A stretch of 64,000 nucleotides of DNA, taken from NCBI GenBank assembly GCA_964556485.1, contig CAZKVV010000001.1, positions 84,551-148,550 of the forward strand, in the 5' to 3' direction. The notes beneath the pieces are model-generated. The model did not search any database, was not told where the DNA came from, and was given only the letters and a program-made list of their open reading frames with translations. This document shows positions 1 to 64,000 of the stretch, one piece after another (position 1 is the first letter of the stretch; each line of letters begins with the position of its first letter). The position numbers and the translations under genes are program-made. This stretch comes from an uncultured Pseudomonadales bacterium. Lineage in GTDB: Bacteria > Patescibacteriota > Microgenomatia > UBA1400 > PJMF01.

Positions 1-228
1 GATTTACCAGTCGATATTGGTTTAAAGAGAAGGGTTGAATCAGGCAAAATTGACCGGCTTGATATGGAGGGCGAACAGTTTCATGTAAAAATTCGCAAAG
101 CGTATTTAGAAATTGCGAAAGCAGATTCTACGGGTAGGTGGCACATCGTTGATGCTTCGGAGTCGTTGGAGAGTGTGGAAAACGAGTTGTGGGATAAAAC
201 ACAACAGGCATTAAAGCACCTTGAATAA
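1..228 (+). CDS. tmk: thymidylate kinase, C-terminal fragment (5' end outside window)
   Basis: Frame-1 ORF running in from the window edge to TAA at 226-228. The tail ...RLDMEGEQFHVKIRKAYLEIAKAD...WHIVDASESLESV matches the conserved C-terminal region of dTMP kinases (E. coli ...[22 protein letters not shown]...IHTIDATQPLEAV). Confidence 0.7.
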   Translation, partial: DLPVDIGLKRRVESGKIDRLDMEGEQFHVKIRKAYLEIAKADSTGRWHIVDASESLESVENELWDKTQQALKHLE

Positions 229-246
229 TAGTGTACGATTACTATC

Positions 247-1596
247 ATGCATTTGAACGAACAACACAGTGCCAATCACGGTCATCAACAACGCGAACAT
301 GAGCAAACATTTGTTTTTTTAGAGGATGTGCCTGCAGAAAAAACCTTTGAAGTTGCCCAAGAAAACCTCGATGCTGTTTTTGGTGGATTAACAGATAAGT
401 TGGGAAATGATTTGATTGGAACTTATGGGAGAGGCGAATGCTTGAGAGTTTTAGCTCGATGCGAGTATGTCGCATCGTTCCTTAAACAACAATTTGGTGA
501 TACAGCTCTTTGTCATCCTCAAGATCCAAATTATTTTTTTACTCCAGAGCTAACAGAACAAGCGCGTAAGGCAATGATGGATTTGACTCCAGCCGGTAAT
601 CCTACACCTGTGGGATTATTGAGAAATTACCATGAAGCAAATGAAGTCGAGTCTGTTTCAGATGGCATTGATGGTTACTATCAGTATCCAGCTTGGGACA
701 GAATAGTTCCTGAAGGGGAAGAATATGACAAAAACCAGGAGCTCAATTTTTATCGCAAATTACTCGTCCACATCATGACCACGCAGTACTACGTCGATGA
801 GCTAGGTGGCAAAATTAATGAGTATATTCGGTTGGCAAACACCCATGGTTGGCCATTACAGACTGGTGTATTTGCTCAACTCAGGCAAAACAATGGTAAG
901 TATGCCGAAATCGATCTCGAACGGTTGAAAGTGAGGATGTTGCTGCATGATATTGGTAGATGGGTGACACATCACGAGGTGTTGCACGAAACATTGCCGG
1001 ATCTTATTGCTAATTATATTGGTTTAAAGCCACCACTTATTAGTCATGAATTTGACCATGATGAACGGTATAGAAAGGGCGGAGACGAGCGAGTAGATCC
1101 AGAAAATATATATATTGAAGAGAGCATGCTGCATTATGTCGATTTTGTAGCAAAGCGACATGATGAAAACAACCTGAATGATGATAGGCTGCGCTCACTA
1201 GACCAGTTAGCAGAACACGCAATTAGTAGGGCTGCCAACTATAATGGAAAGTTGAAAGAATACCTCACACTTTTGAAGAAAATGGCACAAGAAAAAGGTT
1301 CGGAACTTTCTTCACAAGAAAAAGTTAACCATGCTCTCAAGTTTTTGCAGGAAGAAAGCTCTGACGAACAAGCGCAGTTTTATCGAAGAGAAATTTTATT
1401 CTTACAAAAAGTACTGCCATTTTTTGGAGTGGGACATGGCACTGGAATTCTTGGTGCAGTTGGGACTGATTTATATCAATTGCAGGAAAGAGTTGAACAA
1501 GTTTGGAATGCAGCTATAGAAGATTCCACCTTCCTCTCCTATAATCGAGATCCACTTCCTGATGCAGTCGATAAAGCGTTGTTAGGCCAGCAGTAA
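247..1596 (+). CDS. hypothetical protein (449 aa) with a possible HD-like motif (MLLHDIGRW...HHE)
   Basis: Long uninterrupted ORF between tmk and recR. No family recognised beyond a weak H...HD-like motif. Confidence 0.5.
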   Translation: MHLNEQHSANHGHQQREHEQTFVFLEDVPAEKTFEVAQENLDAVFGGLTDKLGNDLIGTYGRGECLRVLARCEYVASFLKQQFGDTALCHPQDPNYFFTPELTEQARKAMMDLTPAGNPTPVGLLRNYHEANEVESVSDGIDGYYQYPAWDRIVPEGEEYDKNQELNFYRKLLVHIMTTQYYVDELGGKINEYIRLANTHGWPLQTGVFAQLRQNNGKYAEIDLERLKVRMLLHDIGRWVTHHEVLHETLPDLIANYIGLKPPLISHEFDHDERYRKGGDERVDPENIYIEESMLHYVDFVAKRHDENNLNDDRLRSLDQLAEHAISRAANYNGKLKEYLTLLKKMAQEKGSELSSQEKVNHALKFLQEESSDEQAQFYRREILFLQKVLPFFGVGHGTGILGAVGTDLYQLQERVEQVWNAAIEDSTFLSYNRDPLPDAVDKALLGQQ

Positions 1597-1598
1597 CT

Positions 1599-2201
1599 AT
1601 GAAACTCCCAAAAGCAGTACAAGCCCTTGTCGATTCATTTGAAAAACTACCTGGAATTGGGCCAAAGTCTGCGCAGCGGCTGGTTTTTTACTTGCTGCAC
1701 AATCCAGAGCATGAGTTGGCGCAGTTTGCACGCAATCTAGAAAATCTCAAAAAAATGACTGTGCTATGTACGAAGTGTCACAATGTGAGTGAAAGTGATC
1801 CGTGCCAAATTTGCGCCGACACTTCACGCGATGCTACTTTGCTTTGCATTGTTGAACAACCACTTGATGTTTTAGCTATCGAAAAATCGGAATCATTTAA
1901 GGGCTTATATCATGTTTTGCATGGTTCAATAGCCCCTCTGCATAATATTGGTCCAGAGCAACTGTTTTTACATGACGTTGTAAGTAGACTAGATGCAGTT
2001 GCAGAGCTTGTGATTGCCACAAATCCAACCATGGAAGGTGAGGCAACAGCTTTATATATAAAAGAATATCTGATTCAGCAAGGAAAACATTCAGAATTAG
2101 CAATTTCAAGAATTGGACATGGATTACCAATCGGCGCAGATATTGAGTATGCAGATGGCATGACATTATCTCGAGCACTCGAGGGCAGAAGACAGTTGTA
2201 A
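1599..2201 (+). CDS. recR: recombination protein RecR
   Basis: N-terminal HhH (LPGIGPKSAQRL), C4 zinc finger (CTKCHNVSESDPCQIC) and Toprim-like C-terminus. Start lies 3 nt after the upstream stop. Confidence 0.9.
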   Translation: MKLPKAVQALVDSFEKLPGIGPKSAQRLVFYLLHNPEHELAQFARNLENLKKMTVLCTKCHNVSESDPCQICADTSRDATLLCIVEQPLDVLAIEKSESFKGLYHVLHGSIAPLHNIGPEQLFLHDVVSRLDAVAELVIATNPTMEGEATALYIKEYLIQQGKHSELAISRIGHGLPIGADIEYADGMTLSRALEGRRQL

Positions 2202-2357
2202 TCGTTGTGTTATTTTTAAAAGGTGCTATCATACTCTTGTAATGGCGAAAGTCAAAGCAGCTAATTCAACCGCATTTTTCATATTGAGATCTGGCGGTTT
2301 TTTTTGTGAAGACCGCAAGTAGAACTATGTTCCAATGTGGAACTGAAGGGAGGTACT

Positions 2358-2714
2358 ATGACAGTAATTGTCGAGTCCAAACGCATGAAGGTCACACAGG
2401 CGCTGCGACAGTTTGTCGAGCAGCATGCCAAAAAAATTGCCAAGCTGAGTAAGCCAGCAACAATGATTCGTGTCAATCTTGAAACGGTTGAAAAAAAATC
2501 AAATGATCCACTGGCAAACTCTGTTACATTTAGAGTTAAAACACCAGGAAAAGATGTGGTTGTAACAAAAAAGGCAGTCAATATGTACGATGCAATTGTT
2601 GATGCTTCTCGGGGAGCAGCCAGGCAATTACGCAAATACTATGAGCGTCAACTAGGATCCAAGCGACTGAAGCGTCACGAGGTTAGTAATGATACTTTGC
2701 CTACAGCCTTCTAG
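2358..2714 (+). CDS. hpf: ribosome hibernation promoting factor (HPF/RaiA family)
   Basis: MTVIVESKRMKVTQALRQFVEQHAKKIAKL...VNLE...MYDAIVDASRGAARQLRKY fits the HPF/YfiA pattern. ATG at 2358 sits behind a GAAGGGAGG RBS; the ORF track started upstream at 2337. Confidence 0.75.
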   Translation: MTVIVESKRMKVTQALRQFVEQHAKKIAKLSKPATMIRVNLETVEKKSNDPLANSVTFRVKTPGKDVVVTKKAVNMYDAIVDASRGAARQLRKYYERQLGSKRLKRHEVSNDTLPTAF

Positions 2715-2772
2715 CAGCTTAGTAATTGCTAAATTCATACCTAATCCTGTATTGTGGTCGTAAGGAGTTACT

Positions 2773-3249
2773 ATGAATGACGATACTACCACGATGCCAA
2801 CACTTACTTCGGACACGCCCGCAAGTGATCCGTTGGCGGCAGCACTAGCCGCAGATGATGGGTTGGCACAACCTGCTTCGTTAGCTGCAGATGCTCCGGC
2901 AGATGATCAAAGTCAAAAGAGTCCACTTGACATTCTGGAAGAATTACTAAAAGAATCTGGTAATTCGGGAGCATCGTCTCAACCTACTGCGCCAGCTGCA
3001 GAGCCGGGCCAACCTACAGAAGAGGAAAAGGCTAAGAAGTTGGAAGAGTTGCAAGAGAAGATGGCAGAGCAAGCTATAGAAGATAAAGAAAACATTGCAA
3101 AACAACAAGAATTATTAGAATCTTTGAAGCAAACACCGCAATACCAAGCTCGTGTGCAGCAAAATGAAGAAAAAGCACAAACTGAAGCAGACAAAGATAC
3201 GGCAGGACAAGGCTTTGAGATTACACAACTAAAGCACGACAAAGTGTAG
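2773..3249 (+). CDS. hypothetical acidic low-complexity/coiled-coil protein (158 aa)
   Basis: ORF with RBS-like GGAG upstream. Ala/Asp/Glu/Gln-rich; no family recognised. Confidence 0.45.
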   Translation: MNDDTTTMPTLTSDTPASDPLAAALAADDGLAQPASLAADAPADDQSQKSPLDILEELLKESGNSGASSQPTAPAAEPGQPTEEEKAKKLEELQEKMAEQAIEDKENIAKQQELLESLKQTPQYQARVQQNEEKAQTEADKDTAGQGFEITQLKHDKV

Positions 3250-3261
3250 CAAGGGATACGT

Positions 3262-3834
3262 ATGAGTGGAGGTCAACCTGGTGCACCAGGTATGGGAATG
3301 CCTGGAGACATGGGTGGCGCAGGTTCAATGGATGTACTTAGTCAGTTGGGTCAACTTGGCGCAGCTGGTACAAGTCGTTCTTCTGGATCATCGCAAGGTC
3401 AAACACCAAAACCACCGCCACCCCCAAGACCAGTGGGGACAATTACCGAAGAGCTTGGTATGATCGGATCGGATTTTGGTAAAGGTGTTGTTGATCTTCT
3501 TAACTTTGCCAAATGGTTTGGGATTGAGTCAGCTCAGCTTTCACCAGAAGAAAAAGCAAAATTGAAACAAGTCCATACCAAATTTACCCAATTAACCGAG
3601 CAACAACAGATGGTTGCCCGGGAGAAAATGCAAAAAGAGCAGCAAAGAAAGCAGCGTATCGCACAGGAAGATGCTCAAAAAAGACAAGCAGATGCAGATA
3701 GTAAACAGAGCTATGTAGTACCATCGGGAAAGCAATCTGGAGCACAAAATGCGGGCGGCAACAAAAAACAGCGGGCCGTGCAAACTCTTCAAGATAAAAG
3801 AAAAACCCTTAGTGGGCCTAGTAGCGCTAACTAA
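3262..3834 (+). CDS. hypothetical Gly/Pro/Gln-rich protein (190 aa)
   Basis: ORF 12 nt after the previous gene. G/M-rich N-terminus, a PPPPPRP tract, K/Q-rich C-terminus; no family recognised. Confidence 0.45.
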   Translation: MSGGQPGAPGMGMPGDMGGAGSMDVLSQLGQLGAAGTSRSSGSSQGQTPKPPPPPRPVGTITEELGMIGSDFGKGVVDLLNFAKWFGIESAQLSPEEKAKLKQVHTKFTQLTEQQQMVAREKMQKEQQRKQRIAQEDAQKRQADADSKQSYVVPSGKQSGAQNAGGNKKQRAVQTLQDKRKTLSGPSSAN

Positions 3835-3981
3835 GGACATACGATATACTCCCACTATGTATATGAATTTATTATTTTCCATCTGTTGTTTCAAAGGTAG
3901 CTAACATTTGAGGATGTCGAAGTATACTAGCCGTCCTCAAGGGGGGGGCGGTTTTTTTATGGTTAACGTTAGAAAGTTGTG

Positions 3982-4726
3982 ATGACAAAACAAGAAATAC
4001 GCATTTTACCAACCTGGCAGGAAAAGGGAGTAGCTATTGTAGTAGCTCATCCAGATGATGAAGCTCTTTTTTGGGGATTAGTGGAGTCACTTTGTTGATG
4101 CTGTTGTCCCAGTTACCATTATTTTAATGACTCTTGGCGAGCTCGGCATTGCCTTCACCGATCAAAAAACGACTCCTGAGCAAATGGCCGAAATTAGATA
4201 TGGTGAGTTTATTTCTGCGATGGCAGAGCTTGGATTTGGCTATGAAATTTTGGCATTACCAGATTTGGGTTTAAGTAGTATCGATTTCTCTGTTATGGTT
4301 ATGTCGCTGTTGTCACTGTTTCGCACGCACGATTTTGCCAGCATTTTTGCTTTTGCTCCAGACGAGTTCACGCCACTTTTTGATCACCCAGATCATACTA
4401 AATCGGGTGAAGCAGCTCGCTACGCAGCCATGGCAACAAATGTCGGGCGCCTGCTGCCAGAAAGTCCTGCAATTGAGGGTAGGCCAGAGTTATACCTGAG
4501 ACGAACTGAAAAGAATCGGTCTACACACCAGCTTCCACTCACGAGTCAGGCTAGAGAACGCCGCGATGCGTTTCTTATCGGTCAGTATCCTTCGCAGTTC
4601 AGCCAAGAAAATCATGCACAGTGGAGTGAGGCTTTCGACCAAGTTCATCATTTCAAAAAGCAGTCGAGAAAAAAGTTCTCCAACAAAGACAAGAAACAGA
4701 CAGAATATTACCAGAGAATACGGTAG
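3982..4726 (+). pseudogene. PIG-L/LmbE-family N-acetylglucosaminyl deacetylase, disrupted by a +1 frameshift
   Basis: Frame 1 from ATG 3982 encodes MTKQEIRILPTWQEKGVAIVVAHPDDEALFWGLVESLC and stops at TGA 4096-4098. Frame 2 opens at 4082 (stop TAG at 4079-4081) and continues ...VVPVTIILMTLGELG...FDHPDHTKSGEAARYA. HPDDE, TxGExG and HPDH are the LmbE/PIG-L signature motifs. The two frames overlap only across 4082-4098. Confidence 0.55.
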
Positions 4727-4755
4727 AATAGGGATGTTCCCGAGGAAAGGATTAA

Positions 4756-6174
4756 ATGGTTACACTTTACAACACGCTGACACGAAACATTGAGGCATTT
4801 ACCCCAAGAGATGCAAAAAAAGTGGGACTGTATGCTTGTGGTTTTACTGTCTATGACTATACACACTTAGGTCACTTGCGAAAGTATTCACTCGACGATG
4901 TGTTGGTACGGATGTTGCGTCATGCTGGCTATGAAGTGACCTTTGTACAGAATGTTACAGATGTAGGTCATTTGGCTTCAGATGCTGATTCGGGTGAAGA
5001 TAAGCTCGAAAAAGGTGCCAAAAAATATGGTCAAACGGTGTTTGATGTTGCTCGGACTTTTGAAGACTACTTTTTTAAAAGCATGGATGCCATGGGAAAT
5101 CTTCGCCCAGATGTGAGTTGCCGGGCAACAGAGCATATTGAGGCACAACTGGAAATGGTAAAAACACTTGAAGCAAGAGGTTTCACGTACGTAATTGAAG
5201 ATGATGGCGTGTATTTTGACACGGCAAAAATTGATGATTATGGCAAGTTAGCACATTTGGATATTGAACACCTCAAAGAAGGAGCTCGGGTTGAGATGGT
5301 AGCGGGCAAGCGAAATCCAACCGACTTTGCTCTGTGGAAGTTCGAGCGTCCCGGAGAAAATAGAGCGATGATATGGCCAAGTCCTTGGGCCGAGCGCAGT
5401 TTTCCCGGTTGGCATATTGAGTGTAGTGCTATGGCAATGCAGTATTTGGGCGACCAGTTTGATGTGCACACTGGTGGTATCGACCACATTCCCGTTCATC
5501 ACACCAACGAAATAGCTCAAGCAGAGGCGGCCAGTGGTAAACAACCCTTCGTGCGATACTGGGTTCACCACAATATGTTGCGAGTTGAAGGCGAAAAAAT
5601 GAGTAAGTCGTTGGGCAACTTTTTTACCATTGATGATGTCATAAAGAATGGGATTGCACCTAAGGCATTGCGATTATTATTCCTCACTACCCATTATCGC
5701 AGCCAACTTAATTTTACTTGGGATAGTTTGGCGGGAATTCAGAAGGCATTTGAGCGCTTAGTCGGGCAGTTCGCACTGGTCAATTCGGCAGATACGACGG
5801 GCGTTGTACTCTCGCCAGAAGCACAGTTGCTTGAGACTCGCTTTTTTACTGCAGTTGAATCTGATCTCAACACGCCAGAAGCTCTGGTTGTGCTGTGGGA
5901 AGTACTACGATCTCGATTGTCAGATGCAGAAAAGAAACTGTTACTGCTGGCATTCGATACTGTGTTAGGATTCGATTTGCCACTTTTACTCAAAGAGCAA
6001 AAAGTGACAGTTGTAGAAGAATATCCAGAAGAAATTCAAAAGTTGATACTCCAAAGAAATGAAGCTCGCGAGCAAAAAAACTGGAAAGTATCGGACGAAC
6101 TGAGAGCCGCCTTAGAAGCAGCTGGGTATGTGGTTGAAGACACTAAAGATGGAACTAGGGTAGAAATACAATAG
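4756..6174 (+). CDS. cysS: cysteine--tRNA ligase
   Basis: Class I aaRS motifs HLGHLRKY (HIGH) and KMSKSLGN (KMSKS) plus the Zn-binding Cys context; 472 aa is a typical length. Confidence 0.95.
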   Translation: MVTLYNTLTRNIEAFTPRDAKKVGLYACGFTVYDYTHLGHLRKYSLDDVLVRMLRHAGYEVTFVQNVTDVGHLASDADSGEDKLEKGAKKYGQTVFDVARTFEDYFFKSMDAMGNLRPDVSCRATEHIEAQLEMVKTLEARGFTYVIEDDGVYFDTAKIDDYGKLAHLDIEHLKEGARVEMVAGKRNPTDFALWKFERPGENRAMIWPSPWAERSFPGWHIECSAMAMQYLGDQFDVHTGGIDHIPVHHTNEIAQAEAASGKQPFVRYWVHHNMLRVEGEKMSKSLGNFFTIDDVIKNGIAPKALRLLFLTTHYRSQLNFTWDSLAGIQKAFERLVGQFALVNSADTTGVVLSPEAQLLETRFFTAVESDLNTPEALVVLWEVLRSRLSDAEKKLLLLAFDTVLGFDLPLLLKEQKVTVVEEYPEEIQKLILQRNEAREQKNWKVSDELRAALEAAGYVVEDTKDGTRVEIQ

Positions 6175-6227
6175 AAATGGGCAGTTTTACTTCATGCCCA
6201 AGGAAGTTGTTTCTATCTTACATTTGC

Positions 6228-6689
6228 TTAGTTGCCAAAGCCCGACATCTCGCAGCGGGTTGGAATTTTATCATTGAGTCCGTACAGTTTAGCAGCACCA
6301 GACTCAAAGAAATTATCCCATTTGGCATTGTAGTTGCCACAACGGCGGTTAAATTCGCCGCGGGCAACTGTCATTTGCCTGTTCCATTGAGACCAGGCGG
6401 TTCGATCTGCTGAAGACCATTGCAATTGATCTTCATAGCCCGCATTGCGGGCTTCAATGGCAGCCATCTCTGCCTCATAACTTTTGAGGTTGACGACCAA
6501 AGCGGACAGTTGGTTATACTGCTCCGTAAGGTCTGTTACTTGCGCCTGTGCTTCTTTTGCAGTTAGGACGTTTGCGGGGATGTTCGCCCAACCAAGTCCA
6601 ACTGCAATAAGCCTGATAAATATTGACACTGCAAGCAGAAGTAGGGTGCTTGTTACCACGTACACCCACAAGGGATATTTTTGTTTCAT
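6228..6689 (-). CDS. LemA-family protein (diverged)
   Basis: N-terminal TM helix. The C-terminal half NRQMTVARGEFNRRCGNYNAKWDNFFESGAAKLYGL matches the LemA pattern NRI.VARGDY..YN..I.TFP..AGMFGF. Confidence 0.5.
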   Translation of the reverse strand: MKQKYPLWVYVVTSTLLLLAVSIFIRLIAVGLGWANIPANVLTAKEAQAQVTDLTEQYNQLSALVVNLKSYEAEMAAIEARNAGYEDQLQWSSADRTAWSQWNRQMTVARGEFNRRCGNYNAKWDNFFESGAAKLYGLNDKIPTRCEMSGFGN

Positions 6690-6722
6690 TGAACCGCCTC
6701 CAAAAACGGTGTTTTTTTAGGG

Positions 6723-7391
6723 TTAATCTTCAGTTGATGTTCCCTCGGAATTGTCGAGATTGTTGAAAGTCATGCCCAGTCTTTCTTCAACGGCTGAGCA
6801 TTCAATTTGGTTAAGGTTGCTATCAACGCAACCACCATTAGCAATGATTGCCTTGGCGGTTTCGATTTTGGCAACTTGACCTTCGTCAACCAGGACTACT
6901 GGATTGGCATACGCCCGCGGCGCAGTGGTTACGCGAACATTCGCATACACCGACCACTGCTCATAATTTCCCTCTGGGGTGATGCAGAACAAAAAGGGCA
7001 CTGCATCACCGTAGGTGGCATCGATGCCCATCACTTCTTCGGTGTATGCGTTTACACCGTCGACATCAATTTTCCAAAATCCCGTGTAAGCGGGATCAGC
7101 AAAATTGGGCTCGATTGATTCTGTGGATGAGACAGGTCTACCCTGACACATCCAGCTATCAATCAGCCGCCCATCATCTGCCAATTGATATGCCCAAAAG
7201 AACATATCGTCTCGATTGGAGATATGATCCGCTATCAGAATTTGAGTCCTTTCGCGGAGCGCGTCCTGATCGGAATCAGGTGCTGGTGCAGCCTCTTGCG
7301 CATTTTCCATGCGCTCAGTGGTGGTGCCACATGCTGTTACTGCTAACAGCATTACTGCTAACAAAAAAAGTACTAATGTGGTTTTTTTCAC
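6723..7391 (-). CDS. hypothetical lipoprotein (222 aa)
   Basis: Signal peptide with lipobox LLAVTAC; no family recognised. Sits immediately upstream of (co-oriented with) the LemA-like gene. Confidence 0.55.
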   Translation of the reverse strand: MKKTTLVLFLLAVMLLAVTACGTTTERMENAQEAAPAPDSDQDALRERTQILIADHISNRDDMFFWAYQLADDGRLIDSWMCQGRPVSSTESIEPNFADPAYTGFWKIDVDGVNAYTEEVMGIDATYGDAVPFLFCITPEGNYEQWSVYANVRVTTAPRAYANPVVLVDEGQVAKIETAKAIIANGGCVDSNLNQIECSAVEERLGMTFNNLDNSEGTSTED

Positions 7392-7593
7392 TCGACCTTC
7401 TCCTTGAATTTGAAAAGAAAAGATAGAAACATGTTAAATAGCTCGCGTTCACACATCAAAAAAAAACAAGATTTGTGGACGTGAATGGAGAATTATACAT
7501 GAACGATACTAATAAGTCTATTATGGGACTAAATTAGGTGTATTTGTTGCTAAAATCAAGTAGTTTTGTCATACTTACTTAGAAGGGCTTCGT

Positions 7594-7785
7594 GTGTCAG
7601 CAAAAAAACTCTATATATCCAATAAAGATAAAGTCTTTTTAGGTGTTGCGGCCGCTTTGGCGCGTTATTTTAATGTTGATGTTACCTTGATGCGCATTAT
7701 TTGGGTGCTTTTACTACTTCCTGGGGGACTGCCGGGTATTGTGCCCTACATTGTCTGTTGGTTACTCATCCCTGAAAAAGAATAA
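7594..7785 (+). CDS. PspC-domain small membrane protein
   Basis: GTG start. KLYISNKDKVFLGVAAALARYFNVDVTLMRIIWVLL...IVPYIVCWLLIP matches the PspC domain pattern (LYRS..D..I.GVC.GLA.YF..D..LVR..FVL). Confidence 0.65.
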   Translation: MSAKKLYISNKDKVFLGVAAALARYFNVDVTLMRIIWVLLLLPGGLPGIVPYIVCWLLIPEKE

Positions 7786-7850
7786 AAAGCAAACTGCTGC
7801 ATCACCATTGTGTAAGCTATCGTACATTGACAATTAGTCTATAATGACGT

Positions 7851-8228
7851 ATGGCAAGAAAACCGGCAGTAGCGCAACACATCTGTGCAATTTTAGCTCA
7901 AAAGCATCTTTTGAGTGCTACCGGCATTGTACAAGAGTTGTCTGAACAGTTTAAGCAATACAATAAAACGAGTGTGTATCGTGCTCTCGAATCGTTATTA
8001 GCAGATGGCATTGTATGCAGGCAGCTATTGGCAGGTTCGGAGGTGCTCTATGAGTTGCGAGAACACCATCATGACCACACTGTGTGCACTAGTTGCCAAA
8101 CAGTGAATGCTATTGAATGTCAATCTCACCCAGCTCCTGTAGTGCAAGGATTTGCGGTTGACCATCACCATACAACCATGTATGGAGTGTGTGATGCGTG
8201 TCGAAATAATGTCTCAAAGAATAGCTGA
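7851..8228 (+). CDS. Fur-family metalloregulator (Fur/Zur/PerR)
   Basis: HHHDHTVCTSCQ ... HHHTTMYGVCDACR: the Fur-family HHDH-x2-C-x2-C and C-x2-C metal-site architecture. Ends in TGA. Confidence 0.8.
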   Translation: MARKPAVAQHICAILAQKHLLSATGIVQELSEQFKQYNKTSVYRALESLLADGIVCRQLLAGSEVLYELREHHHDHTVCTSCQTVNAIECQSHPAPVVQGFAVDHHHTTMYGVCDACRNNVSKNS

Positions 8229-9273
8229 TCCTCAACCTAAACTGTGGATGCTGGCAGTGTTTGCACTCTGTGCGGGAGTTGTGGTAATCACTAAAGGTGT
8301 AGACATGGAGTGGAATCGTGTTTTTAATAGATCTGATTCGTCGTTTGGCAAAGCTCAGTCTTCGCCCATAGTACTGCAAGAAACAGAAGTTGTGGAAGAT
8401 GCTCAAGTTGCAACTCAGTCTGCTCAACCAGTTTCAATAGAGCCCGGTGGCACTCTGCTTTTTGCAGGTGATATGCAGTGGGATAGATACATTAGGCAAA
8501 TGGCTACAAAAGAAGGATATGACTTTATTTTGTCTCCAGTGCGCAGTGTACTGCTTTCAGCAGATGCGGTAATTGCAAATCTGGAAGGGCCAGTGACGAC
8601 CTTTCCTTCAAAAAGCCTCACGGCAGACATTGGTAGCCATGACAACTATATTTTTACTTTTAGTCCAGAAGTGCTGCCCGTTTTGTATGACCACAACATT
8701 AGGGTGGTGAATCTGGGAAACAATCATATTTTGAATTTTGGTGCAGAAGGTCTTGCTCAAACCGAACAAAACTTGCAAGCAGCAGGGATTGCATACTTTG
8801 GAAATACCTCAAAAGAAACTTGGCTGGCAGATTCATTTTTAGAGTATGACTTGAATGGTTTGCAGGTATTATTGGTCAATTACAACCAATTTCTTGCGAG
8901 TGATATGGCTGTTTTGCTTGAGGAAATTCAGCAAAAAAATACTCAGTATGATGCGGTAGTGCTTTATACCCACTGGGGGAATGAGTACCTTACCGAAGCA
9001 AGCGCTTTGTATCAAGAACGGGCACATGCGTTTGTTGATGTGGGCGTTGATTTGATTATTGGTTCGCATCCGCATGTTATTCAGCAAAAAGAAGAATACC
9101 GGGGCAAAACGATTTATTACTCACTGGGAAATTTTGTGTTTGATCAGTATTTTGATCCCGAGTCTCGTAAGGGTTGGTTGGTTGAAGTTGCCTTTGATGC
9201 AGATGGTGAATATACAAGCAAGGAAATTCCGACATATCTAGAAAAAAATGGTCAGACCGTGTTGGTAGAGTAG
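8209..9273 (+). CDS. CapA/PGA_cap-family metallophosphatase-like capsule synthesis protein
   Basis: N-terminal membrane anchor followed by motifs GNNHILNFG, HWGNEY, IIGSHPHVIQ and YSLGNFVFDQ typical of the CapA family. ATG at 8209 overlaps the fur-like gene by 20 nt; ATG 8251 is an alternative start. Confidence 0.8.
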   Translation: MSQRIADPQPKLWMLAVFALCAGVVVITKGVDMEWNRVFNRSDSSFGKAQSSPIVLQETEVVEDAQVATQSAQPVSIEPGGTLLFAGDMQWDRYIRQMATKEGYDFILSPVRSVLLSADAVIANLEGPVTTFPSKSLTADIGSHDNYIFTFSPEVLPVLYDHNIRVVNLGNNHILNFGAEGLAQTEQNLQAAGIAYFGNTSKETWLADSFLEYDLNGLQVLLVNYNQFLASDMAVLLEEIQQKNTQYDAVVLYTHWGNEYLTEASALYQERAHAFVDVGVDLIIGSHPHVIQQKEEYRGKTIYYSLGNFVFDQYFDPESRKGWLVEVAFDADGEYTSKEIPTYLEKNGQTVLVE

Positions 9274-9374
9274 GGGGTTGCGCCTAGAGTATCGCCCTTC
9301 ATGGTTTTAGTCTCCATACGTCTTATAGTATTTACAAGTCTTATAATATATGTTATAATTAGTCGTTGTGGTTT

Positions 9375-9790
9375 TTACTGCAACTGCACATTTAAACTGG
9401 CTGATCGCAAGAGAGGCCAAGTGTGGAACATCAAAAAAACATCAAATGGTATTTTTCTACCTCGTTGGTGACCATGCTTGGCCCCTCTTAAGTGCGGAGA
9501 GGTGTGTCACTCGCCCCGACATGGGTGAGAAACAATTGCTCAGGTGCCTTGTAAAGTGCAAGGTCGACCGCCACGCACGAATATCGTGAATTGGATTATT
9601 CACATCTGTTTTACAAAATACAGATGCCATTGGGGTGGTATGTAGCACCACTGAATAATTCAAAAGCCAAGTAAGCTACGAAGGAAAGAAGTTACCAAGT
9701 GGGTCTGAATTGGTTTACACTAATACTGCAAACCAATTCGAGAATCCCATACTCATGGTAAAAAAGAACTTTTTAAAGTCCACTTCGTCA
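9375..9790 (+). ncRNA. rnpB: candidate RNase P RNA (bacterial type A-like, divergent)
   Basis: No plausible ORF. A -35/-10 promoter-like TTACAA-16-TATAAT lies at about 9331-9358. Matches to M1 RNA conserved regions, in the correct order: GAGAGGCCAAGUGUGGAAC vs GGGAGGAAAGUCCGGGCUC (CR-I/P4 5'); CAGGUGCC..GUAAAGUGCAAGG..ACCGCC vs AGGGUGCC..GGUAACG..GUGCAAC..ACCGCC; a P12-like hairpin CATCTGT/ACAGATG; GGGGUGGUAUGUAGCACCAC vs GGGUGCGGUAAGAGCGCACC; AAGCCAAGUAAG vs AAGGCCAAAUAGG; GAGAAUCCCAUACUCAUGG vs ACAGAACCCGGCUUAUCGG (P4 3'). The P4 strands covary (GUGUGGAA pairs with UCCCAUAC). Ends are approximate. Confidence 0.45.
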
Positions 9791-9972
9791 TGATTGATCT
9801 CCAAATATTCGGGGAACAGTCAAGAGACGATGAAGGACAAAAAATTGTTTTTCAAATTTCCCTGCCCCAAGTGAGGCGCCCCATGGACTACGAGATTCCT
9901 TTAAAAAAGGAACCGAGTCAAAATAAAAGGTTGGGCAATCACTTCACAAAAAAATAGAATGTGCACATATAA

Positions 9973-9999
9973 GCCCGGGTAAACCCCGGGCTTTTGCTT
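9973..9999. terminator. intrinsic terminator hairpin (GCCCGGG-TAAAC-CCCGGGC) with T-tract on the + strand; potentially bidirectional
   Basis: Perfect 7-bp GC stem followed by TTTTGCTTTG on the + strand. Lies 12 nt beyond the 3' end of the minus-strand photolyase gene. Confidence 0.6.
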
Positions 10000-10010
10000 T
10001 GTCTGAAGTT

Positions 10011-11462
10011 TTAGAGCCATTGCTTGCAATAGGTGGCTACATCAAATTTTCGTTCAGCACCAGAACGATTCATATATCTAACTGTCCCAAAAATGGGACG
10101 TTCAAACCAGGGACGGTCATGCACGCCGCCCATACTCCAAGCAACACCGGTGTAGCCGTTGGGATCGCGGCCGTCGAGTTGATAGGTATCGTTGAGGGTT
10201 AGGGCAGTTGTATGTGCTTGCTCGACAGTGGCACTCCACTCAAAGATTTTCTTAGCCCAGTACATACGCATATATCCGTGCATGTGCCCAGATTTGACCA
10301 TTTGCTTTTGTGCGGCATTCCACAAAGTGTCGTGGGTTTGGGCAGTTTCGAGTTGTTCAAGATTATAACTGTACTCACGGGGGTCTTCGGCATGTTGTGC
10401 TAATGTTTTTTCTGCCCACTGGGGATATCCTTTGGTGTCGGCATAGTTGGGGTTGTAGTAGCAAAAATTTTCAGCTAGTTCGCGACGAATAAGTAGCTCT
10501 TCTAAAAATGCATCCTTGTCTTGTTGAGGGGCCTGGGCGCCTTCGACGGCCTGGTAAATTTCAGCAGCACTCAGCATGCCAAAATGTAGCCAAGGGGAGA
10601 GGGTAGAAGTGTGTTGTTTGGTCGGGTCGTTTCGCAGCCTAGCATAGTCGTGCACGTTTGTTTGCACGAATTTTTTGAGTGCGATTTGGCCCGCTTTTTG
10701 GCCGGGTGTAAACCAGTCTGGCAGCTTGATGGTAGTGTCAACGCGAATCTTTGTATGCAACTGGGCAAGTGTGTGTTTCGTTTCTTCTGAAATAGTTGAA
10801 GGAACTGGATGCACCTTGAGCGGTGGAAAAGCGGTGAGGTAGGCTGGCAGTAGGGATAGCAGTTTTGGTCGCAGAATTCTGGCAGAAAAAGCGGCTTTGG
10901 GATAGGCAATCCAGGGAGGAATAATGTTGTGCGCATCGATAGTGTGGACTTCATAGTCACTTTTTTCACTGAGTTCTTGGCGCCAAGAGACATTCAACTT
11001 CAGCGGTGAAAAGTCGGTGACGATTAAACTTGCTTGCTGTGCTTGCGCAAAATCCGCAACCATTTTTGGAGGGTCCCCAATAAGAATGGCTAGGCCAATG
11101 GCATGATTGGCTAACTCAGCAGAAACGTCGAGTAAACCCTGTTGCAGACTTACGAGTAGTCTAGTAGTGCCATGGTGCTTGATAAGGTCCTGGCGAATAG
11201 CAAACACAACAGTTAGTGCCACCTTACGCGCAAGCGCTTGTTCCTGGGCGTAGAGCAATGCCCAGTTGTTGCGAGTTCGAATATCTCGGGACATCCAGTA
11301 CACCACTGATCCCGATTGACTGACGCCGGGTTGGGTAGCTTTAGTTGATGGTGCAATTCTGTTGGCGAAGTTGGTTGAATAGGTGTAGTAATTGTGCACT
11401 GACTGGTATACTAACACTATGAAAACTTCCACACTATTGTCACAACGTTGGTTGCAGATCAC
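10011..11462 (-). CDS. class II CPD deoxyribodipyrimidine photolyase
   Basis: Strong match along its length to class II photolyases: GSVVYWMSRDIRTRNNWAL; TDFSPL; ...GYMRMYWAKKIFEWS...LNDTYQLDGRDPNGYTGVAWSMGGVHDRPWFERPIFGTVRYMNRSGAERKFDV. The 5' end is uncertain: ATG at 11462 adds about 50 non-conserved residues, and an in-frame GTG at 11399 gives a more typical N-terminus. Confidence 0.85.
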   Translation of the reverse strand: MICNQRCDNSVEVFIVLVYQSVHNYYTYSTNFANRIAPSTKATQPGVSQSGSVVYWMSRDIRTRNNWALLYAQEQALARKVALTVVFAIRQDLIKHHGTTRLLVSLQQGLLDVSAELANHAIGLAILIGDPPKMVADFAQAQQASLIVTDFSPLKLNVSWRQELSEKSDYEVHTIDAHNIIPPWIAYPKAAFSARILRPKLLSLLPAYLTAFPPLKVHPVPSTISEETKHTLAQLHTKIRVDTTIKLPDWFTPGQKAGQIALKKFVQTNVHDYARLRNDPTKQHTSTLSPWLHFGMLSAAEIYQAVEGAQAPQQDKDAFLEELLIRRELAENFCYYNPNYADTKGYPQWAEKTLAQHAEDPREYSYNLEQLETAQTHDTLWNAAQKQMVKSGHMHGYMRMYWAKKIFEWSATVEQAHTTALTLNDTYQLDGRDPNGYTGVAWSMGGVHDRPWFERPIFGTVRYMNRSGAERKFDVATYCKQWL

Positions 11463-12036
11463 TAGAGTGGTTCGTATTGTTGCATACTATGTCTTGCCAA
11501 CTATGTTGTTGGTGGGTTCGTTGCTTTTTGGTAGTGAAGTGCGTTTTATTGCGCAGTTTGGAAACGCAGCATTATTTCTTATTTTGGGTAACTTATTTCT
11601 TAAGCCGGTTGCTTTGATAACAAAGAATGGCATTGTTTCGCTGTTACTTACTTTGCGCAGGGAAATGGGAGTGGCAAGTTTTTGGCTCTATATTTTTCAT
11701 GCGGTGGGAATGGTGAATATTTACAAGTTTCAACCGGCTGATTTTGCAGGAATAGACAACTTTTTATTGTATGGATCTTTAGCAGGGATGGGAATGTGGG
11801 TCTTGGGCTTAACTTCAAACAATGGTGCTCAAAAACTACTAAAGAAAAACTGGAAAAAAGTGCAGATGGTAGCGTATCCCGTACTTTTTTTGGCGCTGCT
11901 TCATGGTGCAAAAGCACAAACAGAAATTGAGAAATTTTATCTTTTTTCGACACTCTATCTTTTCCTGAAAGCACTGCAATTTAAGAAGGTTGATTTATCT
12001 GTACAATTTGGAAAATTGCCCTTGTGGCTACAATAG
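11419..12036 (+). CDS. ferric-reductase-like transmembrane protein (MsrQ/YedZ-like heme-binding membrane subunit)
   Basis: Multi-TM protein with LRREMGVASFWLYIFHAVGMV and KKNWKKVQMVAYPVLFLALLHG, resembling the MsrQ pattern (RR.LG..AF.YA.LH / W+.LHRL.Y....LH). ATG 11419 chosen; the ORF track began at TTG 11392. Confidence 0.5.
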   Translation: MKTSTLLSQRWLQITRVVRIVAYYVLPTMLLVGSLLFGSEVRFIAQFGNAALFLILGNLFLKPVALITKNGIVSLLLTLRREMGVASFWLYIFHAVGMVNIYKFQPADFAGIDNFLLYGSLAGMGMWVLGLTSNNGAQKLLKKNWKKVQMVAYPVLFLALLHGAKAQTEIEKFYLFSTLYLFLKALQFKKVDLSVQFGKLPLWLQ

Positions 12037-12082
12037 GATATGACTTCCGCATGAGTGGTATTTGTTGTATTATCATACCCAT

Positions 12083-13984
12083 ATGATGCAAGAAACTGTT
12101 GGTTCTAATTATTGTAATAAATGTGGCGATCCTATTACTGGAAGCTTCTGTTCTGCATGTGGTTCCAAAGTAGTGAGGCAGAAGATGCGTGAAGGAGTCG
12201 CAACACGTGAAAAACAAGTTGCCCCAATTTTTATTGGCTCCATGGCTGTTAACACGACAGATAATCAAATTATTTTTCATGACGCTGCGGGAGTAGAGTC
12301 TCACAGATGTAGTTTTAATGATTTTGCACAATTAAGTACCAATAAATCGATTGATAGTATATTGGCAAACCCAACGGTGAATGATCGTATTGTAGTAACT
12401 ATTTCTCAACAAATCGATGGAGTACAAATCAAAACAACACTAGATGTGCCTCAAGCACACTATTTGGGAGCAAGAGGAATAGTCGATTATTTTAATCCTA
12501 AGGTTGATACAGCCGAGCTCGCTGCAAACGTTGCAAATTATGAACAATTGCGAAAAAAAAGAGAAAGAGTTGATGGTGGCTTACTTACGTATTCACCAAA
12601 GACGGAAGATGGCACAAAATTTTCGAGAGCAGAAACGAAACTTGCAGATGGCAGTGATTTTCCCGTCTACGTTCCTGCTGAACTATTAAACATATTAGAT
12701 GGCGCATTATGTGTTTTTTTAACTACAGCTTCTAATCTTACCCAGGATTCTGATACCTTTAACCTAGCAGGCCACACTATAAATAAAGCACAACTACTTA
12801 GCACTTTATCTGGCAATGGACAATTCTATCCATTTAGAAGAGAGCTTATTAATCCTAGATTAAGTTTGAATGATGTCAAAACACATCAAGCATATTTGCC
12901 AGTAAATGACATTAATAATAAACCCATTATTATTTCCATCGATCAAACGATTCTAGTTGAGTTATTTGCAAAGTATGAAAAGCAAATAGATCAACCTGCA
13001 GTGAGAATGTCAGTTGAAAATACTCTGAAGAGAGAGAAGCATGTTGTTACAAAATCTGAACATAAAGTTAACGTTGGTATAGCAAAAGGTTTGGTGAGAA
13101 AAGGTAGTTATGTGCGTGAAGGTCAAAGATTTAGCGAATCGATAGATGTCCAAGCTGGGACAACAATAGGTGATAGATTTTTAGATGCAAATCAAGAAAG
13201 AGCAGCAAATCAGGACATGCTCGTTGCTCGAACAGTCGAGATGGCAGATGGTACGATTGTTACTATCCTCAGAGTGTATGACGGGATGGGAGGACATGGA
13301 CACGGTGAGCAAGCATCTAAAACAGCAGCAGCAAACGAAATTAATTTTCTTACCACTCTCACTGAGAAGCAAATTAAGGCTATAAAAGATCGAGCTCAAA
13401 AAAAGAACAGATCGTATGAAGTTGAGTTAGCAGATGTAATGCTCAAATACATTGCAAAGACAACCGTTAGCCAAATTCCTGCTGAGGCAGGCACAACTAT
13501 GTCGGGAAGCTTGATTATCAATGGCAAATGCATTGTAACGAGCAAAGGTGATTCGAAGACATACGTATTTAGGGGTGGAAAACCTGTATTACGGACAATT
13601 GATCATAGTTTGGTTGCGAGGTTAGTAGCTACAAAACAAATTACTCCGGATGAAGCAGTGCATCATCCGCAAAAGAATGTGATTTATAAAACAGCACTAG
13701 ATGAAGGAAGGGATGGAAATGTCGTCGCAACACACCCAATGCAGGAATTTCCTTTTGAAATCGCAGAAATTGTTCTCGAGGAAGGTGATGTGATCATATC
13801 AATGTGTGATGGAGTTGCTGGAGGTATTGAGACTCAGGGAAGAGATATTGAACAAGAGTTGCAAGCAATGATCGCGGCAAAATCTCAAGACGCAGCGCTG
13901 TATGCACTAAATGTCTTAGCCGAAGGTAGTGGTGACAACGATACCTTTTTGATGGCAACATACCACACATCGAATGTGACGTAA
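12083..13984 (+). CDS. zinc-ribbon domain protein with C-terminal PP2C-family Ser/Thr phosphatase domain
   Basis: N-terminal CNKCGDPITGSFCSACG (CxxC-x9-CxxC). The C-terminal ~260 aa carry PP2C motifs: VYDGMGGHGHGEQAS (DGxGG), GDSKTYVFRGGKPVLRTIDHS, ISMCDGV and GDNDTFLMATY (DN.T). The middle ~300 aa are unassigned. Confidence 0.7.
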   Translation: MMQETVGSNYCNKCGDPITGSFCSACGSKVVRQKMREGVATREKQVAPIFIGSMAVNTTDNQIIFHDAAGVESHRCSFNDFAQLSTNKSIDSILANPTVNDRIVVTISQQIDGVQIKTTLDVPQAHYLGARGIVDYFNPKVDTAELAANVANYEQLRKKRERVDGGLLTYSPKTEDGTKFSRAETKLADGSDFPVYVPAELLNILDGALCVFLTTASNLTQDSDTFNLAGHTINKAQLLSTLSGNGQFYPFRRELINPRLSLNDVKTHQAYLPVNDINNKPIIISIDQTILVELFAKYEKQIDQPAVRMSVENTLKREKHVVTKSEHKVNVGIAKGLVRKGSYVREGQRFSESIDVQAGTTIGDRFLDANQERAANQDMLVARTVEMADGTIVTILRVYDGMGGHGHGEQASKTAAANEINFLTTLTEKQIKAIKDRAQKKNRSYEVELADVMLKYIAKTTVSQIPAEAGTTMSGSLIINGKCIVTSKGDSKTYVFRGGKPVLRTIDHSLVARLVATKQITPDEAVHHPQKNVIYKTALDEGRDGNVVATHPMQEFPFEIAEIVLEEGDVIISMCDGVAGGIETQGRDIEQELQAMIAAKSQDAALYALNVLAEGSGDNDTFLMATYHTSNVT

Positions 13985-14004
13985 ATTGTGTATGAAAAGT
14001 AAAT

Positions 14005-15531
14005 ATGTCCACACAAACCACTGAATGGCAACCAATTACTTTTTTTGATACTACAGACTCAGATCAACATCAAGAACCTGCCTCAGAGCAAGAAGAATAT
14101 ATATCTCCTGGATATCCAGAACAAGAAGTACTCATTCTTGAGGGAAGCACAGCTCTTCTGGAAATAACCAATGCTTGTTTGGCAGATTGTCCTTGGTGTT
14201 ACAAAAGTCATAGCAATGATGTGAAAAACAGCGTGACTCGTCACAAAGGTCACGTTGAGCTAAATGACCTAAAACGTAGAATTGAGTGGATAGACTCATT
14301 CTCTTCTGCAACAGAAATTTGTCTTTTGGGTGGAGAACCACTGTTACATCCTCATTTGCAAGAATTGTTTGATTTTTTGTTAGAGCGAGGTATCCAACCA
14401 CAAATTATCACAGCAGCAGTGGTTGGGGATTCCGAGATTGGAAAGAAGAATACCGACATTTTGTTTGATTACTGGTTGCGTGGATTAGTAAATGTAGAGC
14501 TGAGTTATCAGCCACAAAAAAATCAAGCAGAATTTACAGCTCTGTACACCCGAATGAGAGAAGCTTTGCCTGGCAGAAACGATGTAATTCGTGGCGAAAT
14601 AAGGAAAATTGAAGATGTAATTAGATCAGATGATTCCCAGCTTTCAGAAGAAGAAAAGAAGGCACTTACAGCCAAAAATTCAGCGCTCCTTGCTCAACTA
14701 CCTAATGGAGTAGGTAAGTATCAAAAATATTTTTTACAATCGGTTGCCACGTTTCCTCGACATATTATTACTAATCCAGAGCTTTGGGCAAAGGAGTTTA
14801 CCCAGTTGATGCGTGTGGCAGTAAACGTTGATATGACAAGTACAGCTGAAACTATGAGTTATGAGGGAAAAGATTGGATAATGGTTGATTCTATAGAAGA
14901 ATTTCGCCAATTATTTTTGCGGGTAATTAATTCTGAGCCAAATCCTGATGGGTCAGCAATATCCTTTGATGATTATTTCCCAAACGATGGGTCTTTGCCA
15001 AACTCATCACTACGTATCTGGAGTGAGCAGCAAATTTATCCCCGTTTTATCAAGGATGATACTTCCCCAAGTGGTAAACACCATGTGGCAAATATGGTAG
15101 TTCAGAGACCAGGTTCAGCGAAATATGCACAAGTATGTTCGTACATGAAAGTGAAGCCAAAAGGCACAAAGGCGTTGAGTATAACTAGCTTGCTAGTGAG
15201 AACTGACGGTGAGTGTACGTTTACAGAACCAGAGTGTATTGCAGCAAAAGAAGGGTTTACAAATGTTGACTTGCATCAAACACCAGAGGAAATATATGCG
15301 GTTACACTTGAACATGCTCGATTGCTGCGTTTCTTAAACTATGAAATTAAAAGAAAGCGTGCCGAAGCAATTGGTGTAGGAGCTGAGGGATACTGCAAGT
15401 TTGATCCGCTCATAAAAAGTGGCGAAATAAAAGTTGGTAACCTGCCTTGCCACGGCTGCGGTATTGAAGGTTCGGTGGGTAACTTGTGTCAAATGTGCAG
15501 CGCTATACGAAGAGTAATGGTACCTCAGTAA
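14005..15531 (+). CDS. radical SAM domain protein (QueE/NrdG-like single-cluster core) with a Cys-rich C-terminal region, 508 aa
   Basis: CLADCPWCY (Cx3Cx2C) at residues ~58-66 and ICLLGGEPLLHP (the GGEP SAM-binding motif). C-terminal CHGCGIEGSVGNLCQMCS cysteine cluster. 20 nt downstream of the PP2C gene. Confidence 0.65.
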   Translation: MSTQTTEWQPITFFDTTDSDQHQEPASEQEEYISPGYPEQEVLILEGSTALLEITNACLADCPWCYKSHSNDVKNSVTRHKGHVELNDLKRRIEWIDSFSSATEICLLGGEPLLHPHLQELFDFLLERGIQPQIITAAVVGDSEIGKKNTDILFDYWLRGLVNVELSYQPQKNQAEFTALYTRMREALPGRNDVIRGEIRKIEDVIRSDDSQLSEEEKKALTAKNSALLAQLPNGVGKYQKYFLQSVATFPRHIITNPELWAKEFTQLMRVAVNVDMTSTAETMSYEGKDWIMVDSIEEFRQLFLRVINSEPNPDGSAISFDDYFPNDGSLPNSSLRIWSEQQIYPRFIKDDTSPSGKHHVANMVVQRPGSAKYAQVCSYMKVKPKGTKALSITSLLVRTDGECTFTEPECIAAKEGFTNVDLHQTPEEIYAVTLEHARLLRFLNYEIKRKRAEAIGVGAEGYCKFDPLIKSGEIKVGNLPCHGCGIEGSVGNLCQMCSAIRRVMVPQ

Positions 15532-15564
15532 GCTGTTTCTCTCAGAGGTGGTAGAATACACCAT

Positions 15565-16647
15565 ATGTCATTATCCGCTGGAATTGTTGGTCTACCAAAT
15601 GTAGGCAAGTCAACCTTATTTAACGCTTTGCTAAAACGCCAGGTGGCGCTTGCTGCAAATTATCCATTTGCAACCATCGATCCAAACACTGGCGTGGTTC
15701 CTGTGCCTGACGATCGCCTCGAAACATTGGCAAAAGTGGTGGGAACGACCGTTATTAAACCTGCAACTATGTCGTTTGTAGATATTGCTGGTTTGGTTAA
15801 GGGTGCGAGTGAAGGTGAAGGATTGGGAAATCAATTTTTAGCCAATATTCGTGAGACCGACTTAGTCTGTCATGTAGTGCGTGGCTTTACTGATAGTGCC
15901 ATTTTGCGCGAAGGCAGTACCGATCCTGCATCAGATAAAGAAATTATTGAAACTGAACTATTGCTTGCCGACCTAGCAACACTCGAAAAACAAAAACCAC
16001 CAAAAGCTACTAAAGAAAAGGATGCGTTGTTTCGTTGGAGCGTGATCGAGGAAATGCTAGCTGCAGTTCGACACGGTAGTGCAGTTGCAACCGTTTTGGA
16101 TACGCCAGAAAAAAAACAGATTGGCAGAGAACTGGGTCTGATTTCAGCCAAAACGGTGATTTATGTCGTTAATGTTGATGAAGATGTAGTTGGTGACCAA
16201 GATGTGCAAACCGCAAAGTTTGCCCAGCTGCTCGGTGTGCATGCAGAGCAAGTGGTGATTATTTCCGCAAAAATTGAGAGTGAAATAGCAACACTTTCGG
16301 ATGAAGATGCGCGCATATTTTTAGCTGAACTTGGGCTAAGCAAAAGTGGACTGGAGCGGCTTATTCAAAAAGTATTTGATCAACTTGGCTTGCAAACCTA
16401 TCTAACTGCTGGCGAACTTGAAGTCAGAGCATGGACTATTCATAAGGGTGATTTTGCTCCTCAAGCAGCAGGCGTTATCCACACTGATTTTGAAAAAAAG
16501 TTTATCAAAGCTAAAGTTGCCTCATATGCAGATTTCATTTTGCTTGACGGTTGGAAGGGCACTAAAGAAAAAGGCAAGCAACGACTCGAGGGCAAAGACT
16601 ACGAAATGCAACCAGATGATGTGGTTGAGTTTATGATAGGGGCCTAA
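15565..16647 (+). CDS. ychF: ribosome-binding ATPase YchF (Obg-family GTPase)
   Basis: G1 motif GIVGLPNVGKSTLFNAL and conserved YchF coiled-coil and TGS C-terminus (...DFEKKFIKAKVASYADF...). Confidence 0.9.
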   Translation: MSLSAGIVGLPNVGKSTLFNALLKRQVALAANYPFATIDPNTGVVPVPDDRLETLAKVVGTTVIKPATMSFVDIAGLVKGASEGEGLGNQFLANIRETDLVCHVVRGFTDSAILREGSTDPASDKEIIETELLLADLATLEKQKPPKATKEKDALFRWSVIEEMLAAVRHGSAVATVLDTPEKKQIGRELGLISAKTVIYVVNVDEDVVGDQDVQTAKFAQLLGVHAEQVVIISAKIESEIATLSDEDARIFLAELGLSKSGLERLIQKVFDQLGLQTYLTAGELEVRAWTIHKGDFAPQAAGVIHTDFEKKFIKAKVASYADFILLDGWKGTKEKGKQRLEGKDYEMQPDDVVEFMIGA

Positions 16648-16698
16648 TTTTTTTATTTTTTCTAATGGTGTTACAATTGAAAATACTCACAAGTTAAA

Positions 16699-17043
16699 AT
16701 GAGTTTTTCATACTTTGGGAAAAAGAAGGAAAAAATGACTGAACAACCTCCAGTAGACACAACGAATCCCGAACGGCCAGCACCGGGGACACCAGAATAT
16801 GCCTTACTAATGTTCGACGAGGGTGAGGATAGAGATTTTGTTAGAACCTTGTCTACTGAGTTTGAAGAGATTTCTCAGGAAGAAGTGGAACAACGGGTTG
16901 TTGCTTTGCAGCAATTGGCCGAACAACACTTCGAAGCAGTTCGCTCAGAGGCATTAAAAGTTAACGAAGCAGGTAGTAAAATGCTCAGTGGCACCGTGAG
17001 TGTCATTTTGGAGATCCAAAGCATTGGGCAGAGCACAGCGTAG
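16699..17043 (+). CDS. hypothetical acidic protein (114 aa)
   Basis: ORF in the same orientation, 51 nt after ychF. No family recognised. Confidence 0.4.
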   Translation: MSFSYFGKKKEKMTEQPPVDTTNPERPAPGTPEYALLMFDEGEDRDFVRTLSTEFEEISQEEVEQRVVALQQLAEQHFEAVRSEALKVNEAGSKMLSGTVSVILEIQSIGQSTA

Positions 17044-17051
17044 TGCAAGAG

Positions 17052-17534
17052 ATGACGTATGAACAACTGCGTGCATTTGCGACAGAAAATCTGGATACAG
17101 CTTTTTGGACAAGTAGATCTAAAACTTCGCAAAGGCCAAATGAGTGGTCAGATATTCCCGAAGATGAATCCGCAGCCGAGCCGTCTGCCCTTGATAAAGT
17201 TCACTCATTAGCAACTATGGGTGAAATTATTTTTTCACCCTTTACTGGTGAATATGCGGTACTTGTTCCCAGAGTGAATGTAGATGCAGCTAGACTTGAA
17301 CGATTTTCGAAGTTGTTGCAAGCTGTAGCAATTAGCGAGTATGATCGCGGACAAAATGGACATCCAGCTTTTTTTGACAGCTATTTAGAAGAGTTTGTTT
17401 CTTTTGAAGTACGGATTGTTAGAATTAAAACTGAATCCCAGGCGGAAGCTCCTATTTCAGCAGTTGTACATAATACATTACTTGGAAAAGCTAGAGCATG
17501 GGTTGAGAAACAGAGAAATCGATTTAGCAAGTAA
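17052..17534 (+). CDS. hypothetical protein (about 160 aa)
   Basis: ORF abutting the previous one (GTG 17043 overlaps its stop; first ATG at 17052). No family recognised. Confidence 0.45.
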   Translation: MTYEQLRAFATENLDTAFWTSRSKTSQRPNEWSDIPEDESAAEPSALDKVHSLATMGEIIFSPFTGEYAVLVPRVNVDAARLERFSKLLQAVAISEYDRGQNGHPAFFDSYLEEFVSFEVRIVRIKTESQAEAPISAVVHNTLLGKARAWVEKQRNRFSK

Positions 17535-17559
17535 TACGTGTAATTAATAGAAAGTTACT

Positions 17560-18891
17560 ATGAATGGCGATTACAATCAAAGATTTCCATATCGAGATGA
17601 ATCTCAAGGAGGTAAAGTGGAAGTCAGCTCGCCATCTGAGCTCAAAACGCTCTTACATCGGTACTTTGATTTGGATGAATTGAGAGGGCTGTGTTTTGAT
17701 TTTGGAATTGCTTTGACTGAACCACAATATCGCGCTTTAAATGCATTGAATCGAAGCGATCTTGCAGATTATATGGTTAGAGCACTAGAACAATCTGGAA
17801 ATCTGCAACGTTTGCAGGATGCCATTGTAACCCTGCGACCTTTTTTATCTGATGTACAAAAGACAAGTGAGTTGCCATATGCACTTGTTGATAAAAAGTT
17901 ATTACTTCTTAAAAGCGTACTTAATGATAAATTTAATAAAAGCGAGCTTCAGAACCTTTGTTTTGATTTGAACATAGGTTATGAGTCTCTATCAGGTGAA
18001 AGTACATTTGCAAAAATACAGCATCTTATAATCATATGTAACACTACTAATCGCATTGATGAGTTAGTTGACGCAATAGTAGCAGAACGCTCAGAAACTG
18101 GTTTGAAAGAAATCGAAGCACCAGCTCAACCTCAAACCGAAAAGTCTGTTGAAGTTTTAAAACTTCCAAACAGTGTTCTTATCCGTGACTTTTTGATGCA
18201 ATTTTCACTAAAAGAGCTGACAATACTGATGTATTTTTCTGATCTGCCAGTCGGCACGAAAAGTAAACCAAGTATGTGTCTAGAAATTGCTCAATATCTT
18301 CCTAGACATGGTATAGATGAGTATGCGAAATTTTTGCAGGCTTTACACACGTACAAACCAGAGCAGGACTTGGTTGCAGCACAATTACTAACATCGTACG
18401 ATTTACTACCAACTGCTGAAAATAAGAAAATTGCAATTTTCAACACTTTAGTGCAGAAGATTACTACCAAGGTGGCGCTTGACGACGTATGTTTAGATAT
18501 ATTTAAAGTAAAACTTGCTGCAGATCTGTATAGTTACGACAGAAAGTCACCAAATATAGATCTTGGTATAGTACAACTTATGGAATATGTTGTAAGGCAA
18601 GCATATTGCTCTGACATAAATGAATTACCAGCTATTGCTGATGCAGCACTCAATCGGCCTCAAGCTGCAAAAGAATTAAATCAGTTAACAACGCGTCGCG
18701 ATTTTGTTAGTTATGTTAGAGTGCACGCAGTATCGAGCGAAGATTTTAAGAATGTTTGTCTTGCTTTTGATTTAGATCATGAAGATTTAGAAGGTGCAGA
18801 TCCTTATGAAAAAGCACTGTATTTAGTTCAAAAATTGTACTCTCATGGAATGATCTCAACATTTACTCAAAAGATGTCTCAGCTAGTCTAG
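17560..18891 (+). CDS. protein composed of five tandem effector-associated (EAD1-like, Death-like) helical repeats
   Basis: Five repeats of ~80-90 aa, each with the pattern [L/I]xx[L/F]L...F...EL..LCFDL.I.YE.L.G...........L......L.EL...[IL]...RP. Repeat 1 is SELKTLLHRYFDLDELRGLCFDFGIALTE...NLQRLQDAIVTLRP. Repeat 2 is KKLLLLKSVLNDKFNKSELQNLCFDLNIGYESL...RIDELVDAIVAER. Repeats 3-5 are more degenerate (FSLKELTILMYFSDLPVG; VALDDVCLDIFKVKLAADL; SSEDFKNVCLAFDLDHEDLEG). No other domain. Confidence 0.6.
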   Translation: MNGDYNQRFPYRDESQGGKVEVSSPSELKTLLHRYFDLDELRGLCFDFGIALTEPQYRALNALNRSDLADYMVRALEQSGNLQRLQDAIVTLRPFLSDVQKTSELPYALVDKKLLLLKSVLNDKFNKSELQNLCFDLNIGYESLSGESTFAKIQHLIIICNTTNRIDELVDAIVAERSETGLKEIEAPAQPQTEKSVEVLKLPNSVLIRDFLMQFSLKELTILMYFSDLPVGTKSKPSMCLEIAQYLPRHGIDEYAKFLQALHTYKPEQDLVAAQLLTSYDLLPTAENKKIAIFNTLVQKITTKVALDDVCLDIFKVKLAADLYSYDRKSPNIDLGIVQLMEYVVRQAYCSDINELPAIADAALNRPQAAKELNQLTTRRDFVSYVRVHAVSSEDFKNVCLAFDLDHEDLEGADPYEKALYLVQKLYSHGMISTFTQKMSQLV

Positions 18892-20767
18892 CCGCATGCA
18901 AAGCTAACACCTCCCGAGGATCTTCAAGCAGTAATAATGCTAAACAAAACTCCATATGTCGTCTGGTAGTGAAGTCTTCTGATTTTTCATGAGTACTATG
19001 AAAATATGTTTCTGTTGCTGCAAAATATTTTTTTGCTTGCTGAAGAGCTTCTTCTTCAGTTGTGACAGCACCCTCATCCTGATCTAATAGGACACATTTT
19101 GCAATCACACCAATCCATTCACCACCTTTTTTGTTAAGGCTTTTTAATAGCTCTTTATTTGAGAGCAATGGTTTAGCAACTTTTGTTGCAATGTCATATT
19201 CAGCAGTTTTTTGACTAAACCAACGTTTCATTTTCACTAAATCTTGCAAATCATCTTCTTCAAGTGGTGTATTTTCATTACCATTTCTTCCTCGATAATC
19301 TGCTTCGGTTACCAACATTAAAAAATTAAGTGGCAAACCTGCTTCGGTTGCGAGTTTCCGCGCCATTTTTCGCAGTGTGGTGGCACTATCAAATGATGTG
19401 GCCGTGCTACTTGGTTCTCTTGGAAATTCTTGTTTAAACACACCTCCTAACTGCATGTGTTTTGGCACCAGAGCTTCAACTTGCATTTTGGTAGCATTAT
19501 CAATTTTTAATCGATTCAGGAAACGTCTAGTTGGTTCAAGTCCTGCTGCTTCATGTCCAAATGCGCGGTAGTAGCCATCTTTCAATTCAGTAGTGGCGGG
19601 TTTTCCTAGATCGTGACAGAGCATCGTCAACATGAGCACTAGTCGGCGGTCATCAGATAGATTTTCACGCTCGGCAATGAGTGCGGCAGCATCGAGGGTT
19701 TGTAGCGTATGCACCCAGGCATCACCTTCGGGATGAAAGAGTTGATGCTGAGGCGTGCCAATCAAGGCAAAAAATTCAAGCCAGTATTTTTCAATAAAAC
19801 CAATTTCTCTTGCAAATTCTAGACCAACAGATGGTCTGTTACTTTTAAGCAGCATCTTGAGCAACTCATCTCTGACACGTTCAGCTGCAAGTGTATCCAA
19901 TAAACCATCTGCAACCATTTTGGTACAAAGAGCAACGGTCTCTGGAGTAGGCTGCATCTCAAATCGAGCAGTAAACTGCATAATGCGAAGAACTCTGAGT
20001 GGGTCTTCAATAAATGTTTCATTGTCTGTTATGCTTATTTGCTTGCTTTGAAGATCAAGTTTTCCTAAAAATGGGTCATAGAGACTCTTGAGCAGCGGAT
20101 CATAGGAAAGGGCATTCATTTTCAGATCACGACGGCGGCTTGCTACTTTATAATTCATTGAAGGATTAGTAACAGTTTTGAAATCTTTGTGACCAGGCCC
20201 AGTTGAAACATCTGTACGGGTCACTGATACATCAAGTGGTTCAGCAAACCCATCAATGTAGACTTTTATAACACCGAACGACTTACTCACACTATCGATT
20301 TTGCTCTTCGGAAAGGTTTTTGTAAGCACTGCCTGCACTGTTGGCACATCAAGACCATACACTTCAATGTCAAAATCTTTGGGTTTTGGTGTTGTGCCGG
20401 TGAAGTCAGAAAGTACGACGTCGCGAATTATGCCGCCAACGAGCAAAGCACGACCACCAACAGTTTGCACGTTCTTACACAGGTGTAGTACCTCGTCAGG
20501 GATTGTAAATCCAAGTTCTCGTTCTTCTACGTTTGTTTGGGCATCAATGTTTGGAGTAAGGTAGCTCGCGTTGACCCCAGTCAGTTCACTAATAACGAAA
20601 AGAGTAGGGAGTGCAAGGGACGGATCAACGGTGATTAGTTTTTCTTCTTCAGGCAGCGTTACCCCAAAATGCTCCTGCATTATTTTGGAGGTTTCTTGCC
20701 AGCTTTGAATGGTTTCATTTTTCATGTTTAAGCCCATAAGTATACAGGGAGAAGGTGCTTTTGTCAA
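18863..20767 (-). CDS. cca: CCA-adding tRNA nucleotidyltransferase (class II, HD domain) with a ~190-aa C-terminal extension
   Basis: LVGGIIRDVVL (GGxxRD), DFDIEV, RRDLKMNAL (RRD.T.NA) and the HD motif CHDLGK. The 3' end overlaps the convergent EAD gene by 29 nt. Met11 or Met15 may be the true start. Confidence 0.8.
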   Translation of the reverse strand: MTKAPSPCILMGLNMKNETIQSWQETSKIMQEHFGVTLPEEEKLITVDPSLALPTLFVISELTGVNASYLTPNIDAQTNVEERELGFTIPDEVLHLCKNVQTVGGRALLVGGIIRDVVLSDFTGTTPKPKDFDIEVYGLDVPTVQAVLTKTFPKSKIDSVSKSFGVIKVYIDGFAEPLDVSVTRTDVSTGPGHKDFKTVTNPSMNYKVASRRRDLKMNALSYDPLLKSLYDPFLGKLDLQSKQISITDNETFIEDPLRVLRIMQFTARFEMQPTPETVALCTKMVADGLLDTLAAERVRDELLKMLLKSNRPSVGLEFAREIGFIEKYWLEFFALIGTPQHQLFHPEGDAWVHTLQTLDAAALIAERENLSDDRRLVLMLTMLCHDLGKPATTELKDGYYRAFGHEAAGLEPTRRFLNRLKIDNATKMQVEALVPKHMQLGGVFKQEFPREPSSTATSFDSATTLRKMARKLATEAGLPLNFLMLVTEADYRGRNGNENTPLEEDDLQDLVKMKRWFSQKTAEYDIATKVAKPLLSNKELLKSLNKKGGEWIGVIAKCVLLDQDEGAVTTEEEALQQAKKYFAATETYFHSTHEKSEDFTTRRHMEFCLALLLLEDPREVLALHAARLAETSFE

Positions 20768-20779
20768 ATAGTTATAGGC

Positions 20780-20808
20780 TTGACAAAATGAGCATTTTAG
20801 CCTATAAT
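20780..20808 (+). promoter_or_regulatory. consensus sigma70-type promoter (TTGACA-17 nt-TATAAT) for the 21044 gene
   Basis: Exact TTGACA at 20780-20785, a 17-nt spacer, and exact TATAAT at 20803-20808. Predicted TSS near 20815, about 228 nt upstream of ATG 21044. Confidence 0.55.
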
Positions 20809-21043
20809 ATATACGTTGACAGTTTTGCGCCTCGATGCATTTTTGTGTCGAGATCGCGAGACGACAACTATTCTTTAACAGTTGTTTTATATGCTAGAAA
20901 AATGACTTGTGGGAGTGATTTTGGGTTTTTATCTAAAACTTGGAATCATTCCCGCAAGCAGATGTGGGAGTGTCGTCTCCTTAGAGGGGTTTTAAGACGA
21001 AAATTTATTTTTTTCAAGAGGCCAAGCCTCAAAGGAGAAACGC

Positions 21044-22003
21044 ATGAACACTTTAAATCGTTTGGCGCAAGTAAATCAAATTATTTCTGTGGGTAGTGGG
21101 GATGGCGTAGCCACCACTGCAGGTTTTAATGCTTGGATGGGACGCGCTGTCCCAGTTGTTTTCACCCAGGCCTTTGATGTCGACAAGATCGACATCTCTG
21201 GTTGGGAAAAAAATCGCCAGGTGTTATTTATTGACCTGGCAGTCAATAACCAGAATCAAAATATGACGGCTGAATTTGTTCAAAAAATTCAGGCTGCCGG
21301 TCACACTATTGTGGCCATTATCGATGAACACGATGCCCAAGCCTGGCAACAGGTATTGGGCGAGACATGGGACACACTGGCTGTACAGCCAGTGACCCAA
21401 AAAACGGGGCCTATTAAATCTTCCGGTGCTTTGTTGAAATCTGTGCTTGGCACAGAGATGACTGAGCACGTCGCCGAACTGTTTGATGCAGCAGATGCAG
21501 CCGACCGGTTTGATTTTTCAACCCGGTTTGGTCAAATGATTAACCAGGCCGTGAAGTCCAAAATTACGGACAACAAGCGCAGGGTACATTTGGCCGAGTG
21601 GCTTGCTTTTAACAGCGAGCCTGACCAGATGATTCTGGGTTGGATCCAGGAGTATGAAAAAATCCTGGAGAACCATGCTGCTATCATCAAAGAAGCCACA
21701 TGGGTTGTGCAAGGAACAATCATTCGCGTCAACACGACAGACGTCGTGTTTGACATGTCTGGATTGACTGCGGAGCTGTACCGTATGGCTCCGATTGTAA
21801 TTATGGAAGCGAAAGCATTCCACAAACCCGCAGGAGGTCAAATGCCCATGGTGGCAGTTATGACCAACAGAAAGGATTTGGATTTGCTGGCTGCATTAAC
21901 CGATGTTGAAGGCGTTGAACTGTTGGGTGGCTTTGCCTCTAAGGCGAATGTTACTCCGGCAAGTGAAGCTGCTGCAACTGAAGTCGTTAAAAAATTAATC
22001 TAG
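21044..22003 (+). CDS. hypothetical protein (319 aa)
   Basis: Clean ORF with AAAGGAG RBS. No family recognised. Codon usage looks slightly more GC-rich than neighbouring genes. Confidence 0.55.
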   Translation: MNTLNRLAQVNQIISVGSGDGVATTAGFNAWMGRAVPVVFTQAFDVDKIDISGWEKNRQVLFIDLAVNNQNQNMTAEFVQKIQAAGHTIVAIIDEHDAQAWQQVLGETWDTLAVQPVTQKTGPIKSSGALLKSVLGTEMTEHVAELFDAADAADRFDFSTRFGQMINQAVKSKITDNKRRVHLAEWLAFNSEPDQMILGWIQEYEKILENHAAIIKEATWVVQGTIIRVNTTDVVFDMSGLTAELYRMAPIVIMEAKAFHKPAGGQMPMVAVMTNRKDLDLLAALTDVEGVELLGGFASKANVTPASEAAATEVVKKLI

Positions 22004-22103
22004 CAGAAACCAGATTCCGCCCCCCAAAGTACTCATCACATGCCTCCGCGCATGTCGAAGAGTCACTAAAGGACAAGGTGGCGTCTAGCTAGAACAACTT
22101 GTT

Positions 22104-22136
22104 AAAAAAACCCTGGTGAAATACCCAGGGTTTTTT
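22104..22136. terminator. bidirectional intrinsic terminator (A7-CCCTGG-loop-CCAGGG-T6)
   Basis: Hairpin flanked by an A-run upstream and a T-run downstream. Lies between the convergent genes 21044..22003 (+) and 22147..24894 (-). Confidence 0.65.
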
Positions 22137-22146
22137 GTATCTTGAG

Positions 22147-24894
22147 CTATATATTTTCTTCTAAAAACGGAGAGTCTAAATACCCACCAGTGTTTCCGTT
22201 GTAATTACTCCAGAACAATCGAGTTTTCTTGAAAGTGTTGACTTCAGCTTGCACAGCCTGCACTTCTTGCCATGTTTGTGGTTGTCGCTGCTGCATAAAG
22301 TAGTCATTAAGTGCTTGAGAAATATGATCTTGCACCTGTGTAGATAACCTGATGGGAAATCCGCCCTGGATAATTCTTAGTTTTGTATCTGGTTGTGTAA
22401 GCAGAATGTCGGTGACACAGTCCATAACCATTGGTACCAGAACGCTGACCACTTTCATATGCTCACCATCTTCAATATTAAATGCACCAGTGCTAATTGA
22501 GCCATCGATGGCATCAATTTTTTGAATTTCGTTAGTTGTAGTAGTGAATTCAGATAGTAAAACTTTTGCTGCGATAGGTCGAGTAATTTCGACAAGAAGC
22601 GAAATAGTTTGACCATGCTTGCCAGCCTCGATGTTTGCTACTAATTCTGCAGTATTTGGTTTTTGCACCTTACTGTTTGTCAGTCCGGAAATAGTCTCAG
22701 TACTTTCTGATTCTGGGATGAGCGCTAGCAATGGCTCAACTTCTGTTGCAAAGTGTTTGCGTAACAATTCTTTATAGCTCGCATCAAGCTGATTCCAATG
22801 TCCACTCATTTCACTGCCGTACTTTTGTGTGAGTTCAGAAATCAGGTGAGAGGCGAGAGTGGGGTTGGTTGGTTTGAGTTCAGCTGCATAAAAAATAAGT
22901 GAAGGCAGGAGCGAGTCGTAACTTTGTCCGGTGTGACTTTGGACGTATGCCTCAGAAGTTAGGATCTGCAGCAGTGTTTCGACAAGTGCTGTTTGTTGTT
23001 GTTGGTTTTTTGTGGCAATTGTTTCTGAAATTGCACGCCCAACCAGTTTGGTGTCGATGGTTCTTGCCAGTGATTTGAGTCGATATCTGTTGAATTTATA
23101 GTCTTCCATGAATGGTTTTATTTCTTCAGGAAGTCGTACATCTACCAGTCCGTAGGTAAGGTCATTTTTGTCCCAGATATGAGCTACAGCTGTTTTATTT
23201 TGAGAAATAACAGAGAGAATAGTGATTTTTTGTTCAAGCGGTAGTGAAGTGAGTGTTTTTTCATTGACCATTGCCAATACTGCCAGCAGCCGCTCAGCAT
23301 CATTGGTTTTACAGTATTCAGTAATCCATTTCTTGGCGTGTTCTGCCTTGCGTTCAATGACTGCCGGTGGTTCGGACAGGGCAGTTCGCTGTAGCAATAA
23401 TGTTCTATTTTCTTCGACAGATTCCGTAAAAAGTGGCTCATAAAAAAGCAAATCTTCTTCGGTAAGACCCACCGTCGTTAGCGTGCCTTCATTAGTGTTG
23501 GAGGTGGGCAGGGTAAAGATGCATTTGCGGGTTCCAAGTTCATACCTAGTGTTACTTGGCTCAACTTGCATAAGAGTGAACTGTTCCGTGCCCAACGCTG
23601 CAGCAATCTGCGATGCCTTTTTTTCAAAATGAGAATTTGAGTGTCTAGGATAGTCAAAAAAATGTTGCAAACTTTGCCACAAAGCATCGGCAGGGATGTC
23701 ACTGCCAGCTGTTTGGGGAGATGCGACTAGGGCATCATGAGAACCAAACGAACTTTGTTTGCTGTAGTGGTAGCCTTTGCCAAATTGCGCCTCCGCAAGC
23801 GCAAATCGATCTGCAAGCAGCGCTAAAAGTGGCGAATCGTTGGTACCTGGATTAGTATTTTGTTGAAAGATTTTGAACTGAGCACCGATGGTTTCTTGGG
23901 TATTTTGAGGATTTTTTTGGTCGTCTATGAGCAGCAAAATATCGGATTTGCCTTTACTATTTGCCAGTGCCCGTGCGCCTTTTTCTTGGTTTAATCCACG
24001 AATATCAAAGTAGGTGAGTGTTATGCCAGCCATTGTCGTAACTTGACGATATGTTTCTGGATTGGTGAGTCTCTCAACGAGTGGAGCTCGTGATTCTTTT
24101 TCTTTTTGTGCGCCAGCTATCAGTACTTCACTGTATGTAGCTTTTATTTCCTCGGTTGTGGCTCCGTGCACAATTTTTTCTAGAGCTGTAACTGCTTCAA
24201 TGAGAAGCTGCGCCTGATTTTGTGGGGTATTTTCCTTGAATTTTTCTTTGAGTCCATAAAAAAGTGGCACAATCAAATCAAGGTCAATGACATCGCTTTT
24301 CAGTTTACGAATAGAACCTCTTTTGTTAGTGTCGAACCCTTCCTGCGCTTGGAGCCAATAATCTAAATCTTTTAATTGAAGAGTGTCGGGGAGATTTTTT
24401 TGAAAGTGAGTAGAGCCATAACGAGCCTTGAGTTCCGTTGCTGCAGGCTCACCGTTACTGCCATTAGCGAAGTTTCCCAGTGTTTTTTTTTGACTTACTT
24501 TTGCGTCATTTTCGTCAGGTGAATGTCCAAAGCCTTCAATAACTAATGTGGAAGGGTTTGAAAAGTAGGAGCTGCTGTCTTCATTTTCTTCATGAATGTT
24601 GGGTGTAAAGAGCACGTGTGCATTTGCAGAAATAAGTCCTCCTTTTAGTGCAAAGTAGTAGGCAAATAGTTGATCGATGTCAAAATCTTGAAAACTGTGG
24701 CCCATGACTACTTGAGTGAATACCTGCTTTTTTTCTCGGGATGCAGCTTCACCAATAAAAACAGTAGTGAGGATATCTGGTAGTAGAGTTGCTAACTGTT
24801 TAGCTTCCGCTTGTTCCAATTCAGCAATTTCTGCTAAATTTTGAGCAACAGTTTTGAAATGTTTTTGAGTATCTTGTATTTCAGTCTCCGACAT
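22147..24894 (-). CDS. large hypothetical protein (915 aa)
   Basis: Uninterrupted 2.7-kb ORF. No family recognised. Divergently oriented to the 1890-aa helicase gene with a 61-nt intergenic region. Confidence 0.6.
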   Translation of the reverse strand: MSETEIQDTQKHFKTVAQNLAEIAELEQAEAKQLATLLPDILTTVFIGEAASREKKQVFTQVVMGHSFQDFDIDQLFAYYFALKGGLISANAHVLFTPNIHEENEDSSSYFSNPSTLVIEGFGHSPDENDAKVSQKKTLGNFANGSNGEPAATELKARYGSTHFQKNLPDTLQLKDLDYWLQAQEGFDTNKRGSIRKLKSDVIDLDLIVPLFYGLKEKFKENTPQNQAQLLIEAVTALEKIVHGATTEEIKATYSEVLIAGAQKEKESRAPLVERLTNPETYRQVTTMAGITLTYFDIRGLNQEKGARALANSKGKSDILLLIDDQKNPQNTQETIGAQFKIFQQNTNPGTNDSPLLALLADRFALAEAQFGKGYHYSKQSSFGSHDALVASPQTAGSDIPADALWQSLQHFFDYPRHSNSHFEKKASQIAAALGTEQFTLMQVEPSNTRYELGTRKCIFTLPTSNTNEGTLTTVGLTEEDLLFYEPLFTESVEENRTLLLQRTALSEPPAVIERKAEHAKKWITEYCKTNDAERLLAVLAMVNEKTLTSLPLEQKITILSVISQNKTAVAHIWDKNDLTYGLVDVRLPEEIKPFMEDYKFNRYRLKSLARTIDTKLVGRAISETIATKNQQQQTALVETLLQILTSEAYVQSHTGQSYDSLLPSLIFYAAELKPTNPTLASHLISELTQKYGSEMSGHWNQLDASYKELLRKHFATEVEPLLALIPESESTETISGLTNSKVQKPNTAELVANIEAGKHGQTISLLVEITRPIAAKVLLSEFTTTTNEIQKIDAIDGSISTGAFNIEDGEHMKVVSVLVPMVMDCVTDILLTQPDTKLRIIQGGFPIRLSTQVQDHISQALNDYFMQQRQPQTWQEVQAVQAEVNTFKKTRLFWSNYNGNTGGYLDSPFLEENI

Positions 24895-24955
24895 AAGGGT
24901 TTTTTGTGCTTAAATTAATACTACCTGTATATTGGGTGTAAGTGAAGCTTAAAGC

Positions 24956-27900
24956 ATGCAACAAGAAGAAAGAGAAACAACTAAAAAACCTGAAAGCAAA
25001 CATGGTGGTCGGGAGCCCTATATCTGGAAAGACGGCGTTGCGCGTGTAGAGCGACCGATGGACATGTATTTGAAAGAAGTTTTAGACAAGCTATCTCAAA
25101 AACAGGTTGTTGTAGTTCAGGCCGAGACTGGAGTGGGCAAGACTTCCAGAATTCCTCAGGCAATCATGGATAGTCAGCCTAATACAAAAATCTACATGAC
25201 TCAGCCAAGACGGTATGCCGTACGGATGAACGCTGGATATATTGCCAGAGAGAAAAAACAACGCTTGGGACAGGATGTTGATTTTACCTTACGCGGTGTT
25301 CCTGGCGAGAATAGCCAAGATAAAAAAGCAAGTCGAGATGCAAAACTTGAGGTCATGATCGACGAAACATTGGTCAATAGAATCTTACGAGAAAAAAAGC
25401 TTCCCGATGGAGTGATTATTGTTGATGAAGCGCACGAGCGGTCGATAAATATTGATCTATTGTTGCTGCTTATTCGTACCTACTTGCCAAACTCTCCGAA
25501 TACAAAAATTCTGATTACCTCAGCAACTATTGATACCCAAAAGTTTAAAGGCTACTTTAAGTATTCTCCAGAAGAGTTGACGGCATATTCTGGCAAAGAG
25601 TCCGAACTCGATTTTGCTGCTGAACCAGTGATTGCCCTCAATGAGAAATTGTTCCGAGTCGAGACAGAAATGATCCACCTAAATTCTGGAGAGCACCATA
25701 CGACAAAGGCAATCGAAACGGCTGTGGAAGTCTTTAAGCAGTTTGTTGTTGGTAAAACAGAAGCTGGGTTAAAAGATCGTGTGCTAGCAGAAGAAGAAAG
25801 AATTTATAGAGAAAAGGGATTTATTAGCTTTTCCGTCCTACCAGTACCTCAACCATTAACCATTCCACCAGAACAAGAAGGTGATGCTCGCATTCCGGTC
25901 GCAGATGGAACTGTTTTGGTTTTCTTACCTGGTAAAGAAGAGATCGCAGAAGGTGTGAGGGTGTTAAAAGAGTATGCAAGAAAAATTGGGTGCTCTGAGT
26001 ATGTCGAGTGTCTCTCGATGTATAGAGGGGTAGATGATGCTGAGAGAAACGCAATTGAGGCCCCAATTGTTCCTGGCAAGTTGCGAGTTATTTTTACTAC
26101 TGAAATTCTTAAATCGTCAGTAACACCAACAAAAACAGTGGTGGTCATCGACTCATTTCAGGTTAAGCGCGATGTTGAAAATGAGCATGGTGTGTCAGTA
26201 CTTAGAAAAGTGTCACAGTCTGGTGCGGAGTCAGAGCAAGCAAAAGGTAGAGGCGGTAGAACAAATACAACGGTCTATAAACCAGTTGTTGGCGGAATTG
26301 ATGAAGTTTTATCAATGCAGGAAGAGTCAGGAGATTATTGGCCACAGCCTGCAATTTTGAGAGAAGGCATAATTTCGGTAACGCTAAAGATGGCTGCTGC
26401 TGGGTTGGATATAAAAACTGCCAAATTGCTTGACAGACCTAATCAGAAAAATGTTGATCGAGCAGTAATTCGTTTGCAACAAATCAATGCACTTGATGAT
26501 GAAGGCAGAATCACGTCGTTTGGCAGAGAGTTGCTGAGATTTTCGATTGCACCAGAGCAAGCCAAAGCGTTATTTGAGGGAGAAAAGCAAGGGGTATTAC
26601 CTGAAAGTATGATTGCGCTAGCTGTAGCCTCAGAGGAAGGCATATTCTCACTTCCTCCAAGAGGAATGAGAGAACTTATTTGTTCGGAGGTTGATCTGCA
26701 ATCTGGGTTAGAGAGATATCTGGCAACAAAGTGGTTGAGGGAGATTCACTATAGTTTTTCTGGAATTGCTCAAGACAGCGGAGAGTTGCAAGAAAAATTC
26801 CAAGCTATTCAGCGAGAAAAGTGGGGAGAAGTTCGACTTGCGTTTAAAGATTCTTATCTGAACTCAGCGCGTTATCCCGTTTATATTAATACTTTGGAAG
26901 CCAAGAATCTTTGGCAACATGTGGAGCAGACGCGCATCTATGATGGTAGGCAAATGATTGATGGATTGTTACTTGATTATGTAAGAGAACTGGTTTTTGA
27001 CAAGCTGAGTTCAAGTTCGATTACCATTCCAACTACTCAAGAATCATTGCACGCTGACCTGATGAAAATCAAAGCTACTATAAATGTCAAACTTACCCAG
27101 TTTGGTGGTGCACCACTGGAAATGCGTTTTAATCCAACTGTCTTGAGCGAGCTAACGTTTCCTTTAGGGTACGGCATTGTTCGTTCGGAGGTGATAAAAC
27201 AAGCTCTGCAATTTAGGGTAGAAAATGAAGATGATATCTTACTTGACGTATTTAATATTCGCTATGATCAAGGATTCTTTAGAGTAAAATCATCTGAGAA
27301 CGATTCATCCATTCCAAATGATTTTTTTAGCACAATTTTGTGTCCCGATTGTAAAGTCAGGAACCGTGATAGCGATCTCGATGAGCATGATTATCGAAAA
27401 CAAATATATGAAAAGAGATGGTTGCAATTTGCACTTGATCAAGATGGTCAGCAAACAAACTCCGATTTTGTTGCATCTGTAAATGCATTTCGAGCCTACA
27501 AACAGGCAAAAAGACAGATGTCCGACAATCAACTTTGGCTTTGGTGCCAGGCAAATGGGCTCAACCTCAAAAAAATGCAGCAAGTTGATACTAGATTAAG
27601 TTATTTGATTGACGAGGTTGAAAAAAGTAGGTTATCACTTTCCGAAAATGTTTCCAGTCGACGTGCATTTTCTTCAGATGCACTTACTAAAGCGATGTTA
27701 GCTGGATTGGCTGCCAATGTTTGTTTTGGTCAATCAGGTCCGGTGGCTCCATTAATCAGTGCATCTAAAGAATCAGCGCTCAATGGTAAGGCTCCTTACT
27801 ATATATTTGGTGGCATCAGAAAATCAGAAATTAAGCCCAGAAAGTTAGAGCATCATCTTCATTTTGCCAGCCTTTGTGCGCCAATAAAGCTGGAGTGGTT

Positions 27901-30628
27901 GGAGGAAATTTCACCACAACTGTGCACCAAAAAAAGAATTGAAAATAGTGCAGCGATAACTCCAGAGGGTGCGGTTAAGTTTAATTTTAACCAGTATTAT
28001 ATTGGTCATCAGTATGAAATGGGCAGTTATGTTGTGGATGGGATCATAGCTCAAGAAGCACTAGCATCATTTATTTTTGCAAAAAAACTGACACATCCAG
28101 ATCATCAGCGGAATCTAGAGGTTATTGCCGAAGCACATTCGGTGTTACTCAGATCAAAGCAGGTTCGAGTTCTCGAGACGCTAGTTGAAGATTGGTATAA
28201 GAGCAAGTTCAAAGGTTTATCGACAGTAGCGGAAATTGAAAACGTTTCGCTTGCGCTCACGCCAGAAATACTCACTGAATTGCTTGGACTCGACTATGCG
28301 AAACTCAAGGCAGAAGTTGAGGCAACTATTCCAGATGAGGTTACAATTAGGGGGGTACAGTATTCAGTAACGTATCGACTTGGCGGCGGCAAGTTTTTTC
28401 AGGATCTTTCCTTGCCAAATACCGTCGCAGCTGAGTTGCTGTTGCATGATTTACCAAATTCTCCACAAGGTTTTGAGCGAACAATTGTTGTTTCCTTTGA
28501 ATCAGGTGCTTCAACAACAAGACGAGTGGTGACGACTGAAGAAAATTTGAAAGAGTTGCAGCAAGAAGTTGAAAAAAAACGAAAAGAATTGGTTTGGCAG
28601 CAATTCATTTCTGCAAATTCAGCGCACTTGAGAAAAACTTATTTCGATTCTGGATATTTTTGGCACGAATCTGCCTCTCAAGATAGAAAAAAAATTATTG
28701 TTGCAGATGGAGATCCTTTACCGCTTGAGGTATTACCAACACAAGCTATATGGGACGAGCAAACTGGTTCACAATGTTACTACTATTTTGAAAGGGATCC
28801 ATATTCATCACTCACTGGATCGAAAGCGTATAACATTAGAGTGTTTAACAATGAGGAAGAGTATTTGGAACGGAAGGCGACAATCAACTCTGAGAGAGAA
28901 GAATTGCTCAGAGAGAAGCAACGAAAAGTGGATGCAGTTCGATTTGAAATGGAAACAAAAGCAATGGTTGCTAGTGCTGATGCCATGCTGAAATCTTTCG
29001 ATCTTAGCCAGCACCTACGATATGGTTTGACAGCAAGGCAGGTGGAGAGCGGCTACTATGCTGACGATGTCGTCAGTTTATTTGCAAGACTACTGGCTGT
29101 GAAAAAAAGTATTGGTTGGTTTAATGGATATTCTGGAACTCCAGATTGGAAAGAAGCCCGACGGTTGATGCTCCAGCTAAATGCAGAACTTACAGAAGCT
29201 CAGGAAAAATATGATTCTCCAGATATAAATGCAAAAACTACGGCTGCATTTATGGGAGAAGAAGCACTTTTCAACTCAGAAGGTTTCACAATTCCGCAAA
29301 AGATTGGCAAGTTGAATGGGGAAATCAATCTTGGCATGCGCCGTTCTCAAGAAAACAATCGTTGGTATTTGGTCATGTCAGATGATGATGGTATTTGGTC
29401 AAACTATAAAGGTGCCTATTCGAGTAGATTCTCAGGAGGATATGAGAGCCAAGGATTATTGCTTCGGGCTGTGAAAGCGCAATTTGCTGAATATGGATAT
29501 TCTTTTGTTCCAGTTGAAAATCTAGCAGTTGCAGAGGTGAGTCCCGAAGCACTGAGAGATTCGCGATTTAGAGACTTGATTTTTCGTCAGTCCGAACATG
29601 AGGGTGTGTTTACTGGGTATCGCTATGTTGATACTCAAGGACCATGGGAGCTGGTATACATGAAAAAAACTGCTGGGACTGAGGGGTGGGAATTGCACTG
29701 TCTTGACTTAGAAACAGGTGAAATTCAAGGTCCTAAGGTTTTTAATGACTCAAGGCAGTTTCGATTTGTGGAGAATTTGAGTGATATTGGTGGGCAAATG
29801 ACACGTCTTGGAGATAGGAGCTTTATAAATCGCACAGATGGTGGTATTACAAATAGTAGGTTTCAAAAGTTAGAAACACTTGAAAGCGGTCTCAAGAGAT
29901 TTATGGGTGGTACAGGTGGTTCAAGTAGGGTGCCGGCTGTATTCGCACCTGAAGTTCGTACTTCTACTAGGAAGCCTGAGCCTCAAAGAGCTCCTGCGGT
30001 TGTTCCACAGCCTGAACCTTTTGTATATCGTAGACCTCCAGATCGAGTCATTGACAGACAAGAGCTCGCCCCAATAGAAAAGGCAAAAATATATGCGTAT
30101 TTGCAAAGCAGCGAAGTGTCGTTGCGAGAAAATATTGCTAAGATTGAATCTGGGAAAGATAGTCAGTCTATTAGACAGACTCCAGAGTGGCGCTCGGCAT
30201 TTATTAAAGCAATGTTAAACCCCGATGGTCTAGCTGCAATTTTAGAGATGAGTTGGAGTTCTGATCTGCTAAAACAGACTACCGATATTTTGACTAAAGC
30301 TGTCAACAGTTGGATTAATGAGTATGAGAGTCGTAGAAATTTTGGTGAAAATTTAGATCAGAAATCATTAGATGAACTGCGAGTTGCCCAGGGTATTTTT
30401 GAGTATGTACAACCAATGCGCTCGTTTATTTCTAGAAATAGAGCAAATATTGCGGATTATGTTGGCGGTGATCGAGAATCAATTACAGCTTTTTATACGG
30501 GGCTTTTGCTGTATTCACAAACAAATGGAGTTGCGGTACTCCATAACAAAACAGTAGTAGATGAGAAAAACAAAAGGAGTGATGAACAGATTATCGAAGA
30601 AGTATTAGATTCAATTCCAATCATCTGA
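24956..30628 (+). CDS. giant DEAH-box (HrpA/HrpB-like, DExH) helicase fusion protein, 1890 aa
   Basis: The N-terminal ~700 aa carry helicase motifs: AETGVGKTS (motif I), VDEAHERSINIDLLL (DEAH, motif II), TSATID (motif III), a helicase-C region (LVFLPGKEEI...), and an HA2/ratchet-like segment (LQQINALDDEGRITSFGRELLRFSIAPEQAKAL). The C-terminal ~1200 aa have no recognisable family. Confidence 0.8.
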   Translation: MQQEERETTKKPESKHGGREPYIWKDGVARVERPMDMYLKEVLDKLSQKQVVVVQAETGVGKTSRIPQAIMDSQPNTKIYMTQPRRYAVRMNAGYIAREKKQRLGQDVDFTLRGVPGENSQDKKASRDAKLEVMIDETLVNRILREKKLPDGVIIVDEAHERSINIDLLLLLIRTYLPNSPNTKILITSATIDTQKFKGYFKYSPEELTAYSGKESELDFAAEPVIALNEKLFRVETEMIHLNSGEHHTTKAIETAVEVFKQFVVGKTEAGLKDRVLAEEERIYREKGFISFSVLPVPQPLTIPPEQEGDARIPVADGTVLVFLPGKEEIAEGVRVLKEYARKIGCSEYVECLSMYRGVDDAERNAIEAPIVPGKLRVIFTTEILKSSVTPTKTVVVIDSFQVKRDVENEHGVSVLRKVSQSGAESEQAKGRGGRTNTTVYKPVVGGIDEVLSMQEESGDYWPQPAILREGIISVTLKMAAAGLDIKTAKLLDRPNQKNVDRAVIRLQQINALDDEGRITSFGRELLRFSIAPEQAKALFEGEKQGVLPESMIALAVASEEGIFSLPPRGMRELICSEVDLQSGLERYLATKWLREIHYSFSGIAQDSGELQEKFQAIQREKWGEVRLAFKDSYLNSARYPVYINTLEAKNLWQHVEQTRIYDGRQMIDGLLLDYVRELVFDKLSSSSITIPTTQESLHADLMKIKATINVKLTQFGGAPLEMRFNPTVLSELTFPLGYGIVRSEVIKQALQFRVENEDDILLDVFNIRYDQGFFRVKSSENDSSIPNDFFSTILCPDCKVRNRDSDLDEHDYRKQIYEKRWLQFALDQDGQQTNSDFVASVNAFRAYKQAKRQMSDNQLWLWCQANGLNLKKMQQVDTRLSYLIDEVEKSRLSLSENVSSRRAFSSDALTKAMLAGLAANVCFGQSGPVAPLISASKESALNGKAPYYIFGGIRKSEIKPRKLEHHLHFASLCAPIKLEWLEEISPQLCTKKRIENSAAITPEGAVKFNFNQYYIGHQYEMGSYVVDGIIAQEALASFIFAKKLTHPDHQRNLEVIAEAHSVLLRSKQVRVLETLVEDWYKSKFKGLSTVAEIENVSLALTPEILTELLGLDYAKLKAEVEATIPDEVTIRGVQYSVTYRLGGGKFFQDLSLPNTVAAELLLHDLPNSPQGFERTIVVSFESGASTTRRVVTTEENLKELQQEVEKKRKELVWQQFISANSAHLRKTYFDSGYFWHESASQDRKKIIVADGDPLPLEVLPTQAIWDEQTGSQCYYYFERDPYSSLTGSKAYNIRVFNNEEEYLERKATINSEREELLREKQRKVDAVRFEMETKAMVASADAMLKSFDLSQHLRYGLTARQVESGYYADDVVSLFARLLAVKKSIGWFNGYSGTPDWKEARRLMLQLNAELTEAQEKYDSPDINAKTTAAFMGEEALFNSEGFTIPQKIGKLNGEINLGMRRSQENNRWYLVMSDDDGIWSNYKGAYSSRFSGGYESQGLLLRAVKAQFAEYGYSFVPVENLAVAEVSPEALRDSRFRDLIFRQSEHEGVFTGYRYVDTQGPWELVYMKKTAGTEGWELHCLDLETGEIQGPKVFNDSRQFRFVENLSDIGGQMTRLGDRSFINRTDGGITNSRFQKLETLESGLKRFMGGTGGSSRVPAVFAPEVRTSTRKPEPQRAPAVVPQPEPFVYRRPPDRVIDRQELAPIEKAKIYAYLQSSEVSLRENIAKIESGKDSQSIRQTPEWRSAFIKAMLNPDGLAAILEMSWSSDLLKQTTDILTKAVNSWINEYESRRNFGENLDQKSLDELRVAQGIFEYVQPMRSFISRNRANIADYVGGDRESITAFYTGLLLYSQTNGVAVLHNKTVVDEKNKRSDEQIIEEVLDSIPII

Positions 30629-30632
30629 TAAT

Positions 30633-30644
30633 CTGTGATATAAT
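30633..30644 (+). promoter_or_regulatory. extended -10 promoter element (TGTGATATAAT) upstream of rpsF
   Basis: TGn-TATAAT-type element 105 nt upstream of rpsF; no clear -35. Confidence 0.35.
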
Positions 30645-30749
30645 CACCAGGCTTGTAGCATTGCTACGAGCACAGTAATAACTACTGTTTTGCTTACACT
30701 GTACAGACGCAGTGTCCCACAGCTCTAAAGCAAAACCAGAAAGGGCAGT

Positions 30750-31115
30750 ATGAAGATCGTTTCAGAGAAGCGCGTTCGTTCTTACGAACTCACCTTCTTA
30801 GTTCCAGCTTCGCTCACCTCGGATAAAATTTCCGGGACTGTAGTCGAAGTGCTAGAACTAGTGAAGAAACATAAACTCACTGTTACTACACAAGAAGATT
30901 GGGGCAAGAAAGATCTTGCATATCCAATTCGTTTCCAAAGTAGTAATGAACGCGAGGCTATGTATACACACATAGTTTTTGAAGCAGAAGCTTCCAAAGT
31001 GCAAGCTTTCGAGCGCGACCTCTACCTTAACCAAAATGTGATTCGTCACTTATTGGTGTTGGCAGAAGCTCCTGGCACTGAACTCGGAGATTTGCAAGAA
31101 CAAAAAGAAGAATAA
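30750..31115 (+). CDS. rpsF: 30S ribosomal protein S6
   Basis: YELTFLV...EDWGKKDLAYPI matches S6; conserved rpsF-ssb-rpsR gene order. Confidence 0.85.
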   Translation: MKIVSEKRVRSYELTFLVPASLTSDKISGTVVEVLELVKKHKLTVTTQEDWGKKDLAYPIRFQSSNEREAMYTHIVFEAEASKVQAFERDLYLNQNVIRHLLVLAEAPGTELGDLQEQKEE

Positions 31116-31227
31116 TACACGTAGAAAAACAGCAAGAATGGCGCTGAATCTACCTCTTTAGAATTCTACGGTTTGTGTAAGAATGGAACGTATACTAAGG
31201 TGAAGTATTGAGGTATGAAAGGAAGCT

Positions 31228-31695
31228 ATGTCGGTTCGCTCATTAAACAAAGTGTTGCTCATTGGAAATCTTACTAGAGATCCAAATTTACGCTACACAC
31301 CAAACAATACGGCAGTCTGTTCATTTGGTATTGCTACCAATAGAACCTGGACTCCGAATGAAGGTGGTGAAAAGCAAGAAAGAGTAGAGTACCACAACAT
31401 CGTTGCTTGGTCTAAACTCGCAGATATCTGTGGTCAGCTCCTTCACAAAGGCGACAAAGTCTATGTTGAAGGCAGAATGCAAACCAGAGATTGGAAGGGC
31501 GAAGACGGCCAAGAGCGCAAAACCACAGAAGTGGTTATCGACAACATGATTTTGCTAAGATCATCAAATGGTGCGTCTCAACAAGATTATGATGATGACG
31601 ATATTGGAGCTCCAAGCAGATCGAGAGATGCAGAAGTGCAGATGCCAGCAGAAGTTTCTGAAGCAGAAGACATTGCAGACGATGTGCCATTCTAG
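31228..31695 (+). CDS. ssb: single-stranded DNA-binding protein
   Basis: OB-fold N-terminus (NKVLLIGNLTRDPNLRYTPNN...), acidic C-terminal tail ending DDVPF. Confidence 0.9.
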   Translation: MSVRSLNKVLLIGNLTRDPNLRYTPNNTAVCSFGIATNRTWTPNEGGEKQERVEYHNIVAWSKLADICGQLLHKGDKVYVEGRMQTRDWKGEDGQERKTTEVVIDNMILLRSSNGASQQDYDDDDIGAPSRSRDAEVQMPAEVSEAEDIADDVPF

Positions 31696-31731
31696 ACAGA
31701 AAGGTATGTCACTTAAGGTGACAAGAAATAT

Positions 31732-31959
31732 ATGAAGAAAAAGAAAATCAAACGACTAAGACGCAAACCAATGCATATTAGTTCAAAGGTAACATTCTCT
31801 TACAAGAATATTCCTGTGCTCAAGAAATTTGTGAGTGAGCAAGGATCAATTTTCTCTAGAGAAGAAACCGGTTTAAGTCAAAAACAGCAAAGACAGTTGG
31901 CAACCTCTATCAAAAGAGCTCGCCACTTGGCAATGTTGCCTTTCACTCAAGTTATGTAG
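31732..31959 (+). CDS. rpsR: 30S ribosomal protein S18
   Basis: FSYKNIPVLKKFVSEQGSIFSREETGLSQKQQRQLATSIKRARHLAMLPF matches S18. Confidence 0.85.
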   Translation: MKKKKIKRLRRKPMHISSKVTFSYKNIPVLKKFVSEQGSIFSREETGLSQKQQRQLATSIKRARHLAMLPFTQVM

Positions 31960-31988
31960 TGATTGGTGATTTAGTACATAAGAAACAA

Positions 31989-32020
31989 GGGACTCCCGCC
32001 GTAAGGCGGGAGTCTTGGTT
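31989..32020 (+). terminator. intrinsic terminator after the rpsF-ssb-rpsR operon
   Basis: GACTCCCGCC-GTAA-GGCGGGAGTC 10-bp stem followed by TTGGTTT. Confidence 0.7.
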
Positions 32021-32083
32021 TAGCGAGACTTTTAAGTAATCCATTTTATTTCGCCCCGTGACCAATGGTAAGACAATGGTAAA

Positions 32084-33355
32084 ATGAGAAGTCTTATGAA
32101 AGTAAAATCCACATCCCTCAGTAATCTCATCGTCGCAGGAGCACTTGTTATGGCTGGTGGTGTGTTTCAATATCAATTCAATCCAATTGGAAAGATTGTT
32201 TCCGCAAAAAGTGGCACCAACGCTGGTGATATTTCAGCAAGTAAGCTTTCTCAGTTAGTTAATGAAGATGCGCCAGCAAGCAAAAAGGATGTTGACTTCG
32301 GTGTTTTTTGGGAAGTATGGGGATTACTGGAAAAAGATTATATCGACCAGGAAAAAGTTCAGCCAGATGCTATGGTGCACGGGGCTATTGCGGGTATGAC
32401 CTCAGCGCTCGGTGATCCATACACCATGTATTTACCTCCAGATTTAAATGAAAAAAGTGCCCAAGAATTAGCAGGCAGTTTTTATGGAGTTGGTATTGAG
32501 TTGGGTTACATTGATGGTGTTTTAGCAGCAGTTGCTCCACTTGCCGGTACGCCAGCAGATATTGCAGGTGTTCGTGCAGGAGATCTAATTATAAAAGTGA
32601 AAGATGAAGCAAAAGGTTTGGATAAATCAACGGAAGGCTGGTCACTCAATGAAGCAGTTGAAGCCATTCGTGGTCCAAAAGATTCTCCAGTGATCCTAAG
32701 CTTAGTGAGAAAAGAAACTCCAGAACCATTTGATATTACCATTAAGCGTGGGGAGATTGTAGTTAAGTCTGCCGAAGTTACGTTTGTAGAGTATGCAGGC
32801 AAACGAGTGGCGCATGTTAAACTGTCTCGATTTGGTGAGCGTACTGTGGGTGAATGGGATGGAGTGGTCGCTCAAATTTTAGCAGAAAAAAATAAGATTG
32901 CCGGCATTGTTTTAGATGTTCGTAATAATCCAGGCGGACTATTTGATGATTCCTTAACTATCGCCAGTGATTTTATTGAAGATGGCGTGGTAGTTTCGCA
33001 AAAAAATACGACTGGTCAACAAGATTTCAAAGCAAAAGGTAAAGCTAGACTAGTCGGTATACCAGTTGAACTCTTGGTAAACAAGGGGAGTGCTTCAGCT
33101 TCAGAGATTGTTGCTGGCGCCCTACGAGATCAAATTGGTGCAAAGCTGATTGGTGAAAAAACATTTGGTAAGGGTACTGTGCAAGACAGAAGAGAACTCT
33201 CTAATGGAGGTGGAATTCATATCACTATTAGTCGCTGGTTGTTACCAAAAGGCGATTGGATTCATGACGAAGGTATTCCTGTAGATATTGAAGTTGAACA
33301 AGATTTTAACACTGAGGCAGATGAACAACTCAATAAAGCTATCGAAGTATTGTAA
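32084..33355 (+). CDS. carboxyl-terminal processing (S41, tail-specific) peptidase with PDZ domain
   Basis: N-terminal TM anchor, a PDZ-like segment (GVGIELGY...GDLIIKV), and the S41 catalytic region ...VNKGSASASEIVAGALRD...GEKTFGKGTVQ. Confidence 0.85.
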   Translation: MRSLMKVKSTSLSNLIVAGALVMAGGVFQYQFNPIGKIVSAKSGTNAGDISASKLSQLVNEDAPASKKDVDFGVFWEVWGLLEKDYIDQEKVQPDAMVHGAIAGMTSALGDPYTMYLPPDLNEKSAQELAGSFYGVGIELGYIDGVLAAVAPLAGTPADIAGVRAGDLIIKVKDEAKGLDKSTEGWSLNEAVEAIRGPKDSPVILSLVRKETPEPFDITIKRGEIVVKSAEVTFVEYAGKRVAHVKLSRFGERTVGEWDGVVAQILAEKNKIAGIVLDVRNNPGGLFDDSLTIASDFIEDGVVVSQKNTTGQQDFKAKGKARLVGIPVELLVNKGSASASEIVAGALRDQIGAKLIGEKTFGKGTVQDRRELSNGGGIHITISRWLLPKGDWIHDEGIPVDIEVEQDFNTEADEQLNKAIEVL

Positions 33356-33382
33356 AACACTGTCAAATTTTGTTACCATGCA

Positions 33383-33826
33383 ATGATGATTCATCCAGAT
33401 AAGGCAAGGCAAATTTTAGCGGAAACCAATCGTTTTCTTCCAGATTCAGAAATGAGCGAATTGCCTCCATTAATGGTGAGTGAGATGGTCCTAACTGCGG
33501 AGCGAATGGTTGAGCTCGGCCTCACTCAAGAACAACAAGAATTTTTATCGCAGTACGAGCCCATTTCCTTTAGTGTTTGGAGTGAAGCTCCTATACAGGG
33601 AGACTTTAGGCTTTCACAGTTCACCACAATTGGTTTAGCTGAAGGACTGATATCAAACCACGACGAGTGGGACAATCCTCACCAGTCACTAGTGAAAGCA
33701 ATGCAGAGACAGTGCAATAAATCACGTATCTTTAGGGCAGTAAACAAACCACTAGCTTTTTTTTGCGGTGAGTTGTCCTGGCTTTGGAGGTACTCGACTC
33801 AAAAATCCAGGACAGGCAACAGTTGA
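33383..33826 (+). CDS. hypothetical protein (147 aa); possibly the N-terminal part of a frameshifted gene
   Basis: ORF overlapping the next ORF by 59 nt. A T8 homopolymer at 33757-33764 sits where the next reading frame opens. Confidence 0.4.
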   Translation: MMIHPDKARQILAETNRFLPDSEMSELPPLMVSEMVLTAERMVELGLTQEQQEFLSQYEPISFSVWSEAPIQGDFRLSQFTTIGLAEGLISNHDEWDNPHQSLVKAMQRQCNKSRIFRAVNKPLAFFCGELSWLWRYSTQKSRTGNS

Positions 33827-35120
33827 CAGTGTCTCGAGCACAAGTTACTCAAAACTACTATCGATATGTAACTCGCTTTTTACACCTAAAGTCATAGTAG
33901 GTCACTCTGCTGGCGGCGAGGCATCACTACAGTATTCTTTTCAACAGCCAATTGAGGGTGAAAAGAAAGTGCCAGTCGTAGCATTACACCCAGCGGTTTC
34001 ACTTAAAAATCAGGGTATATTTAGGACGATATCTAATTTAGATGCCACAAATCGATTTTTTAGGCAATTGCTAGTGTTTACTCCGGTTGTAAGTGCGATA
34101 GAGAATCAAATACTCAGTTGGCTTGTTGGTGCTGATACAAAATCTGATGCAACAAAATGGCAGTTGGCACTACATAAAGATGAAGCTGAAAGAAACACAG
34201 TGGCCTATAGACTAAAAAACCGCGAACTCGAATTGCCAGATGATCCCGCAAGGTTCGAACAGTACAGCATGCAGCTGCTTCCCACGGTATTGTTAGGTGA
34301 GGCAGACAGACTAACCACTGAAATGAATGCTCGTTCTTTTCTTCCCGTTATCCGCCAGCTCCTGCTAGAGAGAATAGGAAAAGAGACATCGCTTATTGTT
34401 ACCTCAGAGGACCAATTAAAATTACTAGCTAAAACGGTAGGCACCAGCATTGTATCTGGAAATTGGGGACATGATGCGGTATTTTTTGACGAAGTGGCCC
34501 AAGAAGCTGCGGCGACACTTATAGTTAATCAGTTGGAAATGAGCTTGCTGAAAGATAGTTGGTATTTCCAAGAGCTTAAGAACATATGTGTGTTGCTTAG
34601 GCAACAAGGTTTTCCTTTAGAGTTTTGTTTGTATTCTGACATCCGTGAAGAACACGCAAACTTTGAAAAGAATATGGCCTTGTTGTTGGAGCATGTAAGG
34701 GATGATCAGGATTTTGTGAGACGTGTCTTTACTTCTGAAAAAGACAGTCTTAGATATGAGCTCGAGCAGCGATATATCATGGTTTCTTGGATGCAAGTTT
34801 TTCGTCAACTCATTGGTATGGCGGGAGTTGTAACTGAGAGGATCAATGGGGGTGGAGCCGATAGGACTGCGAAGGCTGAACTAGAACGTATGCTGGTAGA
34901 GATAGCAACCATGATGACAAAGTTTCCTTCTGTAGAGTTGTATCTTCATGCAATGGGTAAGGAGTATAAAAATGAGAATATAATCGAATCTATAGAGTTG
35001 CTATTAGAATTGCTCTTTAACCAAGAAGATGATCCAGAAAAACCAAAAACTATTCCTAGAGCTTTTTTCGAAAGTGAAAGCCAAAGGTTTTCTTTTAAAA
35101 ATGGTTTCGCGGCTTATTGA
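33768..35120 (+). CDS. hypothetical protein with an alpha/beta-hydrolase-like nucleophile elbow (GHSAGG); 450 aa
   Basis: GTG start directly after the T8 run. VIVGHSAGGEAS motif; no family confidently recognised. Confidence 0.45.
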   Translation: MSCPGFGGTRLKNPGQATVDSVSSTSYSKLLSICNSLFTPKVIVGHSAGGEASLQYSFQQPIEGEKKVPVVALHPAVSLKNQGIFRTISNLDATNRFFRQLLVFTPVVSAIENQILSWLVGADTKSDATKWQLALHKDEAERNTVAYRLKNRELELPDDPARFEQYSMQLLPTVLLGEADRLTTEMNARSFLPVIRQLLLERIGKETSLIVTSEDQLKLLAKTVGTSIVSGNWGHDAVFFDEVAQEAAATLIVNQLEMSLLKDSWYFQELKNICVLLRQQGFPLEFCLYSDIREEHANFEKNMALLLEHVRDDQDFVRRVFTSEKDSLRYELEQRYIMVSWMQVFRQLIGMAGVVTERINGGGADRTAKAELERMLVEIATMMTKFPSVELYLHAMGKEYKNENIIESIELLLELLFNQEDDPEKPKTIPRAFFESESQRFSFKNGFAAY

Positions 35121-35237
35121 AGCTGTAGTGCTGCCAGGATTTAAACTTAGAGTTACCACGGACGAATTTGCATCAAATGCAGGAAAAGTAAGAATCTCTC
35201 CTTCAGATCTTAACATTTTGTTAACTGTTCTAGCAGA

Positions 35238-36221
35238 TTAGTCTTCAGGGGAGGCATCAACTGTTTCGTCTGTTTGTGATGTTGTATCTTTGGCAAATGC
35301 TTGATGTAGCTCTTCAAGCATACTGCCCATGTATCCATCAAGGATAATCGGTAAATTGTGCCAAGATTGTTTGGTGCGGTGGTCAGTAATGCGATTTTGT
35401 GGGTAGTTATAGGTGCGAATTTTCTCGGCACGTTTAGCGCGGCCAATGACGCTTCGTGCGTTACCCAGAAGTTCTTGACGTTTTTCTTCTTCGATTTCCC
35501 ACAGCTGTGAGCGAAGTAAGTCTAGGGCAATCTTTCTATTTTGTTCCTGCTTTTTCTCTTGGCTACAGGTTGTTGTGATGCCTGTTGGAGTGTGAATAAG
35601 TCGCACGGCACTACTGGTTTTATTGACACTTTGGCCTCCAGCCCCACTTGCTCTCATAAACTGCCATTCCAAGTCTTCTTCTCGGATTACTACCGCATGC
35701 ACTGGAACTTCTGGTAGCACTGCTACAGATGCTGTCGAAGTATGAATACGTCCTTGCGCTTCTGTTTCTGGAACACGCTGCACCCTATGTACGCCAGATT
35801 CATATTTGAATAATTCATAAGCAGTGAAAGCTTCTTGGGTCTGGTGGGGATTTGTAACTATTTTTGTTCTTCCTTTAACCTTAAATACGAGGTCATCTAT
35901 GAACTCAATCTTTAGACTTGCTTGCTCGAGAAAACGCACATACATACGTTTTAGATCGTTCGCCCAAATTTTGGCCTCGTCACCACCGGCTCCAGGCCTA
36001 ATTTCAAAAGTGCAATTCACTTTTTCTGCTTCTTCTTCTGGCGAACCTTCAAGTGAGCTTGAATAGTCTAAAGCAATTTTTTCTAGTTCGTTAAGTTGGA
36101 TGGTGATTTGTTCCATTTCTGACTGCGCAAGTTCTGAAAAGTCGGGATCCTGCAACAATGCTTCGGCTTCTGCGCGCTTTTTTTGCAGTTCTTCGATTTG
36201 GGCTTGATATGGATTAAACAT
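35238..36221 (-). CDS. prfA: peptide chain release factor 1
   Basis: GGQ motif RASGAGGQSVNKTSSAVRLIHTPTGI and RF1-type codon-recognition region GVHRVQRVPETEAQGRIHTS (PET where PAT/PVT is usual). Start taken at MFNPYQAQIEEL (36221); the ORF track began 60 nt upstream. Confidence 0.85.
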   Translation of the reverse strand: MFNPYQAQIEELQKKRAEAEALLQDPDFSELAQSEMEQITIQLNELEKIALDYSSSLEGSPEEEAEKVNCTFEIRPGAGGDEAKIWANDLKRMYVRFLEQASLKIEFIDDLVFKVKGRTKIVTNPHQTQEAFTAYELFKYESGVHRVQRVPETEAQGRIHTSTASVAVLPEVPVHAVVIREEDLEWQFMRASGAGGQSVNKTSSAVRLIHTPTGITTTCSQEKKQEQNRKIALDLLRSQLWEIEEEKRQELLGNARSVIGRAKRAEKIRTYNYPQNRITDHRTKQSWHNLPIILDGYMGSMLEELHQAFAKDTTSQTDETVDASPED

Positions 36222-36295
36222 AGGTAGTTTCCGAGGTGGTTTTAGTATATCAGTACCACGCCGAACGCAGTGGAGGGACAAAATGAATTGGAAAG

Positions 36296-36634
36296 CTACT
36301 GTGCCTGGGTTTTGCCAGATTTCTTGAGTTCAAGTTGTTGAGCTCTGAGAATATCTTGGTATGACTTTGATTCTTCGTTAGAATCATCATCCTTTTTAAC
36401 TTTTTTGCTGCTTTTTGCTGCTTTTTGGCTCTGAGCAACTTGCATTTTCTTGAGGAATTTATCGACACGACCTTGGCGGTCAACAAAGCGAAGTTCGCCG
36501 GTAAAGAATGGGTGACACTTACTGCAGATATCAACGGTGAGTGTTGGGTGTACTGAACCAACGGTAAATGAATTTCCGCAAGAACAAGTAATTAGCGCTT
36601 CTTGATGCCACGTGGGATGAATTCCAGTCTTCAT
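36296..36634 (-). CDS. rpmE: 50S ribosomal protein L31 (Zn-ribbon form) with a Lys-rich C-terminal extension
   Basis: MKTGIHPTWHQEALITCSCGNSFT...DICSKCHPFFTG; CxC...CxxC present. Confidence 0.85.
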   Translation of the reverse strand: MKTGIHPTWHQEALITCSCGNSFTVGSVHPTLTVDICSKCHPFFTGELRFVDRQGRVDKFLKKMQVAQSQKAAKSSKKVKKDDDSNEESKSYQDILRAQQLELKKSGKTQAQ

Positions 36635-36774
36635 AGACAGTTATTCTACCATGAAAATGGAGTGGGGCAAGAGTGGGATGTTATAATAGCCCTCGTTCTT
36701 TAACTATCGGCTTTTATCAGCGTTTTACGCTCATCTCTTCGAACAATTGTTCGAAATTCGAAAAAGGAGTAGGA

Positions 36775-37194
36775 ATGAGTTATAACACATTGAGACGAAG
36801 CTTGCTTCTTGTAGGGCTGATAATAGTAGTTGTCATTGGCGTTGTTTTATCCTCTTTGTCTGGATGTAGTGGTGGTGCGCAAGTAGGTGTGTCACCAACT
36901 GTTAGTCCAGATGTAGGGGCGAGTATGGAAGCTGTCCCAACTGCGCGATCACAACCGGTTCAAGATGCGCTTTCGACACCAGAGATACCTCCTAATACCC
37001 CTGCTATGCAGGTGCAGGTATTAGGCGAAGCCGACTTGAGCTTGGTGGTTGGTGTGTCCCGTAGCACTCTCAATTTTAGAGACGTGCTAATCATGCGCGG
37101 CGATGGTAGTTTGCTCAGATGCATGATTATTATTGGCAAAGCGTTTGAGCTGGGTGTCCCAGATTCAATTGCCCAAACGTGCGAACCCCAATAG
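36775..37194 (+). CDS. hypothetical lipoprotein (139 aa)
   Basis: ATG behind AAAAAGGAG. Signal peptide with lipobox LSGC. Confidence 0.5.
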   Translation: MSYNTLRRSLLLVGLIIVVVIGVVLSSLSGCSGGAQVGVSPTVSPDVGASMEAVPTARSQPVQDALSTPEIPPNTPAMQVQVLGEADLSLVVGVSRSTLNFRDVLIMRGDGSLLRCMIIIGKAFELGVPDSIAQTCEPQ

Positions 37195-37230
37195 CTAAGC
37201 AGAATTGCCGATAAAATAGAACAAGTATAT

Positions 37231-37272
37231 GCTCCAACCTGAATGCCGATAGCAGGTTGGAGCTTTTTTTTT
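37231..37272 (+). terminator. intrinsic terminator (GCTCCAACCTG ... CAGGTTGGAGC + T9)
   Basis: 11-bp perfect stem followed by a 9-T run. Confidence 0.75.
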
Positions 37273-37648
37273 GCTGTGATACGATAACTGCAGTACAAAC
37301 CTAAACAATTGAAAGGACAGTTCAACAAAAATAAAGAGAGCGTGTGGCTCTGTGGTTCTCCCCACGGAGATACGAGGAAGAAGGGTGCTAGCAAAACAAA
37401 TTGAATAAGTAGCACAATCGAACCACTGTCCAAGCACAGTGAGGATCTGCGGAAACCTTCTGGTGATGTTGCAAACCCATATGCAACCAGGCTATTTTCA
37501 GGAGTAAAATCCTATAGTCTGTTTTTCAATAAAAAATACTATTCGTTTTTAGTGCGGGTTGTTTGCCAGCGGTTTTTCAGTACAAAAAAAGTACTCAAAT
37601 CGCATCTTAACACCAACAAATTGCACAAAAGCGTACAGAAAGTAACGT

Positions 37649-39430
37649 ATGTGTGGCATTTTTGGATTTTATGGAACTGACAAAGAGCAGCAAGCGGCTG
37701 CAGTGGTTTTAGAGGGATTACAGAACTTGAGTTATCGCGGCTATGATTCTTGGGGAATTACGGTGGTATCAGAGGGGACATTGCATACCACGAAAGATGT
37801 GGGACATGTTGCGACAAATGTTCCAGCGAGTTTACCCAAGGCATCAATTGCAATTGCACATAGCAGATGGGCAACCCATGGCGGCGTGACAAAAGTCAAT
37901 GCTCACCCCCATACAGCTACTGATGGTAGTTTTGTGTTGGCTCAAAATGGTATTATCGAAAATTTCGAGGTTTTGAAAAGTGATTTGCAACAAAAAGGCT
38001 ATACCTTTCTTTCCCAGACGGACACCGAGGTTATTGTGTATCTGGTAGAAGAACAAAAGAAAAAAGGATTGCCATTGGATGAAGCAGTACGTCAAGCATT
38101 TTTATTGCTAGATGGAAGAAACACTATCCTAGTGCTTTCAACAGAAGGTGAAATAATTGCCGCGCGCAATGGTTCGCCGTTGGTGGTGGGGAAGGGCAAA
38201 AATAAGGATGAGTGGTACTTTTCTTCGGACACCTTATCCTTTGCTAATACGGTTGAAAAAGTGCTGGTTGTTGAGAATGGCCAGATGGTGGTTTGTTCTT
38301 CTGGGAAAGTTGAGTTGCTCGCAATAAGCACCGGTAAAACAGTTGAACCTGAGTTTGAGAAGTTTCATTTTGCTTCCCAAAAAGCTGACAAAGCAGGTTT
38401 CGATCACTTCATGCAAAAAGAAATTGATGAAACTCCACAAGTTATTGCGCAAGTGTTAGCTCAAGATAAAACAATGTTGTTGGCTTTGGCTGAGGCTGTT
38501 ACCAGTGCGCGTCAGGTGTATACATTGGGTTCTGGTACTGCTGGAATTGCATCTCAACAAATAGCCTTCTATCTAAGAAAAATAGCAAAAGTGAACACTA
38601 TAAGTTTGGTGGGTGCGGAGGCTCAAAGTTACTTTGAACTCTTCAACAAGGACGATCTCATTATTGCTCCCTCACAGAGCGGTGAGACAGCTGACGTCTT
38701 AGAAGTCCTGGAGGTCGCGCAGAAAAAAGGTGTCAAAATTGCAACGTACGTCAACATGTATGGTTCTATCATGACGCGCATGGCTGATTTCCCGTTTATG
38801 GCGGGGGCAGGACCTGAGATGTGTGTGATGTCTACCAAAGTTTTTACCTCACAAATTGCTTGGGGTTACTTGTTGGCAAAAACCATTGCTGGGGAATTTG
38901 AGCAGGGTCGAGCTCAACTGCAGGAACTTAAGGAGCAGCTTCGTATTTGTTTGGATGATTCAGCTTTTCATGCACAACTCAAAAATGTTGCCGGCACGCT
39001 TGTTGACGCACAAGATATTTTCTTGCTGGGTAAGTCACAAAATATGGCCATGGTTTTGGAAGGTATGGTTAAGATTATCGAAGGTTCATACAAACATGCC
39101 CATGGAATTCCAGCTGGTGACCTTAAACACTATGCCATCACGATTATGGAAAAAGGTGTGCCGGTATTTGTGTTAGTGAGCAATGATGAAGCCCGGACAG
39201 ATAGTATTTCCGCGGGGACTGAGGTCAAGACAAGAGGTGCAACGGTTATTGGCATCGGCCAGGGAAAAGTACCAAGTTTTGATAGCTTTATTGAACTGCC
39301 AGATGTTGGTGAAGTTTCGGCTATTATGAACATTGTGCCGCTGCAACTCATTGCCTACTACCTGACAGTAGCTCTGGGAAATAATGTTGATAAGCCCAGA
39401 AACATTGCCAAGAGTGTGACGGTGAAGTAG
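37649..39430 (+). CDS. glmS: glutamine--fructose-6-phosphate aminotransferase
   Basis: MCGIFGF N-terminal nucleophile (Ntn amidotransferase) and two SIS domains; 593 aa. Confidence 0.95.
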   Translation: MCGIFGFYGTDKEQQAAAVVLEGLQNLSYRGYDSWGITVVSEGTLHTTKDVGHVATNVPASLPKASIAIAHSRWATHGGVTKVNAHPHTATDGSFVLAQNGIIENFEVLKSDLQQKGYTFLSQTDTEVIVYLVEEQKKKGLPLDEAVRQAFLLLDGRNTILVLSTEGEIIAARNGSPLVVGKGKNKDEWYFSSDTLSFANTVEKVLVVENGQMVVCSSGKVELLAISTGKTVEPEFEKFHFASQKADKAGFDHFMQKEIDETPQVIAQVLAQDKTMLLALAEAVTSARQVYTLGSGTAGIASQQIAFYLRKIAKVNTISLVGAEAQSYFELFNKDDLIIAPSQSGETADVLEVLEVAQKKGVKIATYVNMYGSIMTRMADFPFMAGAGPEMCVMSTKVFTSQIAWGYLLAKTIAGEFEQGRAQLQELKEQLRICLDDSAFHAQLKNVAGTLVDAQDIFLLGKSQNMAMVLEGMVKIIEGSYKHAHGIPAGDLKHYAITIMEKGVPVFVLVSNDEARTDSISAGTEVKTRGATVIGIGQGKVPSFDSFIELPDVGEVSAIMNIVPLQLIAYYLTVALGNNVDKPRNIAKSVTVK

Positions 39431-39483
39431 CATTGACCATTTCTTGGTAATCTTACTTGTAGGTTTAAATTGATACTGGTACT

Positions 39484-40032
39484 ATGGGGTCTATGACAGA
39501 ACAACAACTTCCTAATGTAGCAGATGTAAAAATAGCAGCCATTGAAGAAAATAGTCCTGATGCTAGCGAAGTAGTCATTCCAAATTGGTATCAAGATTTC
39601 GCTGTAAGTATGGCTAAAGCTGAGAATGTTTCGGAAAAACTTGCGAATTTCGATACTTTATCTTATGCAGCTATCAATGCAGCCATAGGTGGTGATATGA
39701 GGGAGTTGCCATACCAAGTGCTCAGAGTTTTATTACCTGACGGTTCGGATAACCAGCAAGTCGCAGACGTACTGAGAAGTTCCAGAGAAGAATATCTAAA
39801 ATCTCATCCAGATGAAGTACAAGGCCGTGGCGCAACTGAAGGTATCATTAGCTATGACGGTAGATTTATACCAATCAAGATTTGGGAAACGCTTACAGAG
39901 CATCAAAAATTTGCTGTATTCGTGGGGTCAACATGCACTCATTATGCAGGAGATGTTCCAGGATATGGCGACTTGGATTATATGGATGCCGATCAATATG
40001 ATGCTTATCTTAGAGAAAAAAAACAGTTCTAA
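39484..40032 (+). CDS. hypothetical protein (182 aa)
   Basis: ORF; no family recognised. Confidence 0.45.
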   Translation: MGSMTEQQLPNVADVKIAAIEENSPDASEVVIPNWYQDFAVSMAKAENVSEKLANFDTLSYAAINAAIGGDMRELPYQVLRVLLPDGSDNQQVADVLRSSREEYLKSHPDEVQGRGATEGIISYDGRFIPIKIWETLTEHQKFAVFVGSTCTHYAGDVPGYGDLDYMDADQYDAYLREKKQF

Positions 40033-40033
40033 A

Positions 40034-40960
40034 CTATTTTTTTCTTCTTTTCTTCCTTCGTTCAGCCACAATTACTCCTGAAATAATTAACAAAAGGGCA
40101 AGCGTTTGCCCCCAGTGTAGTGTGTCGCCAAGCAAGAGTACTGCAAGTGGAACATAGACAAGAGGTTGCAAGTAGGTGAATAGGCTCGCTTCGGATGCTT
40201 CGATGCCATCTTGGCCTTTTATGTAGGCGGTAAGCCCTATGATTGAACCAAAGGTTGCCATATAGAAAGCTGCCACCCAGACAGAAGGGGATTGCAGGTC
40301 AGTTTGTATGGCAGGAAGCAGTGCAGAATGAGACCAGCCAGCTTCCCAAAGACTCAGAACACCAAAGACGATCATGCCAATAACAAAACTCACAGCCGCT
40401 ACAAAGAGTTTAGGGAGTTTCTTGTAGTGTTTTTTTGCTAGGACAAAGTAAAATGCCGCGGCAATATTCTGTCCAATAATCAAGACATTACCTAACAGGG
40501 ACAGATGAGTGATAGACTGCAGGCCCAACAACAATGGTAGCAGCACTAACAAAATAGTTCCTGAAAGTGCCAGTCCAAGTCCAATCAATTCATGTTTTTC
40601 TTCACGTTCACGTAAGTACCAAGTTCCAACCAGTACTGTGAAAATGGGAGCTGTAGTGGTGATCAGACTCGCCTCAAGTGCCGTGGTCTTTGCGAGTCCA
40701 ATGTATAACAACCCGAGTGAAACAGTGCCGAGTAGTTCAACAGAAAGGAGCGATACTAGTTTCTTTTTGAGTGACTTAATTTTGGGTACATAGTACAAAA
40801 AAATGGGTATCGACAGTACGCTGGCTATGAAAAAACGGTACAGTAAATACCGAAACGCAGTAGAGACGTCTAAACTTGGTTTTACTATGACTAGTGCAGC
40901 GCCCCAGACAATAGTATTTACTAGCAAAAATCCATAGGAAACAGTTCGCTTTGAAAACAT
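40034..40960 (-). CDS. EamA/DMT-family transporter (10 TM)
   Basis: Two repeated 5-TM halves and hydrophobicity typical of the EamA family. Confidence 0.65.
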   Translation of the reverse strand: MFSKRTVSYGFLLVNTIVWGAALVIVKPSLDVSTAFRYLLYRFFIASVLSIPIFLYYVPKIKSLKKKLVSLLSVELLGTVSLGLLYIGLAKTTALEASLITTTAPIFTVLVGTWYLREREEKHELIGLGLALSGTILLVLLPLLLGLQSITHLSLLGNVLIIGQNIAAAFYFVLAKKHYKKLPKLFVAAVSFVIGMIVFGVLSLWEAGWSHSALLPAIQTDLQSPSVWVAAFYMATFGSIIGLTAYIKGQDGIEASEASLFTYLQPLVYVPLAVLLLGDTLHWGQTLALLLIISGVIVAERRKKRRKK

Positions 40961-40978
40961 ATCCTACTAGCTTAGCAC

Positions 40979-42229
40979 TTACTTTGTTGCAAGCGTACTA
41001 ATAGCTTTGTCGATCGAAACACTATCCTGTTGGCCCGTCACTAAATTTTTGAGAACTACGATATTTTGTGACTGTTCTGCTTCACCCGCGACAATAACAA
41101 ATGGTATGCCTTTTTTGTCGGCATACTTGAACTGTTTGGATAAATCATCGGGGGTGGGGTAGAGTTCAACAGCAATACCAGCCTTGCGCAGTTTGGTTGT
41201 TATTTGCAGTGTGTAGTTAGTTGCTAGGCTTTGAGATGCTGTTTCAAATACCGTAACCAGGGCTTTTGTGCTTGCCTTGCTGGTTGCAATGCCAAGAGCA
41301 AGTGCAGCTTCGACAACGCGGTCAAAACCAATGCCCACACCAACGGCCGGAGTTTCTTTGCCGCAGAGTTGACCAATCAGGTTGTCATATCTACCACCGC
41401 CACCACAAGATCCACCTTCATAACCCGGAATAGTAATTTCAAAAATCATGCCGGTGTAGTAATCGAGACCACGGGCAAGACTTGGGGTAAAAATCAGAGT
41501 TGACTCTGGAATACCCAGTTGTTGTGTTAGCTTGCTGATTTCTTGTAATTGCTCAGACATTGTTGCGGCAGCTATAGCAGAAAGGACATTTTCTGCCCTA
41601 GATTCAGAAAGGCCTTTGGCTACCAATTCAGCAGCGACATCTGCAGGTGTCATCTTATCTAGTTTGTCGATTGTTTGGACAATAGAGTACACAGGCACTT
41701 GGTCGGTAGCAAAAGGTGACAGGACAGTCAACAAGGTTTGGCGGTCGTTAATTTTGATTTCAATTTGCGAAAAACCTACTGCAGACAGTGCCTCGTAGGT
41801 GCCTGCCAAAATTTCGGCATCGGCAAGAGGTGAGGTAGTGTTATAGATATCAATGTCACACTGGGTGAATTCGCGGTATCTGCCTTTTTGTGGTTTATCG
41901 GCACGGAATACATTTTGAATTTGATATCTTCTAAAGAATTTTGGTAGCTCATTTTGATATTGTGCCAACACTCGAGCTGTTGGTACTGTTTGGTCGTAGC
42001 GAAGGGCAACTTCGCGATTGCCTCGATCTTCAAAAGTATAGACCAATTTGTCAGCTTCACTGCCATATTTGCCCAGAAGTAAGGATGCGTATTCGAGTGT
42101 GGGTGTTTCGAGTGGTTCAAAACCAAATCGTTCAAAACTGTTTGCAATAGCTGTTGCCACAGCAGTACGCACCCTCTTTTGCGAAGGGAGAAAATCTCTA
42201 AAACCTTTAAGTGTTTGTACGTTGTTCAT
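40979..42229 (-). CDS. hisS: histidine--tRNA ligase
   Basis: MNNVQTLKGFRDFLP N-terminus; class II motifs (FRAD/RYDQT, GGGRYD); anticodon-binding C-terminus. Confidence 0.95.
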   Translation of the reverse strand: MNNVQTLKGFRDFLPSQKRVRTAVATAIANSFERFGFEPLETPTLEYASLLLGKYGSEADKLVYTFEDRGNREVALRYDQTVPTARVLAQYQNELPKFFRRYQIQNVFRADKPQKGRYREFTQCDIDIYNTTSPLADAEILAGTYEALSAVGFSQIEIKINDRQTLLTVLSPFATDQVPVYSIVQTIDKLDKMTPADVAAELVAKGLSESRAENVLSAIAAATMSEQLQEISKLTQQLGIPESTLIFTPSLARGLDYYTGMIFEITIPGYEGGSCGGGGRYDNLIGQLCGKETPAVGVGIGFDRVVEAALALGIATSKASTKALVTVFETASQSLATNYTLQITTKLRKAGIAVELYPTPDDLSKQFKYADKKGIPFVIVAGEAEQSQNIVVLKNLVTGQQDSVSIDKAISTLATK

Positions 42230-42418
42230 ATTCTGTCTTTCTCTTGTATTTGTACTATAGCGTAGGTGGATCGGAAAGGGTACAAAAAAACCCCCGTTGA
42301 GGGAGTTTTACAATGCACGCAAGAACACCCCTCTCAACACTGAGTGGTATGATGATGTGCTTGTGCAAAAGTATTTTTCATACGCCTATAGTATATCACA
42401 TGGTATACTATCTGCTTT

Positions 42419-43369
42419 ATGAAGCAAGAAATATCAGTAATAAATCGCGCCGCCACTGCTAGATATCAAGAACTTACTCGTACAAAATTAGGTAGACTTG
42501 ATGAGTTGGTTATTCCTTCAGAATGCAATGTTGAAGTGAAAGAGTGGGGGTATGTATTCTTTCCACAAAATGCAGAAAAAATTGATACTCTAATTATATT
42601 CGTACATTCTGGAATTCGTGTTCCAGATGGTTTTGACAATTTGCTCAATATCGGCAGCCCTGAAGCAATTGCGGATTTTGTAGAAACAGTGGTGTTAAAC
42701 GTTGATTTAGGGGGTGGCCTGGTAGCTAGCAACCTTTTAGCGCAACTCAACGAAAATCCTTCAACTGCGCTAGTTTGGTATGACTACACTCGTATTACCG
42801 GCGATCCTAATAGAGTGTTTCTCGAAGAACAGCTGCCTGATAAACCTTTTAGAGGCGCGACACCTTGGAGTACAGAAGCACAAACAGTAGTTAGTCGTGC
42901 GCCGATTGTTGAAGCAACGATTGCTCCATTTTTTTCAGATTTACTTGATTTAACTAAACAGTATCAACCTCGATTGATTATTTCTCCCCATACGTATGAT
43001 CCTTTAGGCGGTGGGTTTGTGAGCGCTAGTATTACTGATACGTTTGGTGAAACCTTACGACCAGCAGGTATGATTTTTCAGGAAAACACCTATGCGCCAG
43101 AATTAGGAACTCTACTTTCACCAGAAGATATAGAACGGTTGCAAAAAATGTATACGCTTGCATTATCAAAAATTTCAACATTAGAAAAAGCACAAAACGT
43201 TCAAGTTACTATTGACGAGCCTTATAAAATTGGACTTACCTTAGTTGTTTGGTTGCAAATGATGCAAAAATGCAGCCATTTTATGTTCGAAATGCGCAAA
43301 GACATGTTTGAAGGAATTACAGATGCAGACCTCGATGTGCTAGCGCAACTTATTTTGAAAGCTCGATAG
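42419..43369 (+). CDS. hypothetical protein (316 aa)
   Basis: ORF; no family confidently recognised. Confidence 0.45.
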   Translation: MKQEISVINRAATARYQELTRTKLGRLDELVIPSECNVEVKEWGYVFFPQNAEKIDTLIIFVHSGIRVPDGFDNLLNIGSPEAIADFVETVVLNVDLGGGLVASNLLAQLNENPSTALVWYDYTRITGDPNRVFLEEQLPDKPFRGATPWSTEAQTVVSRAPIVEATIAPFFSDLLDLTKQYQPRLIISPHTYDPLGGGFVSASITDTFGETLRPAGMIFQENTYAPELGTLLSPEDIERLQKMYTLALSKISTLEKAQNVQVTIDEPYKIGLTLVVWLQMMQKCSHFMFEMRKDMFEGITDADLDVLAQLILKAR

Positions 43370-44426
43370 CATCAGTGTCGGTGATGAGCACCGTATTTTC
43401 AAATCGATAGCCAAACTTTTCTTGCAAGTAAATGCCGGGTTCGATGGTAATAACAGTGTTTGTGGCCACGAGTGCTTCATTTCTCCAGTTGAGTGACGGT
43501 GGCTCATGAATATCCAACCCCAGTCCATGCCCAGTGGTATGTATAAACTGTTGGCCAAAACCAGCTCTTGTGATCACTTCCCGAGCCCAGGCGTCGATCG
43601 TTTTGGCAGCAAGTTGCTTTTTTTCCGCAATGGTTGTTTTTACGCCTGATAGTGCTGCGTTATATGCTGCCATGACAATTGATTCTATCGAAAGAAACTC
43701 GGCAGAGGGTGTTGGTCCAAACCAAACGGTGCGAGTCATGTCAGCGCAGAAGCCGTTTACGCGACCGCCGACATCAATAAGCACGGCCATGTTTTCCTCG
43801 AGTATTTTGCTGGTTGGCTGATGGTGAGGAAGTGCGCTGTTTGGTCCAAAAGCAACGATGGTTGGGAATGCTAGGTTAGCGTCAGCACCAAGTTGTAACA
43901 TGTTTAAGAACAGCAGTGAGCGGACTTCTTTTTCGGTCATTCCTACACGAAGTTGCGATATGACAGCAGTAACAGCTTGACTAGTAATTTCACAAGCCTT
44001 GGCAATTGACTGTTGTTCGAGCTCATTTTTTGCGGCGCGAAGTTGCCAGATTTGCTCTTTTTGCATCGGTTCAATTTCAAGCGAGCATTTTTCCTTAATC
44101 CATCGATATTCTTCAAACTTGAGATCATCTGCATCGATAAAAAGGGTTTTGATGGGTGAGACCTTGGAGCTTTCCTCAATATGACCCACAAGTTGACTAG
44201 GGAATGATCCGGTTTTTAAGGTGATATCAGCAAAAACGGTAGAAGTTGGAGAAAAACTTGAGTGGATGAGCGTGACGTCATCAGTGCGGATTAATAGAAA
44301 TGCTTCACGTTCGGATGTAACTAGGCAGTTAAAGCCTGCGAAAATAGTAATGTCTGAAGGTTGAGAAAGTAGAATAGCTTGATTTGGCTTCACGGATGAC
44401 TGCAGAGTGGCAAGTCGAGCGTCCAT
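43350..44426 (-). CDS. M24-family Xaa-Pro aminopeptidase / prolidase
   Basis: HTTGHGLGLDIHE and other pita-bread metal ligands (DxGG..., E..E). Confidence 0.85.
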   Translation of the reverse strand: MDARLATLQSSVKPNQAILLSQPSDITIFAGFNCLVTSEREAFLLIRTDDVTLIHSSFSPTSTVFADITLKTGSFPSQLVGHIEESSKVSPIKTLFIDADDLKFEEYRWIKEKCSLEIEPMQKEQIWQLRAAKNELEQQSIAKACEITSQAVTAVISQLRVGMTEKEVRSLLFLNMLQLGADANLAFPTIVAFGPNSALPHHQPTSKILEENMAVLIDVGGRVNGFCADMTRTVWFGPTPSAEFLSIESIVMAAYNAALSGVKTTIAEKKQLAAKTIDAWAREVITRAGFGQQFIHTTGHGLGLDIHEPPSLNWRNEALVATNTVITIEPGIYLQEKFGYRFENTVLITDTDAIELSK

Positions 44427-44428
44427 AA

Positions 44429-45148
44429 TTAGTTCATTTCCTCAAGTGGGGCTAGGGATCGAAGTGTAGCTAGTTCAAAGCCTGTTTCTGTATCAAAACC
44501 AGTTATAAGAACAGTCACGTCTTCATCGAAGTCTGCAATTACAGCTTTTTCGCCGGTTTCATCCTGTAAAATGGAATTTTTCATTACTTTGAATTTCTTT
44601 TCTTCGCCGTTTGAGCGATCGGTAATGCTTACTTCTTTAGCTGAAATAGTGACGATTGGTCCAATGGTGACTATCTGCGTTTTTGGTCGTAGTGTTGTTT
44701 CGGAAACTAAAATCACACTTGGTATAAAATCATTTGCAACTTTAGAGCCAAGGACTGTGACCCAATTTCCTACAGCGATATCTTCAAGCGGTAAGCTTTT
44801 GCCTTTTTTTGTGATCACGATTGTGTCATCTATGGCAAGAATGGTAGTGCCTTGTCTATTTTGGTAGGTGAGAGCACCGTCATTGATGCGTTGCACTTCA
44901 CCAATACTGCCATATTTTGAGTTCAGCATAGTGCTAATGGCACCTTTTACTTTTGAGGTGTTGTCTTCGATGCGCTTTTTAATTTCATCAATGGCACTTT
45001 CAGCAGTTTCTTCGAGGGTTGCCTCGGCTGTAGCAGTTTTTGGTTGAGCAGCCATAGCAGGCGTAGTTGAGAGTGCTAGTGCCGCAACCGTACTCAGTGT
45101 GAGTAGGAAGCCAAGAAATAAGTAGTGTTGTAGGTTATTTTTCATCAT
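44429..45148 (-). CDS. hypothetical exported protein
   Basis: Start taken at MMKNNLQHY (45148) with a signal peptide; the ORF track start was 45211. Confidence 0.45.
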   Translation of the reverse strand: MMKNNLQHYLFLGFLLTLSTVAALALSTTPAMAAQPKTATAEATLEETAESAIDEIKKRIEDNTSKVKGAISTMLNSKYGSIGEVQRINDGALTYQNRQGTTILAIDDTIVITKKGKSLPLEDIAVGNWVTVLGSKVANDFIPSVILVSETTLRPKTQIVTIGPIVTISAKEVSITDRSNGEEKKFKVMKNSILQDETGEKAVIADFDEDVTVLITGFDTETGFELATLRSLAPLEEMN

Positions 45149-45611
45149 CTTTTGTTTCTGCTGAAGCTGAAGCCTCTGGAGATGGTGAGACTTCAAGTAA
45201 ATCTGAGACAATTATTACACGTTCGTCAGTAGCAGTGGTGCCAGTTTCATCTAAGACGTGGACTGAGAGTACATTGACACCATCTTCAAGTTCAACACTA
45301 AAGCTGAAGTTGCCGGTAGCGTCTGAGGTGGAGATGTAGTCATCATTATTTACAAACAGTACCACGTGAGCATTTTCACTGGTGGTCCCAGTTACAGTAG
45401 TTTCTGATCCAGGTTGCACCGTGCCATTTTCGGGATTATGAATGGCAATAAGGGCGGGATCTGAGGTGGTTGCAGGGCTTGGCTCGGTTGCTAGTTCGAG
45501 ATCTGTTGTAGGAGTTTCAGATAAAGAAGTACGAAAACGATACACACCATAAGTAATAAAGAGCCCCATGCCAAGGCCAATAAGGATTGCTAAGATAACT
45601 TCTTTTTTCAT
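45135..45611 (-). CDS. hypothetical membrane-anchored protein (158 aa)
   Basis: N-terminal TM helix; Thr/Ser/Glu-rich ectodomain. Confidence 0.45.
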   Translation of the reverse strand: MKKEVILAILIGLGMGLFITYGVYRFRTSLSETPTTDLELATEPSPATTSDPALIAIHNPENGTVQPGSETTVTGTTSENAHVVLFVNNDDYISTSDATGNFSFSVELEDGVNVLSVHVLDETGTTATDERVIIVSDLLEVSPSPEASASAETKDDEK

Positions 45612-45690
45612 TTTTCCTGATGCAATTTGTATGTGTTCAGGGTAGCATTATAACGCAAGTTACGGTACAGTGCAGGTAGCAAGGAGAGAT

Positions 45691-46350
45691 ATGTTACTTA
45701 CGTATCATGGACACGCAGCATTTAAGTTAAAGGGTAAAAAAGGCTCAGTTGTTACTGATCCCTACGCCGACTATGTTGGCTTCAGTTTACCCAAATTGAG
45801 TGCTGATTTGGTGACAGTTTCACACCAACATGAAGATCATAATGCTGTAGAAAAAGTGGCAAGTTCGAGCAAAAGAGCAAGGCCATTTATCATTGATAAA
45901 CCAGGCGAATATGAAGTTGGAGGTATTTCAGTTTTTGGAACTTCCTCGTTTCATGATGCCACTGGTGGAGTAGAACGTGGTCAAAATTTCATTTTTACCG
46001 TTCTGATTGATGGCGTGCGCGTTTGCCACTTGGGTGATCTTGGTCATGACTTAACACCAGATCAAATCGATGCGATTGGTCCTGTAGATGTCTTGCTCGT
46101 TCCGGTTGGTGGTAGTTTTACCATAGATCCTGTGGGAGCAGTTAAAGCAATTCGAGCAATTGAGCCTGGAATTGCTATTCCTATGCACTACAGAACACCT
46201 CGACATGACGCAAATATCTTTGGCGATATGAAGACACTCAATGATTTCTTGATGGAATATGGTGTAAGCCCTATACCAGTACCAAAACTAGATGTGACGG
46301 CAGGTAGAGTTTCGGAAGAAACAGAAATTGTGATACTGCTGGAGACTTGA
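45691..46350 (+). CDS. MBL-fold metal-dependent hydrolase (UlaG-like)
   Basis: ATG behind AAGGAGAG. LLTYHGHAAF...SHQHEDH resembles the MBL HxHxDH motif. Confidence 0.7.
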   Translation: MLLTYHGHAAFKLKGKKGSVVTDPYADYVGFSLPKLSADLVTVSHQHEDHNAVEKVASSSKRARPFIIDKPGEYEVGGISVFGTSSFHDATGGVERGQNFIFTVLIDGVRVCHLGDLGHDLTPDQIDAIGPVDVLLVPVGGSFTIDPVGAVKAIRAIEPGIAIPMHYRTPRHDANIFGDMKTLNDFLMEYGVSPIPVPKLDVTAGRVSEETEIVILLET

Positions 46351-47678
46351 GTTTGATGCAACATACGACAGACGGGAGAACACCTCCGCAAAATCTTGAT
46401 GCTGAGCGCTCAGTGTTGGGCGCTATTCTTATTGACCCAGACGTAATTGTAAATGTAGCCGACGCGTTAGTGCCGGAGAGTTTTTACGACCCCGCACATC
46501 AATTGGTGTACGCGGCAATGCAAAGTTTGTACGAGAAGCGCCAACCTATCGATGTGGTTACTCTCACCAGTGAGCTCAAGAAAATGAAGGAGCTGAAAGG
46601 TGCCGGTGGCACTGCGGGGGTGGCGGCGCTGTCTAATACCGTATCGTCATCTGGAAATGCAGAGCACTATGCTAAATTAGTTGCTGAGGCCTACACAAAG
46701 CGCCGCCTCATCGCTATGGGCGCTGAGGTTTCCAAGCTAGCCTTCGATGACTCCCAAGATGTTCTAGATATCATGGATACAGCGGAACAACGTGTGTTTT
46801 CGCTCTCTCAAGCCCAAAATAAAAAAGCATTTAGTCATATCAAAGATACATTGGTTGAAAGTTTTGAACGAATCGACCAACTCCAACGCTCTGGTGAGGA
46901 TGTTCGCGGCGTGGGTTCTGGTTTTATCGATCTTGATAACTGTTTATCAGGTTTTGGTAAATCTAACTTAATTATTTTGGCTGCTCGTCCAGGTATGGGA
47001 AAAACCACCCTGGCGTTAAACATTGCGCAGCATGTCTCAGTTGTTTCCAAAAAATCAGTTGGTATTTTTTCGCTCGAAATGAGTAGAGAAGAGTTAGTTG
47101 ATAGATTACTCGTTGCCCAGGCCGATATCGATTCTTGGCGTCTTAAATCCGGTCGCCTCGATCAACAGGACTTTTTAAAGCTTTCTGATGCAATGGGAGT
47201 GCTTGCCGATGCCAAGTTCTATATCGATGACACGCCTGGTCTTAGCATTTTTGAAATCCGCACTCGCGCTCGCAGGCTTATGACGGAGCACCATATCGAT
47301 ATTTTAATTGTCGACTATCTCCAGTTAGCCCATGGTCGCACCAAGGATAATCGTGTGCAGGAAGTTGCTGAAGTTTCGCAAGGACTTAAAAATATTGCTC
47401 GTGAACTTAAAATTCCTGTCATCGCCCTCTCTCAGTTGTCTCGTGCAATCGAGAGTAGAGGAGAAAAAGTGCCGCAACTTTCCGACCTTCGTGAATCTGG
47501 TTCTATCGAGCAGGATGCTGACGTCGTCATGTTCCTGTACCGTAAAGATGATGACATCCGCGAATCGGTTAACCTCAAAATTGCCAAACATCGTCATGGT
47601 GGACTTGCCGATATTGATCTATACTTTAGAGGCGATAGAACACGTTTTTATGGCATGGAAACAAGGCGAAAGGAGTAG
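46347..47678 (+). CDS. dnaB: replicative DNA helicase DnaB
   Basis: N-terminal DnaB domain (ERSVLGAILIDPD), Walker A GMGKTT, and motifs H1a, H3 and H4. Confidence 0.95.
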   Translation: MSLMQHTTDGRTPPQNLDAERSVLGAILIDPDVIVNVADALVPESFYDPAHQLVYAAMQSLYEKRQPIDVVTLTSELKKMKELKGAGGTAGVAALSNTVSSSGNAEHYAKLVAEAYTKRRLIAMGAEVSKLAFDDSQDVLDIMDTAEQRVFSLSQAQNKKAFSHIKDTLVESFERIDQLQRSGEDVRGVGSGFIDLDNCLSGFGKSNLIILAARPGMGKTTLALNIAQHVSVVSKKSVGIFSLEMSREELVDRLLVAQADIDSWRLKSGRLDQQDFLKLSDAMGVLADAKFYIDDTPGLSIFEIRTRARRLMTEHHIDILIVDYLQLAHGRTKDNRVQEVAEVSQGLKNIARELKIPVIALSQLSRAIESRGEKVPQLSDLRESGSIEQDADVVMFLYRKDDDIRESVNLKIAKHRHGGLADIDLYFRGDRTRFYGMETRRKE

Positions 47679-47690
47679 TGGCTGTAGATT

Positions 47691-47945
47691 TTAAGCCACT
47701 CTCGAATACCCAAACAGTAAATACATCAAAACGCCGGAGAGCACTAAAAACATGAGCAAAAATCCCAAATTGGATTTAAGGCTTTTGGTGGCTTTGTCTG
47801 GGTCAGATTTGTCTAAGCTAACAATAATAACCACTGCAATAACGCACCAAATGGCGCCTCTAAACACCACCGACCAGACGCTATTGACTGAAAAAACTGC
47901 TGTATAAATCTGTTCCAAAATTTCCATCCCTCCACTATGCATCAT
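47691..47945 (-). CDS. hypothetical small membrane protein (84 aa)
   Basis: Two predicted TM helices; low-confidence ORF. Confidence 0.3.
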   Translation of the reverse strand: MMHSGGMEILEQIYTAVFSVNSVWSVVFRGAIWCVIAVVIIVSLDKSDPDKATKSLKSNLGFLLMFLVLSGVLMYLLFGYSRVA

Positions 47946-48150
47946 TTATGTATAAAATGCAAGTTTGCGTCCGTTTAAGATTTTCACTTCTTGGCTGAAG
48001 TAGCCTATATAAATTGACATTTCACTCAAATAATGGTATAATGACAGTCTAGTAATGGAGCCCAGTGTGATTTTTCACACTTTTGTTTTTAAGCATGGCG
48101 CCATTTGATTTTTAACAGTGATTTTTTATTTCCCTTAAAGGAGGGACCTC

Positions 48151-48597
48151 ATGACTGATGCAATTATCTCTCAGTGTCCGGCCTGCGCCGCAACAAGCGG
48201 CCAGAAAGTTTGGTTTAATGGCCAAACCCATTGCTCATTTTGTGGAGTTGATTACACCCGATTGGGTGTAGTGCAAACTCCAGTCGTCGCCATCAAGCGG
48301 GCGGTATCCCGCAAAGAAGAGGACGAGAAATTTGGCGCAACCTCAATGTTTTTCGGTTGCGCAACTTTAGCGTTTCTCTGGTTTGTTGGCGCATTTATCA
48401 CAACGATTTTTTCATTTTTGATTGGTGGCATTTTCTTTGGCGCCAATGCAAATGTTGCGTTGGCGATTGGAACCTGCCTTCCCACGGTTGGCATGCTGCT
48501 GTTTTTGGTTGCCACCGTTTACGATGGCACAAAAAACAAAAAGCAGCAGACAGATGGCCAGGCCGTCGAATCTCCCGTCTTAACAGAACCGGAATAA
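48151..48597 (+). CDS. hypothetical membrane protein with N-terminal zinc-ribbon (CPACAA...CSFCG)
   Basis: AAAGGAGGGACCTC-ATG RBS context; Cx2C...Cx2C followed by three TM helices. Confidence 0.5.
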   Translation: MTDAIISQCPACAATSGQKVWFNGQTHCSFCGVDYTRLGVVQTPVVAIKRAVSRKEEDEKFGATSMFFGCATLAFLWFVGAFITTIFSFLIGGIFFGANANVALAIGTCLPTVGMLLFLVATVYDGTKNKKQQTDGQAVESPVLTEPE

Positions 48598-48610
48598 AAT
48601 AATCACTTAG

Positions 48611-48647
48611 GGGAACCTGTGTTTTCACACAGGTTCCCAAGATTTTT
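48611..48647 (+). terminator. intrinsic terminator (11-bp stem GGGAACCTGTG/CACAGGTTCCC + T-tract)
   Basis: Perfect inverted repeat followed by AAGATTTTT. Confidence 0.7.
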
Positions 48648-48721
48648 CATACTGAATTTTTTTCATTTCTTAAACTTCCTTTTCCCAACGCACTTTGTCT
48701 GGTACAATAGGTGTCTTGATT

Positions 48722-48804
48722 GCCGAGGTGGCGGAATGGTAGACGCGTGGGTCTCAAAAACCCATGGGGGCAACTTCATGAGGGTTCGACTCCCTCCCTC
48801 GGCA
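48722..48804 (+). tRNA. tRNA-Leu (anticodon CAA), long variable arm, no encoded 3' CCA
   Basis: Acceptor stem GCCGAGG/CCTCGGC, D-arm, anticodon stem TGGGT/ACCCA with loop CUCAAAA, long variable arm, T-arm GGTTCGACTCC. The sequence after discriminator A is CATAAG. Confidence 0.9.
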
Positions 48805-48890
48805 CATAAGAATTCTAAAATCAAATCGTGCAGTTATACTTCAACTTTTTTACACATCCATTACGCATAAATTATGCATCTATTTTTCCT

Positions 48891-48919
48891 TTGCCAAATC
48901 AATCCTTTTCTCATATAAT
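48891..48919 (+). promoter_or_regulatory. sigma70-like promoter (TTGCCA-17 nt-TATAAT) upstream of the 49048 gene
   Basis: Near-consensus hexamers with a 17-nt spacer. Confidence 0.45.
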
Positions 48920-49047
48920 GCCAAAAGCTTTTTTGCCAATTCGGGTTTCTGAAAAAGGCGAATCGCACATTAATTAACGTACCTTTTTGAGAAACAAAAA
49001 ATCCCTCAATCGTTTTTGCGCTGAGTCGCAAGAACAAGGAGAAATAG

Positions 49048-49686
49048 ATGAATGTAGCCCATTTGCACATAACGAAGTCAGGGCAACCGATTGTAAACAA
49101 TTGGTTCCCAGTTCAGCGTTTGAAGACGCCAGATGGAATTGTGTATGATGAAGTGGTACTAGGTCGGGCAGTGTGTGGAAGGTATCCACTTAGTGTCTGG
49201 CTAGATACAGAAGAACCGCCTACCGTTAGGCGACCACTGCGCCGTTTCATGACGCGTGGAGTTGAAAGCGTCAAACCTACTTTTAAAGGCACTCGAATGT
49301 ATTTAAAAGCACCTGATGCCATAGTTTCCGAAGACATTCTTTTTCGGGATGGCGATTTTCTATTAGGCTTCGATACGCATTTTGGTTCAGTGGATAATGG
49401 TTTGCCTGGTAGATTTGTCATGCTTTCTGGAAACTCTTACCACCAAATGCTTGTCTTGCATCAGGCTTCGCATGATGCAGGTTTTGATGCAGGCTTTGTT
49501 GTAATTCGGCCAGGATTTTTGGCTCGAGCTCATACAGAATTTTTTGGGGAGCAGTGGAATTTGTTGTACCCAAGTCAAGAAGCTGGGCTGATTTTGACCC
49601 AGCGAAATGTGGGTGGACAGCATGCTGACATGCAAAACATGCATTCAGCAGCAAACTATGCAAGATATTCGCAACAAAGATTTTGA
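49048..49686 (+). CDS. hypothetical protein (212 aa)
   Basis: ORF with AAGGAG RBS, directly downstream of tRNA-Leu. No family recognised. Confidence 0.5.
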   Translation: MNVAHLHITKSGQPIVNNWFPVQRLKTPDGIVYDEVVLGRAVCGRYPLSVWLDTEEPPTVRRPLRRFMTRGVESVKPTFKGTRMYLKAPDAIVSEDILFRDGDFLLGFDTHFGSVDNGLPGRFVMLSGNSYHQMLVLHQASHDAGFDAGFVVIRPGFLARAHTEFFGEQWNLLYPSQEAGLILTQRNVGGQHADMQNMHSAANYARYSQQRF

Positions 49687-49725
49687 TTTTTTGTTCAAAA
49701 AAGTAAGTTAAAAAGTTCGGGCCCC

Positions 49726-50187
49726 TTAGGGGGCCCTATTTGTAACTAACCATACAATAACGCTAATGGTGATTACTTGAGGTAATAAGCCTAACAGTTT
49801 ATGGTGAGTTGAGTGGTGAAACAGACCATGAAACTCATTGAGTGGTTTTAAAAACGGTGGCTCCCACCTTAAAAAGTTCCTTGGTGCTTCCAGCAAGTCT
49901 GGCAGGATTCCAAGCAGAGCGCCTAGCCAGGCATGATACTGAATGCTGGTGTTTCCTTTTTGAAATAACACATATATCAAACCAAAGGTAACGACTAGTT
50001 CGCCAATTTCGAGCAAAATTGCAGTCGATCGTTTTCTTTTACCTGTCGAAAGGCCTGTACCAAAATCCCAGTGTGGCGTCCAATCTTGTAGGTAGTGAAA
50101 ACCAAGTGCTATTGGGGCATATACTAGGGGGTGGGGCAGGCTCGTAGCAACAAATGCGCCAGTTAAGGCATGTGGTATTGAAAGCAT
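49726..50187 (-). CDS. membrane-bound metal-dependent hydrolase-like protein (DUF457/YdjM-like)
   Basis: Multi-TM protein with His-rich motifs and GILPDLLE, resembling DUF457 signature regions. Confidence 0.4.
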   Translation of the reverse strand: MLSIPHALTGAFVATSLPHPLVYAPIALGFHYLQDWTPHWDFGTGLSTGKRKRSTAILLEIGELVVTFGLIYVLFQKGNTSIQYHAWLGALLGILPDLLEAPRNFLRWEPPFLKPLNEFHGLFHHSTHHKLLGLLPQVITISVIVWLVTNRAP

Positions 50188-50228
50188 ACTGGTATAATGC
50201 CATTATCCGGTGAGGACAGCAAGCAGCT

Positions 50229-51059
50229 ATGTTTCCAGAATTATTTGCAATCGGCTCATTCTCTTTTCGCACATTCATTCTTTTTTTGGTAGCTAGTTTC
50301 TTGCTAAGTGCCTTTGTCTTTTGGCGAAAGGGTAGAGAAGAACACTATCCGGAGGATCAACTTTTTGATGTGTTCTTATTATCCTTTTGCGTTGGTTCTG
50401 TCGCGTCTCGCATGGGCTATATTCTATTTCACTTAGAACAGTTTGCGTTTAATCCGCTTACTTGGTTGGATCTGTTTCGCAATGCTGGTTTTAACGGTCT
50501 GATAGGCATTGTTTTCGGTGGATTCTATGTCTATCGCATTGCAGACAAGAAGAAGTGGGATGCATTCGAAATTCTCGACTTTTGGACGATTTCACTTACG
50601 CTTGGTTTAGGTCTCATTTACTTGGGTCAGTTTTTTGATGGTTCAGGTGTTGGGTATCCAACATCGCTTCCGGTTGGCATTCAGTTTGACGGTTTGTTTG
50701 AGCCTGTCCATCCAGTGCAGCTCTACCAATCAGTGTTTTTCATAGGCCTTTCAGCGTACCTGTCTTGGGCGGAATTTCGTTATCGAAACTTCAGATGGTA
50801 TAGAGCAGGTAAGAAGTCGGCTCAAACAGGCTTTTTGGTTGCAATGGCACTGCTTACTAGCGGAATTTTTTCTTTCTTCATTTCATTTGTAAAACCACCA
50901 CTTATTGAAATAGTTGGGAGTAATATCGATCAATTGCTGTCGCTCTTTGTCGCTGCTATAGGCGGTATGGTCTTGTACCATCGCTCTGGCAGACCACTAC
51001 CGTTTACCAGAGAAAAGAAAAAGCAACAAAAGCGAGTAGAACGGCTCCGTGTCCAATAG
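50229..51059 (+). CDS. lgt: prolipoprotein diacylglyceryl transferase
   Basis: Multi-TM protein. SRMGYILFH and LGQFFDGSGVGYPTSLPVGIQF resemble the Lgt signature regions (GARLGYVLF..., GRLGNF.NGEL.G.PT.LPWG). Conserved lgt-lspA adjacency. Confidence 0.75.
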   Translation: MFPELFAIGSFSFRTFILFLVASFLLSAFVFWRKGREEHYPEDQLFDVFLLSFCVGSVASRMGYILFHLEQFAFNPLTWLDLFRNAGFNGLIGIVFGGFYVYRIADKKKWDAFEILDFWTISLTLGLGLIYLGQFFDGSGVGYPTSLPVGIQFDGLFEPVHPVQLYQSVFFIGLSAYLSWAEFRYRNFRWYRAGKKSAQTGFLVAMALLTSGIFSFFISFVKPPLIEIVGSNIDQLLSLFVAAIGGMVLYHRSGRPLPFTREKKKQQKRVERLRVQ

Positions 51060-51471
51060 AACTGTACTCATCACTATGTTGCTGGTGTTAGGCTTTGATC
51101 AATTCAGCAAAGATAGCGCTCATTTGTTTGGTTTTGCAACGAGTCTTAATACCGGAGTGTCTTTCTCACTTTTTTCTTCCGTTTCTGCCGAAGTCTTAAC
51201 CCTGGTTTTACTGCTGTGTATTTTTGGATTATGGTACAAATTGCAGTACTTTTGGCAGAAAAATCAGCTTGCAGCAGGCTTTTTTTTCGGTGGAGGTATC
51301 TCAAATATTCTTGATAGAGCGCTGTACGGCGGAGTAAGAGATTGGCTGCCAGTTCCAGGTGCATCAATTTCAAATAACCTTGCCGATTGGGCCATTGGGA
51401 TAGCTATTTTGCTGCTGCTGATTTCGACAGTACAAACAACACAAAAACACAAACATGCACGAAGTATTTAA
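51049..51471 (+). CDS. lspA: lipoprotein signal peptidase II
   Basis: FGGGISNILDRALYGGVRDWL matches the LspA C-region motif (GGA.GN..DR...G.V.D). Overlaps lgt by 11 nt. Confidence 0.75.
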   Translation: MSNRTVLITMLLVLGFDQFSKDSAHLFGFATSLNTGVSFSLFSSVSAEVLTLVLLLCIFGLWYKLQYFWQKNQLAAGFFFGGGISNILDRALYGGVRDWLPVPGASISNNLADWAIGIAILLLLISTVQTTQKHKHARSI

Positions 51472-52288
51472 TTTTGATCCAGAGGTTCTTTTTGAAGATG
51501 CAGACGTGCTTATTTTGCAAAAGCCGCCTGGTGTGGTGGTGAATCGCGCAGATACCATTGCTGTACCCACCATTCAAGACTGGTTGGATGTTCGTTTTAA
51601 AGGACTGGATTGGCCTGCAGATTGGGAACAACTGGTTCCTGCTGATTTTTTGCCAGAATATGGAACTCCTCAAGAAATTTTTGCCAGCAGATCTGGAATT
51701 GCACATCGGCTAGATAAAGACACCAGTGGTGTATTTATGTGTGCTAAGCACCCAGGTTCGTTGCTAGCGTTGCTCAAACAGTTTCGCGAGAGAACCATCA
51801 CCAAAACATATCGCACTTTGGTGCATGGACACTTTTCCCAGCTAGAAGGTGAAGTTACAGCTCCCATTGGTCGAAGTAGTACAAACAGAAAGCGTTTTGC
51901 GGTAGTTCCAGATGGCAGAACTGCACATACGTTTTATAAAGTAGAAAAATCATTTGCCAAGCTTGATTTAGCGCGCGTTTCGACTTCGGTTTTCGAGCAA
52001 TTACAACAGCGGTCAGACCTCTACCAGGGCTTTACTCTGGTAACGTGTTGGCCTAAGACCGGCAGAACCCACCAGATTAGAGTCCATATGGCTCATCTGC
52101 AACATCCATTGGTAGGTGATGTTCACTACGTTGGTAAAAAACGCGCCAAGCTTGATCCACTGTGGTGTCCACGACAGTTTTTACATGCTGCCAGCATCCA
52201 ATTTGTGCATCCCAGAACTGGCGAGCAGCTTTCTATAGAAGCACCCCTTACTTCCGATTTACAAACAGTACTAAGCTACTTAGAGTAA
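51455..52288 (+). CDS. RluA-family 23S rRNA pseudouridine synthase (RluD-like)
   Basis: HRLDKDTSGVFMCAKH catalytic motif. Conserved position after lspA. Confidence 0.85.
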   Translation: MHEVFNFDPEVLFEDADVLILQKPPGVVVNRADTIAVPTIQDWLDVRFKGLDWPADWEQLVPADFLPEYGTPQEIFASRSGIAHRLDKDTSGVFMCAKHPGSLLALLKQFRERTITKTYRTLVHGHFSQLEGEVTAPIGRSSTNRKRFAVVPDGRTAHTFYKVEKSFAKLDLARVSTSVFEQLQQRSDLYQGFTLVTCWPKTGRTHQIRVHMAHLQHPLVGDVHYVGKKRAKLDPLWCPRQFLHAASIQFVHPRTGEQLSIEAPLTSDLQTVLSYLE

Positions 52289-52292
52289 TAGC

Positions 52293-52901
52293 ATGAACAT
52301 TACTTTTCCCCAAGAACAACTAACCTTTATTGCCCCAGGATGGCAAAAGCTGCAAGATTTGACCTTTAAAATGGCCAAAGAAGTGCGAGATAGCGAACTG
52401 CAGTTTGATAGAGTAGTAACTCTGGCAAAAGGTGGCTGGCCAATGAGTCGCACGCTGGCCGATTTTTTGGAAATTTCTGAAGTGCAAAGCATGGGACTGA
52501 AATTTTACAAAGGTATCGATTCTCGTATGGCTAAACCAGTGATTTATCAAGATTTGCCTGTTGACGTGAGTGGCGAGAGCATTCTCCTTTTTGATGACGT
52601 GGCAGATACTGGCGAATCTCTAGCTTTTGCCATTGATTACCTCCTTGAGCGCGGCGCAGCTCTGATTACCACAGCATGTATCTACTACAAAAAGCGCTCT
52701 AGAGTGAAACCAAGCTTTTTTGCCACCCAAGTAGATGGCTGGATTGTTTTTCCGTACGAACTTCTCGAGACCTTACGCATTTTAGCGACAGGATGGCTTG
52801 CAGAAGGTGTCACCCCCGAGGAAGTTGTGCAGCGATTCATTCAGCTTAATTTCCCAGAACCACAAATTAGATACTTTCTTGAGGAAGTGATACTTACCTA
52901 A
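52293..52901 (+). CDS. type I phosphoribosyltransferase-family protein
   Basis: PRPP-binding motif ILLFDDVADTGESLA. Confidence 0.7.
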   Translation: MNITFPQEQLTFIAPGWQKLQDLTFKMAKEVRDSELQFDRVVTLAKGGWPMSRTLADFLEISEVQSMGLKFYKGIDSRMAKPVIYQDLPVDVSGESILLFDDVADTGESLAFAIDYLLERGAALITTACIYYKKRSRVKPSFFATQVDGWIVFPYELLETLRILATGWLAEGVTPEEVVQRFIQLNFPEPQIRYFLEEVILT

Positions 52902-52963
52902 TGTGCTTTTTTGCACTTGCAAACCTTTATTAAGCGGCTACAATAACTAGCTATAACAAATTG

Positions 52964-53031
52964 GCGAGGGCACCGTGCTTTCGCTCCCAAGTAACGATTT
53001 TTTGCACTGGGTTGCAAAAAGGGAAACCAAG
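52964..53031 (+). ncRNA. unclassified structured RNA-like motif, copy 1 (strand uncertain)
   Basis: The two copies are written identically on this strand. Hairpin GCGAGGG-loop-CTTTCGC; exact 19-mer GCTTTCGCTCCCAAGTAAC (52977-52995); 8-bp hairpin TTTTTGCA/TGCAAAAA; GGAAACCAAG. The second copy at 53242-53321 has different but still complementary stem sequences. Confidence 0.35.
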
Positions 53032-53241
53032 CTGAGCTGAAGCTATAAGGTGTTCTTTTTTTATTCCCAAAATAGATTCTCAAAAAATCATTACAAGACT
53101 TCGCATTATGCTATTTTGCCTAAATCGCAAATCAGCATCTGCACAAGTTAACAAAAGTAATTAAGTTATAAGATACTTGGGGAAATTGGTAGTTGCAATG
53201 TTGTCTTATATATATTATTATAAGACTATATAAATGGAATT

Positions 53242-53321
53242 GCGAAAGGCACTAGGTCAGCTTTCGCTCCCAAGTAACACACATCCGCTTTTTACTCAGA
53301 AGAAAGCGGATTGAAACCAAG
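53242..53321 (+). ncRNA. unclassified structured RNA-like motif, copy 2 (strand uncertain)
   Basis: Hairpin GCGAAAG-loop-CTTTCGC; the same exact 19-mer (53260-53278); 9-bp hairpin ATCCGCTTT/AAAGCGGAT; GAAACCAAG. Lies about 65 nt upstream of the 53386 start. Confidence 0.35.
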
Positions 53322-53385
53322 TAGAGCAATAGTTGAGAAAGGTGCCTGTTTTTGTACCTCAGCCTCAACAGAAAGTACAAAAGCT

Positions 53386-54390
53386 ATGTCACAAACAGCA
53401 GAAATTGTTAAAAAAAATAGTTCGCACAATCTTTCGCTTTCTTCAGTTGATGTGCCCCATCTATTGGCACCGCTCCCCAGAAATGCAGAAAATATTTATC
53501 ATAGTGCTGCGATGTCTCAGCGTTGGGATCTCATTGCACGTCATATGCCTGGTGCAAAAGGTGAAGTATTACGCAACACCCTCGAAGGGGCGAATGCAGC
53601 AGAGGATTACCTCGCAATTTCCAGAACAATTGGCTTTTTGTATGAAGCCATTGGGCATGATATTACAGATGTAGGTTACCTTCGAGATACTTTGTACGAA
53701 AATAGATCACGCTTTTTCCCTCAATCACTCCAAAACCTCGAACATTTTGCACCAGAACAGGTTTCTAAGTCTCATGAAGGCAGAAATCCATTACTACACA
53801 CCTGTGACGACTTAGCTCAATATGCGGTTGATGTAGCGCAAACCCCTGAAAAATCCAGACAAAGCGACTCAATGATTTTTATCGAAGTTGCCGCAATACT
53901 GTTGCACGACTACGGAAAATTATTTGATCCTAAAGATCCTTCACATGGGAGCGGTTCAGTCCGTTGGAGTGAGAAGTGGGTTGCTGGGTTGGCTGAAACC
54001 TTTCCAGATAAGACTATTGACAAAGATATTCTGACGTATCAACTAAACTTTCTAATGAAATTTCATGATTTACCAGGTAATATCGACTTGGGCAACTTAG
54101 ATATTGAAGGGGCAGTGAGAGTCATGCTTGATGAAGGCTATATTCCAAGCAACCAGTTGCTTTTGTCTCTAGAGCGTGTGCAAGAAGCAGATATGTTGGG
54201 TACTCCTGGCATGCCAAGAGAGTTTAGACAAAAAAATAGGCAAATTTTGCGTCAACTTCGACAGACAATAGAAAATATAAAAATTGAATATGGTGTAGCC
54301 GATTCAATTGTTCCCACAGAGCAACTTATCTCGACTGATAAGGATTTAGTAACTGAGTTTTTTGCCATGATTAGTAGAGCAGAGGTGTAA
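53386..54390 (+). CDS. hypothetical protein with an HD-domain-like motif (ILLHDYGK)
   Basis: Start taken at MSQTAEIVKK (53386), downstream of the RNA motif; the ORF track started at 53311. No further family assignment. Confidence 0.5.
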   Translation: MSQTAEIVKKNSSHNLSLSSVDVPHLLAPLPRNAENIYHSAAMSQRWDLIARHMPGAKGEVLRNTLEGANAAEDYLAISRTIGFLYEAIGHDITDVGYLRDTLYENRSRFFPQSLQNLEHFAPEQVSKSHEGRNPLLHTCDDLAQYAVDVAQTPEKSRQSDSMIFIEVAAILLHDYGKLFDPKDPSHGSGSVRWSEKWVAGLAETFPDKTIDKDILTYQLNFLMKFHDLPGNIDLGNLDIEGAVRVMLDEGYIPSNQLLLSLERVQEADMLGTPGMPREFRQKNRQILRQLRQTIENIKIEYGVADSIVPTEQLISTDKDLVTEFFAMISRAEV

Positions 54391-54509
54391 CGTCACTCGT
54401 TTTATTGTTTGCATGATATACTTTCGCTATGGAAATTCAGTCTGAATCAACATTTTTTTACAAAGGCCAACATGATTAAGTCGGCTCTTTTGTTTATGGT
54501 TTCTTTTTC

Positions 54510-54536
54510 AACACTTTAACGTAGTGTTATTTTTTT
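54510..54536 (+). terminator. intrinsic terminator (AACACT-TTAACGT-AGTGTT + T7)
   Basis: 6-bp stem followed by ATTTTTTT. Confidence 0.5.
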
Positions 54537-54613
54537 GCATTTCCCCTGTGGTAGAGTAGGGGTAGTTGTGTTTTTGCGGTACGAAGTAAAGTAACAAATC
54601 CAAGAAAGAAATC

Positions 54614-55927
54614 ATGAAAGACAGTATTTTTTCACTCATCAAAAAAGAAGAGAAACGCCAAAAAGAAATGATTGGCCTCATTCCATCCGAAAACGCGGTG
54701 TCGCCAGAGGTGTCTGCGGTGTTGTCGAGCTGCTTGTCAAACAAGTATGCAGAAGGGTATCCAGGCAGAAGATACTACGAAGGCAACCAAATTGTCGATC
54801 AAGTCGAAATTGAGGCTCAGGAGCGGGTTAAAAAGCTATTTGGCGTGCCATACGTTAATGTTCAGCCATATTCTGGTTCGCCAGCAAACTTAGCTATTTA
54901 TTTTGCCCTGATGAAGCCGGGAGAAACCTTGATGGGACTGAAGTTGGCAAATGGGGGACACCTTACACATGGCCATCCGGATGTAACGGCTTCGGGAACT
55001 TTTTACAAAACAGTCCAGTATGGGGTGAAAGCAGATGCTCGTATTGATTTTGATGAAGTCAGAGCGTTGGCAAAAAAACACAAACCTAAGGTGATCGTGG
55101 CGGGTAATACGGCATATCCTTTCGAGCTAGATTTTAAAACATTTAGGAAAATTGCGGATGAAGTGGGCGCATTTTTGATTGCTGATATTTCGCATGTGAC
55201 AGGTCTGATTGTTGCTGGCGAACATGTGTCACCGGTGCCATATGCAGATGTGGTGATGACTACGACACATAAAACCTTCCGAGGTCCACGTGGTGCCATG
55301 ATCATGGTTACTCCAAGAGGTATGGAAAAAGACCCAAAAATGGGTAAAAAGATTGATGCTGCCATTATTCCAGGACTTCAAGGTGGTCCACACAATGCAA
55401 CCACTGCTGGTATTGCAATTGCTGCTGCAGAGGCGATGCGGCCTGAATTTACTGCGTATGCCAAGCAGATAAAGCTCAATGCGATGGCATTGGCAAATAG
55501 ATTAATGAAAAATGGGTTGCAGTTGGTAGGCGGTGGCACAGAGACTCACTTGATGGTTATTGATTTAACTAACAAGGGGATTGGACTGGGAACACAGGTA
55601 TCTTTTGCCATGGATGTTGCTGGTATCTACGCTAATCGAAACACTGTTCCGGGTGAGCAAGGTTCGCCATTTTTTCCAAGTGGCATTCGCATTGGTACGC
55701 CGCTCGTTACCACTCGCGGCATGAAACAAGCCGAAATGGTCAAAATTGCAGACTGGATTACTCGAGTAGTTGATTGCACGGTAGCTACACAACTGCCACA
55801 AGAAGTTAAAGCTCGAAGCGAATTTTTGACAACCTTCAGAAAAAATGCCCTCAAAGACCCAACCCTGTTGGCAATTCGCGCAGAGGTGACTACCATGGCC
55901 AAGACTTTTCCGTTGTTTAGTTGGTAA
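54614..55927 (+). CDS. glyA: serine hydroxymethyltransferase
   Basis: Near-canonical SHMT N-terminus (IGLIPSENAVSPEV...YAEGYPGRRYYEG) and PLP lysine region TTTHKTFRGPRG. Confidence 0.95.
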   Translation: MKDSIFSLIKKEEKRQKEMIGLIPSENAVSPEVSAVLSSCLSNKYAEGYPGRRYYEGNQIVDQVEIEAQERVKKLFGVPYVNVQPYSGSPANLAIYFALMKPGETLMGLKLANGGHLTHGHPDVTASGTFYKTVQYGVKADARIDFDEVRALAKKHKPKVIVAGNTAYPFELDFKTFRKIADEVGAFLIADISHVTGLIVAGEHVSPVPYADVVMTTTHKTFRGPRGAMIMVTPRGMEKDPKMGKKIDAAIIPGLQGGPHNATTAGIAIAAAEAMRPEFTAYAKQIKLNAMALANRLMKNGLQLVGGGTETHLMVIDLTNKGIGLGTQVSFAMDVAGIYANRNTVPGEQGSPFFPSGIRIGTPLVTTRGMKQAEMVKIADWITRVVDCTVATQLPQEVKARSEFLTTFRKNALKDPTLLAIRAEVTTMAKTFPLFSW

Positions 55928-55929
55928 TG

Positions 55930-56655
55930 TTACGCTAGTGTGCCACTTTTTTGCGCTTTTTTCTTCGCGTGGATTTCGAACAAACCTTTAGGTTGGTTGA
56001 TATTGAATTTCTCTAGCTGATAGCCATCTTTGAAATAGGTAAGAACAAATCCGTGATTAGTGAGCAATTCGGAAAGTTTTACCATGCTTTGATTTTTAGT
56101 TGAATGGTACTCAATGTGGATCTGGTCAATGAAGTGGAGAACGTTTGGGCAGGATTCAAGGACAAGTTGTTCGGCACCTTCGATATCTAGTTTTAGCAGG
56201 TCCACTTGAGTGGTTACGATGTCAGATAGCGGAATGGTTGGAACCAGGATTTCGGTTGATTTTTGTTGTTTGGTCCAGGCACCGTTGATAAAACTGCCGG
56301 TGGACCACCATTGGTTGGCTGTTTCATCAATGTAAAAGGGGAGCTTGTCTTTGGTTGCGGCAAGAGCTGCATTGATACAGATTATATCTTGTAGTTGGTT
56401 TTCAAAAATGTTTTGTTCTAGCAATGCAAACAGATACGGGTTTGGTTCGACTGCGGTAATAGTTGCCAAAGGGTACTGTGTCTTGAAGTACAGCGTTGCT
56501 AGCCCAATGTGCGCACCCGCATCAATGATGGTTGGGTTGGGACTAGTTGTCTCAAAGTAATAAGTGTTGTGCGAAAAAATTTCTCGCTTGAGGTGGTGGT
56601 ACTCTTCGGAGTTATGAAAGTGAACGGTAAAGTTTTGCAATTTTGCGTTTGGCAT
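55930..56655 (-). CDS. FkbM-family SAM-dependent methyltransferase
   Basis: IIDAGAHIGLATLYF (FkbM/SAM-binding) and downstream conserved blocks. Start taken at MPNAKLQNF (56655). Confidence 0.7.
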   Translation of the reverse strand: MPNAKLQNFTVHFHNSEEYHHLKREIFSHNTYYFETTSPNPTIIDAGAHIGLATLYFKTQYPLATITAVEPNPYLFALLEQNIFENQLQDIICINAALAATKDKLPFYIDETANQWWSTGSFINGAWTKQQKSTEILVPTIPLSDIVTTQVDLLKLDIEGAEQLVLESCPNVLHFIDQIHIEYHSTKNQSMVKLSELLTNHGFVLTYFKDGYQLEKFNINQPKGLFEIHAKKKAQKSGTLA

Positions 56656-56731
56656 AGGGGTATTGTACCTTACAGAAAAAAGCAGGGGGAACGGCATAAA
56701 AAACCCATCCGTGAGGATGGGTTAGTTGCAT

Positions 56732-56956
56732 TTATAAATCATAGGCTGCCAGCACTACATAAACTACTAGAACGATGGAGCCCGCTACTCCTGTCACCAG
56801 TGTAGCAATTGCTGCTACACCGACAATGTAGATAAAAGCTTTGTCAAAGCCTTTATCTAACATAAGGAAAAGAATTATTGCTACCAGAGCCCACGTAATT
56901 CCAGCTGCTTTTGCAGCAGCAAGAAGTGAAATGAGCACGAGAATGAAAGTCAACAT
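56732..56956 (-). CDS. hypothetical small membrane protein (74 aa)
   Basis: Two TM helices, Ala/Val/Ile-rich; low confidence. Confidence 0.3.
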   Translation of the reverse strand: MLTFILVLISLLAAAKAAGITWALVAIILFLMLDKGFDKAFIYIVGVAAIATLVTGVAGSIVLVVYVVLAAYDL

Positions 56957-57140
56957 TTTGCCTCCATTATCTGTATCTGTGGAAAATTTTGAAATTTTGA
57001 TTTATAAATTGTTAAACAACACGACAATTATAGCATGATTTAGCCTGAAAATCAAGTTATAGGCTTAAAACATCGCTTTGGGTGCATGAGAGCGATGTGG
57101 TACTCTATATCCCAATACCAGAGATACAAAGGTGAAAAGT

Positions 57141-58031
57141 ATGAGATATATTGGCGCACATGTTTCAGCTAGTGGTGGACTTGAAAAAGCCGTAGAGAGA
57201 GCGAATGACTTGGGGTCTAACGCACTGCAACTCTTTAGTGGTAGTCCGCGGGTGTGGAAGCGAAAAGACCTGAGTGAAATTACAACCAAAAAAATGTTTG
57301 CACTTCGTAGTGAATTGCAGTTTGGACCAGTGGTTACTCATGCACTGTATTTAGTTAATTTGGCATCTAGTAAACCCGAACTAATGGAGGGTTCCATTCG
57401 GGCACTACAATACGATATGGCCTTCGATAGTCTTATTAAGGGTTCGGGAGTGGTGGTGCATTTGGGTAGTCATTTGGGTGCTGGCTGGGAGGCTGTACGA
57501 GACCAAGTTGCAACCAACGTGGCGCGCATCATACAAAACAGTCCTAGTGACGCAACTTTTTTGATTGAGAATTCAGCGGGCCAGAATGGCAAACTGTGTA
57601 GTGATTTAGCTGAAATTGCTTGGCTTATTGAGCAAGTTAACTCTCCTCAATTAGGGTGGTGTTTTGATACCTGTCACTCACATGCTGCTGGCATGAGCAT
57701 TGGCGATCCTGCAGGTCCCGATGCTGTTGCAGGCGGTGCTGGTCAGACGGAGTGGGGGAGTGAAAAAAAATATGCTGTCATGCAGATCGAAACGCATGAT
57801 TTGTGGAAGCACTTGCGGGTTGTGCACGTCAATGACAGTAGAGATGCCTTTGCATCTGGACGAGATCGACATGAGAACTTAGGCAAAGGGAACATTGCTG
57901 AAGACGACTTTCGATACTTTTTAAACAGGCCAGAGCTGCGGAGTGTGCCATTGCTGACTGAGGTCCCTGGGTTGGATGGCAATGGACCGGACGCGGTTAA
58001 TGTTGCAGTCTTGAAGTCATACTTACAGTAG
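57141..58031 (+). CDS. nfo: endonuclease IV (AP endonuclease family 2)
   Basis: YIGAHVSASGG N-terminus, HALYLVNLAS, VVHVNDSRD...GRDRHENLGKG metal-binding motifs. ATG 57141 behind GGTGAAAAG. Confidence 0.8.
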   Translation: MRYIGAHVSASGGLEKAVERANDLGSNALQLFSGSPRVWKRKDLSEITTKKMFALRSELQFGPVVTHALYLVNLASSKPELMEGSIRALQYDMAFDSLIKGSGVVVHLGSHLGAGWEAVRDQVATNVARIIQNSPSDATFLIENSAGQNGKLCSDLAEIAWLIEQVNSPQLGWCFDTCHSHAAGMSIGDPAGPDAVAGGAGQTEWGSEKKYAVMQIETHDLWKHLRVVHVNDSRDAFASGRDRHENLGKGNIAEDDFRYFLNRPELRSVPLLTEVPGLDGNGPDAVNVAVLKSYLQ

Positions 58032-58075
58032 ATTGATCACTGTTTATTTTTTAATTATCTAGATATGATAGATGT

Positions 58076-58369
58076 GTGTACGAAAAAGAACATACATCAG
58101 TTACTGAGAATGCTGGTAAGCCTGAGAATGAGCGTTTACGCGAATCTCTCTCATTGCAAGATCGAGCAGATTTATTTCTCTCTCTTAATCGGGAAGCAGA
58201 ACGTTTGGGACCGATAGAAGTTTTTGAAGACAAATATGATTTTGTGATTCGAGATTATCCATTAAATACTGTTCCCAGTTGTGATTGGGGTGAGTATTTT
58301 TCAGAGCAGCCAATAGGGCTGCAGCACAAATTCACACCCAACTTTCTCTCTACAATCGTAAGTTGTTAA
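58076..58369 (+). CDS. hypothetical protein (97 aa), low confidence
   Basis: ORF with no RBS and no family; may be non-coding. Confidence 0.25.
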   Translation: MYEKEHTSVTENAGKPENERLRESLSLQDRADLFLSLNREAERLGPIEVFEDKYDFVIRDYPLNTVPSCDWGEYFSEQPIGLQHKFTPNFLSTIVSC

Positions 58370-58477
58370 AAAGCAGGCACTAGAAAAAGTGCTCGGATAT
58401 TGTATTAAAAAAGAGATACTTCGTCAATGACTATAGGACTATATTTGCCATTATAAACCTGGTATAATAACCTTCTT

Positions 58478-59398
58478 ATGATTGTTTTTGATGGAAACAC
58501 ACTAGCAAAAAGTCGAGAACTTGCCGTGCACGAGCGGATTGCTTCACAGGTAACTTCTCAGGGTGGCAAAATAGCTATAGCTGCGATTCTGTTTGTAGAA
58601 GACATTGGTAGCCGGTTGTATACGCGACTCAAAAAAGAAGCTGCGCAGCGAGTTGGTATAGAGTACAAAGTGTATTCTTTTTCGCTCTTAGACAATCCAG
58701 ACAGCATTATTTCAACTTTACAAACACTTAATGCAGATGGCGACATAACTGGCATTATAATTCAAAAACCATGGCGCAAAACATGGATTGATTCCAGATC
58801 TAGCGGGAATACTAGTGGAAATATGCGGGAAATGAATTTTGCATATAATACTTGGTGGAATACGCTTGTTGAGGGCTTAAATCCCGCGAAAGATGTTGAT
58901 GGTTTACATCCAAAAACCCGCGAAAGTATTTTGGCTGGTACTAGAGTAAAAGAGGGTAGAGTATTACCAGCAACGGTTCAAGCAATCTATACCATTTTAG
59001 AACAAGCGCAGTTAGAGTTATCGTTTAAGTTGAAAGAAAAAAAAGTCGGTATTATTGGTACCTCAGATATTGTGGGATTGCCTCTGTACCTGGAAATGCA
59101 GAGTAGGGGAGTGAAATGTGAATTGCTGGGTAGAAAAGAATTGCAAGCAAAAGTAGGTGCGGGGAGTGGTCTCAAAGATTCAGATATTATCATTTCTGCA
59201 ACTGGAATAGAGAAACTTATTACAGGAGAGATGGTGTCTGAAGGTTGTATCGTCATTGACGTTGGTGAACCCAGACCTGATGTTGATTTTGCCTCAGTTT
59301 CACCAAAGGCCTCATTCATTACGCCAGTGCCAGGGGGCGTTGGTCCACTTACCGTTGTAAGTTTGCTTGAAAATGCTTTGACGCTATTTGCTCACTAG
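58478..59398 (+). CDS. folD: bifunctional methylenetetrahydrofolate dehydrogenase/cyclohydrolase
   Basis: ILFVEDIGSRLYTRLKKEAAQRVGIEY...; the C-terminal PVPGGVGPLTV motif is characteristic of FolD. Confidence 0.9.
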   Translation: MIVFDGNTLAKSRELAVHERIASQVTSQGGKIAIAAILFVEDIGSRLYTRLKKEAAQRVGIEYKVYSFSLLDNPDSIISTLQTLNADGDITGIIIQKPWRKTWIDSRSSGNTSGNMREMNFAYNTWWNTLVEGLNPAKDVDGLHPKTRESILAGTRVKEGRVLPATVQAIYTILEQAQLELSFKLKEKKVGIIGTSDIVGLPLYLEMQSRGVKCELLGRKELQAKVGAGSGLKDSDIIISATGIEKLITGEMVSEGCIVIDVGEPRPDVDFASVSPKASFITPVPGGVGPLTVVSLLENALTLFAH

Positions 59399-59531
59399 AT
59401 CTTCTCGAGTAGTATGATATAATTTCACTTCTAGTAATACTACAATACATCTGCAGCGTTGGTACGCGTCCTGAAATTACACTACCAGCCCGTGCAGCTC
59501 GCACTAGAAAGCGAGAAAAAAAAGGACAGAT

Positions 59532-60254
59532 ATGCTTCAGACTTTTTCTGATCTTCCAAACAAAGCACCAGATTACGACTTGAGAGAACTTCTCGAGGCC
59601 GGATGTCATTTTGGTCACCAAAAAGCCAAGTGGAATCCTCACATGAGAGAGTGGATCTACATGGAAAAAGATGGTGTGCACATTTTCGATTTGGCAAAAA
59701 CAGCTGCTCAGTTGCAGATGGCATATAACTATGCATTTAAACTTGGCTCACAAGGCAAATCGGTTATTTTTGTTGGTACTAAGAAGCAAGCCCGAGAAGT
59801 TATTGAAAATGCTGCAAAATCAGCTGGAGTAGGATTCATTACTTCAAGATGGCTGGGTGGATTTCTTACCAATTGGGATCAGGTTCGCAAATCTATTAAG
59901 CGAATGACTGAGATTGAAAAAGGTCTTGAAACAGGTAAATATGATAACTACACCAAATACGAGCGTGTTCAACTAGATAAAGAGAAGACAAAATTATCAC
60001 GTTTTTTTGTTGGCGTACAATCACTCAAAGAAGTGCCGGATTGTATTTTTATCGTTGACCCGGGTAGAGAAAAAATTGCAGCATCTGAAGCTCGAAGTAT
60101 GAACGTGCCAGTAGTTGCACTCATCGACTCTAACTCAGATCCAGATCTAGTTGATCTTCCAATTCCAGCAAATGATGATGCTTTGAAGAGCGTTACCTAT
60201 ATTGTTGAGCAGTTTGCAGCTGGATATGCCGCTGGTAAAGCTGCTGGAAAATAA
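59532..60254 (+). CDS. rpsB: 30S ribosomal protein S2
   Basis: LLEAGCHFGHQKAKWNPHM... and VDPGREKIAASEARSMNVPVVALIDSN match S2. Confidence 0.95.
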   Translation: MLQTFSDLPNKAPDYDLRELLEAGCHFGHQKAKWNPHMREWIYMEKDGVHIFDLAKTAAQLQMAYNYAFKLGSQGKSVIFVGTKKQAREVIENAAKSAGVGFITSRWLGGFLTNWDQVRKSIKRMTEIEKGLETGKYDNYTKYERVQLDKEKTKLSRFFVGVQSLKEVPDCIFIVDPGREKIAASEARSMNVPVVALIDSNSDPDLVDLPIPANDDALKSVTYIVEQFAAGYAAGKAAGK

Positions 60255-60284
60255 GTACCATTTACTTTGAAATAAAGGAGAACT

Positions 60285-60743
60285 ATGTCATTTACTGCTG
60301 CTGATGTAAAAAAGCTGCGCGAGGAAACTGGTGCGGGCATGATGGATTGCAAGCGCGCTCTTGATGAAGCTAAGGGTGACTTTGAGCAAGCTAAAGAGAT
60401 TGTGCGACTCAAGGGTTTGGCAAGAGCAGAGAAGAAAGCTGATAGAGAAACCAAAGAAGGGTACATAGCTAGCTATGTACACGCTAATGGTAAGACAGCA
60501 GCGCTTGTTGAAATTTTATGCGAGACAGATTTTGTTGCTCGAAATGAAGATTTTCGTGAAATGGCTAAAGGTGTTGCAATGCAGGTTGTTGCCATGAGTC
60601 CTGAAACTGTAGAAGAATTGCTCGAACAAGAGTTCATCAAAGATCCATCACTTACTGTTGCTGACATTATTAAAGGTGTTTCAGGAACGATTGGTGAGAA
60701 ATTTGTAGTGAATAAGTTTGTTCGCTACGCAGTAGGAGAGTAG
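60285..60743 (+). CDS. tsf: elongation factor Ts (short form)
   Basis: UBA-like N-terminus VKKLREETGAGMMDCKRAL; conserved rpsB-tsf pairing. Confidence 0.9.
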   Translation: MSFTAADVKKLREETGAGMMDCKRALDEAKGDFEQAKEIVRLKGLARAEKKADRETKEGYIASYVHANGKTAALVEILCETDFVARNEDFREMAKGVAMQVVAMSPETVEELLEQEFIKDPSLTVADIIKGVSGTIGEKFVVNKFVRYAVGE

Positions 60744-60770
60744 TTTTACAGCGATTATTTTGAAATTGAA

Positions 60771-60796
60771 AGCGCCGGCACATGCCGGCGCTTTTG
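60771..60796 (+). terminator. intrinsic terminator (AGCGCCGG-CACATG-CCGGCGCT + TTTT)
   Basis: GC-rich 8-bp stem followed by a T-run. Sits between tsf and the convergent queA. Confidence 0.75.
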
Positions 60797-60802
60797 GATT
60801 CT

Positions 60803-61900
60803 TTACAGTATCAACATCCCATCGCCGAAAGAGTAAAATCTGTACTCATTTTGAATTGCATGAGTGTATGCAAGGCCAATAATTGATTCGCCAAAAGTAC
60901 TAAACAAGTGCTCTGTATTGGGTTGCGAACAAAAGGCTGAGACTAACATTAACAGCGTAGATTGCGGCAGGTGAAAGTTGGTAATCAACACATCAACGCA
61001 AGTACATTGATATGGTGGATAGATATAGATATCTGTTTCTCCTGTTTTTGCGGTGACAGTAGCAGTGCCATCATCAGCGCGTTTGGTGCAAGATTCTAAG
61101 ACTCTTGCTGAAGTTGTTCCCACAGCCACAATTCGATTTCCATTAGCCTTGGTTTCAGTAATAGTTTTTGCAGCTAACTCGGACAATTCAAACCATTCAC
61201 TATGCATGTGGTGCTGCGTAATATCTGAAATTTTTACTGGTAAAAAAGTACCAAGTCCTACATGGAGGGTTAGTTCAACAATAATGACGCCCATTTTTTG
61301 CAATTTTTCATCAAGTTCTTTGGTGAAGTGCAGACCAGCAGTTGGAGCCGCTGCCGAGCCGTCATGCTTGGCATACGTAGTTTGGTATCGATCTTCAAAC
61401 GCGTTTGGCGAATCGGTGTGTGCGTCTGAAATGTAAGGGGGCAATGGTGTAATGCCAATGGTGTGGAGTTCGGCAATTAAATCTGGACCAGCTTTAGAAA
61501 ATTGCATGTGTCTGGTGTACCCGTCGGAAGAAGTGCCGACACACTGAGCAGAAAGGGTCGCAGTAAGTGCAACCTCTTGTCCCATTTTGAGCCCTGGTTT
61601 TGTTAAACAATCCCAGATTTCAGTTTCAGCTGTTTGCGACAGTTTTTTAGTGAGCAACAGTTCCACTAATCCGCCCGTCGTTTTTTTACCATAGACACGT
61701 GCTGGAATAACTTTGGTGTTGTTACGAACCAGCACATCACCTGGAAGCAAAAAATCAGTGAGGTTGGAAAAAACACTATCAACAAGTTCGCCAGTGGTTT
61801 TGCTTACGACTAGCAACTTGCTGCTGTCACGAGGTTCGAGGGGATACTTAGCAATACGTTCAGGTGGAAGAATATAGTCAAAATCGGTGAGTTTCAGCAT
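60803..61900 (-). CDS. queA: S-adenosylmethionine:tRNA ribosyltransferase-isomerase
   Basis: MLKLTDFDYILPPERIAKYP canonical QueA N-terminus and conserved core. Confidence 0.9.
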   Translation of the reverse strand: MLKLTDFDYILPPERIAKYPLEPRDSSKLLVVSKTTGELVDSVFSNLTDFLLPGDVLVRNNTKVIPARVYGKKTTGGLVELLLTKKLSQTAETEIWDCLTKPGLKMGQEVALTATLSAQCVGTSSDGYTRHMQFSKAGPDLIAELHTIGITPLPPYISDAHTDSPNAFEDRYQTTYAKHDGSAAAPTAGLHFTKELDEKLQKMGVIIVELTLHVGLGTFLPVKISDITQHHMHSEWFELSELAAKTITETKANGNRIVAVGTTSARVLESCTKRADDGTATVTAKTGETDIYIYPPYQCTCVDVLITNFHLPQSTLLMLVSAFCSQPNTEHLFSTFGESIIGLAYTHAIQNEYRFYSFGDGMLIL

Positions 61901-61933
61901 GACACTATTATACTCGGTGCCTGGTATAATAGC

Positions 61934-63121
61934 GTGGTGAATACACCTTTTTCCTTTGAATTACAAAAAACAGTTGGTAAAATGCGAGCGGGAAAAATAA
62001 CGACGCCACATGGTGAAATAAAAACACCTATTTTTATGCCAGTGGGTACTGCGGCATCGGTAAAGGCGTTGGATGCGCGCGACATCACTGATGCAAAGTC
62101 GCAAATAATTTTAGCTAACACGTATCATTTATATCTTCGCCCAACAACTACAGTATTGCAGGAAGCTGGAGGTATTCATGCTTTTATGAAGTGGAATGGC
62201 CCGGTGCTTACTGATTCTGGTGGTTTTCAGGTGTTGTCTTTGGGAGATGCAATTGCTCACAAACAAGAAAAGGGGAGTGATGCAAAAACAGGTGTTACTA
62301 TTACCAATGAAGGCGTGGAGTTTAGGTCTCATTTAGATGGATCTAAGCACTTTTTTTCTCCACAGAAATCGATACAAATTCAGAGAGAAATCGGATCTGA
62401 CATTGCTATGGTTTTTGATGAGGCTTTGCCAGATAGTAAACCACTTGAGTATGCCCAGGCGTCACTGGCAAAAACCCACAGTTGGGCGAAAGCATGTTTC
62501 GACTATTGGGAAGAGTATGATCGCAAGAATGTCTATGGTTTATACCAGGCGCTGTTTGGCATTGTGCAAGGTGGATTATTTAAAGAATTGCGTCAAGAAT
62601 CTGCTAAGTACATTGCTAGTTTAGACTTTGATGGCGTTGCTGTTGGTGGTGAAACTGTTGGCTATAATCTTGCAGGTACCACAGAGGTGATGCAGTGGAT
62701 CGAGCCGCTCTTGCCAGCTAACAAACCACGGTATGCAATGGGAATGGGAATGAATCCTATCGATTTGGTCGAGGCGGTGAAAATGGGATTTGATATGTTT
62801 GATTGCGTTGCCCCAACACGCTTGGCACGAAATGGTTCTTTGTATGTAGGAAAGTTAGAAGAAAGAAATGGTGAGCCAGTGTTTGTCTCCACTGAAAAGA
62901 ATGGACGTACCAATATAAGTACTGTGCAGTACACGTTAGATAACAGACCAATTCAGGAAGATTGTGATTGCTATACCTGCGAGAGTGGTTACTCGCGTTC
63001 CTATTTACGCCACTTATATAAAGCTGCCGAATTAAGTTATTATAGATTAGCATCAATACATAATATCCGCAGCATGGTTCGCCTGAGTGAACAACTGCGT
63101 CGATTTGTGATTGAGCATTAA
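61934..63121 (+). CDS. tgt: queuine tRNA-ribosyltransferase
   Basis: FSFEL...TPIFMPVGT, the zinc site CDCYTC...H, and LASIHN all match Tgt. GTG start at 61934. Confidence 0.9.
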   Translation: MVNTPFSFELQKTVGKMRAGKITTPHGEIKTPIFMPVGTAASVKALDARDITDAKSQIILANTYHLYLRPTTTVLQEAGGIHAFMKWNGPVLTDSGGFQVLSLGDAIAHKQEKGSDAKTGVTITNEGVEFRSHLDGSKHFFSPQKSIQIQREIGSDIAMVFDEALPDSKPLEYAQASLAKTHSWAKACFDYWEEYDRKNVYGLYQALFGIVQGGLFKELRQESAKYIASLDFDGVAVGGETVGYNLAGTTEVMQWIEPLLPANKPRYAMGMGMNPIDLVEAVKMGFDMFDCVAPTRLARNGSLYVGKLEERNGEPVFVSTEKNGRTNISTVQYTLDNRPIQEDCDCYTCESGYSRSYLRHLYKAAELSYYRLASIHNIRSMVRLSEQLRRFVIEH

Positions 63122-63152
63122 AAGTAACTAAGCGTTAACGAAATTGCAACGT

Positions 63153-64000
63153 ATGACTCGAACTGCCCGTCGGTCTACAAATCGACCCGTACCTAGAAAA
63201 GCTAGCGTCCGTCGTGTGTCACAAGTTCCTGTAAAACGAGTTGTTAAACGATCCCGGATTGCCAAAAAAAGTGGCACCATGCCACCACTTTTCAGAACAC
63301 TTTTAATTGTTCTTTTCGCCGTTTTTTTCGTTTCTTGTGTAGCAGTAGTAGTATGGTTTTTTGTATTTCCTTCACTGTTGCTTTCGGGAATTACACAGAA
63401 AAATACTGTATACGTTTCACAAACTTTAGACTCTGAGGACAATATAATTCTATTTGCACAATTTAATAAAGATTTGCAAACCAGCAAGGTTTTTGCAGTG
63501 GATGGAACCATGGAGATAGTAGTGCCAAATGGCTATGGCACGTATGCACTTGAATCTCTGTATCCATTGCTCAAAATGGATGCATGGGAAGATGCCACAC
63601 TCAAATCAATAATGGGTAGAGCACTTACGGTACCGGTTGACGAATTGTTAGTAGGTGAGCCAATTCTTGCGGCAAATTTTACCAAAAAAGCCGCTCAAAA
63701 ATCGTTGCTCACCGCTATCAAAGGTACTTCGCCATTTGCGATAGACCAGTATGTTTCATTATTACGACTCTATTTTCTGGTGAGTTCGAGAGATGAAATT
63801 TCATTTTTTACTACTGATGAAGGCGCCAAATTTGCCGAGGAGGTGACGCTAGTGTTAGGAGAAGGCGAAGAAATGTGTTCAGTAGCAATTGTAAATACTA
63901 CTGCAACTCCGAAGCTTGCCGCCAAGATTGTGGAATTGTTTGAAAAAAATGGTATCTATGTGATTCGAGAAGACAGTACCATGGGGGAGCTTGCGCATAC
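63153..64000 (+). CDS. membrane-anchored protein with LytR_C-like C-terminal region (3' end outside window)
   Basis: ORF from ATG 63153 to the window edge; not in the supplied track because it is truncated. Arg/Lys-rich N-terminus, one TM helix, and later SVAIVNTTATPKLAAKIVELFEKNGIYV resembling the LytR C-terminal domain pattern. Confidence 0.4.
   Translation, partial: MTRTARRSTNRPVPRKASVRRVSQVPVKRVVKRSRIAKKSGTMPPLFRTLLIVLFAVFFVSCVAVVVWFFVFPSLLLSGITQKNTVYVSQTLDSEDNIILFAQFNKDLQTSKVFAVDGTMEIVVPNGYGTYALESLYPLLKMDAWEDATLKSIMGRALTVPVDELLVGEPILAANFTKKAAQKSLLTAIKGTSPFAIDQYVSLLRLYFLVSSRDEISFFTTDEGAKFAEEVTLVLGEGEEMCSVAIVNTTATPKLAAKIVELFEKNGIYVIREDSTMGELAH

Follow-up and report, generated by a model that had tools for sequence, protein, structure and literature searches.

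The best described relatives of the radical-SAM protein considered here are the enzymes with SPASM or twitch domains, such as anSME, PqqE, SuiB, SkfB, EpeE/YydG, MoaA and BtrN, with which it has the CX3CX2C and GGE motifs in common. The canonical SPASM motif has the form CX9-15GX4C-Xn-CX2CX5CX3C-Xn-C (PMC5715301). The product of the adjacent gene ends in a PP2C (PPM) phosphatase domain that is homologous to the catalytic domain of the Stp1/IreP/PstP type and shares all of its metal-binding Asp/Gly motifs. Members of the Stp1/IreP equivalog family (NF033484) are defined by a full-length score of at least 230 bits, a length of ~250 aa, and a PASTA/Hanks kinase gene as partner. The overall layout of the phosphatase protein, in which a long non-catalytic stretch separates an N-terminal (double) zinc ribbon from a C-terminal PP2C domain, is also found in zinc-ribbon-linker-PP2C proteins such as P0010 (629 aa) and the NCBIfam PRK14559 type (642 aa). 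For the EAD-repeat protein encoded further downstream, the described systems are those in which the same EAD is present on a core NTPase, vWA or VMAP component and on an effector, usually within one neighborhood (Kaur et al. 2020, PMC7159879).

The two genes are located on the forward strand of the window, the whole 64-kb stretch of DNA that was analyzed. The phosphatase gene occupies positions 12083..13984 when read from its ATG codon (633 aa, publicly annotated as P0009) and 12062..13984 when read from an alternative TTG codon. The length of 640 aa given in the original prediction holds for the TTG start at 12062, whereas the start quoted alongside it, the annotated ATG at 12083, yields the 633-aa protein. 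The radical-SAM gene (14005..15531) is an ORF of 508 codons separated from the first by the predicted spacer of 20 nt (13985-14004). All sequence motifs quoted for the two proteins (DGMGGHGHGEQAS, GDSKTYVFRGG, IDHS, MCDGV, GDNDT, CLADCPWCY, and GGEPLLHP) are present in their translations, and the lengths of both ORFs and the E-values of their domains are far beyond chance.

The phosphatase protein consists of three parts. Its N-terminal zinc ribbon (CNKC-x8-CSAC; 12113..12160, forward strand) was located by a regular expression on the translation as C18-N-K-C21-x8-C30-S-A-C33; the predicted ribbon is therefore real, but its spacing is x8 and not x9. The Pfam models DZR and Zn_ribbon match it weakly, with E-values of 1e-3 to 6e-2 (1.3e-3 for DZR), and neither reaches the cut-off. 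The ribbon is followed by an orphan region of ~330 aa (12197..13186, forward strand) with no detectable homologue or domain. In agreement with its description as unassigned, it has no Pfam match even at E<=10; a search of residues 1-378 against 5.8 billion sequences returned only the protein itself, a PDB sequence search matched the PP2C part and nothing else, and no paralogue of the region was found within the window.

The third part is a PP2C catalytic domain of the Stp1/IreP type (13193..13954, forward strand), which is complete, as had been claimed. The NCBIfam Stp1 model matches residues 378-631 with an E-value of 3e-26, and the PDB structures of Stp1 (5f1m, 6ih*, 2pk0) match with E-values of 1e-13 to 4e-12, that for the S. 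aureus Stp1 structure 5f1m being 9e-14. In an alignment with 13 PP2C proteins (633-aa numbering), R373, D378, D400-G401, D576-G577, and D618 do not vary, and N619 is kept in at least 90% of the sequences. The metal-coordinating aspartates are thus conserved together with the DGxGG motif (the stretch D400-G401-M-G-G-H) and the DG and DN motifs that characterize the PPM/PP2C domain. The protein is predicted to be soluble, its hydrophobic segments being below transmembrane grade. Taken with the intact metal-binding residues, these features suggest a soluble Mn2+/Mg2+-dependent Ser/Thr phosphatase that, by analogy with its family, would dephosphorylate pSer/pThr proteins and could be targeted by its lineage-specific zinc ribbon and orphan region.

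In other respects the protein departs from the described phosphatases. It scores 92.3 bits against the 230-bit cut-off of the Stp1/IreP equivalog, and unlike in the Stp1/IreP/PstP type, its PP2C domain forms the C-terminal end of a 633-aa protein and is preceded by an orphan N-terminal part of 370 aa. The alternative that it is a generic Stp/PrpC-type phosphatase fits the catalytic domain only. P0010 resembles the window protein in the PP2C domain alone (26% identity across 32% of the query), and the middle region of P0010, which is low-complexity and Pro-rich and includes a second ribbon, is unrelated to that of the window protein. The P0010 gene sits in a cluster of kinase, PP2C, vWA, and FHA genes. 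The nearest PP2C relatives adjoin genes for Hanks kinases and FHA proteins, with a vWA protein in addition at one locus, whereas neither a kinase nor an FHA gene was detected in the 64 kb around the window phosphatase.

The radical-SAM protein begins with an acidic, Ser/Thr-rich extension of ~45 aa (14005..14139, forward strand; pI 4.1), which is predicted to be disordered (pLDDT <50 for residues 1-33 of the AF2 model), varies among family members, and is missing in several of them. Such an extension could in principle serve as a phospho-regulatory tail. The (beta/alpha)6 core (14140..14934, forward strand) was recognized by PF04055, which scores 36.5 bits against a curated cut-off of 29.5 and covers residues 53-142 only, and by the predicted motifs of the 508-aa ORF. 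The CX3CX2C motif within CLADCPWCY (C58/C62/C65; nt 14176-14199) is kept in 44 of the 45 family members, GGEPLLHP spans residues 109-116 with GGEP at 109-112 and invariant G109 and E111, and the core motifs as a whole, which characterize the radical-SAM superfamily, are conserved in 44-45 of the 45. The AF2 model of the whole protein has a pLDDT of 82 and a pTM of 0.85, rising to pLDDT 85-98 across residues 45-220, and places a long helical hairpin (about residues 174-229) after strand 4 of the core, unlike in the SPASM/twitch enzymes.

The protein is a divergent representative of a small family that has neither a name nor a curated model. A word-indexed search yielded seven relatives, and ~54 cluster representatives passed E<1e-30 in a search of 1.84 billion proteins. 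The nearest relative in the collections searched is 26-30% identical, and the family HMM gives the window protein 343 bits (other members, 333-469). The labelled members come from Candidatus Collierbacteria and archaeon-labelled MAGs. Every member of the family falls short of all NCBIfam cut-offs, and the matches to the window protein fall far below the cut-offs and cover only 90-130 N-terminal residues (~50-150), for instance 20.8 bits against 284 for MoaA and 21 against 381 for PqqE. Identities as QueE (18 bits against a cut-off of 206), NrdG (15 against 126), and viperin (31.5 bits, the best NCBIfam score, against 180) were rejected. The view that the protein is no recognizable QueE, NrdG, or cofactor-maturation orthologue was thus borne out. 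With prokaryotic viperins (pVip), QueE, and NrdG it has the generic N-terminal radical-SAM half-barrel in common, but the similarity stops near residue 140, and its seven-Cys tail is absent from those families. The nearest sequences outside the family are generic members of the SPASM/twitch clade, to which the core is closest in both sequence and fold.

The tail itself (C-terminal Cys-rich domain, 15112..15528, forward strand) was delimited from column counts and spacings in the 45 members. Like the phosphatase middle, it has no Pfam assignment even at E<=10. Both architectures are unusual, as had been supposed. The predicted cluster of five cysteines (C464, C482, C485, C495, C498) exists, but it is part of a family-wide set of seven that adds C378 and C411, all seven being invariant or nearly so across the 45 members. 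Seven is also the number of cysteines in the SPASM motif, and the order of elements is SPASM-like: a Cys, a beta-hairpin with an invariant Gly, a second Cys, a long helix, and a four-Cys block in last place. However, every cysteine spacing differs from the canonical one. The family pattern is C-X21-26-G-X8-C, a lone C, and CX2CX5CX2C, so that the lone Cys lies upstream of the four-Cys block and not downstream as in SPASM; CX2CX5CX3C occurs in none of the 45 members, and in 44 of them no Cys follows the block. The window protein alone carries a 4-aa insertion inside the block (VGNL, residues 491-494), and the pLDDT of the model is lowest around the four-Cys block (56-76, residues 470-508).

The suggestion to look for a SPASM/twitch signature in the tail accordingly gave a negative answer in sequence. 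Neither a PF13186/TIGR04085-class profile nor the canonical seven-Cys spacing matched, the Pfam SPASM model found 0 of 45 members at E<=1, and a profile of the C-terminal domain found no PDB sequence at E<=10, the solved SPASM/twitch proteins included. The best matches among solved structures are nevertheless all SPASM/twitch enzymes (EpeE/YydG, SkfB, SuiB, SpeY, PqqE, MoaA, and GDGT-MAS), with whole-protein TM-scores of only 0.3-0.5. The seven-Cys tail and these fold matches would place the protein with the multi-cluster SPASM/twitch enzymes rather than with the single-cluster, GGEP-type QueE/NrdG-like enzymes of the original prediction. From the conservation of the cysteines and the resemblance in fold class, the domain putatively binds one or two auxiliary Fe-S clusters.

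The same resemblance raises the possibility that the enzyme is a SPASM-class RiPP maturase working on a small precursor peptide. The top fold matches (EpeE/YydG, SkfB, SuiB, and PqqE) modify peptides, the best NCBIfam likenesses of the core include PapB, StsB, PqqE, and ScmF, and the number of conserved tail cysteines equals that of SPASM. Yet the absence of a Pfam SPASM match and the low TM-scores speak against such a maturase, as does the gene context: the flanking gaps of 20 and 33 nt are too small for a precursor ORF, no RRE or PqqD-like domain was detected in Pfam, and the 16 other family loci show no recurrent small ORF, peptidase, or transporter, the systematic search covering ORFs of at least 60 aa. 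The protein differs from its SPASM/twitch comparators in having neither an RRE domain nor a peptide cassette, and we regard a role in peptide maturation as improbable. Since members of the family are invariably found as single genes, in neighborhoods that vary and leave no room for a precursor peptide, the most likely substrate is a protein, RNA, lipid, or metabolite that is encoded or made elsewhere, and not a cassette-encoded RiPP.

The surroundings of the two genes are mostly of a housekeeping nature. Upstream lies a gene for an MsrQ/ferric-reductase-like membrane protein (11392..12036, forward strand; NCBIfam MsrQ E 1.5e-9, Pfam Ferric_reduct E 3e-6), and 33 nt downstream of the radical-SAM gene begins ychF, encoding a ribosome-binding ATPase/GTPase (15565..16647, forward strand; Pfam YchF-GTPase_C E 1e-31, MMR_HSR1 E 5e-24). 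Other genes nearby encode RecR, CysS, a CCA-type enzyme, SSB, RF, GlmS, and HisS. Within this run, no other genes are as divergent or orphan-like as those for the phosphatase and the radical-SAM protein. The co-directional stretch between 11.4 and 18.9 kb exists as described and contains, in addition to ychF, two small ORFs (114 and 163 aa). Coding sequence makes up 90% of the window; the median same-strand gap is 29.5 nt, and 39% of these gaps measure <=20 nt. Promoter and terminator matches in the window do not exceed the shuffled expectation. None of the terminator-like sites falls in the gaps between these genes, and the pair is probably co-transcribed.

Comparison with related loci does not support the pair as conserved neighbors. 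None of the 16 other radical-SAM family loci, whose neighbors vary by lineage, has a PP2C, EAD7, or YchF neighbor, and none of the three closest PP2C relatives examined, at 5 loci, has a radical-SAM neighbor. As no examined relative of either gene adjoins the other, the pair shows no sign of joint function. The collections searched contain no close relative of this genome, and for relatives this distant (26-30% identity for the radical-SAM protein and no homologue for the phosphatase N-terminus), the missing pairing is weak evidence against a lineage-specific link. Such a link would take the form of a co-transcribed two-gene module, in which the phosphatase dephosphorylates the radical-SAM enzyme, for example on its Ser/Thr-rich N-terminal tail, or the substrate of that enzyme. 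The single strand, the 20-nt gap, and the missing terminator are consistent with it, as are the lineage-specific or divergent character of both genes, the disordered acidic extension that several relatives lack, and the absence beside the phosphatase of the kinase and FHA neighbors of its relatives. On the other hand, gaps of this size are usual in the window, the run continues into ychF and the MsrQ-like gene with their unrelated functions, the 64 kb yielded no kinase that could carry out the phosphorylation, and the literature searched holds no association of PP2C and radical-SAM proteins. Together with the missing pairing elsewhere, these observations make the module unlikely.

The regulatory or modification module originally proposed also included the EAD-repeat gene (17560..18891, forward strand; 443 aa), which encodes five tandem repeats by a repeat HMM (Pfam EAD7 E 1.9e-23). 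No evidence ties this protein to the pair: Pfam finds no EAD on the phosphatase or the radical-SAM protein, and an HMM built from the five repeats detects no further EAD7-like ORF in the window, so that the repeat protein has no EAD partner there. The wider module is thus not supported, as both a partner EAD7 and a pairing elsewhere are missing and the 20-nt gap is typical. EADs do mark conflict systems, some with radical-SAM effectors (PMC7159879), and with the EAD7-repeat protein 2 kb downstream the locus might be read as an anti-phage or conflict island with a viperin-like or effector-modifying radical-SAM enzyme, the more so as prokaryotic viperin is the best single match in both NCBIfam and PADLOC (E 1e-7 and 6e-10). 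These matches, however, cover the generic N-terminal 90 residues at 31.5 against 180 bits, and a W-cofactor maturase model is matched equally well by 43 of the 45 members. The phosphatase has no PADLOC match, no member of the radical-SAM family was found in viral contigs, and the cognate EAD7 is absent from both proteins and all other ORFs of the window. Nor do the scanned ORFs include a STAND, vWA, or MoxR component; no STAND, vWA-MoxR, or GTPase core lies nearby, and ychF and housekeeping genes intervene. We consider a conflict island very improbable.

The reading we favor, with a probability of about 60%, is that the PP2C and radical-SAM genes are functionally independent and became adjacent by chance in a long co-directional run of a tightly packed, compact, and housekeeping-rich chromosome, which probably belongs to a CPR/Patescibacteria-like bacterium. 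Under chance adjacency, the first product would act as the Ser/Thr phosphatase described above. In the second, the CX3CX2C cluster and the GGE motif would bind SAM and cleave it reductively to the 5'-deoxyadenosyl radical, as throughout the superfamily, and the seven-Cys domain may hold its one or two auxiliary clusters for electron transfer or substrate handling, as in SPASM/twitch enzymes. A more elaborate and quite doubtful proposal treats the tail as a permuted SPASM, that is, an auxiliary-cluster domain not described before, with seven Cys and the lone ligand upstream of CX2CX5CX2C. The family would then be restricted to ultra-small symbionts (CPR bacteria and DPANN-like archaea) and carry out a conserved modification of a housekeeping target, and in this lineage the enzyme would also be phospho-controlled through the adjacent PP2C and its own Ser/Thr-rich N-terminal tail.

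The pair itself poses no new question, because the evidence speaks for chance adjacency in a compact genome. Neither an uncharacterized radical-SAM family nor a PP2C domain with an orphan extension is uncommon, and each gene is mildly novel individually. The radical-SAM family is worth more than the pair, being small, without a curated model, and equipped with a seven-Cys tail that departs from every SPASM spacing rule. Motif and Pfam surveys of SPASM/twitch proteins would therefore miss it. Its study would broaden the definition of auxiliary-cluster domains and could expose a modification peculiar to reduced-genome symbionts.

The two genes lie on the forward strand, the PP2C gene from an ATG at 12083 (or a TTG at 12062) to 13984 and the radical-SAM gene at 14005-15531, with a spacing of 20 nt between them. 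Both co-directional ORFs, as well as all the motifs quoted in the original prediction, are present in the window translations, confirming that observation with two corrections of detail. The length of 640 aa holds for the TTG start, whereas the public annotation (P0009) uses the ATG and gives 633 aa; and the zinc ribbon is present, but its spacing is CNKC-x8-CSAC rather than x9. The co-directional run starts with an MsrQ-like gene (11392-12036, +), continues past the pair with ychF (15565-16647, +) and two small ORFs (16699-17043 and 17043-17534, +), and ends with the EAD7-repeat gene (17560-18891, +). As its longest ORF (TTG 11392), the MsrQ-like gene shares ~70 nt with the 5' end of a divergent photolyase ORF (GTG 11462, minus strand), and the true start of one or both of these genes is probably further in.

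The C-terminal part of the phosphatase protein belongs to a well-known superfamily. Over residues 378-631 (640-aa numbering) it reaches E 3e-26 and 92 bits with the NCBIfam Stp1/IreP model, under the cut-off of 230 bits, all matches to the Pfam PP2C models are under gathering scores, and the top solved-structure match is S. aureus Stp1 (E 9e-14). In an alignment with 13 PP2C proteins R373, D378, D400-G-M-G-G-H, D576-G577 and D618 are invariant and N619 is nearly so. With its phosphate-binding Arg and its metal-binding motifs thus kept, the PP2C domain seems fit for catalysis. A search of 5.8 billion proteins with the N-terminal 378 aa retrieved no protein other than this one; this region has no Pfam match at E<=10, no PDB sequence match and no paralogue in the window, and the protein contains no transmembrane-grade segment. 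In PHROGs the phosphatase matched one PP2C-containing phrog, whose function is not known, over the PP2C domain only.

The layout of a zinc ribbon, a long middle region and a PP2C domain is also found in the 629-aa relative P0010 and in the PRK14559 model, but only in the PP2C domain are their sequences similar to that of the phosphatase. Of the nearest relatives, three were looked up (P0010, P0024 and P0029), and each is encoded together with a Hanks kinase and FHA proteins in a gene cluster of the classical Ser/Thr signalling type; one of these clusters also includes a vWA protein. In contrast, no kinase, FHA or vWA genes were detected in the 64-kb window, either by motif regular expressions or by phmmer probes from the loci of these relatives.

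The radical-SAM protein (508 aa) is less easily placed. Pfam covers only its residues 53-142 (PF04055, 36.5 bits), and all NCBIfam matches, which include viperin, TrsS, twitch-type enzymes, NirJ, the W-cofactor maturase, PqqE, MoaA, QueE and NrdG, are far under the cut-offs and limited to the N-terminal core. By these scores the protein is not a QueE, NrdG, viperin or cofactor maturase, and the proposal that its architecture matches no recognised housekeeping enzyme holds. A defence-system identity was likewise rejected, as PADLOC gave weak core-level pVip matches for the radical-SAM protein and none for the phosphatase. The matches in PHROGs and the BFVD fold matches are generic, and a family-specific DNA pattern run on viral collections matched once among viral contigs, in a sequence from outside the family.

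Only seven relatives, at 25-30% identity, came from a word-indexed search. When 1.84 billion cluster representatives were searched exhaustively with a profile, 54 matched at E<1e-30; this is a genuine family, though a small one. The exhaustive search also returned proteins of 700-1950 aa (P0083-P0095, P0101, P0102, P0119 and P0151) with 2-4 separate stretches matching the N-terminal core, which appear to be multi-radical-SAM-domain proteins unrelated to the family's tail. As labelled, family members come from Candidatus Collierbacteria, three "uncultured Pseudomonadales" MAGs (GTDB loci L004, L006 and L009) and one "archaeon" MAG. Two of these labels are doubtful: L006 and L009 have gene order in common with the Candidatus Collierbacteria locus L008, and their content is CPR-like, so that their Pseudomonadales titles look like mislabels.

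Across 45 members, CX3CX2C (C58, C62, C65), GGEPLLHP, C378, D401-G402, C411, C464 (41 of 45), C482, C485, C495 and C498 are invariant or nearly so. With 343 bits against the family HMM, compared with 333-469 for the others, the window protein lies towards the divergent end of the family. Its N-terminus is extended by 45 aa (14005-14139) that are acidic, rich in Ser/Thr and predicted to be disordered and that several members lack, and its CX2CX5CX2C block holds a 4-aa insertion VGNL (15475-15486) that none of the other 44 members has.

The Cys-rich tail was compared with the SPASM domain, whose canonical motif is CX9-15GX4C-Xn-CX2CX5CX3C-Xn-C (PMC5715301), and with twitch domains, in which the four-Cys block is missing (PMC5715301; PMC9012708). 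The family tail reads C-X21-26-G-X8-C, X43-53, C, X5-24, CX2CX5CX2C; it is like SPASM in having seven Cys, but its block ends in CX2C where SPASM has CX3C, and its lone Cys stands before the block, with none downstream, where SPASM has its lone Cys after the block. CX2CX5CX3C and a Pfam SPASM match at E<=1 were found in none of the 45 members, the radical-SAM tail had no Pfam match at E<=10, and a tail-only profile found no solved SPASM or twitch sequence at E<=10. A canonical SPASM identity is therefore ruled out at the profile and motif level.

The predicted fold points the other way. The AF2 model built on the 45-sequence alignment, confident as a whole (pLDDT 82, pTM 0.85; pLDDT 62 in an 8-sequence run), has a complete (beta/alpha)6 core into which a helical hairpin is inserted; behind the core follow a beta-sheet, a Cys, a hairpin containing a Gly, a second Cys, a long helix and lastly the Cys block. 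Among solved structures, its top matches all belong to the SPASM/twitch enzymes (EpeE/YydG, SkfB, SuiB, SpeY, PqqE, MoaA and GDGT-MAS), with modest scores (E ~1e-5, TM 0.3-0.5), and the closest out-of-family sequences are generic members of the SPASM/twitch clade. We infer that the tail is a divergent auxiliary-cluster domain that would work like SPASM without being a member by its defining profile and motif, and that its seven Cys probably hold two clusters.

The two genes had been proposed to form a regulatory or modification module, together with the EAD-repeat gene. We collected 16 other family loci by contig look-up of encoding sequences, by scanning GTDB and by running a degenerate DNA pattern specific to the family on metagenome contigs. 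No homologue of PP2C, EAD7 or YchF lies near any of them, and a radical-SAM neighbour is absent from all three phosphatase relatives, so the pair was not seen as neighbours elsewhere. The neighbours of the family vary from one lineage to another: Collierbacteria-like loci have a GT2-GtrA glycosyltransferase and a membrane protein, and there is TypA, a LAGLIDADG-like protein with a HAD hydrolase, Methyltransf_28, a DsbD-thioredoxin fusion or Fic in the remaining lineages. At L001, the locus of the closest relative P0002, a Methyltransf_28 gene (6842-7984) ends 16 nt upstream of the family member (8001-9572), and a second, unrelated radical-SAM gene of 620-640 aa (10606-12537) lies ~1 kb downstream on the opposite strand.

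The spacing of the pair is also ordinary. Coding sequence makes up 90% of the window, where 39% of same-strand gaps are <=20 nt (median 29.5 nt); with short gaps so common, 20 nt carries no information. A promoter and terminator scan of the window gave no signal above shuffled expectation, an Rfam scan found tRNA-Leu only, and we found no description of a PP2C-radical-SAM association in the literature searched. A functional link specific to this lineage is retained as an unlikely alternative because the collections searched hold no close relative of the window genome for comparison within its own lineage.

The EAD7-repeat gene does not strengthen the module reading. Its 443-aa product consists throughout of five tandem EAD7-like repeats (Pfam EAD7 E 1.9e-23) and has no enzymatic domain. 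An EAD domain acts by pairing with an EAD of its own type carried by a core component (PMC7159879). An HMM of the five repeats found no second EAD7-bearing ORF in the 64 kb, and EAD coupling with the pair was rejected on that basis; an NTPase core is likewise absent from the 64 kb. Given this dependence on a cognate copy, it is odd to find such a repeat protein standing alone among housekeeping genes. The 114-aa and 163-aa ORFs upstream of it encode acidic proteins and overlap stop to start by one base; they have no Pfam or NCBIfam match, and their exact sequences are missing from the protein collection.

The genes farther out are of housekeeping type (RecR, CysS, SSB, an S41 protease, a release factor, GlmS, HisS and an HrpA-like helicase). 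Judging by this gene content and by where the radical-SAM family occurs, the window genome is probably CPR-like. A CCA-adding/poly(A)-polymerase-type nucleotidyltransferase of 634 aa (18863-20767, minus strand), with an HD domain and long N- and C-terminal extensions without assignment, lies 3.3 kb from the radical-SAM gene, and a 24%-identical homologue (L002, 7809-9218) lies ~4 kb from another family member; with this proximity in only two of 17 loci, it is probably a coincidence. The 1890-aa ORF at 24956-30628 (+) has an N-terminal DEAD/Helicase_C/HA2 (HrpA-like) module in its first ~530 aa and ~1350 aa without assignment. Three further ORFs amid the housekeeping genes, of 915, 449 and 450 aa (22147-24894, minus strand; 247-1596, +; 33768-35120, +), have no Pfam match at E<=1e-3.

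The module reading of the pair is thus not supported, and each gene is a new variant inside a well-known superfamily. Of the two, the radical-SAM family, whose seven-Cys tail is SPASM-like yet non-canonical, holds more interest.

Follow-up and report, generated by a model that had tools for sequence, protein, structure and literature searches.

The gene described here is best explained as encoding a soluble, non-enzymatic cytoplasmic protein that consists of five EAD7 Death-fold modules joined by short flexible linkers. It lies in a window of 64,000 nucleotides (the whole stretch of DNA that was analysed), and the features discussed below are collected in Table 1. The 443-codon open reading frame is present exactly as the original prediction had it, and its product is identical to P0001, a protein in NCBI-derived data encoded on a contig of 214,034 bp. 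The codon usage of the gene is native (0.238 log-odds per codon, compared with 0.269 ± 0.08 for the confident genes of the window), on which ground a recent horizontal arrival was rejected, and every other reading frame scores negative. The predicted structure shows helices only, four to a module, and linkers modelled at low confidence. The protein has no signal peptide and no transmembrane segment (the maximum Kyte-Doolittle hydropathy over 19 residues is 1.1). As had been proposed, no enzymatic domain was found with Pfam, NCBIfam or PADLOC; NCBIfam returned no match of any kind and PADLOC only a meaningless weak one (DrmMI at 0.0025).

Table 1. Features of the array locus, with positions counted from the first letter of the window
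Feature	Position	Strand	Description	Evidence
ORF-A	16699..17043	+	small, acidic; function not assigned by family	ORF list; codon usage 0.27-0.29; pI 4.2
ORF-B	17052..17534	+	160-aa ORFan	called gene P0159; codon usage 0.254; pI 5.45
Array gene	17560..18891	+	five-module EAD7 array; ATG start, 443 aa, stop 18889-18891	ORF list
Module 1	17641..17841	+	aa 28-94; EAD7 with central-loop insertion	Pfam EAD7 3e-6 alone; EAD7 profile built here 1e-13; hhalign 98.7%
Module 2	17905..18099	+	aa 116-180; canonical EAD7	Pfam EAD7 4e-14, 52.5 bits alone; hhalign 99.6%
Module 3	18166..18363	+	aa 203-268; diverged EAD7	no Pfam match alone; hhalign 96.2%
Module 4	18427..18657	+	aa 290-366; most diverged, EAD7-like, with insertion	hhalign 63%, P 7e-5; no Pfam match alone
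Module 5	18691..18888	+	aa 378-443; EAD7	Pfam EAD7 0.0096 alone; EAD7 profile built here 7e-8; hhalign 97.2%

Against Pfam EAD7 (PF19960) the whole protein scores 82.4 bits, where the cut-off is 32, with an E-value of 1.9e-23 over three stretches, and it thus exceeds the curated threshold for this family. The repeats are therefore effector-associated adaptor domains of the set described by the Aravind group, as had been recognized, although the label of EAD1 given to them must be replaced by EAD7. The EAD1 profile (PF19955) has no match at E≤1 in the whole protein and none at E≤10 in any module, and this label was dropped. Some canonical EAD7 arrays do show weak secondary matches to EAD1, consistent with the published relationship of the two families, which are distant relatives (HHpred p of 4e-7; PMC8195603, supplementary file 1). 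EAD7, effector-associated domain 7 of the NTP-dependent conflict systems, is small (about 60 residues), all-alpha and non-catalytic, and each module has four main helices; the family and the modules are alike in being distant kin of EAD1, EAD6 and Death-like domains (PMC7159879; PMC8195603).

Five tandem repeats had been proposed and five are recovered, with a gradation among them. A self-BLAST of the protein reveals no internal repeats, so that profile methods are needed to see them. In Smith-Waterman comparisons against shuffled sequences, modules 1 and 2 (z=11.4) and modules 2 and 5 (z=7.4) are clearly related, and no relation of modules 3 and 4, the same two that Pfam misses, to the other modules is detectable pairwise. 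Profiles of each module, built from three sequences, were also compared by hhalign with an EAD7 alignment of 364 repeats from which the family of the window protein had been left out. Module 3 scores 41.9, compared with 9.4 ± 2.1 for a column-shuffle null, and module 4 scores 23.7, compared with 9.7 ± 2.4, the null maximum being 15 for module 4 and also over both modules together. The counterpart of module 3 in the ortholog P0005 matches the EAD7 profile built here at 6.6e-8. The profile-profile matches, taken with the column-shuffle controls, support the presence of five EAD7-like modules in this sequence. Module 4 is the weakest of these, and its assignment to EAD7 is probable rather than firm.

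The EAD7 profile matches no solved structure among PDB sequences, and a first full-length AF2 model, computed from a two-sequence alignment, reached a pLDDT of 56, too weak for fold searching. In a modelled module, DSSP assigns four long helices (8-25, 28-37, 50-63 and 67-77) and two helical turns of three residues (42-44 and 83-85) at the places where helices 3 and 6 would lie. The model is a compact helical bundle that can be superposed on Death-fold domains, as expected for the Death-like superfamily (DD, DED, CARD, PYD, bDLD), and the predicted fold is a compact or abbreviated version of the Death-like fold. Two solved bacterial Death-fold domains, the CARD from a gasdermin-system protease (9frr_A) and a death-like domain from Azospirillum (8ss1_A), show 11-16% identity, with Foldseek E-values that are not significant; both are N-terminal tags of proteases, unlike the free-standing array. 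A generic TPR/HEAT solenoid, the alternative singled out in the original prediction, was rejected, since the protein is not a continuous superhelix of stacked hairpins and has no matches to repeat-family profiles.

The family of the window protein is a very small one: about 15 billion proteins include just three members, and scans of metagenomes and viral contigs added no more. Both orthologs, P0002 (38% identity) and P0005 (25%), have kept all five modules in order, and across the three proteins orthologous modules outscore paralogous ones. These observations imply that the array is old and that each module is separately constrained. They also exclude a recent tandem duplication, as the modules within the array are only about 21% identical, a value below the 5th percentile for EAD7 arrays. 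Between P0001 and P0002 the best conserved module is module 4, with 39 of 75 residues identical (KITTKV..DDVCLDIF).

The idea that no comparable stand-alone array exists proved wrong. Proteins with 3-7 EAD7 repeats and nothing else are frequent at the top of the database matches: of the 150 best-scoring ones, 147 are non-family representatives, and 27 of these are such arrays; in other matches of this set the array is joined to a STAND NTPase, SIR2 or CHAT. The metagenomic EAD7-only arrays include proteins with four repeats (P0008, P0010, P0018 and P0030), five (P0029 and P0040), six (P0071) and seven (P0015). These unannotated proteins resemble the window protein in possessing EAD7 repeats alone, on short linkers, and their repeats are already diverged (median identity 31%). 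However, each of their repeats matches Pfam EAD7 strongly, whereas the window protein, which stands alone in its own small family, is far more diverged. Among three array loci, the one with long flanking sequences, L018, has EAD7-bearing neighbours; L016 and L017, on contigs of 2-3 kb, have none on record. The fused arrays are built from the same repeated module (nSTAND1+EAD7x4-6, SIR2+nSTAND1+EAD7x7, NPHP3_N+CHAT+EAD7x4 and EAD7x3+nSTAND1+HEAT) but carry an NTPase switch, an effector or both, and the window protein has neither.

In published descriptions, EAD7 appears as a single N- or C-terminal tag on TIR+FGS, TRADD-N, AP-GTPase and STAND proteins, mostly from Chloroflexi, and as single stand-alone genes beside such tagged proteins (PMC8195603). 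The window protein differs from these in its five copies with nothing else attached, in the lack of a tagged partner nearby and in its CPR host. The architecture string 'EAD7+EAD7' is absent from the supplements of PMC8195603 that were searched, and tandem EAD7 arrays, stand-alone or fused to STAND, SIR2 or CHAT, were not found in the published descriptions searched. A scan of GTDB genomes for the closest EAD7 domains yielded single-EAD7 loci only, without recovering the genome to which the window belongs, and the fact that 10 of the 11 genomes are Chloroflexota indicates that the domain is abundant in other organisms. Because similar adaptor-only arrays exist elsewhere, the suggestion of a previously undescribed signalling module was overstated: the protein belongs to a known class of adaptors, of which it is a divergent variant, and does not stand for a module of a new kind. 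What is unusual about it is the combination of a three-member family, diverged modules in a conserved order, a CPR host and a housekeeping window without a second EAD7 gene or STAND NTPase.

The assignment of the host is based on a single marker. The best named relatives of the ribosomal protein S2 encoded in the window come from Candidatus Pacebacteria/Woesebacteria and the 'Patescibacteria group' (61-75% identity), and the host appears from this sequence to be a Pacebacteria-like Patescibacteria/CPR bacterium. Such ultra-small bacteria have small genomes and live attached to host cells. EAD conflict systems are statistically associated with multicellular bacteria (actinobacteria, cyanobacteria, chloroflexi and others), an association rather than a strict criterion, and a CPR host falls outside it; the study that described these systems in multicellular taxa left CPR organisms out of its statistics. 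The published texts and supplements searched do not name this lineage among those with EADs.

The surroundings of the gene bear out the original statement that the window has no partner STAND NTPase or EAD-tagged effector. A search with hmmsearch --max detects no second EAD7 ORF in the 64 kb, which are also free of STAND NTPases, proteases, TIR and other defence genes. According to the EAD principle, the same EAD recurs on a core component (VMAP, iSTAND, STAND, GAP1) or on an effector encoded in the same operon or genome (PMC7159879), and no such copy lies within the window. The whole window is housekeeping in character, which rules out a defence-island context; the orthologs are likewise alone among housekeeping-type genes, and a megablast of the 12-22 kb part of the window against phage records gave no match. 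The two small ORFs described upstream both exist and look coding, with gene-like codon usage, but only ORF-A is strongly acidic and ORF-B is mildly so. They are co-oriented with the array gene, with gaps of 8 nt between ORF-A and ORF-B and 25 nt between ORF-B and the array gene. ORF-A has no Pfam, NCBIfam or PDB match and has an alternative start at 16735, behind an AAGGA-type ribosome-binding site. ORF-B, which probably starts with the ATG at 17052, has no homolog in 5.8 billion clusters and no family or PDB match. These ORFs, or the nearby PP2C/radical-SAM pair, had been put forward as partners. This finds no support, because none of the four genes is conserved beside the orthologs: at the P0005 loci neither ORF accompanies the gene, and at the P0002 locus no ORF-B-like frame ends in the 85 nt of AT-rich upstream sequence on record. 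In addition, the housekeeping gene ychF separates the PP2C and radical-SAM genes from the small ORFs and the array gene.

We tentatively favor, as quite possible, the interpretation that the protein is a non-catalytic, multivalent adaptor or regulatory hub, whose partners would be encoded elsewhere than in the window and would be bound by EAD7-EAD7 contacts. What this builds on was established by the analysis: the identity of the domain, the modelled fold of module 2, the lack of any other domain, and an order of five modules that two distant orthologs share. Like would bind like, in keeping with the mode of action proposed or known for EAD and Death-fold domains. Each module would probably have its own binding specificity, since the modules differ strongly and yet each is conserved with its ortholog counterpart. 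Such a hub could gather, bridge or nucleate several EAD7-tagged proteins of the same cell, candidate clients being sensors (STAND NTPases) and effectors (proteases, TIR, SIR2), and its net effect might be either activation or restraint. The fusion of EAD7 to nSTAND1, SIR2-nSTAND1, NPHP3_N-CHAT and HEAT-bearing STAND proteins, together with the clustering of EAD7-only genes with other EAD7 genes, suggests that EAD7-bearing partners are available in such contexts. According to the published model, homotypic contacts of EADs link effectors with core components, and EAD7 is one of the EADs that 'primarily recruit other effectors' (PMC7159879). For the CARD-like domains of bacteria, experiments have shown that defence signalling depends on them (PMC10312443). 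We count against the hub the solitary housekeeping setting of the gene and its orthologs, the apparent CPR host, which is not one of the multicellular taxa from which EAD systems were described, and the absence from the literature searched of an experimental demonstration of homotypic EAD7 binding.

The housekeeping context of all three family members, the native codon usage and the tight spacing of the array gene to ORF-A and ORF-B would also be expected of a domesticated scaffold without a role in conflict, in which the EAD7-derived modules of a reduced genome had been re-used as generic binders of lineage-specific, non-EAD partners, perhaps the small ORFs or other housekeeping proteins. That module 4 lies, with module 3, beyond detection by Pfam and is nevertheless the best conserved suggests new, family-specific constraints of this kind. 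However, ORF-B is an ORFan, the small ORFs do not travel with the orthologs, modules 1, 2 and 5 are still canonical EAD7 and the family has no link to any housekeeping process. We consider domestication unlikely.

An improbable alternative, argued by analogy, is that the protein is an adaptor-only decoy or brake, which would cap or sequester EAD7-tagged proteins and so block assembly. CARD-only, PYD-only and tandem-DED (FLIP) proteins of animals and viruses block assembly in this way. The protein might act on a system of the cell itself, as a brake against autoimmunity, or on the EAD7-dependent immune or suicide systems of an attached host cell, if it were delivered there. The adaptor-only composition, the absence of a partner from the window, the inferred CPR lineage and the abundance of the domain elsewhere, chiefly in Chloroflexota, are in keeping with this idea, and in a published case a phage has a CARD-only protein with which it inhibits a CARD-dependent gasdermin defence of bacteria (PMC10312443). 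On the other hand, the array protein has no recognisable secretion signal, and no secretion or injection genes lie beside its gene. Nor are there relatives in viral contigs or viral structure models (BFVD gave no significant match), so that the family is without precedent in parasites. Inhibition is only an analogy in any case: the tandem-DED FLIPs (such as MC159 and vFLIP), the CARD-only and PYD-only proteins and the phage pCARD (PMC10312443) have no detectable sequence relationship to the array and contain one or two modules rather than five. A far less probable elaboration, by the same analogy, is that a CPR episymbiont would deploy a five-headed decoy, each module mimicking a different EAD7 tag of the host's STAND-type systems and jamming their assembly during parasitism. 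EAD7 is concentrated in filamentous Chloroflexota. If true, a strategy like that of viral FLIPs, PYD-only proteins and the phage pCARD would be found in a cellular parasite.

It is very unlikely that the protein is a detached, sensor-like array, a free-standing bait for a ligand or invader from which a separately encoded NTPase would take its signal. Although the array occupies the usual place of sensor repeats, C-terminal to the NTPase, in P0003, P0006 (nSTAND1 followed by 4-6 EAD7 repeats) and similar proteins, those of the P0021 and P0007 type have it N-terminally or alongside separate TPR or HEAT sensor repeats, which argues that the array is not generally the sensor, and no NTPase is encoded nearby in the 64-kb window.

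The immune and programmed-death systems of bacteria are proposed to be wired by EAD and Death-like adaptors, which are considered evolutionary relatives of the adaptors of animal apoptosis. No part of this wiring is less well understood than the adaptor-only multi-domain proteins, whose role may be that of hub, brake or decoy, and the array protein, with five specialised modules and no enzyme, is an extreme case. The database survey shows tandem EAD7 arrays to be common, whether they stand alone or are attached to a STAND NTPase, SIR2 or CHAT. Were the protein a decoy directed against host immunity, a known viral strategy would be extended to bacterial episymbionts. If instead it is an endogenous hub, Death-fold signalling would be retained even by very small genomes.

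The ORF that had been proposed as an array gene was found at its predicted position with a product of 443 residues. Because its codon usage matches that of the window's confident genes, and the other five frames are all negative, the gene is taken as real and native. An identical protein, P0001, is recorded on an NCBI contig of 214,034 bp. Searches of the array protein detected no transmembrane segment or signal peptide and no catalytic domain (Pfam, NCBIfam and PADLOC). Its gene and the convergent gene for a CCA-adding enzyme/HD protein overlap by 29 nt at their 3' ends, leaving no intergenic room for terminators.

The whole array protein matches effector-associated domain 7 (EAD7, PF19960) with 82.4 bits, against a curated Pfam cut-off of 32. 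The original prediction of an array of Death-like EAD adaptors was thus right in kind, and the adaptor class stands; the EAD1 label does not, as the protein gives no Pfam match to EAD1 even at E ≤ 1, and the family is EAD7. When the five modules (m1 to m5, from the N-terminus) were tested singly against Pfam, EAD7 was matched by m1 (3e-6), m2 (4e-14) and m5 (1e-2), and no match was obtained for m3 or m4. Pairwise similarity is significant only for m1-m2 (z 11.4) and m2-m5 (z 7.4), and self-BLAST did not detect the internal repeats. A three-sequence alignment of each module was therefore compared with a reference alignment of 364 EAD7 repeats from other proteins, the family itself being left out. 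This comparison gave 98.7% for m1, 99.6% for m2, 96.2% for m3 and 97.2% for m5, with 63% (P 7e-5) for m4. Column-shuffled controls scored 9-10 ± 2.4 (maximum 15), compared with 41.9 for m3 and 23.7 for m4, and the third module of the ortholog P0005 matches the EAD7 profile directly (6.6e-8). Taken together, these scores, controls and the P0005 match support a protein composed of five EAD7-derived modules, of which m4 is probable and less certain than the others.

Foldseek returned no significant match, and the best TM-scores were to CARDs. This agrees with the HHpred links of EAD7 to EAD6, EAD1, bDLD1, Pyrin and DED listed in supplementary file 1 of PMC8195603. A reading of the protein as a TPR/HEAT solenoid was rejected. 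Sub-threshold Pfam matches to PhetRS_B1, the B1 domain of the Phe-tRNA synthetase beta chain, recur over helices 1-2 of EAD7 repeats, both in the array protein and in P0008-P0036, and PheRS beta chains are among the top, non-significant PDB sequence matches of the EAD7 profile.

The family is very small. A word-indexed search of 5.8 billion clusters returned only the array protein itself and P0002 (451 aa, 36-38% identity, from a 1.8-kb Logan contig). When 1.84 billion representatives were searched exhaustively with HMMER, a single further relative of full length emerged, P0005 (435 aa, 25% identity); the search also returned 1,062 proteins at E ≤ 0.001, which represent EAD7 proteins at large. 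Two metagenome scans and one viral scan yielded no more members. The three proteins can be aligned over their full lengths and share one order of the five modules, and orthologous modules are closer to each other than are paralogous ones; between P0001 and P0002, conservation is strongest in m4.

The array had been presented as one with no known stand-alone counterpart; the wider survey overturns this claim of uniqueness. Among the 150 best-scoring HMMER matches there were 147 non-family representatives, a sample enriched in multi-repeat proteins because the query is itself multi-repeat, and 59 of these carry at least 3 EAD7 repeats. Nearly half of the 59 (27) are EAD7-only, with no other region of at least 110 residues; such arrays reach 5, 6 or 7 repeats (P0029, P0040, P0071, P0015), and several are complete genes on their own contigs. 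Other arrays are joined to nSTAND1, SIR2+nSTAND1, NPHP3_N+CHAT or nSTAND1+HEAT/TPR, and an NBR1-type Ig domain also occurs among the fusion partners (P0003-P0150). Judged from these sequences (P0003-P0150), tandem arrays of 3-7 EAD7 repeats, free or fused, are a common architecture. Repeats within an array are about as diverged (median identity 31%) as repeats of different proteins (32%), which marks the arrays as ancient; the window family, with 21%, stands at the lower extreme. Tandem EAD7 arrays were not found in the searchable text and supplements of PMC7159879 and PMC8195603, a scope that does not extend to the main 2020 source-data file.

One Logan contig (L018 1-9984, SRR33304591_8704) has an EAD7 gene cluster in the place that immunity or cassette genes usually occupy in polymorphic-toxin loci: a giant SpvB/FG-GAP/DUF6443 (RHS-like) gene with an EAD7 domain at its end is followed by five co-oriented genes with 3, 1, 1, 5 and 2 EAD7 repeats.

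Coordinates of features in the window
Feature	Position	Strand	Remark
PP2C phosphatase and radical-SAM pair	12062-15531	+	co-oriented with array gene
ORF-A	16699 or 16735 to 17043	+	gene-like codon usage
ORF-B	17052..17534	+	called gene, gene-like codon usage
Array gene	17560..18891	+	
CCA-adding enzyme/HD gene	18863..20767	-	convergent with array gene
Overlap of the two 3' ends	18863-18891		
Two very large proteins	22147-30628	- and +	mostly unassignable

Partners had been proposed among the upstream genes, namely the small ORF-A and ORF-B and the PP2C/radical-SAM pair, and this proposal is unsupported, since the array gene alone matches at the ortholog loci and ychF intervenes between the pair and ORF-A/ORF-B. 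Neither small ORF has a family match (Pfam, NCBIfam) or a solved-structure match, and no homolog of ORF-B was found in 5.8 billion clusters. At three loci the P0005 gene is flanked upstream by a divergent gene, whose 438-aa product matches no family, and downstream by a convergent gene; the P0002 gene has 85 nt of AT-rich sequence on its 5' side and an unrelated co-oriented gene on its 3' side. Between these loci and the window, the array gene is the only ORF with a match, save for one weak match of antisense ORFs inside that gene. The PP2C phosphatase (640 aa) carries a double zinc ribbon at its N-terminus, and about 330 of its residues are without assignment. The radical-SAM protein (508 aa), whose gene starts 20 nt after the PP2C gene, has a Cys-rich C-terminus and is a singleton at 90% identity; its CxxxCxxC core alone is assignable, viperin-like matches being far under cut-off. 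No evidence linking this pair to the array was found. The whole run from PP2C to the array gene, with gaps of 20, 33, 51, 8 and 25 nt, may be co-transcribed.

In character, the window is housekeeping DNA from a bacterial chromosome (RecR, CysS, YchF, CCA-adding enzyme, RF, GlmS, HisS, DnaB, Lgt, SHMT, FolD, RpsB, QueA, Tgt). It contains no STAND NTPase or defence gene, and a maximum-sensitivity search of all its ORFs of at least 40 residues found no second EAD7 ORF. Of the two very large proteins, one (915 aa, minus strand) has no family match and the other (1890 aa, plus strand) is assignable only in its N-terminal DEAD/HA2 helicase region. GC skew is positive in nearly all 2-kb bins irrespective of gene strand, and the cumulative skew climbs steadily to 3.36 over window 1-64000, which suggests a single replichore for the entire window.

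Ribosomal protein S2 has its nearest named relatives in Candidatus Pacebacteria (75%, 66% and 61%), Woesebacteria (69%) and a "Patescibacteria group" entry (65%), with the lineage Minisyncoccota; one cluster, at 77% identity, has the NCBI label "Pseudomonadales bacterium" and a second (nr) label whose legible part reads "Candidat...". On this one marker the source is most likely a CPR/Patescibacteria bacterium. The EAD systems described in the literature show an association with multicellular bacteria, a statistic that excluded CPR genomes, and the CPR entries in the searchable supplements of PMC8195603 are SPRY proteins only. Across GTDB species genomes, the nearest EAD7 domains come from Chloroflexota in 10 of 11 cases.

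The identity of the domains and the fold of module 2 are the settled part of the functional reading. EADs have been proposed to couple by homotypic contacts (PMC7159879) and bacterial CARD-like domains are experimentally required in defence signalling (PMC10312443); together these make a non-catalytic, multivalent adaptor, which would bind EAD7-bearing proteins by like-with-like contacts, the best supported reading. That the five modules are separately conserved and mutually diverged speaks for five specificities and against one reiterated site. On this reading the protein would be an endogenous hub for EAD7-bearing proteins; we hold it tentatively, at slightly under an even chance, since no partner could be seen. 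An adaptor-only brake or decoy, possibly directed against the host of the episymbiont, has precedents in the FLIPs, the CARD/PYD-only proteins and phage pCARD, and we consider it rather unlikely. A domesticated scaffold, whose partners would be non-EAD proteins, seems similarly improbable to us, and a detached sensor-like array is very improbable.

As a whole, the array protein is a divergent, very rare five-module form of an adaptor class already known, from a lineage in which it was not expected. Its interest is moderate and derives mainly from the CPR host and from the question of whether such a protein would serve as a hub or as a decoy.

Follow-up and report, generated by a model that had tools for sequence, protein, structure and literature searches.

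Within the 64-kb stretch of DNA analysed here (hereafter, the window), we propose that the leader preceding a gene of the DHH family is a site at which Nus factors (NusB/S10) are loaded, a reading to which we assign a probability of roughly 0.55. Its elements follow one another in the order strong promoter, 5' hairpin, BoxA, UGUGGG-bearing strand of a long helix, masked ribosome-binding site and gene (Table 1). The observations support a genuine, conserved, cis-acting and structured leader under a real promoter, with plausible effects on translation as well as on the elongation or termination of transcription; what we infer beyond this is the binding of Nus factors, cleavage by RNase III and the direction of regulation. 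Judged from its sequence, the leader probably joins the small class of BoxA-bearing mRNA leaders, in this case on an unannotated gene family with a DHH fold.

Table 1. Features of the leader and of the gene that follows it (positions counted from the first nucleotide of the window).
Feature	Position	Strand	Description
Promoter	20773..20808	+	conserved TATAGGC; -35 TTGACA (20780-20785), 17-nt spacer, -10 TATAAT (20803-20808)
P1 hairpin	20822..20862	+	5' end of the transcript; -22.3 kcal/mol, z = -4.2; ends 8 nt before BoxA
Hairpin ACAACT/AGTTGT	20863-20886	+	around the conserved block
Most conserved leader block	20865..20898	+	BoxA-like ATTCTTTAACA (20870-20880), then GTTG...TATATGCTAGA
P3 helix	20903..20960	+	24 contiguous pairs (20906-20929 / 20935-20958); loop 20930-20934; -31.9 kcal/mol
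10-mer, copy 2	20963..20972	+	TGTGGGAGTG
P4 hairpin	20973..21000	+	outer stem UCGUCU/AGACGA; -7.3 kcal/mol alone; includes CUCCUU (20977-20982)
U-rich tract	21004..21014	+	TTTATTTTTTT; between P4 and P5; the 'terminator tail' of the initial annotation
P5 hairpin	21018..21030	+	GAGGC-CAA-GCCUC; directly 5' of the ribosome-binding site
Ribosome-binding site and start	21032..21046	+	AAGGAG (21032-21037); ATG (21044-21046)
DHH/DHHA1-fold gene, 319 aa	21044..22003	+	structure prediction and Foldseek

The promoter agrees with the consensus at 12 of 12 positions, just as the initial annotation had it (an exact TTGACA-17-TATAAT at 20780-20808), and exact matches to TTGACA-N16-18-TATAAT occur twice in the 64 kb of the window, against 0.01 expected. 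Its TATAGGCTTGACAAA is identical in two related lineages (L001 and L003), each of which has a -10 hexamer 17 nt downstream. Transcription is predicted to start at ~20815, which gives a leader of ~229 nt. The structured nature that had been claimed for this leader is confirmed by its folding energy (20815-21060, -89.4 kcal/mol), as shuffled sequences reach -57.2 +/- 4.3 kcal/mol (z = -7.43; 0 of 200 as good). A second, divergent promoter (11/12, minus strand, 20767-20739) serves a CCA-adding-enzyme-like gene.

Close protein relatives of the downstream gene come from two lineages only, L001 (identical to L002 and L007), whose protein is 79% identical, and L003 (75% identical; L004 differs from it by 1 nt); searches for still closer proteins found none. 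BLAST alignments between these leaders are confined to the promoter and the final ~40 nt, and nhmmer recovers the conserved block in three lineages only. Within that block a 13-nt segment (TCTTTAACAGTTG) and an 11-nt segment (TATATGCTAGA) are identical across the window, L001 and L003, while third codon positions of the downstream gene are only 58-66% identical across the same lineages.

The consensus of BoxA is GYTCTTTAANA, with a C at position 4 that is critical for Nus factor association (Baniulyte et al., PMC5725501), and published versions include GCUCUUUAACA for rRNA and GUUCUUUAACA for suhB (PMC5725501). The window's element, AUUCUUUAACA (ATTCTTTAACA as DNA), matches 10 of the 11 positions of GYUCUUUAANA, a gammaproteobacterial consensus that may not be the host's, with A replacing G at position 1. 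The L001 version (GATCTTTAACA) likewise agrees with the gammaproteobacterial consensus at 10 of 11 positions, and that of L003 (GTTCTTTAACA) at all 11; the latter sequence is also that of the experimentally validated suhB element of E. coli. The window, L001, L003, L011, L021, L043 and L050 all have the critical C4. In the window the motif begins 62 nt after the end of the -10 hexamer and lies on the transcribed strand, upstream of the gene. We reason that the conserved single-stranded block is, by its sequence, a match to a protein (NusB/S10) site rather than an aptamer-like junction.

Since BoxA matches with at most one mismatch are not rare in the window (10 found against 15.7 expected, hence not above chance), the case for BoxA rests on conservation and on family-wide enrichment. 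We collected 51 non-redundant loci of the gene family. On the sense strand, their upstream regions (20.3 kb) contain 3 exact consensus matches, whereas 379 kb of flanks contain a single one (p = 2e-5), and matches with one mismatch and C4 fixed number 10, in 10 lineages, against 1.55 expected (p = 5e-6). With the window clade counted once, 8 matches with at most one mismatch stand against 1.34 expected from dinucleotide shuffles (49 lineages), and none of 300 shuffles reaches 8; the antisense strand of the same upstream regions holds 1 BoxA-like match. Measured against this gammaproteobacterial consensus, a recognisable BoxA is present in only about 8-12 of the 49 lineages (about a fifth). In the window clade, L011, L043, L050 and L060, the motif is preceded by a hairpin at a distance of 0-8 nt, and in the window, L011, L043, L050 and L055 it is followed by 120 nt of strong structure (z <= -5); the complete module of hairpin, BoxA and strong structure recurs in the window, L011, L043 and L050. 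Long hairpins were rejected as a trait of the family as a whole, their enrichment being weak (p about 0.04-0.05). Further copies of the leader were found neither in viral contigs, nor in JGI metagenomes (searched with a DNA pattern), nor elsewhere in the window.

When aligned locally to the rrnH leader of E. coli, all three leaders match best over the boxA segment and its flanks (e.g., CAACUAUUCUUUAACAGUU versus CAACUGCUCUUUAACAAUU), with scores equalled by 21-63 of 500 shuffles. A wider similarity to E. coli rrn leaders that was noticed by eye (AAGACGAAAA, UCUUAACGU) was discarded, as local alignment backs the boxA segment only. Equally rejected were a BoxA look-alike at 48107, after the second consensus promoter, which carries U4 and fails at the critical C4, and a sigma-54 promoter in the block (GG-N10-GC), which fits L001 only. 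The annotated parts of the window showed none of the genes nusB, rpsJ and rnc.

Upstream of BoxA, the P1 hairpin occupies either a boxB-like position or that of a 5'-end stabiliser, and hairpins of different sequence are found in the same place in L001, L003, L011, L043, L050 and L060. The hairpin AACAACT/AGTTGTT described earlier does exist (as ACAACT/AGTTGT); the idea that it presents BoxA in its loop was rejected, its register being kept neither in L001 nor in L003.

Downstream of BoxA the dominant structure is P3, a helix whose loop measures 5 nt; six of its pairs are G-U and none are A-C, a composition that points to an RNA on the + strand. We compared helices across lineages in a fixed register with inserts excised, because MAFFT misaligned the blocks when run on whole leaders. 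P3 is homologous and in the same register in the window, L001 and L003, and 8 of its 24 pairs have changed on both sides; 90% of the cells are paired, versus 41-59% when the partner strand is slid, and none of 500 shuffles reaches the observed values. Its length suffices for an RNase III substrate, and it is likely to be such a site (as predicted), while its 5' strand bears UGUGGG, which is likewise found in E. coli boxC. At the tip of the helix, where the window has the loop UAUCU, the relatives carry inserts of 133 nt (L001) and 59 nt (L003). Both inserts contain a canonical intrinsic terminator, GCGCCAGTAGTTTTGGCGC followed by T6 in L001 (3823-3841 plus T6) and GGCCCTTTGGGGCC followed by T6 in L003 (621-634 plus T6). 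These terminators are strong, and they are located 3' of BoxA, within the long helix. An 'anti-helix' between the conserved block and the 5' strand of P3 was dropped as a candidate (-6.2 kcal/mol in the window, no better than shuffles; -15.7 kcal/mol in L003 and -13.4 kcal/mol in L001).

The remaining hairpins lead to the ribosome-binding site. The stem TCGTCT...AGACGA followed by AAAATTTATTTTTTT, reported in the initial annotation, is present as P4, whose outer stem shows compensatory changes in 2 of its 6 pairs (three lineages); the motif CCUCCUUWGAGGG is conserved in the window, L001 and L003. P5 also occurs in L001, and its 3' strand can alternatively pair with GAGG of P4 (masked state). 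In the window AAGGAG is complementary to CUCCUU, and the predicted fold pairs the site practically throughout with 20974-20982, leaving it an unpaired probability of about 0. Its accessibility of 0.026 is the lowest among the window genes compared, none of the 37 comparison genes falling below 0.05, and the predicted cost of unmasking is 9.3 kcal/mol. The L003 site is predicted to be masked by a different partner and the L001 site only partly.

We reason that, if BoxA loads Nus factors, these elements would cooperate as follows. The consensus promoter would produce the ~229-nt 5' leader of the DHH-family gene, and NusB-S10 would bind the nascent BoxA and nucleate a Nus complex on RNA polymerase, in the way known from rRNA operons, the suhB 5' UTR and lambda nutL. 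The polymerase modified in this way would cross the long, untranslated and structured leader without premature termination; in L001 and L003, this read-through would include the intrinsic terminator nested at the helix tip. Translation initiation may be gated jointly by the CUCCUU:AAGGAG pairing and by the loop of RNA that BoxA and the polymerase hold between them, and the long helix, as an RNase III site, would modulate this gating in a manner comparable to the lambda N leader.

Part of the same evidence fits a leader that works after transcription only, in which the mRNA owes its stability to the 5' hairpin, RNase III acts on the 24-bp helix and BoxA is either incidental or an internal promoter, a scheme that we hold to be rather unlikely. 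Here, CUCCUU:AAGGAG would keep translation off until processing or refolding, and the internal promoter would read TTAACA-17/18-TAGATT. The long, perfect and covarying helix speaks for it, as does the ribosome-binding site, the least accessible among those compared; moreover, the upstream regions of the DHH-type gene family are more structured than control upstreams (median z -4.45 versus -2.12, p = 3e-4). The BoxA block scores as a weak promoter because it contains TTAACA; it is flagged as promoter-like in both relatives, where a TG extension accompanies it, and the window version reads TTAACA-17-AAAAAT. The putative -10 is, however, not conserved in the window, where a 3-4 nt deletion shifts it onto a different hexamer, and the partner that masks the ribosome-binding site varies between lineages. 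A purely post-transcriptional role also leaves unexplained both the identity of the block as BoxA and the strand-specific enrichment of the motif in unrelated leaders of the family.

The terminators of L001 and L003 raise the question of an independent small RNA, expressed from the promoter, with the gene being reached by read-through only. The transcript would measure ~190-230 nt in these lineages, end at the nested terminator and carry ACAACC repeats before it. Its support consists of the canonical terminators themselves (190-230 nt after the promoter), the single-stranded ACAACC motifs and the fact that no convincing promoter was found between the L001 and L003 terminators and the gene. Nevertheless, we consider it distinctly unlikely: in the window no terminator precedes the gene and a 5-nt loop replaces the insert, no copy of the RNA was found away from a DHH-family gene, and the 3' strand of the helix, which lies beyond the terminator, covaries with the 5' strand, from which it follows that the full-length RNA is under selection.

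The initial annotation had read the leader as a riboswitch or attenuator. In such an element, transcription would be terminated or allowed to continue depending on which of two incompatible hairpins is selected, either by a ligand or by a ribosome translating a leader peptide. The leader does resemble such elements: it is a long, conserved and structured 5' region that may pair in alternative ways and masks the ribosome-binding site; besides, the gene product has a nucleotide-metabolising fold, and short reading frames cross the conserved block (20835-20897 in the window, 20 aa; a 10-aa frame in L001). The pairing scheme itself held up only in part. The 10-mer is indeed duplicated, at 20908-20917 (copy 1) and, one base before the 20964-20973 given earlier, as copy 2 (20963-20972), although a 10-mer with at most one mismatch is no rarity by itself (5 found, 3.7 expected). 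Both copies can pair with the same 3' strand, AATCATTCCC (20944-20953); this strand does pair with copy 1, not as a 10-bp hairpin but as part of the 24-pair one, and for it to pair with copy 2 the 24-bp helix would have to be blocked, which costs about 21 kcal/mol. Comparison with the relatives' leaders, which had been proposed as a check, revealed conservation of the leader and of P3, but no counterpart of the alternative pairing in L003, where copy 2 itself has no equivalent (L001 has the similar form UUGUGGAAAC). In the predicted lowest-energy fold the GUG of copy 2 instead pairs with CAU at 21042-21044 (the last base of the leader and the first two of the start codon).

With Rfam, the scan suggested for this leader, no family reached its gathering score, be it in the window or in L001, L003 and L005; permissive thresholds yielded noise with best scores far below the cut-offs. 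The terminator-like element did not survive either: a terminator scan flagged none in 20810-21043, P4 is weak (-7.3 kcal/mol), AAAA lies between P4 and the U-run, and the U-rich tract is absent in L003, so that the window leader does not combine a G+C-rich stem, a directly following U-run and a competing anti-terminator. No stems that covary in register frame the conserved unpaired nucleotides, as would those of a ligand-pocket junction. A leader peptide across BoxA was rejected, since L003 carries a frameshift in the short frame and none of the frame's synonymous sites varies, which indicates that conservation acts at the nucleotide level. Unlike riboswitches and attenuators, then, the window leader has neither an Rfam family nor a conserved multi-stem junction nor an intrinsic terminator, and its conserved unpaired block is a known protein-binding motif. 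With the mechanism thus unsupported, a metabolite riboswitch or classical attenuator appears very unlikely.

That the leader is a decayed copy of an rRNA-operon leader, which supplies a strong promoter and structures without a regulatory role, is hardly credible, for its succession of boxB-like hairpin, BoxA, UGUGGG strand and long helix is indeed that of rrn leaders, but P3 and P4 keep pairing through compensatory changes and BoxA recurs before the gene family in lineages with otherwise unalignable leaders, both of which argue for ongoing selection.

The product of the downstream gene has no match in Pfam, PHROG or NCBIfam, and none of 30 family members matches Pfam (PF01368/PF02272 of the DHH/DHHA1 phosphoesterases). 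Its AlphaFold2 model (mean pLDDT 95.9) has the two-domain DHH/DHHA1 phosphoesterase fold, and the top Foldseek matches are PggH (7d62), PAP phosphatase (8a8k), DhhP (9r7o), RecJ and NrnA (E down to 6e-9, probability 1.0, TM 0.4-0.57); the DHH motif of 5yh1 gives a weak profile match (E = 0.06). The motifs that characterise these phosphoesterases are DxD, D, DHH, D and GGGH. The residues D20, D64, D94-E95-H96 (DEH rather than DHH) and D154 are invariant, as is the C-terminal GGFASKANV, and from the former a catalytic competence of the protein is plausible, as far as can be predicted from sequence. The family is rare (53 homologs by word-index search; 229 cluster representatives among 1.84 billion), and most of its members come from Patescibacteria-type genomes assembled from metagenomes. 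The slightly GC-richer codon usage ascribed to the gene is correct, its GC3 (0.484) being the highest of 17 genes checked (0.26-0.41 in the 16 others). Neighbouring genes in the window encode CysRS, HisRS, GlmS, SHMT, RF1, L31, S6-SSB, YchF, RecR and Fur. A phage origin was ruled out by these housekeeping neighbours and by the absence of a match to phage DNA. The window is bacterial chromosome, and orphan and giant genes are numerous in it. Both the distribution of the family and the order of rpsF and ssb, which argues against a gammaproteobacterium, suggest that the host is Patescibacteria-like; the nearest relative carries the label 'Pseudomonadales'.

Seen against known systems, a Nus-factor loading leader of this kind would stand closest in design to three regulatory regions. 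BoxA represses suhB and a C. koseri gene, acting up to 100 nt from the ribosome-binding site (PMC5725501). The suhB 5' UTR shares with our leader the presence of a BoxA in an mRNA (GUUCUUUAACA, identical in L003 and matched in the window at 10 of 11 positions including C4), a downstream gene for a phosphatase-fold protein and a BoxA whose action does not require it to adjoin the ribosome-binding site; by analogy, translational repression would be expected here. It differs in that its BoxA lies within 50 nt of the start codon, whereas here the motif is 137-390 nt upstream, with the 24-bp helix and further hairpins intervening, and in that the gene studied here has a DHH/DHHA1 fold instead of an inositol-monophosphatase fold, its Nus dependence being putative.

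As to rRNA operons, BoxA is necessary and sufficient for the assembly of the rRNA antitermination complex, and the long rrn leader-trailer helices carry an RNase III site (PMC10250234). With rrn leaders the window shares the strong promoter, the hairpin before BoxA, the BoxA flanks (CAACU..UCUUUAACA.UU) and the UGUGGG-bearing strand of a long (at least 24 bp), covarying helix of RNase III-substrate size. In contrast to them, the helix encloses 5 nt (59-133 nt in the relatives) instead of 16S rRNA, the distance from BoxA to the helix is about 24 nt (12 nt between boxA and boxC in E. coli rrnH), and a protein-coding gene follows. No rRNA was found in the window, the helix of 24 bp being just below the 25-40 bp of one enclosing rRNA, and no boxC (UCUGUGUGGG, at most 2 mismatches) lies 18-19 nt after boxA, the two copies of the 10-mer sharing with it UGUGGG only (6/10).

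In phage lambda, nutL exerts its effect from about 200 nt upstream of N, with a structured region in between, and N translation is repressed (PMC5725501, citing its refs 28 and 29). The pL-nutL-N region resembles the leader in its strong promoter, in a BoxA site ~200 nt upstream of the gene and in an RNase III-sensitive structured region in between; downstream translation is repressed through the Nus complex in lambda and, by analogy, might be so here. The boxB hairpin of lambda follows BoxA and is bound by N, whereas in our leader the hairpin comes first and BoxA second, an order shared with rrn leaders; an N-like protein is not evident, and the setting is cellular, not phage.

Processive antitermination RNAs such as HK022 put and Bacillus EAR act through their fold, on the polymerase directly or otherwise, and are similar in being cis-acting structured leaders ahead of terminators that are read through, as in L001 and L003. 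To our knowledge they lack BoxA and resemble the leader neither in sequence nor in structure.

BoxA and Nus factors have long been seen as dedicated to rRNA operons and lambdoid phages, and the validated mRNA targets of BoxA that we know of are few (suhB and one toxin gene). SuhB is itself a phosphatase-fold Nus factor that is autoregulated through BoxA. By analogy with it, the DHH/DHHA1-fold protein might, as an unlikely and tentative extension, be a lineage-specific partner of the Nus/rRNA-transcription complex or an rRNA-maturation factor, with its BoxA leader as the autoregulatory element; the autoregulatory loop would then be conserved across uncultivated, mostly Patescibacteria-like bacteria.

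If the BoxA reading is true, a leader that looks riboswitch-like can prove to be a protein-loading site, and a recurrent BoxA leader before one uncharacterised family would extend the Nus regulon outside Proteobacteria. The arrangement would furthermore represent a natural design that combines BoxA with an RNase III-type helix and a masked ribosome-binding site, similar to that of the lambda N leader, and it would provide the first functional lead for an unannotated protein family, towards RNA/ribosome biogenesis or a partnership with the Nus complex.

The comparison of the window with L001 (a related lineage that carries a homologous leader) highlighted a conserved unit composed of the leader, the DHH-fold gene and a gene of ~900 aa, which in the window is flanked on both sides by extra genes. 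Between ychF and the leader the insertion comprises three ORFs (one of them with an EAD7 domain) and the CCA-enzyme gene, while the one situated before rpsF holds a DEAD/HA2 helicase-like gene (1890 aa). Upstream of the leader two divergent promoters lie back to back (12/12 on the plus strand and 11/12 on the minus strand), their -35 hexamers forming the inverted repeat TTTGTCAA...TTGACAAA.

In L001 and in L003 (a second related lineage with a homologous leader), the conserved long helix carries at its tip a nested insert with a strong intrinsic terminator and repeated ACAACC motifs. These nested elements could give rise to a short RNA (~190-230 nt) or act as an attenuation point; the insert is entirely absent from the window. 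A 20-codon frame (MHFCVEIARRQLFFNSCFIC) crosses the putative BoxA of the studied leader (BoxA being the NusB/S10-binding element). Its counterpart spans 10 codons in L001 (with a ribosome-binding-site-like GGGAG) and is frameshifted in L003 (48 codons); the frame was judged to be non-coding.

In one clade of DHH-like homologs (L005, L008, L009 and L034; protein identity about 48%), the RNase P RNA gene adjoins the DHH-like gene in divergent orientation. The promoter of the DHH-like gene is here of the TTGACAAAAT type, and its leader is short (about 100 nt) and has no recognisable BoxA. In two distant homologs (L019 and L016), CUCUUUGAAAGGAG and GUCUCUUUUGAAAGGGAGAC fold into a small hairpin around the real ribosome-binding site; both are similar to the motif CUCCUUAGAGGGG of P4 (the hairpin with CUCCUU in the window) and partially resemble BoxA.

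Elsewhere in the window, a near-consensus BoxA (GTTCTTTAACT), directly preceded by TATAAT, departs from the gammaproteobacterial consensus solely at position 11, and is followed by UUUAUCAG, a likeness to the E. coli rrn leader. A palindromic hairpin comes next, and behind it lie a ribosome-binding site and then a lipoprotein-like ORF; the whole unit is divergent from the minus-strand gene of ribosomal protein L31.

Besides the studied promoter, the window contains only one exact TTGACA-17-TATAAT (with a TG extension), behind which lies a zinc-ribbon-like ORF (148 aa). The leader of this ORF encloses a terminator-like hairpin with a T-run, a BoxA-like GATTTTTAACA with a U at the critical position 4, and the sole other copy of TTTAACAGT in the window, at a nearly equal distance from the -10 hexamer (69 nt, vs 66 nt in the studied leader).

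Coordinates of the features (window positions unless a locus is named)
Feature	Position	Strand	Remark
Extra genes vs L001	16699-20767; 24956-30628
CCA-adding-enzyme-like gene	18863-20725	minus	served by the 11/12 promoter
Divergent promoters	20739-20808	both
20-codon frame	20835-20897
DHH-fold gene	21044-22003	plus
BoxA/lipoprotein-like ORF unit	36684-36777
Near-consensus BoxA	36695-36705
Lipoprotein-like ORF	ATG 36775		behind the near-consensus BoxA
Second exact promoter region	48014-48153
Terminator-like hairpin	48064-48081
TTTAACAGT, second copy	48111
tRNA	48722-48804		after the 148-aa zinc-ribbon-like ORF
Long-helix region with nested terminator and ACAACC motifs	L001 3713-3896; L003 559-666
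RNase P RNA/DHH-like gene region	L005 3430-3809
Small hairpin	L019 2480-2507; L016 2470-2501

The DHH-fold gene itself reached the highest GC3 (0.484) of the 17 genes checked, the remaining ones ranging from 0.26 to 0.41, a composition compatible with either high expression or a foreign origin.
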